Shown: positions 1 to 43,340, counted from the first letter of the stretch. The stretch: DNA of 43,340 nucleotides from Macrostomum lignano (GCA_002269645.1 NIVC01002781.1:1-43340), one strand, 5' to 3'. Notes: a model not told the origin generated them from the letters alone. Translations and numbers: made by a program.

Positions 1-260
1 TTAAGGTAATAGAAATTTTTTAATACATACTTTTATTGTCAATAGGAGTTAAAATATGCAAAAAATAGTTTCAGATAAAAGACTAATGAATGTTATACTA
101 TATTATAAACATTATTCTCATGTTTAGCTGATACTATTTTTAGTAATGGATGTATCTAATAGTGTCTTAATTCATAAATTATTGGATATTTCAGAACTAA
201 GTATATATCAAATACCACTCAAACAATCAAATAATATAATAAGCTTTAATCAACCAAAGC

Positions 261-606
261 ATGGCTGGTTCAGTTGAGCCCTATGACACTCATACTGGCC
301 AAAGAATCTGCCTTGTTATTCGGGACTGGCAATAGCTTCATTGAATGGAATTCCTTCAATATTTGAAAGTCTTGGCTTTAGAACTAAATACCAAGACCTG
401 CCTAATGGACTGGCCGATGACTGGCTAAGTACAGAGCTCATGAAATATGCCAATGAGACTGAAGCTGTTTTGTTTTGTACTTTGCTGGCTGCTGCCTATG
501 CAATTATCAACTGACTATCAATGGAGCACCATTTGATTTTCACTCAGTTATTGAACCATTTATGACATCCACTCAGTGGAAAGGAAGCCAAAGATTTCTT
601 TTTCAG
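261..606 (+). CDS. Caspase-like module 1, exon 1 (p20-like half), frameshifted as assembled
   Basis: ATG at 261. With -1 shifts at about 321-325 and 481-483 it reads MAGSVEPYDTHTGQRICLVIRG-LAIASLNGIPSIFESLGF...EAVLFCTFAGCCLCNYQLTINGAPFDFHSVIEPFMTSTQWKGSQRFLFQ. This aligns by eye with module 3 (LCVLYR, AFDSLQF, LSGC, DFDRLLEPFSKSPVWRCKPKVFIVQ). It ends in phase 0 at CAG|GTGAGA (donor 607). Could be a pseudogene. Confidence 0.6.
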
Positions 607-921
607 GTGAGAATGACCCACCTGGCTGGTTAATTTTTTTTGTAAATGATAAGCTAGTTAAAATCCAACATTTTACATTTTAAAATACTTTTTATTGTAA
701 CCCAATTAGAATTTTATAAATCATGACCTTACTAACCTTATGTTTCATAACTCATTTTTTTAGTCCCATCTTCTTATGAACCTTATATAACCTTACTAGG
801 TATGGCCAGATGATATTGCATTCTTTACCTAACATACCTGATCCTGAAATACATGTACCTGACCTCAACTTACTTGACCCAATCTAATTTACCTGACTAA
901 CCATGACCTGATCTACCTGAA

Positions 922-1415
922 CTAGAACCTGAATTAACCCAACCCTGACCTAGACCTGAATTAACCCAACCCTGACCTAGACCTGAATTAACCCAACCCT
1001 GACTAGACCTGAATTAACCCAACCCTGACCTAGACCTGAATTAACCCAACCCTGACCTAGACCTGAATTAACCCAACCCTGACTAGACCTGAATTAACCC
1101 AACCCTGACCTGACTACCAGGTCTGTGACCTTGACCTCTGTGACTCTGACCTGACCTACCTGCCTTGACACACCTGATCATGACCTGACCCTGACCTACA
1201 TGATCTGACACTGGCCTATTTGACCTTGACCTGACGTGACCTACCTGACCCTGACCTGACAGAACTGACCCTGACCTGACCCTGACCTGACCCTAACCTA
1301 CCTGACCCTGACCTACCTGACCCTAACCTACCTGACCCTACCTACCTGACTCCAACCTACCTAACCCTGACCTACCTGACCCTGACCTGACCCTGGTCTG
1401 ACCCTGACTTGACCT
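922..1415. repeat. 27-bp minisatellite grading into degenerate (CCTGA)n, in the intron of module 1
   Basis: About 7 copies of TAGACCTGAATTAACCCAACCCTGACC, followed by CCTGACCTA-type units. Confidence 0.9.
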
Positions 1416-1436
1416 ACTTAGCCTCCCCTCGCGCAG

Positions 1437-1739
1437 GTGAGCCGCACGAAGCCGCTGCTCCCACGGACGCGGGCCAATCGGCCCCGGCTATTCCGAGACA
1501 TTCCCTGCCAGTTGGACCGACTTTGCGGTCATCCGCGCCGGCGAGCACCTGACGGAGGCCGTCCGGTCTGCCCTGCAGGACAAGGCGGTCGCAAGGCAGG
1601 ACTTCCGGTTCGATGTGGTGCAGCGAATTCACGAGAACTATAGCCAGCAGCTTGAGCATGGAGTCAGTCCGGACTTCTTTGCCAGCACCGGGCTCTGCTG
1701 AAACCGCTGTACCTTATGAGTACAAGTATTTATCGATAG
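1437..1739 (+). CDS. Caspase-like module 1, exon 2 (linker plus p10-like half), frameshifted as assembled
   Basis: Acceptor cctcccctcgcgcag| ends at 1436. Successive frames give VSR / EAAAPTDAGQSAPAIPRHSLPVG / TDFAVIRAGEHLTEAVRSAL...SPDFFASTG / LLKPLYL, stop TAG 1737-1739. Matches caspase p10 motifs (xPxxxDF and STLTKKLYF-like end). Needs three -1 shifts; without the last one it stops at 1701. Confidence 0.55.
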
Positions 1740-1959
1740 AATACCCTGTATCTATTAGAGGACTTATATTAGAGAATTTATAGTAGAGGACTTTTATACA
1801 TAATCTCGCCTCTTCCACTGGCTGTTCCGGTCTGAAAATTTATAAATATATAGTGCCTTGCCAAGTGATCTTTTTCAAATTTCAATAGTTTTGTTGCGAT
1901 TTATAATTAATGAGTCAGTGACCCCACAATACCATGACCTGGAGAATGATCTACTTACT

Positions 1960-2605
1960 GACCTATGATAAATGACCAATGACCCGTGATGGAAGAGCAG
2001 GAGGACCACTGACCCATTACGAATGACCCACTGACCATGATGACTGACCCACTGACCCATGACGACTGACCCACTAACCATGATGACTGACCCACTGACC
2101 CATGATGACTAGCCCACTGACCTACGGTGAATGACCCACTGACCAATGGCACACTGACCAATGACGACTGACCCACTGACCCATGATGACTGGCTCACTG
2201 ACCATGATGACTGGCTCACTGACCTACGCGTGAATGACCCACTGATCCATGACGAATGGCACACTGACCCATGACCACTGGCTCACTGACCCATGATGAC
2301 TGACCCACTGACCCATGACCGCTGCTCACTGTCGACTCACAATGAATGATCCACTGACCCATGACGAATGACCCACTGATCCATGATGACTGACCCACTG
2401 ACCCATGATGACTGACCCACTGACCCATGATGACTGACCCACTGACCCATGACGAATGACCACTGACCCATGATGATTGACCCACTGACCCATGATGACT
2501 GGCCACTGTCGACCCACAGTGAATGACCTGCTCTCGACCCACAGTGAATGACCCACTGTCGACCCACAGTGAATGACCCACTGACCCGTGATGAATGACC
2601 CACAG
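1960..2605. repeat. Degenerate ~22-bp minisatellite (TGACTGACCCACTGACCCATGA)
   Basis: Tandem units visible directly. Confidence 0.9.
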
Positions 2606-2641
2606 CCCAACCCTGATCCTAAATGCCTCCAACCCTTGCAG

Positions 2642-3005
2642 CAGTCCGACCGGCACCCACATGCAGCAGATCCCGACGAGCTGCTGGCTGCCTACCCGCT
2701 CTCCAGACGAGGCCACTGCCTCATCGCCACCATGAAATTCGGCGACTGTTCACCGCCCTTCAAAGCCGACCTGCCGGCCCGGGCCGAAGACTACGAGCGC
2801 GCCCTGCTGGGCCTCGGCTTCGACAAGCAACGAATCGTCCGTTGGACGACGTGAACTCCGGGTCGGTGAACTCTGAGCTCGGCCGGCTGGCAGCGTCAGC
2901 CGAACACAACCCGCTGGACTGTCTGGTGGTCATCCTGATCTGCGAGTACGGCTTCCTTCTGACGCCGCCGTCGGGGGTGGTTCACCGGGCGTCAGGTCGG
3001 AGCAG
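2642..3005 (+). CDS. Caspase-like module 2, first identified exon (p20 N-terminal half), frameshifted
   Basis: Acceptor ccaacccttgcag| ends at 2641 (tandem CAG|CAG). Reads AYPLSRRGHCLIATMKF...YERALLGLGFDKQRIVR / LDDVNSGSVNSELGRLAASAEHNPLDCLVVILICEYG, a typical caspase p20 start, with ICEYG where SHG is expected. Donor CAG|GTGGGC at 3006. -1 shifts at about 2842 and somewhere in 2950-3003. Confidence 0.7.
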
Positions 3006-3044
3006 GTGGGCTGTTAATGCATTCGCTTCTTAATCGAAATCCTG

Positions 3045-3625
3045 CTCACAATCCCCTGACCCACAATCCCTGACCCACAATCACCTGACCCACAATCCTT
3101 TGACCCACAATCCCTGACCCACAATCCCTGACCCACAATCACCTGACCCACAATCCCTGACCCACAATCCCCTGACCCTCAATCCCTGACCCACAATCCC
3201 CTGACCCACAATCCCTGACCCACAATTCCCTAACCCACAATCCCCTGACCCACAATCCCCGGACCCGCAATCCCCTGACCACAATCCCCTGACCCACAAT
3301 GGCCCTGACCCACAATCCCCTGACCCTCAATCCCCTGACCACAATCACCTGACCCAAAATCCCCTGACCCACAATCTCCTGACCCGCAATCCCCTGACCG
3401 CAATCCCTGACCCACAATTCCCTAACCACAATCCCCTGACCCACAATCCCCGGACCCGCAATCCCTGACACACAATCCCCTGACCCACAATGGCCCTGAC
3501 CCTCAATCCCTGACCCACAATCACCTGACCCACAATCCCCTGACCCGCAATCCCCTGACCTGCAATCCCCTGACCCACAATCCCCTGACCCACAATCCCC
3601 TGACACGCAATCCCCTGACCCAAAA
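3045..3625. repeat. 14/15-bp minisatellite (ACAATCCCCTGACCC), in the intron of module 2
   Basis: About 40 units with variable C-run length. Confidence 0.95.
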
Positions 3626-3644
3626 TCCCATCCCCGCTCTGCAG

Positions 3645-4218
3645 GGCATGGACTCCGGCTACTATCGCTACGGCAGCAGCAGGTACAGCGTCCCTAGCAA
3701 CCAAACCGACGCCGTCCTGGAGAACCCGCTGCGCCCGAAACTTCGCCTGCACGAGGAGGTGTTCAGCCGGTTTAGCTCGGACCGCTGTCCAGCCCTGGCC
3801 GGCAAGCCGCGTCTGTTCATCGTGCACACCCGCGCGAAATGGAACGCCTGGACTGTATGCAGCGAATTCGCCGGCACCACTTTGGTTTCATGCTGAACCC
3901 CGGGCGGCTGGAAGAGTACATCTCCCTGACCCGCTGCCAGGAGTTTCAGCTGGGCCCAGACTTCTACATCCTGTATGCGCCGCTGCCCTTCATGGACAGC
4001 CATCGGTGCCGAACCCGGCCCAGGAGCTGGCCAAGGCGATGCTGACAGCAGGACAGCAAAATTCTGACCGCGGCGCCGAGCTGACGGACATGGTGCTGGA
4101 GCTGATGGCCAAGGTGGGAGACAGCGGTTGCGCCGAGATCGCCATGCCGAAGGTGTTCAGCACCCTGACTAAGCTGGTGCGGTTCCCTGCCAGCGACGGT
4201 CGGGTCGGTCGCTATTAG
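3645..4218 (+). CDS. Caspase-like module 2, last exon (end of p20 plus p10), frameshifted
   Basis: Acceptor tccccgctctgcag| ends at 3644. Reads VFSRFSSDRCPALAGKPRLFIVHT / ...QLGPDFYILYAP / ...ELTDMVLELMAKV...AMPKVFSTLTKLVRFP, stop at 4218. ORFs 3648, 3839 and 4006 join by -1 shifts near 3828-3839 and 4005. Confidence 0.75.
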
Positions 4219-4518
4219 CTTAGATCGGCGCAGGTTTTTAAACTGGTGCCATTAATACGAATTTCAAATGCTGTGTTTTTTACTAACAATAAGTAGCATA
4301 GTTAGTACGCTGTCTTTTCGAATTTAGGAAAACTGTTTTATAATTTTGACATGGAGTCAAACGGAGTCTTAAAAAAGTTTTTTTATCAGTAAAATACAAT
4401 TGTGTAGAGATTTTTATTGACAAATGGCAGCCTTGTTTACTTTTTTACGCGTAGATTAACAGGCAGGATGGTACACAGAAGGGTAGGCAGACGGACAGAC
4501 AGTGACAAAAACAAAAAG

Positions 4519-4534
4519 GCAGACACAGACAGAC

Positions 4535-4599
<65 letters not shown>

Positions 4600-4612
4600 A
4601 AGACAGACAGGC

Positions 4613-4679
<67 letters not shown>

Positions 4680-4763
4680 GAGGCAGACAGGCAGAGACGG
4701 GCAGGCAGTCAGACAGACAGACAGACAGACAAACAAACAGACAGACAGACAGACAGACAGACC

Positions 4764-4803
<40 letters not shown>

Positions 4804-4890
4804 GGCAGACAGACAGGCAAACAGACAGGCAGACAGACAGACAGACAGACAGACAGGCAGGCAGGCAGACAGGCAAACAGACAGACAGGC

Positions 4891-4969
<79 letters not shown>

Positions 4970-5016
4970 GACAGACAGGCAAACAGACAGACAGACAGGC
5001 AAACAGACAGACACAG
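4519..5016. repeat. (GACA)n microsatellite
   Basis: Direct observation. Confidence 0.98.
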
Positions 5017-5044
5017 TCAGCCGCACCCCGCCGCAGCCCCGGCC

Positions 5045-5716
5045 ATGCCGCAGCAGTACCCGTGCAGCCGGAAGCTCTGCGTGCTGTATCGCGACAATCC
5101 CCGGGTCCGACTGCAGCCGATGCGCGACGCCTTCGACAGCCTCCAGTTCGAGCGCCGGGAGCGCAACGTGCTGAGTGGCGAGACCAACCGGGAGGTGTAC
5201 GAGTACTTCGATACCCTCGCCGACGATCAGAGCTGCGACGTGTACGATTGTCTGGTGGTCGGCCTGTCGGGCTGCTACAACGCCCTGGACGGCTGGGGCA
5301 TCAACGTGTCGGGCCTGGACGTGGACTTTGACCGCCTGTTGGAGCCGTTCAGCAAGTCCCCGGTGTGGCGCTGCAAGCCCAAGGTGTTCATCGTTCAGTA
5401 CGATAACGAAGGCCTGCTGACTAAGTCGAGGATCTGCTGCGACGCCAACAGGCTGCCGAATGGGTCGCAGGCGGCTGCGGCCAGCGGCCTTCCCGTCTTC
5501 GCTGACACGGCACTGGTGCTGGGGCATGGCGGCCCACAGTTCACCGTCACCCTGTGCGATTTAGTCACCAAGTTTGGCAACCAGCTGGAGTTTCACCAGC
5601 TCATGACTCTGGTGAACCAGCGGGTTCTGCAGCTGCCGAGGCCTGACGATATGGCGCCCTGGTCTGTGGGAGTCGTCAGCCACCTCACCAAGAAGCTCTA
5701 TCTCGGTCAGGTATGA
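5045..5716 (+). CDS. Caspase-like module 3, intact p20+p10 fold, predicted catalytically inactive (223 aa from ATG 5045)
   Basis: Uninterrupted GC-rich ORF starting gccATG. Motifs FDSLQF, DCLVVGLSGC (His absent), KPKVFIVQYDNEG (QACRG absent), LPVFADT, LEFHQLMTLVNQRV, VSHLTKKLYL. May extend 5' through an acceptor at 5020. Confidence 0.8.
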   Translation: MPQQYPCSRKLCVLYRDNPRVRLQPMRDAFDSLQFERRERNVLSGETNREVYEYFDTLADDQSCDVYDCLVVGLSGCYNALDGWGINVSGLDVDFDRLLEPFSKSPVWRCKPKVFIVQYDNEGLLTKSRICCDANRLPNGSQAAAASGLPVFADTALVLGHGGPQFTVTLCDLVTKFGNQLEFHQLMTLVNQRVLQLPRPDDMAPWSVGVVSHLTKKLYLGQV

Positions 5717-5764
5717 TAGACTCGCATCTCAGTCTGCCAGTGCCAACTGTCTGCTTCCTGTTTA

Positions 5765-5885
5765 CTCTCATCTCTCTTTTCCCTCTTCTCCCTTTCTTCT
5801 CCCCTCTCTCTCTCTCTTCTCTCTCTCTTCTCCCCTCTCTTCTCTCCCTCTCTTTTCTCTCTATTCTTTCTTTTTTGTCTCTCTT
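5765..5885. repeat. CT-rich low-complexity tract
   Basis: Direct observation. Confidence 0.85.
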
Positions 5886-6533
5886 TTACCGATTGTGAAT
5901 GAAAGTGAACCAAATCGCTGAGCTCAAAACAGAAAAGACTGCACCTTTGGTTCAAGTCCCATTTTTTGTCCAACTCTCGCCCTCAATATTGTAGACACTT
6001 GTTTATGATACTGTACATATCGGAGATTGACTGACTACGCTCGTAAACAGTTGCACTCATAAGGTAATCGCACTGTGAATACTGATTAAGTGTTCAGTTT
6101 TCTCCAAATTTAATTACATCATTCAGTTGCTGCTAACACACTGCTTACATACCACATTGCGTCAATATAAATGTATCTTGTTAGCTACACGCAAACTTAT
6201 TCCGAACTCTAAATGTGTTTTGTGGATATATTTATACTCGTATGTTTAAATCAGCCTTCTCAACTCTGATTCCGTGTGCCATGCTTTCAGATCTTTAAAT
6301 GATATATTTGTCTGTCTATATCTATTTATTATATGATAAGTAATATTTTTATAAGATTAAAGGCTAAATTGCCACTTTTAATAAGATGATTTGGGTGTTT
6401 TCGTGTTAAGAAGACTGTTTTATTTACAGTATACATGTATAGCTACGTACGCAATGATAAACAAGTCTAAAACGTAACAAATTAAACTTTAAAATCGATA
6501 GAGGTTGGCTGTTTGACGTTGAAATTAAAATTC

Positions 6534-6845
6534 TAGCCAATAGGAATACAGGACGAAGTGGCCGGGAGTGGGGATGGGTGCAATCAAGGAGCTAGCCAAT
6601 AGGAATGCAGGAAGACGGAGGGGCTGGGGAGTGGGGTGGGTGCAATCCAGAGCCAGCCACTAGGAATGCAGGAAGACGGAGGGGCTGGGGAGTGGGGTGG
6701 GTGCAATCCAGAGCCAGCCACTAGGAATGCAGGAAGACGGAGGGGCTGGGGAGTGGGGTGGGTACAATCCAGAGCCAGCCACTAGGCATGCAGAAAGACG
6801 GAGTGGCTGGGGAATGGGGTGGGTACAATCTAGAGCCAGCAAATA
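6534..6845. repeat. 61-bp minisatellite, about 5 copies
   Basis: AGGAATGCAG recurs at 6601, 6662 and 6723. Confidence 0.9.
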
Positions 6846-7329
6846 GGATTCGATAGTGGTGGGTTTTGATAAAAAGTTTCTACCACAAACTAGCAGATCT
6901 GATGGCAGAAACATGCATTGAAGTACGAGTTTCACCCCAGGCAAATTGGTGTAAATTTCGCCACACAGAATGCGCGGCCACAAAGCGTGGTTTCGTGACT
7001 GGCAGTGATTATTGCCTTGGCTTACTAACTGACTAGCCAAGCTTTCAATCTGCGCACAGAGTAGAAACACAGCCTGCCACCCAGCACGGACTCCAGCAGT
7101 TTCCGGTGACAGTGACAGTTGAGGATGAAATATACTATCTGGATCTGTCATCGGGTCGTCAGGGCCCGCTCGCTAGCTGTCAATTTGAGTAGAGAAACTG
7201 TGAGAGCCTTGCGGCTGCGGGGAGTTCCAGCTACTGCAGGCTAAAGGCTAATTGTACCCCGCTTCGGTGTCAGCACTTTCCGCGTAGAATTGATTCAATA
7301 TCGAAGCTGCAGTGTGAATGAAGGGCAAG

Positions 7330-8155
7330 AGTAAGGGGGAAAGTGTGAGGGTAGAGTGTGACGGAGTCTTAGCGAGAGTCTGAGGGAGAGTCTGAGGAAG
7401 AGTGTAAGGGAGAGTCTGAGGAAGAGTGTAAGGGAGAGTCTGAGGGAGAGTCTGAGGAAGAGTGTAAGGGAGAGTCTGAGGGAGAGTCTGAGTGTAGAGT
7501 CTGAGGAAGAGTGTAAGGGAGAGTCTGAGGGAGAGTCTGAGGAAGAGTGTAAGGGAGAGTCTGAGGGAGAGTCTGAGGAAGAGTGTAAGGGAAGAGTCTG
7601 AGGGAGAGTCTGAGGGTAGAGTCTGAGGGAGAGTCTGAGGGTAGAGTCTGAGGGAGAGTCTGAGGGTAGAGTCTGAGGGAGAGTGTGAAGAGTATCTGAA
7701 GGAGAGTCTGAGGGAGAGTCTGAGGGAGAGTCTGAGGGAGAGTCTGAGGGAGAGTCTGAGGGTAGAGTCTGAGGGAGAGTGTGAAGAGTATCTGAAGGAG
7801 AGTCTGAGGGAGAGTCTGAGGGAGAGTCTGAGGGAGAGTCTGAGGGAGAGTCTGAGGGAGAGTGTGAAGAGTATCTGAAGGAGAGTCTGAGGAGAGAGTC
7901 TGAGGGAGAGTCTGAGGGAGATTGTGAGGGGAGAGTCGGGGAGAGTCTGATAGAGAATCTGAGCTAGGAGAGAGTCTGAAGGAAAGTGTGAGGGAGGCTG
8001 ATCAGGGGAGAGTCTGGGGAGGTCTGAGGGAGATTGTGAGGGGAGAGTCGGGGAGAGTCTGATAGAGAATCTGAGCTAGGAGAGAGTCTGAGGGAGAGTG
8101 TGAGGGAGGCTGATCAGGGGAGAGTCTGGGGAAGTCTGAGGGAGGGTGCGAGAGG
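7330..8155. repeat. 12-bp minisatellite (GAGAGTCTGAGG) and variants
   Basis: Direct observation. Confidence 0.95.
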
Positions 8156-9164
8156 AGAGGGAGTAGAGTACGAGGTAGCACGCAGACACTATTAGTGAGA
8201 AGTTCCCAGGCCCTCATCTCAGTTCTCATTTTCAGCCGCAGTCCGCTTAAGTGGCAGCAGTTTCCATCATCATCAACAGCATCATCATGCCCATGCAATA
8301 ATCCGATTTTAGCAGATTCGGTTCGGCTCGCGCCCGAGCCGCTAAGAAAAATCATTATTGATAGTTTATAGGGTCTGGGACTATCAGGGTGGGGGCCGGA
8401 GCCGCGGGTGTCGAGTCGATGAAGCGGAGGCTGCGACTGATACCCGCTATTATGGAGGGAAGCAGCAGATCTGTCTGTCCGCCGCAGCGAAGTTTCTATC
8501 CCAATAGCTCTCCCACTCTCTCTCTCCCCCCCCCCTCAGCGTGTATGGAGAGGATATCGAGTCTGATAGGAAATTGAAATTCGAGCCCGAACTCGCTACA
8601 CACGCCTGGGGAGAGACGTGAAGTGAGAGAGGGGCGCGCGCGGCTGGGTGTTGGCTGATAGATATAGCTGCGGATGGGCACTTGGGCAGTGGGAGTTTAT
8701 CCCCAGCCAGAAATTGCCCCCCCCATACCCCAATTTTCCACTCATTAGCGACTGCGCAGCCGGAGTGTCCGCGGCGGTTTTGGGAGCGTCGGTGTGGCCG
8801 CTATGAATTCGGAGTCGCTGTCACTCCATCTCTCTGTTCCCCCTCTCTCTCAGTCTCCCTGCTCTCATAGAAACCACTTGATACTCAGCAAGGCGGACCG
8901 AAGCTGCTGCTGCTGCCGCCAGTTCATCATGTGCTGCTCTCTTTTCGTAGCCTTAGAATTTCTTGTGGGTTTTTTTTATTTTGCTTGCTTGAAACTCAGT
9001 TAATGTGTGCTTGTTTCTGTACCCTGACTGTCCGTGTGCTGTAGTCCGCTCCGAAGCTGAATCGACATTGAGCCTCTGTTTCTTGTATTGCTGGCAGCCT
9101 GCAACCGTCTCCATCCGCTTCTTCTGTTCGGCTATGAGCCTCTCCAGCAATTTCTGTCCCCTCC

Positions 9165-9362
9165 ACTCTCCTCTCCTCTCCTCTCCTCTCCTCTCCTCTC
9201 CTCTCCTCTCCTCTCCTCTCCTCTCCTCTCCTCTCCTCTCCTCTCCTCTCCTCTCCTCTCCTCTCCTCTCCTCTCCTCTCCTCTCCTCTCCTCTCCTCTC
9301 CTCTCCTCTCCTCTCCTCTCCTCTCCTCTCCTCTCCTCTCCTCTCCTCTCCTCTTCTCTCTT
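9165..9362. repeat. (CTCCT)n pentanucleotide microsatellite
   Basis: Direct observation. Confidence 0.98.
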
Positions 9363-10184
9363 CTCTCCTCTGCCCTCAGCAACACCTGGCAGTGGTGCAT
9401 ATTCAGATCCCAATATCAATCAGTGTTGCAAACAAGAATAGCACTGGATCTGCCTTACCTCACCTCTCTACAAAATTGTCCACTTGGTGTTCGTATAAAA
9501 CACGGCAAATCGCTTTGAACAATCTGCCCGATTGAGTAGACGAGAGGAACCCCTCCCAGACCCCTATAGAAAGCTAACAAGAAGTTGTGGCAGGAGGAGG
9601 CGGATCGCAGATCGGATGTGCCCTGCTCCGAGTCCTCGGCCTCGTTGTTGTGACCACTTCAGAACTAGCTAAAGTTTTGCCTGCTCGTCCCCGGAGCAAG
9701 GGGTCAACTTAAAATCAGGCTGCATATTGAAGTCAATGGGCTCTGTTCAAAAGTTTTCAATCCCGTAGACTGCTGGACGAGGTGCCGAAGCAGTCCTGCG
9801 AATCATTGTGCCACCCACTCAGCCGGTACATCCTGCTTGAGGCCTATTATTGAGCTGCTGGATGCCGCACGCAATACCCGACTCTGTCAGCTCGCAGCCT
9901 GGGGTCTCCGCCCCCTCTCTCTCTCTCTCTCTCTCCTCTCTCGCTGCGCTCTCTCAGTCTCGGAAGTTGTCGTCCAACCCCCCCCTTCCCCGACCCTCTG
10001 CCGAGTTTAATCTCCCGGATCCTCACAAAAAGACGGCGGGGGTCTCCCAGAGGCGGAGCTTCTCAAGTGAGGAGCGGGGCGGAGCCGTAGGATCTCACGG
10101 TTCTCCGATGGGTTTTGAGAATCTCGCAGCTCACGCTAGTGGGAATTAATGAGCGAGGAAGCTGCGCAGCTGAGCTGGAAGAGA

Positions 10185-10980
10185 GGGTAGAGATGGGTCA
10201 GGCTGAGTGGAGATGGGTCAGGCTGAGTGGAGATGGGTCAGGCTGGGTAGAGATGGGTCAGGCTGGGTAGAGATGGGTCAGGCTGGGTAGAGATGGGTCA
10301 GGCTGGGAAGAGATGGGTCAGGCTGGGTAGAGATGGGTCAGGCTGGGAAGAAATGGGTCAGGCTGAGTGGAGATGGGTCAGGCTGGGTAGAGATGGGTCA
10401 GGCTGGGTAGAGATGGGTCAGGCTGGGTAGAGATGGGTCAGGCTGGGTAGAGATGGGTCAGGCTGGGTAGAGATGGGTCAGGCTGGGTAGAGATGGGTCA
10501 GGCTGGGTAGAGATGGGTCAGGCTGGGTAGAGATGGGTCAGGCTGGGTAGAGATGGGTCAGGCTGGGTAGAGATGGGTCAGGCTGGGTAGAGATGGGTCA
10601 GGCTGGGTAGAGATGGGTCAGGCTGAGTGGAGATGGGTCAGGCTGGAAAGAGATGGGTCGGGGAAGGTAAAGATGGGTCGGGGAGGGTAAAGATGGGTCG
10701 GGGAGGGTGAAGATGGGTCGGGGAGGGTAAAGATGGATCGGGGAGGGTAAAGATGGGTCGGGGAGGGTAAAGATGGGTCGGGGAGGGTAAAGATGGGTCG
10801 GGGAGGGTAAAGATGGGTCGGGGAGGGTAAAGATGGGTCGGGGAGGGTAAAGATGGGTCAGGGAGGGTAAAGATGGGTCGGGGAGGGTAAAGATGGGTCG
10901 GGGAGGGTAAATATGGGTCGGGGAGGGTAAAGATGGGTCGGGGAGGGTAAAGATGGGTCGGGGAGGGTAAAGATGGGATA
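10185..10980. repeat. 20-bp minisatellite with two sub-arrays (AGATGGGTCAGGCTGGGTAG, then AGATGGGTCGGGGAGGGTAA)
   Basis: About 40 units; variant switch near 10650. Confidence 0.97.
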
Positions 10981-11509
10981 AAGGCTGGATTGATAATCAA
11001 GCAGTGGCCAGTTTATCATCTGTTCGGTCCTCAACTGCCCCCATCGTTTTTTTATCCGGGGATTCAACGCAGGATTAACGTCTCTCGTTGAGATGGGATC
11101 AAGAAAAAAGATATTCTCATGTTGCGGGATTTTAATCCCTTTAGCCCTATCTCCATCTCAGTTCTCAGCCGAGCTGCTCATCCGATCCCATGAGAATTAG
11201 GGGGAAAACATCGGTAGAGGCTTGAGCTGCCCAAAATGGCGTAATGGGATCGAGGATCATTGAGCAAAGCATTCGGAATCCCTTTCGCTGCTCAGGTGCT
11301 GGCCTGACAGATCGGAGGCTGTAATAACTCCTGATGAGGCTGTGGAAGCTGGGGCGGTAGTTATCGACAAGGATTATTAAAGCTGATGATGAGCGACTTG
11401 TCATGGGCAATGAGTGAAGGTAGCTGCAAGGCAATGGCACTCGTTGAAATGGTTGGAGGATAAGAAATGTTGAGGTTGATATAGATGGAGATAGGCGAGA
11501 GGCCGGAGG

Positions 11510-13425
11510 GAGGAGAGTGACAGAGCGGAGACACAGGGTGAGAAGGAGATGCAGAGAGTGGAGACACAGGGTAAGGAGTGGCAGAGAGCGGAGACACAGG
11601 GTGAGAAGGAGTGGCAGAGAGCGGAGACACAGGGTGAGAAGGAGAGGCAGAGAGCGGAGACACAGGGTGAGAAGGAGTGGCAGAGAGCGGAGACACAGGG
11701 TGAGAAGGAGAGGCAGAGAGCGGAGACACAGGGTGAGAAGGAGAGGCAGAGAGTGGAGACACAGGGTGAGAAGGAGAGGCAAAGAGCGGAGACACAGGGT
11801 GAGAAGGAGAGGCAGAGAGTGGAGACACAGGGTGAGAAGGAGAGGCAGAGAGTGGAGACACAGGGTGAGAAGGAGATGCAGAGAGTGGAGACACAGGGTG
11901 AGAAGGAGATGCAGAGAGCGGAGACACAAAGTGAGAAGGAGATGCAGAGAGCGGAGACACAGGGTGAGAAGGAGATGCAGAGAGCGGAGACACAGGGTGA
12001 GAAGGAGATGCAGAGAGCGGAGACACAGGGTGAGAAGGAGATGCAGAGAGCGGAGACACAGGGTGAGAAGGAGATGCAGAGAGCGGAGACACAGGGTGAG
12101 AAGGAGAGGCAGAGAGTGGAGACACAGGGTGAGAAGGAGAGGCAGAGAGCGGAGACACAGGGTGAGAAGGAGAGGCAGAGAGTGGAGACACAGGGTGAGA
12201 AGGAGTAGCAGAGAGTGGAGACACAGGGTGAGAAGGAGATGCAGAGAGCGGAGACACAGGGTGAGAAGGAGAGGCAGAGAGTGGAGACACAGGGTGAGAA
12301 GGAGAGGCAGAGAGCGGAGACACAGGGTGAGAAGGAGATGCAGAGAGTGGAGACACAGGGTGAGAAGGAGATGCAGAGAGCGGAGACACAAAGTGAGAAG
12401 GAGATGCAGAGAGCGGAGACACAGGGTGAGAAGGAGATGCAGAGAGCGGAGACACAGGGTGAGAAGGAGATGCAGAGAGCGGAGACACAGGGTGAGAAGG
12501 AGATGCAGAGAGCGGAGACACAGGGTGAGAAGGAGAGGCAGAGAGTGGAGACACAGGGTGAGAAGGAGAGGCAAAGAGCGGAGACACAGGGTGAGAAGGA
12601 GAGGCAGAGAGTGGAGACACAGGGTGAGAAGGAGAGGCAGAGAGTGGAGACACAGGGTGAGAAGGAGATGCAGAGAGTGGAGACACAGGGTGAGAAGGAG
12701 ATGCAGAGAGTGGAGACACAGGGTGAGAAGGAGAGGCAGAGAGTGGAGACACAGGGTGAGAAGGAGAGGCAGAGAGTGGAGACACAGGGTGAGAAGGAGA
12801 TGCAGAGAGCGGAGACACAGGGTGAGAAGGAGTGGCAGAGAGCGGAGACACAGGGTGAGAAGGAGAGGCAGAGAGTGGAGACACAGGGTGAGAAGGAGAG
12901 GCAGAGAGTGGAGACACAGGGTGAGAAGGAGAGGCAGAGAGCGGAGACACAGGGTGAGAAGGAGAGGCAGAGAGTGGAGACACAGGGTGAGAAGGAGTAG
13001 CAGAGAGTGGAGACACAGGGTGAGAAGGAGATGCAGAGAGCGGAGACACAGGGTGAGAAGGAGAGGCAGAGAGCGGAGACACAGGGTGAGAAGGAGATGC
13101 AGAGAGCGGAGACACAAAGTGAGAAGGAGATGCAGAGAGCGGAGACACAGGGTGAGAAGGAGATGCAGAGAGTGGAGACACAGGGTGAGAAGGAGATGCA
13201 GAGAGCGGAGACACAAAGTGAGAAGGAGATGCAGAGAGCGGAGACACAGGGTGAGAAGGAGATGCAGAGAGCGGAGACACAGGGTGAGAAGGAGATGCAG
13301 AGAGCGGAGACACAGGGTGAGAAGGAGATGCAGAGAGCGGAGACACAGGGTGAGAAGGAGATGCAGAGAGCGGAGACACAGGGTGAGAAGGAGATGCAGA
13401 GAGCGGAGACACAGGGTGAGAAGGG
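11510..13425. repeat. 33-bp minisatellite (GCAGAGAGCGGAGACACAGGGTGAGAAGGAGAT), about 58 copies
   Basis: Direct observation; source of several spurious long ORFs. Confidence 0.98.
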
Positions 13426-14067
13426 CGCAGAGAATTAACAATCCGTGTCAAAAATCCCCATCCAAAGGAGGTGCCCGCTGTTCCCATTCGCTCGCATCCC
13501 ACATCCCACTGGCAGAGCCAGTTCGTAAACAAACAAATCCCCGGGAGAAATCTTGTCTCAGTCTAAATCCTCTTCTCTCCTTTTAGGATCGCATTTCAGA
13601 TGGTCGTCGAAATTTTTTTAAAGCTTTTTATTAGTGGCTCCTGTGCCGGTCAAAGATGGCCAATTTGGTTGCCAGATGCGAGTCTCAGCCAGTCTCAGTT
13701 CTCAATGAGAATATCTTGATGGCATCGCAGAGAGACACAGAGAGAAACGCATAAGTGGCAGCCCAGCCCAACTTCAAACGGCATAATTGGCTTTTGTCCG
13801 TTTCGGCCGGAGGTTTCAGCCAGCACAGGCCTATCCATGTCCCCGCTCTTCCCTGCCTCCTGAAGTGGGGATAAGGATCCCCTTCTCATCCTTGTCTGAA
13901 GTCTCGTGGGAGAGTCGCCAAAGGATTTGAAGATCCTTGGCGGTCCCCGGCTTCACTTGCATTTATCTGGCAGAAGGGACCGACTGCCAGTTCTCTGGCC
14001 AAGTGGCTCAGGCTTAGCGAGTCCGGACTAATGAAGACCGTGAATCAGTTCCGGTGCTGGGTTGGGA

Positions 14068-15310
14068 TCACTCTCATTCACTGTCATTCACTCTCATTCA
14101 CTCTCATTCACTGTCATTCACTCTCATTCACTCTCATTCACTCTCATTCACTCTCCTTCACTGTCATTCACTCTCATTCACTCTCATTCACTCTCCTTCA
14201 CTGTCATTCACTCTCATTCACTCTCATTCACTCTCATTCACTCTCATTCACTCTCATTCACTCTCATTCACTCTCATTCACTCTCATTCACTCTCATTCA
14301 CTCTCATTCACTCTAATTCACTCTCATTCACTCTCACTCTCATTCACTGTCATTCACTCTAATTCACTCTCATTCACTCTCACTCTCATTCACTGTCATT
14401 CACACTCATTCACTCTCATTCACTCTCACTCTCATTCACTGTTATTCACTCTAATTCACTCTCACTATCATTCACTGTCATTCACTCTAATTCACTCTCA
14501 TTCACTCTCACTCTCATTCACTGTCATTCACTCTCATTCACTCTCACTCTCATTCACTGTTATTCACTCTAATTCACTCTCACTCTCATTCACTGTCATT
14601 CACTCTAATTCACTCTCATTCACTCTCACTCTCATTCACTGTTATTCACTCTCATTCACTCTCCTTCACTGTTATTTACTCTCATTCACTCTCATTCACT
14701 GTCACTCTCATTCACTGTCATTCACTCTCATTCACTGTCACTCTCATTCACTGTCAATCTCATTCACTCTCACTCTCATTCACTCTCACTCTCATTCACT
14801 GTCACTCTCATTCACTGTCACTCTCATTCACTCTCACTCTCATTCACTGTCACTCTCATTCACTGTCAGTCTCATTCACTGTCACTCCCATTCACTGTCA
14901 GTCTCATTCACTGTCACTCCCATTCACTGTCAGTCTCATTCACTCTCACTCTCATTCACTCTCACTCTCATTCACTCTCACTCTCATTCACTGTCACTCT
15001 CATTCACTGTCACTCTCATTCACTCTCACTCTCATTCACTCTCACTCTCATTCACTGTCACTCTCATTCACTGTCACTCTCATTCACTCTCACTCTCATT
15101 CACTGTCACTCTCATTCACTGTCAGTCTCATTCACTGTCACTCTCATTCACTGTCAGTCTCATTCACTCTCACTCTCATTCACTCTCACTCTCATTCACT
15201 CTCACTCTCATTCACTGTCACTCTCATTCACTGTCACTCTCGTTCACTCTCACTCTCATTCACTCTCACTCTCATTCACTGTCACTCTCATTCACTGTCA
15301 CTCTAGTTCA
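14068..15310. repeat. 10/16-bp minisatellite (CTCTCATTCA / CTCTCACTCTCATTCA)
   Basis: Direct observation. Confidence 0.97.
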
Positions 15311-15876
15311 CTGAAGAAGATCCGCAGCATCCGAAAATGAAGTCATTCAGCTGAGCACCTTTTGCCCGCAACCAGGCTATTTATTGACACTTCCTTGCCG
15401 GCCAACTGTCCGAGAATTTCTGATTATCGGATCGGACAAACTAGGAGTCTGTGTGAGCAGCCCCGGCCACAAGTGGCCGGGCAATGGAGAGTCTTGCAGA
15501 GCCAAGTCCAGTCTATGCTGGCCAGCAGTTCCTTCCATTCGTAATCCGGTTAAAGAAGGAATTGGCCGCGCGGCCAAGATCTCTGCTTTCCGATAGGATG
15601 GCTGGGCCGGTTTATTGCGCCAGGCCGCGAGTAGCCGCGAGCGACTCCACAAATTTGCTGGCCGGGGTAGCAGTTGGCAAAATCTAATTCTTATTGACAC
15701 TTGCCACTTCTCCTGGGGGGATGGACTTTGGCGTTTGGTCCGGTATCCTCTGCCCCGGTCTCTCAGGGCCCGCGACACCCGTCTTTTAGTCACTTGTTTG
15801 CCCACTGGCGCTCCCCGATCGGTTTAATCCCCTTTTAACCACATTGCCGATTTTTAATGCTGTAAGCAGATGAATC

Positions 15877-16371
<495 letters not shown>

Positions 16372-16897
16372 GTCTGATTCCATTCTGCCTTAAAAATGTG
16401 AAAAAGTATCTGATGATAATCCAAAAATATAAATTATTACACATAATGGACAGCTCCCACCAGATCCCACATTCAGCCGCAGCGATAAACGGTTGATTTT
16501 GGCCACCCGGTTCCCAGGCTGATTAGGGATCGATCCCAGCCCGGATCAGCTATTAATAACGAGATTCCATGGGAGAGTAGCTGGTAAAATCGAATCGAAA
16601 CGGATGAGGCGGACCAGCAGCTTCCGTGCCAATCTGGCTGACCGCTCGGGATTTCTGAGGAGTTTTATCCCCCAATCCATCGGATTCTTTCTTTGCGCCA
16701 ACCGATTTGGATAATTGTTTACGCTGCCCGCTGCGCTTCGCTTTGTGGGGGATTTTTCGAATTTAGGGATCGCCTTGCAATAATAATACGGGGATCGGAC
16801 TGGCTCTGGGGGGCGGGGCAGCTTCAGTTCCCACGCTTCTGTAACTCCCTGCAGCTGCGACTTCGCTTGATTGCTGCGCCTGATAAACAGCGATTAG

Positions 16898-17870
<973 letters not shown>

Positions 17871-18729
17871 GCCAGCCTCGGTGTTTCCTCATCGACTAAT
17901 TCAGCTCTCTTTCCCTTTCCCCGCGGCCGTTTTCCGCCATCAATCTATCCAAGTGTACCTATTTATCTTCACTTAACTCTCTCCTGTGATCTGTGCAGCC
18001 ATCCAACCTAAACAGTTCCCCGTCTTCATCCTAGCAGTCCAGCATTATCGGCCATGTTTGCGTCGGCGGTAGCGGCGGTGTCAGGTTCAGCCAGGAGCGG
18101 TGGCTCCGGCGGGTGCCACCACAAGAGGCCCGGGGGAAAAACTTCGCTCAGCCGGTGCCGTTCATGTTTCACGGCGGCTTGCATTGCCGACAGACTCGCC
18201 GATCGGCTTCGAACCCCTCTCGAGTGTCTCGGGCGTAATGAGGGCCGAGGCAAGTTTATCTGGGAGCAAGAAGTGGCCTATGGGAAATCCTCCCAGGTGC
18301 CAAGTGGGCGGCGGCAGCCTGTTTATTGTCAAACCATCTTCACCCGATGGGCCTCTTTAACAGGAGGAGAGGAAATGTGCAAGGGAAATCTAGGCCGAAG
18401 GGATATTTGGGATAACAATCTGATTTGGGAGCTAAGTGAGCGATATTAAGGTCAAGATTTCGATGTGTTTATCGAGGACCTTCACTCCGGTCCCTGAAGC
18501 AGCGGGGTTGTTAATCGGGGCTGCCAATGGCCGAAGTCAGCTCCTCTTACAGGTGTGGAGGTTGGAAAACAAGAAGGGCCTTCAAGCAGTCGTGCAGGCG
18601 TTCGCTTTCACTAGAGGCAGTTAGCGCCTGAAGTGGACCACCTTAATAAACGCTATTTCGATACATATCGGCAATCGGGATGATTTTCGGCTGCAAGTCT
18701 TGCCACGTTAACTGAAATTCCCCACACCG

Positions 18730-19090
18730 ACTGGCGCCACTCACACACACAGACTGGCGCCACTAACACACACAGACTGGCGCCACTAACACACCCAGAC
18801 TGGCGCCACTAACACACACAGACTGGCGCCACTAACACACCCAGACTGGCGCCACTAACACACCCAGACTGGCGCCACTCACACACACAGACTGGCGCCA
18901 CTAACACACACAGACTGGCGCCACTAACACACACAAACTGGCGCCACTAACACACACAGACTGGCGCCACTAACACACACAAACTGGCGCCACTAACACA
19001 CACAGACTGGCGCCACTAACACACACAGACTGGCGCCACTAACACACACAGACTGGCGCCACTCACACACACAGACTGGCGCCACTAACC
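18730..19090. repeat. 23-bp minisatellite (GACTGGCGCCACTAACACACACA)
   Basis: About 16 units, each with the palindrome TGGCGCCA. Confidence 0.97.
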
Positions 19091-19639
19091 CATCATCCTA
19101 CCTTATCCCGGACTTCTGTCTGCCTTTTAACATTCTCACCCTCTGTGGGTAAAACTGCCACAGGCGATGCAGATATTGATGGGGCATCTTTAGCAAGTAT
19201 CAACAGAGGTCAGCCAGTTAAAGCAATGAAGCAGATTTCAAGAGTTTAATGTATTGCGTCCACGCTCGACGCTTTGAGGTAACGCTACTATCGGCAGTTT
19301 AATGCCGCAGGGGGTGTATAGAGGGTCTCAAAATTTCACACTGAAACCTTCATCACTTCTCTATCATATTATCACGCCTGGAACTTGCCAAGAGAGATAA
19401 GAATCTGTCTGTTACTTAATCATGTTGATAATGACGAACTGGCAAAAATCTGATTTTAAACCTTGAGTTTAAGTTGAGCACGACTCCAAATAGACTTTGA
19501 GCCTATTGTCCCTGAGGGTTCTACCCTGGCAGTGTGCTCTGGTGGTATGTCATTGAAATCATGAGCTTTAATTCTGTCATTTCGTGTTTCAACTGTTTTA
19601 TACCAGATGTATTGGTCCGAAAACTTTTCTTGATGGATG

Positions 19640-20200
19640 TGACAGCATTTTCTGGAGACATTTGACAGCATTTTCTGGAGAGATTTGACAGCATTTTCTG
19701 GAGACATTTGATAGCATTTTCTGAAGAGATTTGACAGCATTTTCTGGTGAGATTTGACAGCATTTTCTGGAGAGATTTGACAGCATTGTCTGGAGAGATT
19801 TGACAGCATTTAGCGACAGATTTGATGGCATTTTAGGGACAGAATTGACAGCATTCAGGGACAGATCTGACAGCATTCAGGGACAGATCTGACAGTATTT
19901 TAGGGACTGATCTGACAGCATTTTAGGGACAGATCTGACAGCATTTTAGGGACAGATCTGACAGCATTTTAGGGACAGATCTGACAGCATTTTAGGGACT
20001 GATCTGACAGCATTTTAAGGACAGATCTGACAGCATTTTAGGGACTGATCTGACAGCATTTTAGGGACTGATCTGACAGCATTTTAGGGACTGATCTGAC
20101 AGATTTTTAGGGACAGATCTGACAGCATATTAGGGACTGATCTGACAGCATTTTAGGGACACAATTGACAAAATTTTCTGAAGAGATTTGACAGCATTTT
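19640..20200. repeat. 23-bp minisatellite (TGACAGCATTTT core), two sub-variants
   Basis: Period 23 (19661/19684 and 19981/20004). Confidence 0.95.
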
Positions 20201-21134
20201 AAGTTCAGATTCGATACAAAATTCTATCTGCCTGCATCAGCCAATTTCTGAACCATTCTCTTCTAGGAGCAACTCATTTTGCTTCACTCAGGAAGCAAAT
20301 TTAACAGCACAGGAAGCAAGCAGTGCAGCGGATTGGCTTTTTGACAGCGGAAAGACAGTTATGCAGACATTCTCAATGGATGTTGCAGAATCTGAAAACA
20401 ACAATAAGCATTTATTCTCTGCATTGTCTTGCTCAGATTTTTCTGTAGTTTTTTTTGTTTTCTCCAAGTTGCCCCGAGGCAGCTAGAAGGCGCCCGGAAG
20501 CCGGCTTCCAGAACAACAATCGTCCTTCCGATGCTGCCTTTCTGCCTCGCTTCGGGGCATCAGAACGCGCGGCTTTTCAATTCTATCGATAGGAATTTCG
20601 GGGCCAGTTCCGTGCGGGAAGCGGTCAGCTCCCAAGTGCCTGCAGCAATGAGGAGCTCGTGGTGGCATTGTTTGCTCTTTCACTCAATAAAAACTTGAAA
20701 AACTCCCCAAACTTCCCGCTGGCAGAGTGCTGAGAAGAAATATAGCAATTGGGCTCAGATTTAGACAGAAACAATGGACAGATTGATTGAATGAAAGTTC
20801 TGCAATGTTTTAACTTGACTTGATTCTTCCTAAGCAAAAAACCCGGCCCAGGGGGGAATGGGGTGCTCGTCAAGGTGAAGTTAGGATTAATTGGATGACA
20901 AATAAGCAGAACTATTTGAGTCACTTAGCAGCTTGCGTGCTCAAGTCTGCCTTGCCGAGGCTGAGTTGAAAGTCTTTGTTGGAAAACAAAGATTAGGATG
21001 TAAAATGATGGGCTTGAGTTCTGCCAGTTGATACAATATAGGTTGTGTAGGCGCTATAGTCAATCGCATGGACACTCAGGGAAAGGTTGTGCACGGCAGG
21101 CATGTGTCTGCGGCCGAAACAGAAGTGCGAGAAA

Positions 21135-21445
21135 GATGAGATGAGATGCAACAGAGAAATGAGATGCTACAGAGAGATGAGATGAGATGAGATAAGAAGC
21201 TACGGAGAGATGAGATGAGATGAGATGCTACAGAGAGATGAGATGAGATGAGATAAGAAGCTACGGAGAGATGAGATGAGATGAGATGAGATAAGATAAG
21301 AAGCTACAGAGAGATGAGATAAGAAGCTACAGAGTGATGAGATGAGATAAGATAAGAAGCTACAGAGAGATGAGATAAGAAGCTACAGAGAGATGAGATA
21401 AAAAGCTACAGAGAGATTAGATGAGCTGCTACAGAGAGATGAGAC
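21135..21445. repeat. (GAGAT)n / AAGAAGCTACA composite repeat
   Basis: Direct observation. Confidence 0.9.
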
Positions 21446-22034
21446 GCCTTGACAACAGTCACAGCAAATCGGGTTAGGTGCTAATGCTAACAATAGAAAT
21501 ATGATTCCTTTCGCGGCTTACACGGCAACCGCGTGGCAACGGTGCTAAAATAACTCCCCCCACACAGCCTGTAATCATTTCTCCCATGCCAAGGAAGAGA
21601 GATCCCTACGGCCATCGAAATCCGATGCCCAGGTGCCAACTGAATATTCGCAATGGATTTCTCAGCCACCTATTGGCCAATTTGAACAAAAAACGGTTTT
21701 TTTTTCTATCGCTTCTCTACGGCTGAAAGCTGACACCCAAAGCGCAGCGATCTGATGCTTGTTCCGCAGGTCTGTTTGCTTTTTGGAAGACAATATTAAT
21801 ACCTGCAGAGCGACGACACCCAGGAAATGAACTTTGGAATGCTATTATAATTAATATAGAGCTAGTGGGTTGCTATCTCAGACTTGTAAGCAGATATTTG
21901 GTGGGTCCGGAGATATGTTGCTTTTAAGGTGAACTTTATTTATAGCCCATAGAGACATTGTTAATCTTTGGCAGGGTGCCAATATCAGTGGTGGCTGAGT
22001 TCATGGGCTTATGAATGAGCTCATATGTGAGTTA

Positions 22035-22430
22035 ATGAGTGACTTCATGAGAGTGACTTCATGAGAGTGACTTCATGAGAGTGACTTCATGAGAGTGACT
22101 TCATGAGAGTGACTTCATGAGAGTGACTCACGAGAGTGACTTCATGAGAGTGACTTCCTGAGAGTGACTTCATCTGAGAGTGACTTCGTGAGAGTGACAA
22201 GAGAGAGTGAATACATGAGAGAGTGAATACATGAGAGAGTGACTCATGAGAGAGTGACTTCATGAGAGTGGCAAGAGAGAGTGACTACATGAGAGTGACA
22301 AGAGAGAGTGACTTCATCTGAGAGTGACTTCATGAGAGTGACTTCATCTGAGAGTGACTTCATGAGAGTGACTTCATGAGAGAGTGACCATATGAGAGAG
22401 TGGACTTTATGAGTGACATTATGAGTGACT
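22035..22430. repeat. 14-bp minisatellite (GAGAGTGACTTCAT)
   Basis: Direct observation. Confidence 0.93.
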
Positions 22431-22900
22431 TCGCGAGATTCTCAAAAATTGTTAGAGCGTTAAATTTTGGCACTCTGCGGCCAGCACTTATTTTAATTTC
22501 ATTTAATTAGGGCTGTTTGCAGGCACTCCACGCCGAGCTCATTAATAATTAATTATTTATTAGACTTCTACCGCTACCCAACCGTATCGAACATGGAGTC
22601 AAGTTTGTACACACAACACACGCATCTGGGAGCCACCAGTCCTCTCTCCCCCTTGCCCCATCACAAAACTGAGCCATGGGGTCAATTGAGCGCGCGAATC
22701 AAGTTATTTGCCGAGTTGTAGCAAAGTCCTCGAGCACGACGCTCCTGCGCGGTGTATGCTGCTTAATAATAGGTAGACATGAGGCGTGCATGCAGTGTTT
22801 GCTCAGGGATCTGAGGGTGTTTCAGCTCATGGCACTATTGATATTCTGCATATTTAGCATGCTATATGGTCCTATAGGAGTGTTGGCTGCTTTATTTTAA

Positions 22901-23802
22901 AGAGCGCCAAGGTTATTGTGAGGGGCGCCTCCAAGGTCATTATCAGGGGCGCCGCCAAGGTCATTATCACGGGGAGCCGCCAAGATCATTATCAGGGGCG
23001 CCTCCAAGGTCATTATCAGGGGCGCCTCCAAGGTCATTATCAGGGGCGCCAAGGTCATTATCAGGGGCGCCGCCAAGGTCATTATCAGGGGCGCCAAGGT
23101 CATTATCAGGGGCGTCAAGGTCATTATGAGGGGCGCCTCCAAGGTCATTATCAGGGGCGCCAAGGTCATTATCAGGGGCGCCAAGGTCATTATGAGGGGC
23201 GCTTCCAAGGTCATTATCAGGGGCGCCAGGGTCATTATCAGGGGCGCCGCCAAGGTCATTATCAGGGGCGCCGCCAAGGTCATTATCAGGGGCGCCGCCA
23301 AGGTCATTATCAGGGGCGCCGCCAAGGTCATTATCAGGGGCGCCAAGGTCATTATCAGGGGCGCCGCCAAGGTCATTATCAGGGGCGCCACCAAGGTCAT
23401 TATCAGGGGCGCCGCCAAGGTCATTATCAGGGGCGCCAAGGTCATTATCAGGGGCGCCAAGGTCATTATCAGGGGCGTCAAGGTCATTATGAGGGGCGCC
23501 TCCAAGGTCATTATCAGGGGCGCCAAGGTCATTATCAGGGGCGGCAAGGTCATTATGAGGGGCGCTTCCAAGGTCATTATCAGGGGCGCCAGGGTCATTA
23601 TCAGGGGCGCCTCCAAGGTCATTATCAGGGGCGCCGCCAAGGTCATTATCAGGGGCGCCAGGGTCATTATCAGGTGCGCCGCCAAGGTCATTATCAGGGA
23701 CGCCGCCAAGGTCATTATCAGGGGCGCCGCCAAGGTCATTATCAGGGGCGCCAAGGTCATTATCAGGGGCGCCAAGGTCTTTATCAGGGGCGCCAAGGTC
23801 AC
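22901..23802. repeat. 21/24-bp minisatellite (CCAAGGTCATTATCAGGGGCG, with or without CCG/CCT), about 400 bp upstream of Six3/6
   Basis: About 40 units. Confidence 0.98.
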
Positions 23803-23959
23803 GATTAGATGCCAAGATAGTCATAAAGAAGAGCGTCATGTTGCGGTCGGTCAGAAGGCGCCAAAAGTAAGCAAGCCTGCAATCTACAGCTTTCTCGATC
23901 ATTTAGCCGCGTTGGATATGGGAACTCCTTCTCCCCTCTCCCACCCTCAGACCCAGCAG

Positions 23960-24019
23960 CCAATTGCAAGCGCTGCAGTCTCGGATGAGGCGTCCAGCAT
24001 CAAAACCCTGGCAGCCAAT
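23960..24019 (+). promoter_or_regulatory. Pair of AGCCAAT (NF-Y-like CCAAT) boxes in the putative Six3/6 proximal promoter
   Basis: CCAAT at 23960-23964 and 24015-24019 in a GC-rich stretch about 180-240 bp upstream of the ATG. TSS unknown. Confidence 0.3.
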
Positions 24020-24200
24020 GGCGCCCCGGCCCGCAATTCCGGCCCCCTCTGCCCCCGTCGCCACCCCCGCCCTCTTCTAAAAGAGAAATCGGCCGCTCAA
24101 GCAAGAGAAGACCCACAACAGCAAAGCCGCTCCGAGACAAATTTGAAACAGAAGAAAATTCAAGCTGGATAGCAACACGGAGCGGCTCCTTCACGACTTG

Positions 24201-24301
24201 ATGAAGGACAGGAAATTGGCGCTGCAACATCTGGTCGGAATGCAGCAGCAGCAGCAGCAGCAGCAGCAGCCGCCAGCTCCGCAGTCGCCGCAGTCGCCAA
24301 C

Positions 24302-24333
<32 letters not shown>

Positions 24334-24934
24334 CGCCGCCGCCACCACCGCCGCTCTTCCTGCCGCCTCCGCTGCCGTCGCTGCAGTTCAGCCCCGACCA
24401 GGTTGGCCGCGTCTGCGAGACTCTGGAAGAGTCCGGCGACATCGAACGGCTCGGCCGGTTCCTCTGGTCGTTGCCGGCCAACCCGCTGCTGTGGGAGGCG
24501 CTGAACCGTCAGGAGTCCATCCTGAGGGCCCGCGCCATTGTGGCCTTCCACACCGGCAACTACCGGGAGATGTACCACCTCATGGAGCTGCACCACTTCG
24601 GCAAGGAGTCGCACGCTAAGCTGCAGACTCTGTGGCTGGAGGCGCACTACCTGGAGGCCGAGAAGCTCCGGGGCCGCCCGCTCGGGCCGGTGGACAAGTA
24701 CCGGGTGCGCAAGAAGTACCCGATGCCCCGGACCATCTGGGACGGCGAGCAGAAGACGCACTGTTTCAAGGAGCGAACCAGAGGCCTGCTGCGCGAGTGG
24801 TACCTGCAGGACCCGTACCCCAACCCGGCCAAGAAGCGGGAGCTGGCCTCGGCCACGGGCCTGACGCCCACCCAGGTTGGCAACTGGTTCAAGAATCGGA
24901 GGCAGCGAGACCGGGCCGCGGCGGCCAAGAACAG
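24201..24934 (+). CDS. Six3/6: SIX3/6 (optix-type) homeobox transcription factor, exon 1 (poly-Q/P N-terminus, SIX domain, homeodomain)
   Basis: SIX domain [30 protein letters not shown]...[13 protein letters not shown]; homeodomain with the Six3/6-diagnostic QKTH tetrapeptide and [20 protein letters not shown]. First ATG after the in-frame TGA at 24144 is 24201 (the track start at 24198 is TTG). Donor AG|GTGAGA at 24935, phase 2. Confidence 0.97.
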
Positions 24935-25067
24935 GTGAGAGTTTTAATCTGCGCTTGAGGAAAAAACTGCTTATAGAGATGCTGGTTAGATGACGCAAAT
25001 GCTGGTGTTTAGATGTCTTAGGTCATGGTTCTAGATCTAAGATATACAGCTAAGCGAGGTGTTCTTA

Positions 25068-25945
25068 TAGATGCTACTTGGTGAGGTGTCTATAGATGCC
25101 GGTTAGTGGGGTGTCTAGATGCCGGTTAGTGGGGTGTCTAGATGCCGGTTAGTGAATGGTGTCTAGATGCCGGTTAGTGAATGGTGTCTAGATGCCGGTT
25201 AGTGAATGGTGTCTAGATGCCGCTTAGTGAATGGTGTCTAGATGCCGCTTTGTGAATGGTGTCTAGATGCCGGTTAGTGAATGGTGTCTAGATGCCGGTT
25301 AGTGAGGTGTCTAGATGCCGGTTAGTGAGGTGTCTAGATGCCGGTTAGTGAGGTGTCTAGATGCCGGTTAGTGAGGTGTCTAGATGCCGGTTAGTGAATG
25401 GTGTCTAGATGCCGGTTAGTGAGGTGTCTAGATGCCTAGATGCTACTTAGTGAGGTGTCTATAGATGCCGGTTAGTGGGGTGTCTAGATGCCGGTTAGTG
25501 AATGGTGTCTAGATGCCGGTTAGTGAATGGTGTCTAGATGCCGGTTAGTGAATGGTGTCTAGATGCCGGTTAGTGAATGGTGTCTAGATGCCGCTTAGTG
25601 AATGGTGTCTAGATGCCGCTTTGTGAATGGTGTCTAGATGCCGGTTAGTGAATGGTGTCTAGATGCCGGTTAGTGAGGTGTCTAGATGCCGGTTAGTGAG
25701 GTGTCTAGATGCCGGTTAGTGAGGTGTCTAGATGCCGGTTAGTGAATGGTGTCTAGATGCCGGTTAGTGAGGTGTCTAGATGCCGGTTAGTGAGGTGTCT
25801 AGATGCCGGTTAGTGAGGTGTCTAGATGCCGGTTAGTGAGGTGTCTAGATGCCGGTTAGTGAATGGTGTCTAGATGCCGGTTAGTGAGGTGTCTAGATGC
25901 CGGTTAGTGAGGTGTCTAGATGCCGGTTAGTGAGATGTCTAGGTG
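25068..25945. repeat. 22/25-bp minisatellite (GTGTCTAGATGCCGGTTAGTGAG / ...TGAATG)
   Basis: Direct observation; intronic. Confidence 0.97.
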
Positions 25946-27224
25946 TCTACTCTAGATGAGGTAGTTCGGAGGGTGTGTCTAGACTGCACTGTTGTCAGTC
26001 AGTCAGTCAGTGAGTGACTGACCCCAACTGCAAATTGGGGTCAGTCACCGATGCAGTGAACAGAGCAAGTTGTTGGATCTGTATAGGGAATCTTCTACGT
26101 GTATTCAAGGGCGGCAACAGGACAGTCCTCCAGCCATTATTCAGCCGAAAAAAACTTTCCCTTAAAAAACACTTCCCCATGCAATTCAGGCCTCTCAAGG
26201 TCCTCCGCTCTGCAGCTGAGGTTTATTGTTCCCAAACACTGTGCCAGCCTCAATGCCTCATCAAATGCCATAGCATGCAGTCGCGCATCTTTGTCGCAGG
26301 GGGGGGGGCAGCTCCTCCTTTATTTCTCGCTGACACACGGCTATTGCCTGTTGTTTCAATTGCTTCTAGCAGCAGCGGCAGTCATACATGCACTTGAAGG
26401 GACTCCTTTCCAAGAATCCATCAGTTGCATTGGTGTGTCTCTGTAGTATTTTTTCTTTCACCTATCCTGAGTGTAAGGCATCTATCCCCACCCCATGCTG
26501 TGGGACTGCGGCGTCAGACAGTCTGGCTGCTGAGAGAGACAGCAGAGGAGGGGGTGGGGGCGGGGCCGGCCCAGCAACAGAACCCCCATTATCTCACTCT
26601 ATAAGGCGCTAATGCAAGTCTTTTATAAAAGTTGTGCAGCGTGCAGAGCAGATGACTGAGATGTCACCTCGCCTCAGATGCCGTGACAGGTCCATCAGAA
26701 TGGGCCCTCTATGCCACTCTGATATTATCTACATCTCACTTGAATCTTTGAGTGAGACATGTATATAGCTACCTTGGAATTGTATTTTTACATTGCCAAT
26801 TTGCTACAGACTGCAATAAGCAGAGATGGACAGCTATACTCGAGTCTTGCTGCACTGCACCGTGATAATAGCATCGCAAGGGTCTCAAGATGACAGCTTA
26901 ACCCAACCAATCCCTCGGCCCCCCCCCACTGCTCAAGTGGATGCTTCCAAAAAATGAAAAAAAACAGCAGTATAAACCATGCATGATGTGCGGCTCAAGT
27001 TCTGTGACAGGTCATAACTTTAAAGACATCGTATATGCAAATAACAAACTGTTTAAATAAGTTGACCTGGAAACTTTTCGACCGAAAGAGAATAGTTCAT
27101 TATAGAACATTATAGAATAAAAGAGAATAACATTATTGTGACATGCAGCTTTTAAACTAAAAGAAAACAATAACCAAAAAACCTGTTAAATTTCAGAAAA
27201 ACCCAACCTTAGCCCTTATAAACC

Positions 27225-27620
27225 TAAACCCATATAAACCTAAACCTCAACCTAAAATTAACCCATATAAACGTCCAGACCTAAACTAAACCCATATAAA
27301 CCTCCGAACCTAAACTAAACCCATATGAACCTCCCAACCTAAACTAAACCCATATGCACCTCCCAACCTAAACTAATGCCATAACCTAAAGTAAACACCA
27401 TATAAACTTAAACCCCAACCTAAACTAAACCCATATAACCCCCAACCTAAACTAAAGCCATATAAACCTCCCAACCTAAACTAAAGCCATAACCTAAACT
27501 AAACCCCATATAAACTTAAACCCCAACCTAAACTAAACCCATATAACCCCCAACCTAAACTAAAGCCATAACCTAAACTAAACCCCATATAAACTTAAAC
27601 CCAAACCTAAACTAAAACCA
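27225..27620. repeat. A/C-rich degenerate minisatellite (AACCTAAACTAAACCCATATA)
   Basis: Direct observation. Confidence 0.88.
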
Positions 27621-28499
27621 TTTGAAAAATCCCGAAAACACATGATAACATCAAGATTTACCTGCGAAACAATAATAAGCTGCTACAGAACCGCTCTATT
27701 TTTGAACTGATTTTATAGTCTGGCCGCCAAGCAATAAAGTTTAGAGTGTAGGCAATGAAATTAAATTCGATTAATTGGTATGATGAAGCCCCAAGATTGA
27801 GAAGGACTCATTACAGGTCTATAAAAATAGCTCCACCGGTATAGACAGACACATGGACTGCATGGAGAGGACGGGGGGTGGGCGATATCGTGACTGTAAT
27901 AATTACACAAAAATTGAGACCCGAGCTTGTGATGGCTGGGGTTTGGTATCCAGCCGCCCGAACCCCCAACCCCCATTTTTAACACCCTTGCAACCCCGCT
28001 GAGAGAGTAATAGGAATCCTGGCTGGTGTCTAAAATTGCACAATACGGCGCCCCAGACTGTCTATGGCCCAGCCCGCCTCGCCCGCATTGCCTCCGCCTC
28101 CCATATGGTCCGTCTTCTAGAATATAACATAATAATAGATATCAACATAATCTCGCGAATTAGATTGCTTCATAGTCATTCATAATAGACGGTAGGAGCG
28201 TGTTAAGTTCGGTAAGCGCAGTTGGTGGTCCTTCTGACTCGATTCTATCGGCTTGTTCATAACGAATTGTGCCAATATTTGCTTTAGCTGTATAGGGCGT
28301 GTAGCGTTAGATGGTGGACATGCAGATGGTCCTCGCGGTGAGTTTGGATTTGGGGAAGCTGGTTTAGCACCGTCCACTATAGTTTAGTCTACTGTTGATG
28401 TTGCTAATCTTTAAGTCTGTGCCACTTTTCAAGATTTGAGTGCAAATTTTAAAAGATCCAAGAGTGTCATTTTGAATATTAGAGCTCCATTCCGAAAAT

Positions 28500-28715
28500 T
28501 AATGTGCCATTTTAAATATTCGAGTGCTTTTATTGAAAGTTAGAGTGCCATTTTAAATATCAGAGGGCCATTTTTTTAATATCAGAGTGCCATTTTTGAA
28601 TATCCGAGTGCCATTTTTAATATCAGAGTGCCATTTTAAATGTCAGAGTGCCATTTTTAAATATCGGAGTGCCATTTTTAATATCGGGTGCCACTTTGAA
28701 TATCAGAGTGCCATC
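28500..28715. repeat. ~20-21-bp minisatellite (ATCAGAGTGCCATTTTAAAT)
   Basis: About 10 units. Confidence 0.88.
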
Positions 28716-29809
28716 TATGCCTGCGTATACATAGGTAGGTACAAAAGTCTCTAACATATCTATGCGCTAAGCAGCATGTTTAAGCAAAGTTTTGATAGCC
28801 ACTGAGAGAACCTGTCAATCACTCGTCAATCACACCAACTCAAGCTTTCAAACTGCAGCGCCCCAGTCTCCCTTCGTGAGGCGAGAAGGCAGCAAAGGGC
28901 CAACACCTTCCAGCCCCTGGAGTTCCGTTTTGGCAAATGCAACAATTCAAATAATGAATAATTAATGATGTGAGCCAGCTAACTGACTGGTCCGCAATAT
29001 GCCGGAGCATGGGGCACCCCAGCTGTGAGCAGCCGAACGAGTGTGCTCACTGCGCTCAAGTTGCAGCCACTGCTTGGGAACTATGGTACTCAGATTAGAT
29101 AAGCAAGGAATTCCAGACCTAGTAACTGTTCTCAAAGATTTTTGAGTCAATGAAATCGGGAATAGAACAGCAGTATTTATTCATTTAAAATTTTCTGAAC
29201 CGAAAAAAATCTGATTAAAAATGGAATCGAGAAATTTTATTTAAAGAAAATATCCTACTCGGGATCGTGATGTCTAACAATGCCCTCACAGGTGACAGGG
29301 GCGTAAATGCGGAACTGAGAGTCAATAGGACTGTATCATGGGAAAGCTCATGCAGGGGGGATTATTATCCCCAGGTGTCAGATGAAAGGGGCTTGAAATC
29401 GTGACCGTTAATTGTGTCCCTGCTACGCTTGCGCAGCCTCCTCTAATCTCTTCATCGTTGACTTCTCATCCTAAAGGCTCATTTTCGCCTCCCGTGACGG
29501 TGGGGGGGCAAGAAGCCCCTGTGATTACGGATTGCCCGTCGTGTGTGGGTGTGAGCAGCCCATTGATCCGCTGCTCAGAGGTGCTGCCGGTAGGGCCGGA
29601 CGTGCGAAAACTTCAAGGCAAAGAGCGCTGATTACAGCTTATAGTTTTGCTAGCAGGTGTAATAGGGGCGGCAGTTTTGTCAGCTTCTGACAAAAACTCC
29701 TGCATTGTCTATAATTCTATTGTTTAATAAGCCGTCACCGAATACCCTCTTGGTCAATATCTTTTTGTAATTTGTAATTTTTCATTCAGTGTGGCGAGTG
29801 TTTTTTTAG

Positions 29810-30505
29810 AGTTGTGGCGCTATTTCGTAGTTTAGTTGTGGCGCCATTTAGTTTAGTGTAGCGCCATTGTAGTTTAGTTGTGGCGTTGTACTGTAGTTTA
29901 GTGTGGCGCCAATTTGTAGTTTAGTTTGGTGCCATTTTGTAGTTTAGTTGTGGCGCCATTTTGCAGTTTAGTGTGGCGCCATTTTGTAGTTTAGTTGTGG
30001 CACCATTCTGTAGTTTAGTTGGGTACCATTCTGTAGTTTAGTGTGGCGCCATTGTAGTTTAGTTGTGGCGTTGTACTGTAGTTTAGTGTGGCGCCATTTT
30101 GTAGTTTAATGTGGCGCCATTCTGTAATTTATTGTGGCGCCATTTTTTAGTTTAGTTGTGGCGTTATACTGTAGCTTAGTGTGGCGCCATTTTGTAGTTT
30201 AGTTGTGGCGCCATTTTGTAGTTTAGTTGTGGCACCATTTTGTAGTTTAGTTGTGGCGCCATTTTGTAGTTTAGTTGTGGCGTCATTTTGTGGCTTAGTT
30301 GTAGCGCTATCCTGTAGTTTAGTTGTGGCGCCATTTTGTGGTTTAGTTTGGCGCCAATTTGTAGTTTAGTTGTGGCGCCATTTTGCAGTTTAGTGTGGCG
30401 CCATTTTGTAGTTTACTTGTGGCGCCATTTTGTAGTTTAGTGTGGCGCTATTTTGTAGTTTAGTGTGGCGCCATTCTGTAGTTTAGTGTGGCGCTCTTCA
30501 AGGCT
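29810..30505. repeat. 23/24-bp minisatellite (TGGCGCCATTTTGTAGTTTAGTTG)
   Basis: About 30 degenerate units. Confidence 0.95.
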
Positions 30506-31299
30506 GTGGCGCTGTCTGGCGGCGCAAAAACTAAGCGAGCAGTCGCCACTCCCCAAAATTCAATTCCCAGAGGATTTCCAAAATTTTTTGACACCACAAG
30601 TGGCCGTCTCTATCTTAATCGGTATCGCATTTCACTAATCCCGATTGAAAGCTGCTGGCAGTCACGCGCTACTCTCATAGCCAATTCAACAGCTCAGTTT
30701 CAACCATATATTGGTAACTTGCTGTTGGGAAAAATAGATAGAGGATCATTTTCCCCGGGGCACTGCAGATAGCCAAGGGAATAATACAGTAAATGGGTGA
30801 TTTTATCCTTGGGAGGACAGAAACTAGACCCGAGCTCACTCGAACAGACAGAGGCGCTCGAAGGGAGGTGTGAAACGAGATCCTCTTCTCCCACTATTAC
30901 TGAAAATTTGAATTTTGATCCGGCCTCTGTCAACAGCAATCAGGCGAAGATCTTGAATTGGGGCAGGCAGCCCCCCCTGTGCTTGGCTTGCAGGAATGGC
31001 CGGGGCACTGTTTGAGTGAAAGTGAAATTGCAAGCCCAAGCCTTATTGGTGTTTGCTTAATAACTGTTATGACTTCCGACATTTGTGGTGCCAACCCGCG
31101 ATGGGAGTCTTTTAATAAAGAGAGAGATCTGCTATTTGAATTGAATTGCGTATTTTCCTTGGCGCTACAAGGTTCAAGGCACCGATTTTGGCTCTGGACT
31201 CTTTATTTGAAAAAGAGGGAACGTAGTGCAAGCCAAGTCTATGAGAGCCAATCATCACGACAAGGGCAGAGAAAGCGTTTAACGTTGAGTGTTACACTT

Positions 31300-31598
31300 T
31301 GAAGCTATAAACACCCACTTTGGTGCATTAAACACCCACTTTGGAGCTATAAACACCCTCTTTGGAGCTATAAACACCCACTTTGGAGCTATAAACACCC
31401 ACTTTGGAGCTACAAACACCCTCTTTGGAGCTATAAACACCCACTTTGGAGCTATAAACACCCACTTTGGAGCTATAAACACCCACTTTGGAGCTATAAA
31501 CACCCACTTTGGAGCTATAAACACCTACTTTGAAGCTATAAACACCCACTTTGGATCTATAAACACCCACTTTGGAGCTATAAACACTCACTTTGGAG
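31300..31598. repeat. 21-bp minisatellite (CTTTGGAGCTATAAACACCCA), left arm
   Basis: About 14 units; interrupted by the hAT element. Confidence 0.97.
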
Positions 31599-32873
31599 TA
31601 GGGGTGTTCGGGGTTCGGGGTCGGGTTTTGGTACCGGGTTCGGGTTCGGGGTAGGTGTTCCGGGTCGGGTTCGGGGTTCGGGGTAGGGGTACCGGGTTCG
31701 GGGTTCGGGTCGGGTTTGGCCACCGGGTTTTCGGGTTTTTCGGGGTTTTGAACAATTATCATTCTCAATAGTATTTTCAAGCACTTTTTACTCCTTATGC
31801 AAAATCCACAATGCGAAAGATATGCATTGAGTTTCAGGTACAACTTAAGTTATATTTTACATACAATTTGAAACGGAAATAGCAGATAGAACCATGGATT
31901 CATTTACACTTTCTGGTAAATAACGATTGTAGTTTTTCGACCCATTCAGTCTTGCAGTTGATGATTTAAAAAATTACGTTCAGTAATAATTTTGCATGTG
32001 CTACGTGTAACATGGTCTGAACTTCTGGATTGGATGAGGAAGCTTAAAATGTATAAATACATTATTATTCTCCACGCATCAGTCGCCAATCAATTATCAC
32101 AATGATTACCTACTCTTATCAGCATACAATTTTATGTAAAGACGTGACCACTTTAGTTTTTACATAGCAATTCTGTTATACCACTACTGACTGACTGTTA
32201 ACTGTAGTCAAAAGTAAAAATAAATATATATTTGTGATTAACTCTCCTGTTTCATTGTTTCATTGTTTTATCTGTGCCATCTCTTTATCGCTCTAGTTCT
32301 ATCTCTACTGATATCTACACTACAGGGTAGAATCTAATTTTATTGTACTCTATTTTTGCAGCTTAAATAAACTCATAGATGTAATATTACTATGAAAGCA
32401 ATTTCGTTGTAAGTATAGGTACGAAATGGTCCTGATTTTAGTTGTGAACTTTCATGTATCTTACTATTAGATCTTGGGTCGTGGTATTCCTTCCATCTCA
32501 ATCCCAATCCCATTGCAAGAAGTGTTTCATATTTCTTTTCCTAGTTGTAGAGTAGCTAAGGGAAATAAAACCACAAGGCTAAGTGGTTGAAGCTGTTAAG
32601 GCACATCTCAATGTATAAAACTGATTTTAAAACTGAAATTCAAAACTAAAAACTGAAAAATTGAAAACTGAAAACTGAATTTATTAAAATGATTGACCAA
32701 AATAAGCGTGAAAATGTTCGGGGTTACGTTCGGGGTCGGGTCGGGTTTTGGTACCGGGTTCGGGGTTCGGGGTTGGAAGAAATGTTCGGGACGGGGTTCG
32801 GGGTTCGGGGTAGGGGTACCGGGTTCGGGGTAAACCCCGAACCCCGAAAAAATGGCCGACCCGAACACCCCTA
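31599..32873. mobile_element. Non-autonomous hAT-type DNA transposon (MITE-like, 1275 bp)
   Basis: Perfect 14-bp TIRs TAGGGGTGTTCGGG (31599-31612) and CCCGAACACCCCTA (32860-32873). 8-bp TSD CTTTGGAG at 31591-31598 and 32874-32881. (GGGTTCG)-type subterminal repeats at both ends; AT-rich interior with no transposase ORF. Confidence 0.9.
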
Positions 32874-34185
32874 CTTTGGAGCTATAAAAACCTCTTTTGA
32901 AGCTATAAAGACCTACTTTGGAGCTATAAAGACCTACTTTGGAGCTATAAACACCTAATTTGGAGCTATAAACACCTAATTTGGAGCTATAAACACTCAC
33001 TTTGAAGCTATAAACACCCACTTTGGAGCTATAAGCACCCACTTTGAAGCTATAAACACCCACTTTGATGCTATAAACACCTACTTTGAAGCTATAAACA
33101 CCTACTTTGGTGCATTAAACACCCACTTTGGAGCTATAAACACCTACTTTGGAGCTATAAACACCCACTTTGGAGCTATAAACACCCACTTTGAAGCTAT
33201 AAACACCCACTTTGGAGCTATAAGCACCCACTTTGAAGCTATAAACACCCACTTTGATGCTATAAACACCTACTTTGAAGCTATAAACACCTACTTTGGT
33301 GCATTAAACACCCACTTTGGAGCTATAAACACCTACTTTGGAGCTATAAACACCCACTTTGGAGCTATAAACACCCACTTTGGAGCTATAAACACTCACT
33401 TTGAAGCTATAAACACCCACTTTGGAGCTATAAACACTCACTTTGGAGCTATAAAAACCTCTTTTGAAGCTATAAACACCTACTTTGGAGCTATAAAGAC
33501 CTACTTTGGAGCTATAAACACCTAATTTGGAGCTATAAACACCTAATTTGGAGCTATAAACACTCACTTTGAAGCTATAAACACCCACTTTGGAGCTATA
33601 AGCACCCACTTTGAAGCTATAAACACCCACTTTGATGCTATAAACACCTACTTTGAAGCTATAAACACCTACTTTGGTGCATTAAACACCCACTTTGGAG
33701 CTATAAACACCTACTTTGGAGCTATAAACACCCACTTTGGAGCTATAAACACCCACTTTGAAGCTATAAACACCCACTTTGGAGCTATAAGCACCCACTT
33801 TGAAGCTATAAACACCCACTTTGATGCTATAAACACCTACTTTGAAGCTATAAACACCTACTTTGGTGCATTAAACACCCACTTTGGAGCTATAAACACC
33901 TACTTTGGAGCTATAAACACCCACTTTGGAGCTATAAACACCCACTTTGGAGCTATAAACACCCACTTTGGAGCTATAAACACTCACTTTGAAGCTATAA
34001 ACACCCACTTTGGAGCTATAAACACTCACTTTGGAGCTATAAAAACCTCTTTTGAAGCTATAAACACCTACTTTGGAGCTATAAACACTCACTTTGGAGC
34101 TATAAACACCTACTTTGGAGCTATAAACACCCACTTTGGAGCTATAAACACCCACTTTGGGGCTATAAACACCTAATTTGATGCA
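32874..34185. repeat. 21-bp minisatellite, right arm
   Basis: About 62 units; ends about 65 bp before the exon 2 acceptor. Confidence 0.97.
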
Positions 34186-34250
34186 TTAAAGACAAAACTC
34201 CTGACATTCTGAAATCAAATAGCTCACTTTTCAAACGCCACCTCTCCCAG

Positions 34251-35049
34251 ACTCCACGGTGCGAACTCCTGCGACTCCAACAATTTGGACGGCGACGGGC
34301 CGTCGAAATCCGACGCCGACGACGATGACGACCTGGACGACATCGACTACTTGCGTGGTGTCGCTCGTCGCAGCGGCGGCAGCGGCGGAGGCGGCAGCGG
34401 CGGCGGCATCGGTGGAGAAGTCGGACAGCTCGCTGACGAGGAGGACGACAGCTGGCTTGACGTCGAATCCGACGACGATGTCGACAAGGACGGCGACGAC
34501 GGCGAGGCGGCAACGACGGCCGACCTGGATGTCGACGGCGGCGCCGATAACCAGCAGAAGCAGCGTCGGAAGCGCCAGCGTCGGCTCCTTCAGCAGCAGC
34601 AGCAGCAGACGGCAGCCGGGATGAGCAGCGGTGAAGGCCATCACCAGCAGCCCATGGACTGCTCATTGAAGCCGAAGTCCGGCATGCCGCCGTCTCTGTT
34701 CCCGATCTCCTCGTTGCTGACCTCCGCCGCTGTCACCGCCGCCGCGGCGGCCGCCTCCTCCACAGCCAGCACAGTCGGCGCCAACTCCACGGGCGGCTCG
34801 CCGAACTCCTCCGCAGCCTCCGCCATCTCGGCGGCAGCAGCCGCAGCGGCCGCCGCCGCCGCCTTCTACGGCCGCTTTCCCATGCTGGGCGGCCTGGGCG
34901 GCTTCGCCGGCCTCCCGCTGCTGCCGCCGCCGCCGCCGCCGCACTCGATGCCGCAGCTGCCGTCGCTGCCTCCGCCGCTGCCGGCGCCTGCGGCTTCCGA
35001 GCATCACGTGACCGATTGGTCAGCCTCGAAGCGGGCGAGGAAAGAATGA
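34251..35049 (+). CDS. Six3/6: SIX3/6 exon 2 (acidic, poly-Q, poly-A, poly-P C-terminal region)
   Basis: Acceptor cacctctcccag| ends at 34250. Phase-2 joining gives KNR-LHGANSCDSNNLDGD, in frame with ORF 34285..35049 and echoing vertebrate KNRL. Total CDS 734+799 = 1533 nt. GC-rich coding-like composition; stop TGA at 35047-35049. Confidence 0.85.
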
Positions 35050-35377
35050 AAAGAGAGAAAATAAGGAATGCACTGAGTGACCCGCATACACAAGCGTACA
35101 TCTATCTAAAATATTATATCTGTCTTTTGTCTGTCTGTTTGTTACCATAGTCCAGCTGTTTTTGCGAGCACCGCCATTGTTACCCAACGCCCCTCAGTGC
35201 ACAGATCCCTCATGCCCGCTCTGTTCTGCTTAAATTTAAACATTGTTTTTATTTGTCAGCATCCGCAACCCAACATCGCTGATGGCGTTCGTAGCTTTTG
35301 TACAAATGTTTCACCGCCCTAGTCAATCTGTGTTTGCAGTCAGTGAGCAGCCTCTGGTATTGGGCCTGCCAGCACCC

Positions 35378-35967
<590 letters not shown>

Positions 35968-36101
35968 CAACTCATGCCCTGGTTTCCACCCAGCCGCAGC
36001 CTCCAGCCGCAGCTTTGCCCATGCTGACTGTCTGCACCTCCTCTCTCCGTATTGTAGCTGAAGTGTGGCGTCCCCCCGGCTTTGCAGACGGAGTTACTAT
36101 A

Positions 36102-36111
36102 AATAAATAAA
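36102..36111 (+). promoter_or_regulatory. Candidate Six3/6 polyadenylation signal (two overlapping AATAAA)
   Basis: AATAAATAAA about 1.05 kb after the stop codon. Would place the (TGTC)n tract inside the 3' UTR. Confidence 0.35.
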
Positions 36112-36804
36112 TGAGTATAATATTAAAGAATAATAATACTTAGCAAACTGTTTCAGCCGTTTTCCCATTTCCTGTCGCGAGTTGAATTTAGACGCATTCG
36201 AGAATCAACAGTCGTGCTCAAGGCAGATCGGTGTTAGCAACAAGCCTACTGAGATCCCCCTATTGTTCTCCCAGCTCCTGGCGCACCTGGCCAACGCGGC
36301 TTAATTAGTCCGCCTGCCCGACAGCTGAATAGTCAAATTTTATTTGAGACCAGAGTTTCACCTTCGCTTTGTGACTTCCCAATTAAATTCTCGCTTAGAT
36401 ATCCCCTAGCAGCCGGCACTCCCGGTCATTGAGTTTAAGCTGCTGCAGGTGACTTGAGCCTCTCTATAATCCGCACAGTTATTATAAATGGATATTGAGC
36501 AAAGAGAGTTTTTCAAATTGCCGGAGTAGTTACGCGAGGCGCAGCTCTTTGGTGTGAGTTCAGCTTTAGCTGTGAGTGACGGCTCTGCCCACCCCACCCC
36601 AGAAACTCAGTCTATTTGCTCTGCTCACTCTGGACTCATAATGAGATTTTTAATAGCTCTGCGTGTCATCTCAGAGTGGGCGTCGGCGCCTCCCACTGGT
36701 TGCTTTTATTGGTAGCGGGCAGCGAGCATGAAGACCAAGCGAGCTTGTAGTCCGGGGGTCAATGCCCCCGCCCTGTCCAGGGTCATCGCCGATATTCAAA
36801 TAGC

Positions 36805-37525
36805 GGGAGGTCATTTGACCCACTCTGTAGCTAAAATGGCGGAGGTCATCTGACCCCCTCCAAATGTATCTAACACGGCGGAGGTCATCTGACCCCCTCC
36901 AAATGTATCTAACACGGTGGAGGTCATCTGACCCCTCCAAATGTATCTAACACACGGTGGAGGTCATCTGACCCCTTCAAATGTATCTAACACACGGAGG
37001 AGGTCAACTGACCCCTCCAAATGTATCTAACACACGGCGGAGGTCATCTGACCCCCTCCAAATGTATCTAACACACGGCGGAGGCCATCTGACCCCTTCA
37101 AATGTATCTAACACACGGAGGAGGTCAACTGACCCCTCCAAATGTATCTAACACACGGCGGAGGTCATCTGACCCCCTCCAAATGTATCTAACACACGGC
37201 GAAGGCCATCTGACCCCCTCCAAATGTATCTAACACACGGCGGAGGTCAACTGACCCCTCCAAATGTATCTAACACACGGCGGAGGTCATCTGACCCCCT
37301 CCAAATGTATCTAACACACGGCGGAGGCCATCTGACCCCTTCAAATGTATCTAACACACGGAGGAGGTCAACTGACCCCTCCAAATGTATCTAACACACG
37401 GCGGAGGTCATCTGACCCCCTCCAAATGTATCTAACACACGGCGGAGGCCATCTGACCCCCTCCAAATGTATCTAACACACGGCGGAGGTCAACTGACCC
37501 CTCCAATATATCTAAAACGGCGAAG
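36805..37525. repeat. 39-41-bp minisatellite (GGAGGTCATCTGACCCCCTCCAAATGTATCTAACACACGGC)
   Basis: About 17 units; period 41 (37021/37062). Confidence 0.97.
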
Positions 37526-38399
37526 GTCTTTTCACACCGACTTCAGACCTTAAAATCCGTCTCGGGTCGGAGATCGCATTCCTTAATCCCCTGGCATTGC
37601 TGCCTAACTCAACAATGCCCCCCCCCACCCTCGCATGAAAAATGGTTATGAATTTCTCAAATTCGTGACCGCCAGCAGAACCTGTGGGATTTTTTTCGGA
37701 TTCGAAAACAATATTGTGAATCGCCGCTGCTATGAGCCCCGGTTGTTGGGAAGCGCAAGTTTAAAAGCGCACCGCCAGCTCAAGGCTTCAGCTAGATCCG
37801 ATGCCAAGCAAAAAGTACAAAAGGTCCTTTGACAAGACTCCGGGGCCAGCGTCGTGCAATTGTCGTTGTACATGCCGGACGATTAGAAAGTCAGAACCGC
37901 TGTGCACCCTGCGTGAGCGTGTTTATGACAGCACGCCTGCGTGCAGTATTGTAGCTTTCCCGCAAATATTCATATTTATTGATTTACATTCAGCTTTAAA
38001 ATTGAAGATAAAATTTTCTAAAACAAGAATTGCTCTGACCCAGCAGAAGTTAAGAGTCGCTATGCTCAAGGCTCTTGTCCTCCTTGGATGAAGCTGCTTT
38101 CAACCGCTTGATCGGCCTTGCGGACAGTTCAATGCCGGATCTGAATAAAACACAGCGCCAGCATCCCGTTTCTGCTGCTGCTGCCTCTAAAAGAAGCAGA
38201 TCATGCAATGAAAGTTGAATGGCGGCCAGAAAAAGTTTGCTGGGTAGGTGAGACAGTAGAGGGTGCAACGAAGGGTGACCGCTGCTGCTGCTGCCGAATG
38301 GCTGACTGCTCAGTCCCGCTTCGAGCAGCTGCGGCGAGCTCTCACCCTGTCACGCCTTCTGAGTGACACCTACAAGGAGCTGTGACTGCCTCATGCCTG

Positions 38400-39320
38400 C
38401 ATTGTGTGTCTTGCTGTGTCTGTCTTGTGTGTCTTGTTGTGTCTGTCTTGTGTGTCCTGTTGTGTCTGTCTTGTGTGTCCTACTGTGTCTGTCTTGTGTG
38501 TCTTACTGTGTCTGTCTTGTGTGTCTTGTTGTGTCTGTCTTGTGTGTCCTACTGTGTCTGTCTTGTGTGTCCTACTGTGTCTGTCTTGTGTGTCTTACTG
38601 TGTCTGTCTTGTGTGTCTTATTGTGTCTGTCTTGTGTGTCTTGTTGTGTCTGTCTTGTGTGTCTTATTGTGTCTGTCTTGTGTGTCTTATTGTGTCTGTC
38701 TTGTGTGTCTTACTGTGTCTGTCTTGTGTGTCTTGTTGTGTCTGTTATGTGTGTCTTACTGTGTCTTTCTTGTGTGTCTTGTTCTGTCTGTCATGTGTGT
38801 CTTGCTGTGTCTGTCTTGCGTGTCTTGCTGTGTCTGTCTTGTGTGTCTTGCTGTGTCTGTCATGTGTGTATTACTGTGTCTGTCTTGTGTGTCTTGTTGT
38901 GTCTGTCTTGTGTGTCTTGTTGTGTCTGTCATGTGTGTCTTGCTGTGTCTGTCTTGCGTGTCTTGCTGTGTCTGTCTTGTGTGTCTTGCTGTGTCTGTCA
39001 TGTGTGTATTACTGTGTCTGTCTTGTGTGTCTTGTTGTGTCTGTCTTGTGTGTCTTGTTGTGTCTGTCATGTGTGTCTTGCTGTGTCTGTCTTGTGTGTC
39101 TTGCTGTGTCTGTCTTGTGTGTCTTGTTGTGTCTGTCTTGTGTGTCTTGCTGTCTCTGCCGTGTGTCCTTGCTGTGTCTGCCATGTGTCCTTGCTGTGTC
39201 TGCCATGTGTCCTTGCTGTCTCTGCCATGTGTCCTTGCTGTGTCTGCCATGTGTCCTTGCTGTCTCTGCCATGTGTCCTTGCTGTCTCTGCCATGTGTCC
39301 TTGCTGTGTCTGTCTTGCTG
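38400..39320. repeat. 23-bp TG-rich minisatellite (CTGTGTCTGTCTTGTGTGTCTTG)
   Basis: Direct observation. Confidence 0.96.
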
Positions 39321-39944
39321 CACTCAAAAAGCGATAAATCCATTCTGATCTTTTCCTTTCTGTCTGCCCGCCTCACCGATTATTTCTACAACCTCTCATT
39401 CCATTGTTCCGCTGTAAAAAAAACTTTTAAAAGTCGCATACACGAGAATCCCGCCCTCCCCTTCTTGTCTTCCATGGCAAAGAAACTCCATTGCGAAACT
39501 GTTGCATAACTTTTGGCCCCGACAAGACCAGCTCTTCCAAGTCTGACACAAAAAAGCGGAACATATGCGACCGACAAGAAAAGTGAGTCGGGAATGAAAG
39601 AACTGAAAAGTTGAGTTTGGCCAGATGGCTCCAAACGCTAAACAGCTAATTGGGTAAGCGGTGACTGCTTGTGGCAGCCGTTCCGTGTCAGAGGGGGGGG
39701 TTAAGCAGGCATGCATGGTCACCCGCCGGGCTGCTTAACAAAATAAGTTTCACGCCTCGGTTCTGCTGGCTTCAGGAGGAGCCTTCGATAGACTCCCAGA
39801 TATGCGTTCGTTGTCTCATTAGTCCTCCAATGCTTTCATAATTTGGTTAAGAAAATTGAATTTTTTAATTGCTAATTGCAGTTTCACTTGGCAAGAGAAT
39901 GCTTGATAAGATAGAGAACTGAGGGGCCACAGCTAAGATAGTGT

Positions 39945-40940
39945 AGATAGATTCAGATAGAATGTAGATAGATGTAGATATACTGTAGATTCGAGATGTA
40001 GATATACTGTAGATAGATTCAGATAGAGTGTAGATATGATAGAGTGTAGATAGATGCAGATAGAGTGTAGATAGATGCAGATAGAGTGTAGATAGATGCA
40101 GATAGAGTGTAGATAGATGCAGATAGGGTGTAGATAGATGCAGATAGAGTGTAGATAGATGCAGATAGAGTGTAGATAGATGCAGATAGAATGTAGATAG
40201 ATGCAGATAGAATGTAGATAGATGCAGATAGAGTGTAGATAGATGCAGATAGAGTGTAGATAGATGCAGATAGAGTGTAGATAGATTCAGATAGAGTGTA
40301 GATAGATTCAGATAGAGTGTAGATAGATTCAGATAGAGTGTAGATAGATGCAGATAGAATGTAGATAGATTCAGATAGAGTGTAGATAGATGTAGATAGA
40401 GTGTAGATAGATGCAGATAGAGTGTAGATAGATTCAGATAGAGTGTAGATAGATTCAGATAGAGTGTAGATAGATGCAGATAGAATGTAGATAGATGTAG
40501 ATAGAGTGTAGATAGATGCAGATAGAGTGTAGATAGATTCAGATAGAGTGTAGATAGATTCAGATAGAGTGTAGATAGATGCAGATAGAATGTAGATAGA
40601 TTCAGATAGAGTGTAGATAGATGTAGATAGAGTGTAGATAGATGCAGATAGAGTGTAGATAGATTCAGATAGAGTGTAGATAGATTCAGATAGAGTGTAG
40701 ATAGATGCAGATAGAATGTAGATAGATGTAGATAGAGTGTAGATAGATGCAGATAGAGTGTAGATAGATTCAGATAGAGTGTAGATAGATTCAGATAGAG
40801 TGTAGATAGATGCAGATAGAGTGTAGATAAATTCAGATAGAATGTAGATAGGTGTAGATATACTGTAGCTAGATTCAGATAGAATGTAGATAGATGTAGA
40901 TAGAGTGTAGATAGATGTAGATAGAGTGTAGATAGATGCA
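39945..40940. repeat. 21-bp minisatellite (AGATAGAGTGTAGATAGATGC)
   Basis: Direct observation. Confidence 0.97.
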
Positions 40941-42864
40941 GAAGGCCCGCAGAGACACAACAGAAAAGAGCCAGTGAGATCAGACAGAGTGAAATGGAAT
41001 GAAGAGATGGATGTTGATGAAGCTGAGGATGGACACGGAAGCTGGACCGGCCGTCCCCAGAGATGACCGGTGAAAAATCAGTTATTATTCGGGGGGAGGA
41101 GAGAGGGGGAACTGCGGTAGTCGGCTAGCAATCTTCCCCAAGTCACGAGAGACAGGGGATGGGGTTAGCGGGGAGAAATCTTCCCTGATTGCCGGTCACG
41201 CATTCGGGAGGAAGAAGCAAAGATGATGATTGTTTTCCAATACCCGCCGTTTGCCTTGGCCGCTAATAGGCTGCCTCAGAGCGGCGAGGGGTGTAATCAG
41301 GTTCTCAGGGACCGCTGAGGGTCTCTAAATCGCCATCGCTCCCTCCTCCACAATTTCATGCCTAGATTTCTCGTTTTCCTTTGAGAAGCAGAAATCGAGA
41401 GACAAAATAGGGGGAGTTGGGTGGTGGAATGAGAGAGAAATTGAAGAATCAGACAAAAATGGATCAATATTGAAGCCCCCAAATGGAAAGCAATTTCTGA
41501 GTGCCAATTTGACCAATAGTTAATGCCGCTTCACTCGTTCCGCCTTCCTTTCCAATTGGAATCTGGCGGCGAACTTCCGAACTCATAATCTTCTCTCTCT
41601 CTGCTCCTGATTGAGGCCGGACAAGGCCTGTTTTAGACAACCTTAACTTCTTCTGTGTCAGGCAGTTCGAGTTCTGAGCACAGCTAGTTGAGCACAAAGG
41701 CGAATTGAGAAAGAGTCTCAGAGATGAAAGACTGCCTCAAGAGAGTCACTTAGCTTGATGAGGCTGCAGGGGGGTATGTGGGATAACCTTCAGGTAGGCA
41801 ACTGCCCGCTCGGATCGTGTGGCTTATCCGACATTTCTTTTTAACACCTCTCCCGCCGCCTCGCTGCTCAAATATAAATTCCTTAAGCTGCCAGGGGAGA
41901 GGAGATTAGCGCCGGACCTGGGGAGCGGCCTAAAATCCCAGATTTATCCCTGTGTGTCCCGCTCTGGTCTCGAGTAGCATCAGTGAGAGTTAATCCGGCG
42001 CTGACGAACGCGGTCGAGCCAAAAAGCCCGGCAATCCATTAGGAGGGCCGCTGCTTTCACTCGCGGATAAAATTTCGCTCATTACACGGCCGCCTTTCAT
42101 TCTTCTTCTGCTTCTAAAGCTTAATCCCGGAGACAGCTGCCCGCCCGGCTGTCTCGGGTTGCCGGCCACCCGTGCGCCGCCGACCCGACCCGCCTTCTCT
42201 CGAGATGTTTTTGCCGCGCGTCTTCTGTTTTAGAAGCAGCAGGAACTGGGGTTCTCAAGCGCCTAAGACAACAGAGAAGCGAATGAGGCGGTTTAACTTG
42301 GCAAACAGAAGAGAATCGCCCAAGTCTCTCTCGCTTTGAAATCTTCAAAAAGCTCTTGCGCGCATATTTGTAAACAAAATTTTTCAATCAATTTCCTGTT
42401 ACGAGCCAGTTGCCATGCAGCTGGAAAATCCTTGAAAGTTAAGCGCGAGAAGAAATGCTTAAGTAGGTGACGTCACGATCTCAGGAATTTTTTCTGAGAA
42501 TTGAAAATTTGTGTTTGGGTGAAAATGAGCAAACACGCACAACACTCACACTCTGAGAATCTGTTGACTATGCGAGCACTTCAAATCTGACTGGAGTTTG
42601 GATTTAACATCTGCGCTGAAGGCTTCTATTATAGTGTACACAATATGGAACGCCCGCCGCCAACACCGCTGAGTCGCGGAAGCAGACAGAAGCAGGCAGA
42701 CACCTGTTCTATAAAAGTGATTAACATTCAAGTTCCCTGCCTTGGCTTGGAGCTAAGAAAGAGCTTCGCATATTGAAGTATCTGTCTGGCTTTTGTCAAG
42801 CTATTTTCTCAAAATACTAATAAGCTGCCGTTCGGCTTTTACTGCATCCTGTGTGCCTAGAAGT

Positions 42865-43340
42865 GACTAGAATGAACTAGAGTGACTAGGGTGATGAGAG
42901 TGACGGAAGGGATTGGGAGTGATTGGGAGTGCCTAGGAGTAACTAGGAAGGACTAGGAAAGACTAGAATCGACTAGGAGTGACTAGAACCGACTAGGAGT
43001 GACTAAACTGGACTAGGAGTGACTAAACCGACTAGGAGTGACTATAGAACCGATAGGGTACTAGAACCGACTAGGAGTGATTAGAACGATTAGAGAGACT
43101 AGAACCGACTAGAAGTGACTAGAACCGACTAGGAGTGACTAGAACCGACTAGGAGTGACTAGAACTGACTAGGTGACTAGAACCGACTAGGAGTGACTAG
43201 AACCGACTAGGAGTGACTAGAACCGACTAGGAGTGACTAGAACCGATTAGGAGACTGAACCGCTAGAAGGCTAGACCGACTAGGAGTGACTAGAACCGAC
43301 TAGGAGTGACTAGAACGACTAGGAGTGATTAGAACCGATT
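42865..43340. repeat. 20-bp minisatellite (GACTAGAACCGACTAGGAGT), running off the window end
   Basis: Direct observation. Confidence 0.95.

Follow-up and report, generated by a model that had tools for sequence, protein, structure and literature searches.

Three tandem caspase-like genes of Macrostomum lignano that lack the catalytic His-Cys dyad and may act as pseudo-proteases

The window analysed here, a stretch of 43,340 nucleotides, is contig NIVC01002781.1 in assembly Mlig_3_7 of Macrostomum lignano and contains three caspase-homologous genes (modules 1, 2 and 3) in the same orientation on the + strand, at 261-1739, 2655-4218 and 5042-5716. This agrees with the tandem caspase-like flatworm cluster proposed in the earlier note, whose quoted motif strings are all present on that strand. 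The modules are separate genes in the deposited annotation, which was built solely from RNA-seq-derived transcripts (PMC5730564). Modules 1 and 2 are separated by an intergenic 22-nt tandem array (2006..2603), and modules 2 and 3 by an intergenic (ACAG)n microsatellite (4525..5013), both unstranded; the window as a whole is rich in tandem repeats and in one-base deletions. On two polished sister contigs these genes are also present, and their ORFs are intact and their introns canonical (GT-AG). Compared with these contigs, the window lacks 13 exonic bases in modules 1 and 2, of which 12 belong to homopolymers or base doublets, and it shows no true substitutions. The one-base deletions are confined to the poorly polished window contig, and the frameshifts are consensus sequencing errors of that contig, not biology; the pseudogene decay hinted at by earlier talk of frameshift-corrected peptides is a contig artefact. 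These errors aside, the exons are identical across the three genomic copies, and the models rebuilt from the polished contigs match deposited GenBank proteins exactly, as established by exact-sequence look-up. The coding frame is free of stops, whereas every one of the five other frames has 1-12; no more than 10 out of 5000 shuffles remained open, and GC3 is 0.83-0.85 for modules 2 and 3. The caspase-like domains, shown below to be dyad-less, are therefore found in intact genes: ORFs and splice sites are undamaged, and the models equal CDSs of a transcript-only annotation.

Exon 1 of module 1 (261..606, +), which lacks five bases in the window when aligned to a sister contig, extends from an ATG at 261 to ...FFFQ and encodes β1-β4 of the p20-like half, including the His-site motif YFAGCC at 478-495. 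The intron (607..1436, +; GTGAGA...CGCAG) is packed with tandem repeats whose units measure 27 nt and about 5 nt and is located at exactly the QACRG-equivalent site (Q|VSR), such that ..FLFQ (595-606) is joined by GT-AG splicing to VSRTKP (1437-1454). Exon 2 (1437..1739, +) supplies VSRTK, then a short linker containing LLPTD|AG and the p10-like half, and closes with a TAG stop codon at 1737-1739. The ORF is complete, with ~14 residues ahead of strand β1, and its product is identical to PAA55237.1 / PAA61670.1 (Mlig015211, 218 aa) by exact-sequence look-up. In module 2, exon 1 (2655..3005, +; 3 bases missing in the window) encodes β1-β3, with its first Met at 2661 and ILICEYG at 2932-2952. The deposited CDS starts immediately downstream of the 22-nt array, which is probably why the transcript model is cut at its 5′ end. 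The following intron (3006..3644, +; GTGGGC...CTGCAG) is nearly all 15-nt tandem array (3047-3629), and exon 2 (3645..4218, +; 2 bases missing in the window) encodes CPALAGKPRLFIVHTPRE, in which CPALAGKPRLF / IVHT is found at 3786-3830, then PDFYILYAPLPFMDSHR, the β6 segment STLTKLVRF and a TAG at 4216-4218. The resulting model is identical to PAA55236.1 (Mlig012903g5, 309 aa). Here the polished copies settle a reading previously left ambiguous between IVHT(P)R and IVHTRA: the sequence is IVHTPRE. Module 3 is a single exon (5042..5716, +) that is identical in the window and the sister contigs, with an ATG at 5045, GLSGCY at 5261-5278, KPKVFIVQYDNEG at 5375-5413 and the β6 segment SHLTKKLYL at 5678-5704. 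For this module P0001 and P0006 were called on all three contigs, and this called-CDS status suggests transcript support. The models of modules 2 and 3 are 5′-partial, and each has a Met 10-20 residues before β1.

The homology of the three modules to caspases is real but distant. In the Pfam search that had been suggested as a check (PF00656, Peptidase_C14; cut-off 21.4 bits), module 2 (27.0 bits, E = 4.2e-6) and module 3 (22.9 bits, E = 7.8e-5) score above the cut-off and module 1 (15.2 bits, E = 0.017) falls below it, so that module 1 is placed with the Peptidase_C14 / MEROPS C14A profile via its BLASTP tie to module 3 (E = 5e-12, 25% identity). PDB sequence matches to modules 2 and 3 are exclusively caspases and c-FLIP: those of module 2 include the c-FLIP structure 3h11_A, and the phmmer matches of module 3 are to caspase-6/3/7 only. 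A profile constructed from the three modules and searched against 1.84 billion proteins retrieved 57 non-self matches at E <= 1e-3, all 57 of which match a caspase-trained profile, and the PK-x-F caspase strand motif is present in each of the 55 near-full-length domains extracted from them. Many of the proteins retrieved have tandem caspase domains.

Structure prediction, also suggested previously, yielded a caspase fold for the two modules modelled with AlphaFold, module 1 (whole protein; pLDDT 84.5, pTM 0.84) and module 3 (pLDDT 82.4, pTM 0.82), from an input alignment of caspases that biases the models towards this fold. Among the Foldseek PDB matches listed, 50 of 50 were caspases for each of the two, led by caspase-7/3/6, with probability 1.0 and TM scores of 0.59-0.73 (~0.7 to caspase-7/3/6). 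The invariant KP-x-x-F strand is retained in all three modules, and the β6 dimer strand with its LTKxL motif in modules 2 and 3. All three are predicted, with models for modules 1 and 3, to possess the caspase p20/p10 fold of a six-stranded sheet and five helices. Pfam detected no CARD/DED, or any domain besides Peptidase_C14, in the three modules, and the N-terminal stretch before β1 is short, consistent with the prodomain-less architecture described before.

The active sites were read from two separate MAFFT alignments, of 34 and 59 caspase domains, which agree in every catalytic column. The catalytic His (S-H-G after β3) is absent in both, its column being occupied by Cys, Glu and Cys in modules 1, 2 and 3, and the catalytic Cys (Q-A-C-x-G after β4) is likewise absent, with QVSRT, HTPRE and QYDNE placing Ser, Pro and Asp at its position. 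The earlier note's description of caspase homologues without the dyad stands. Its register, which implied Gly at the His column, does not, as anchoring on the DCLVV strand gives Cys (modules 1 and 3) or Glu (module 2). The three proteins lack both catalytic residues and are therefore pseudo-caspases; judged by these columns, none of the modules is capable of Cys-His proteolysis.

The P1-Asp pocket (Arg179, Gln283 and Arg341 in caspase-1 numbering) is complete in none of the three modules. The first Arg, whose alignment is uncertain, and the Gln are conserved in modules 1 and 3, and Arg341 is gone together with the L3 substrate loop, which bears the P1-Asp-binding arginine and is deleted in both. 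The corresponding residues of module 2 are Lys, His and Arg (the alignment of the first position is uncertain), and only in this module is the L3 arginine retained, within PDFYILYAPLPFMDSHR. Module 2 had been regarded as the more canonical of the three, and this is borne out by its retention of CPALAGKPRLF and of the DSHR arginine corresponding to SWR. Modules 1 and 3 have Cys or Tyr instead of the oxyanion-hole Gly and carry Asp-Ala at the processing site of the linker; module 3 has no QACRG Arg. Modules 1 and 3 also have Gly-Cys in place of Ser-His, as does domain 1 of another M. lignano protein, Mlig030125, and this common feature suggests one shared loss. The proposal that the dyad was lost through different substitutions is therefore correct for the Cys column (Ser, Pro and Asp) but not for the His site, where modules 1 and 3 coincide, which suggests that dyad loss was not fully independent among the modules.

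Sequence identity between modules is 17-25%, a divergence at which dS between the paralogues carries no meaning, and identity to caspase-3 is about 20-28%. As had been proposed, modules 1 and 3 form the closest pair, being sisters in 62-63% of NJ bootstraps. A search of about 15 billion proteins turned up no orthologue of the trio outside M. lignano, consistent with the lineage restriction claimed earlier. The closest non-self match of the three-module profile is domain 1 of Mlig030125 (E = 8.4e-12), and a clade of this domain with the trio is unsupported in NJ trees. Mlig030125 (PAA89054.1, 1072 aa) is laid out as kinase / dead caspase / ankyrin / live caspase. Its domain 1 resembles the modules in coming from the same species, in the Gly-Cys substitution, in the absence of the catalytic Cys and in a shortened L3, but differs in being embedded beside a live QACRG caspase domain and in having His at the old Cys column. 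The dyad of this domain thus appears swapped. His, Cys or both are missing from 12 of the 55 profile-retrieved caspase domains, and eight of these 12 dead domains, that of Mlig030125 among them, share a polypeptide with an intact-dyad domain, which, like FLIP(L) and CASPS18 (see below), is a precedent for dead caspase domains working alongside live ones.

Pseudo-caspases are a known kind of protein, and their usual role is to regulate real caspases and not to cut proteins. On balance, we favour the reading that the trio are tandem-duplicated, divergent caspase descendants acting as pseudo-proteases of the FLIP(L) / CASPS18 / CSP-3 type. Their ancestor would have been a prodomain-less effector-type caspase that underwent tandem duplication followed by strong divergence, and the retained β6 dimer strand could permit the products to pair among themselves or with live caspases of M. 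lignano. Alternatively, they may be decoy substrates, an option raised because the linker of modules 1 and 3 has Asp-Ala at its processing site. By either route, caspase activation could be tuned without any cleavage by the trio. Support for a function of the modules is indirect and comes from the intact ORFs, the canonical splice sites, the GC3 of modules 2 and 3 and the transcript-derived gene models. We infer that non-catalytic partnering with live caspases is the most likely role; no live caspase that might be a candidate partner is present within the 43-kb window.

Several known systems offer points of comparison. The C. elegans proteins CSP-3 and CSP-2 are non-catalytic caspase homologues that bind CED-3 and restrain its auto-activation; CSP-3 is essentially small-subunit-only, whereas the flatworm modules keep p20-like and p10-like halves. 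c-FLIP(L) (CFLAR) is similar in that other residues, Arg315 and Tyr360, occupy both dyad positions of its caspase p20/p10-like domain, and it forms a heterodimer with caspase-8 (PMC7586951). However, these replacement residues differ from those of the trio, FLIP derives from caspase-8/10 whereas the trio most resembles effector caspases 3/6/7, and the tandem DEDs with which FLIP is recruited to FADD have no counterpart in the trio, whose members lack a prodomain. Platyhelminths are reported to lack FADD itself (PMC11463336). Aedes aegypti CASPS18, a described decoy caspase that enhances CASPS19 (PMC4840389), is likewise lineage-specific and prodomain-poor, an effector-type paralogue with no catalytic capacity, thought to modulate a live paralogue. 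Its live partner is known; the flatworm locus differs in having three dead paralogues in a row and no live caspase within the 43-kb window. Tandem, lineage-specific duplicates also characterize the Cg3/7-like clusters of Crassostrea gigas, effector-like caspases whose p20 active sites are highly diverse or mutated and which have no assigned function (PMC7836458), although these belong to another phylum, many are without p10, and they have no specific sequence tie to the trio.

The modules could instead be transcribed but functionless relics, that is, recent duplicates of an old caspase paralogue drifting without a selected role. The extreme divergence among the modules and from caspase-3, the marginal Pfam scores, the deletion of substrate loops and the failure to find orthologues would all fit such relics. 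Nevertheless, this seems unlikely: near-saturated divergence coexists with open frames of 218-309 codons, canonical splice sites and strong codon-position GC bias, the caspase core is kept well enough for confident models of modules 1 and 3, and the modules are present in a transcript-only annotation. We consider it similarly improbable that the modules are exons of a single mRNA whose product has pseudo-caspase domains in tandem, two or three in number, even though this would resemble the multi-caspase-domain proteins of other invertebrates and the many tandem proteins among the profile matches. Older UniProt models (A0A1I8I508 and A0A1I8H9E4) do fuse module 1 exon 2 with module 2, and the polished contig contains a canonical donor, A|GTATTT, that precedes the stop codon of module 1 by 12 nt, as well as a canonical acceptor, CTGCAG|TCCGACCC, that allows an in-frame join to this donor; modules 2 and 3, moreover, have 5′-partial deposited CDSs that begin right after tandem repeats. 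However, the junction in the older models (..MSTTVRPG..) requires a non-canonical acceptor on the polished sequence, the annotation terminates module 1 at its own stop codon, and in every module a separate Met precedes β1 by the distance expected. In addition, the RNA-seq-based Mlig_3_7 annotation names separate transcript clusters for modules 1 and 2, Mlig015211 versus Mlig012903 (PMC5730564).

The His column is again occupied by Cys in two unrelated dead caspase domains from other animals, P0037 and P0062 domain 1. There is a slim chance that the change from Ser-His to Gly-Cys marks new chemistry and not simple inactivation, with redox sensing, metal binding or a nucleophile at a new position as candidates; the trio would then form a small family, specific to flatworms, with the Gly-Cys site at its centre. 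It is very unlikely that the modules are still enzymes in which this Cys (modules 1 and 3) acts with the Ser or Asp of the old Cys column as nucleophile or as redox/metal ligand. The occurrence of the same Cys in Mlig030125 domain 1, there with the swapped His, and in the two unrelated domains is in keeping with that idea, but modules 1 and 3 have no general base, a replaced oxyanion-hole Gly and no Arg341-bearing L3 loop, module 3 also lacks the QACRG Arg, and we know of no clan CD enzyme that works with such an arrangement. Finally, one might suspect mis-joined exons, or ORFs that arose by chance in repeats, in a window full of tandem repeats and one-base deletions, where the longest mechanical ORF (4502-5716) is artificial and runs through the (ACAG)n microsatellite, but such an artefact is refuted by the intact rebuilt models, the exact matches to deposited proteins, the caspase-specific homology, profile and fold evidence, and the identical, intact copies of the same three genes on two other contigs.

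An exact look-up of the module 3 protein on the contigs of GCA_002269645.1 placed the trio of caspase-like modules in the window (NIVC01002781.1, 43,340 bp) and also on two sister contigs, NIVC01002782.1 (97 kb; L001) and NIVC01002007.1 (214 kb; L002). Alignment of window positions 1-6718 with L001 gave 98.5% identity, nearly all differences being single bases absent from the window. In the coding exons of modules 1 and 2, 13 bases are absent from the window, 12 of them in homopolymer runs or base doublets, and no genuine substitution separates the window from the sister contigs; the module 3 sequence is identical on all contigs, and L001 and L002 share all five exons exactly and are nearly identical elsewhere outside repeats. 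Since the one-base losses are specific to the window and fall mostly in homopolymers or doublets, and since the Mlig_3_7 assembly is highly redundant (duplicated blocks with at least 95% identity amount to 180 Mb; PMC5730564), we conclude that the frameshifts arose as consensus errors in a redundant, poorly polished contig and are not the pseudogene decay that the earlier note had considered possible; the copies on the sister contigs are intact. The coding sequences deposited on NIVC01002781.1 are therefore garbled, as a 70-aa fragment and a 313-aa protein that is partly out of frame, and redundant Mlig_3_7 contigs need mutual comparison before any pseudogene call is made on them. Over window positions 1-15213, almost only one-base deletions distinguish the window from L001 and L002; homopolymers or doublets account for most of those checked, a polishing-error signature.

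Gene models were sought on the polished contig as single-intron GT-AG solutions fitting the called gene spans. Exactly one solution exists for each of modules 1 and 2, and by exact-sequence look-up both models are deposited proteins. All three genes lie on the + strand: module 1 (exons 261-606 and 1437-1739) is a complete ORF deposited as PAA55237.1 and PAA61670.1 (Mlig015211, 218 aa) and named "Caspase family p20 domain-containing protein" in UniProt; module 2 (exons 2655-3005 and 3645-4218, first Met at 2661) is PAA55236.1 (Mlig012903g5, 309 aa, 5'-partial); and module 3 (single exon 5042-5716, ATG at 5045) is called as a CDS of 224-225 aa on all three contigs. The intron boundaries are canonical (CAG/GTGAGA...CGCAG/G in module 1 and CAG/GTGGGC...CTGCAG/G in module 2), and both introns are packed with tandem repeats. 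The spacers hold a 22-nt tandem array (2006-2603, modules 1-2) and an (ACAG)n microsatellite (4525-5013, modules 2-3); a prokaryote-style 404-aa ORF at 4502-5716 traverses the latter and was rejected, the gene being its last 224 codons only. No AATAAA poly(A) signal follows any of the trio's stop codons, which is uninformative. Because the Mlig_3_7 annotation was built solely from RNA-seq-derived transcripts (StringTie/TACO, de novo assembly, TBONE and TransDecoder; PMC5730564), the deposited models imply, at the level of annotation rather than of reads, that the trio is transcribed.

The coding frames contain no internal stop, compared with 1-12 in each of the five other frames, and at most 10 of 5000 composition-preserving shuffles remain open. 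In modules 2 and 3, GC3 is 0.83-0.85 against a GC2 of 0.40-0.44. That the modules are relics drifting without a selected role would suit their extreme divergence, and no orthologue of any of them was found in other species in the protein collections searched, whose coverage of other Macrostomum is unclear; the three genomic copies offer no power for selection analysis because their exons are identical. Relics are nevertheless unlikely, as frames, splice sites and codon bias have stayed intact after near-saturating divergence. We consider it similarly improbable that the modules form one fused multi-domain gene instead of three. Older UniProt models do join module 1 exon 2 to module 2, and a canonical in-frame GT..AG junction is present on the polished contig; however, the RNA-based annotation places modules 1 and 2 under different transcript-cluster names. 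The junction of the older fused model (MSTTVRPG) was not reproducible with canonical splice sites on the polished sequence, where the canonical in-frame junction predicts MSTIRPG. GC3 in module 1 is 0.54, compared with 0.83 and 0.85 in modules 2 and 3, despite all three lying within 5.5 kb.

All three modules are caspase homologues, distant ones. Against Pfam Peptidase_C14 (cut-off 21.4 bits), the polished peptides of modules 2 (27.0 bits, E = 4.2e-6) and 3 (22.9 bits, E = 7.8e-5) pass, and module 1 is sub-threshold (15.2 bits, E = 0.017); of the window-derived peptides, which score lower, only module 3 is above threshold, modules 1 and 2 falling below it because of the contig's one-base deletions. 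A phmmer search of the PDB with modules 2 and 3 returned caspases (the ancestral effector caspase-3/6/7, caspase-6, -3 and -7, and insect caspase-1) and c-FLIP only, and module 1 alone gave no meaningful match there. A HMMER profile of the three modules, searched against 1.84 billion representative proteins at E <= 1e-3, retrieved 60 matches, three of them the locus itself; all 57 others match a caspase-trained profile, and the PK-x-F caspase strand motif occurs in each of the 55 near-full-length domains extracted. AlphaFold2 models of modules 1 (pLDDT 84.5, pTM 0.84) and 3 (pLDDT 82.4, pTM 0.82) reproduce the caspase order of strands and helices, and all 50 Foldseek PDB matches listed for each are caspases, with caspase-7, -3 and -6 on top (TM 0.59-0.73, probability 1.0). 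As evidence for homology the models are not independent, because their input, a 34-sequence alignment of profile-retrieved domains, consisted of caspases. Caspase homology of the trio is already flagged by automatic annotation; no paper describing its proteins as dead caspases was found.

Active-site columns were read in two separate MAFFT alignments (34 and 59 sequences), with the same result in both. Caspase-3 Ser120-His121-Gly122 is replaced by Gly-Cys-Cys in module 1, Cys-Glu-Tyr in module 2 and Gly-Cys-Tyr in module 3, and Gln161-Ala-Cys163-Arg-Gly by Q-V-S-R-T, H-T-P-R-E and Q-Y-D-N-E, respectively, so that no residue of the catalytic His-Cys dyad survives in any module, and neither alignment contains a shifted His or Cys able to rescue the site. 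An active site rewired around the new Cys is very improbable. The L3 loop bearing caspase-3 Arg207 (SWR) survives only in module 2, as DSHR, modules 1 and 3 having it deleted; the substrate groove is lost in two of the three modules. The scaffold is retained: the KP-x-x-F strand is invariant across the modules, and the hydrophobic beta strands are kept, as are helices alpha4 and alpha5 (e.g. GNQLEFHQLMTLVNQRV in module 3) and, at the C terminus, strand beta6 (with LTKKLYL or LTKLVRF), which lies at the dimer interface of caspases. An Asp-Ala in modules 1 and 3 (LLPTD/AG and ICCD/AN) aligns with the IETD/S linker cleavage site of caspase-3, which could turn both modules into caspase substrates. 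The trio comprises intact, annotated caspase-fold genes unable to use the Cys-His mechanism, and homology, fold models and both alignments bear out the earlier note's observation of three co-oriented, dyad-less caspase-like modules. An assembly or annotation artefact, the least credible reading, was refuted.

Apart from the locus itself, the three-module profile comes closest to domain 1 of M. lignano PAA89054.1 (Mlig030125; E = 8.4e-12). This protein, 1072 aa long, combines a kinase domain with a caspase-like domain, ankyrin repeats and a live second caspase domain, and is evidently the kinase-prodomain caspase of Horkan et al. 2024 (PMC11463336). Domain 1 is dead and carries at the Ser-His position the Gly-Cys common to modules 1 and 3, for which reason their His-site loss looks shared rather than independent. 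The proposal that the trio lost the dyad through different substitutions thus holds for the Cys column, which differs in every copy, and probably fails at the His site of modules 1 and 3. Modules 1 and 3 had also been read as sister paralogues, in agreement with their mutual match (25% identity over 147 residues, E = 5e-12) and their grouping in 62-63% of neighbour-joining bootstraps computed with capped distances; module 2 is unplaced in that tree. The broader interpretation as a pseudo-caspase cluster is supported in part: the trio proteins are lineage-restricted pseudo-caspases, a known kind of protein. The dyad of Mlig030125 domain 1 is swapped, with Cys at the His column and His at the Cys column, and domain 2 is a normal SHG...QACRG caspase.

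By analogy, the trio proteins probably act as non-catalytic partners of live caspases, a role supported by the precedents of FLIP(L), CASPS18 and proteins with dead and live domains in tandem. To our knowledge, there are few pseudo-caspases, and those characterised (FLIP(L), CSP-3, CASPS18) have all proved to be points at which caspase activation is controlled. In FLIP(L) the dyad positions hold Arg and Tyr; its heterodimer with caspase-8 is preferred to the homodimer, and FLIP(L) either promotes activation or blocks it (PMC7586951). Aedes CASPS18 is regarded as a decoy caspase enhancing CASPS19 (PMC4840389). Among the 55 retrieved caspase domains, 12 lack His, Cys or both, and eight of the 12, from insects, a mollusc and M. 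lignano itself, share a polypeptide with an intact-dyad domain, an arrangement that amounts to a built-in pseudo-/live-caspase pair. Two or three caspase domains stand in tandem in many of the top profile matches, which come from insects (Anabrus, Thrips, Frankliniella, Leptopilina, Graphocephala, Ephemera), lobster, snail, jellyfish and amphioxus; in about eight, one domain lacks His, Cys or both and its neighbour is intact. Bivalves possess effector-like caspases of unknown function that lie in tandem clusters and have a mutated His or Cys (PMC7836458); these resemble the trio in tandem arrangement and mutated dyad residues. FADD has reportedly been lost in flatworms, and DED caspases in the parasitic lineages (PMC11463336), so the prodomain-less, effector-like trio would be a different route to caspase regulation in the phylum. 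Such a route would be testable in the laboratory in M. lignano. This species serves as a model for regeneration and stem cells, and transgenesis and RNAi are available in it.

Elsewhere in the window, tblastn with caspase-3 and module 3 detected no caspase-like segment outside 261-5716, and Rfam and tRNA scans gave no match. A 349-aa gene called directly upstream of the trio on the sister contigs (L001 210-3148, L002 181-3148; before the window start) was rejected as a fourth module, being a coiled-coil protein, with coiled-coil-like segments and without caspase similarity. At least three long (ACAG)n/(CTGT)n microsatellites (4525-5013, 16894-17899 and 35340-36110) generate, in several reading frames, spurious ORFs several hundred codons long that encode TDRQ or LSVC repeats. 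Kilobase-scale tandem arrays at 11165-13586 and 38363-39509 have open frames on both strands, 300-750 codons long and without family matches; these arrays are probably not genes but satellite DNA. A candidate exon ORF at 34285-35049 (+) encodes 254 aa of acidic, low-complexity sequence with a sub-threshold match to Pfam YL1 (18 bits). Approximately 18 kb downstream of the trio, a Six1/2 (sine oculis) type homeobox ORF (24198-24938, +), preceded by poly-Gln and poly-Pro tracts, runs uninterrupted for 246 aa (Pfam SIX1_SD 153.7 bits, Homeodomain 48.4 bits).
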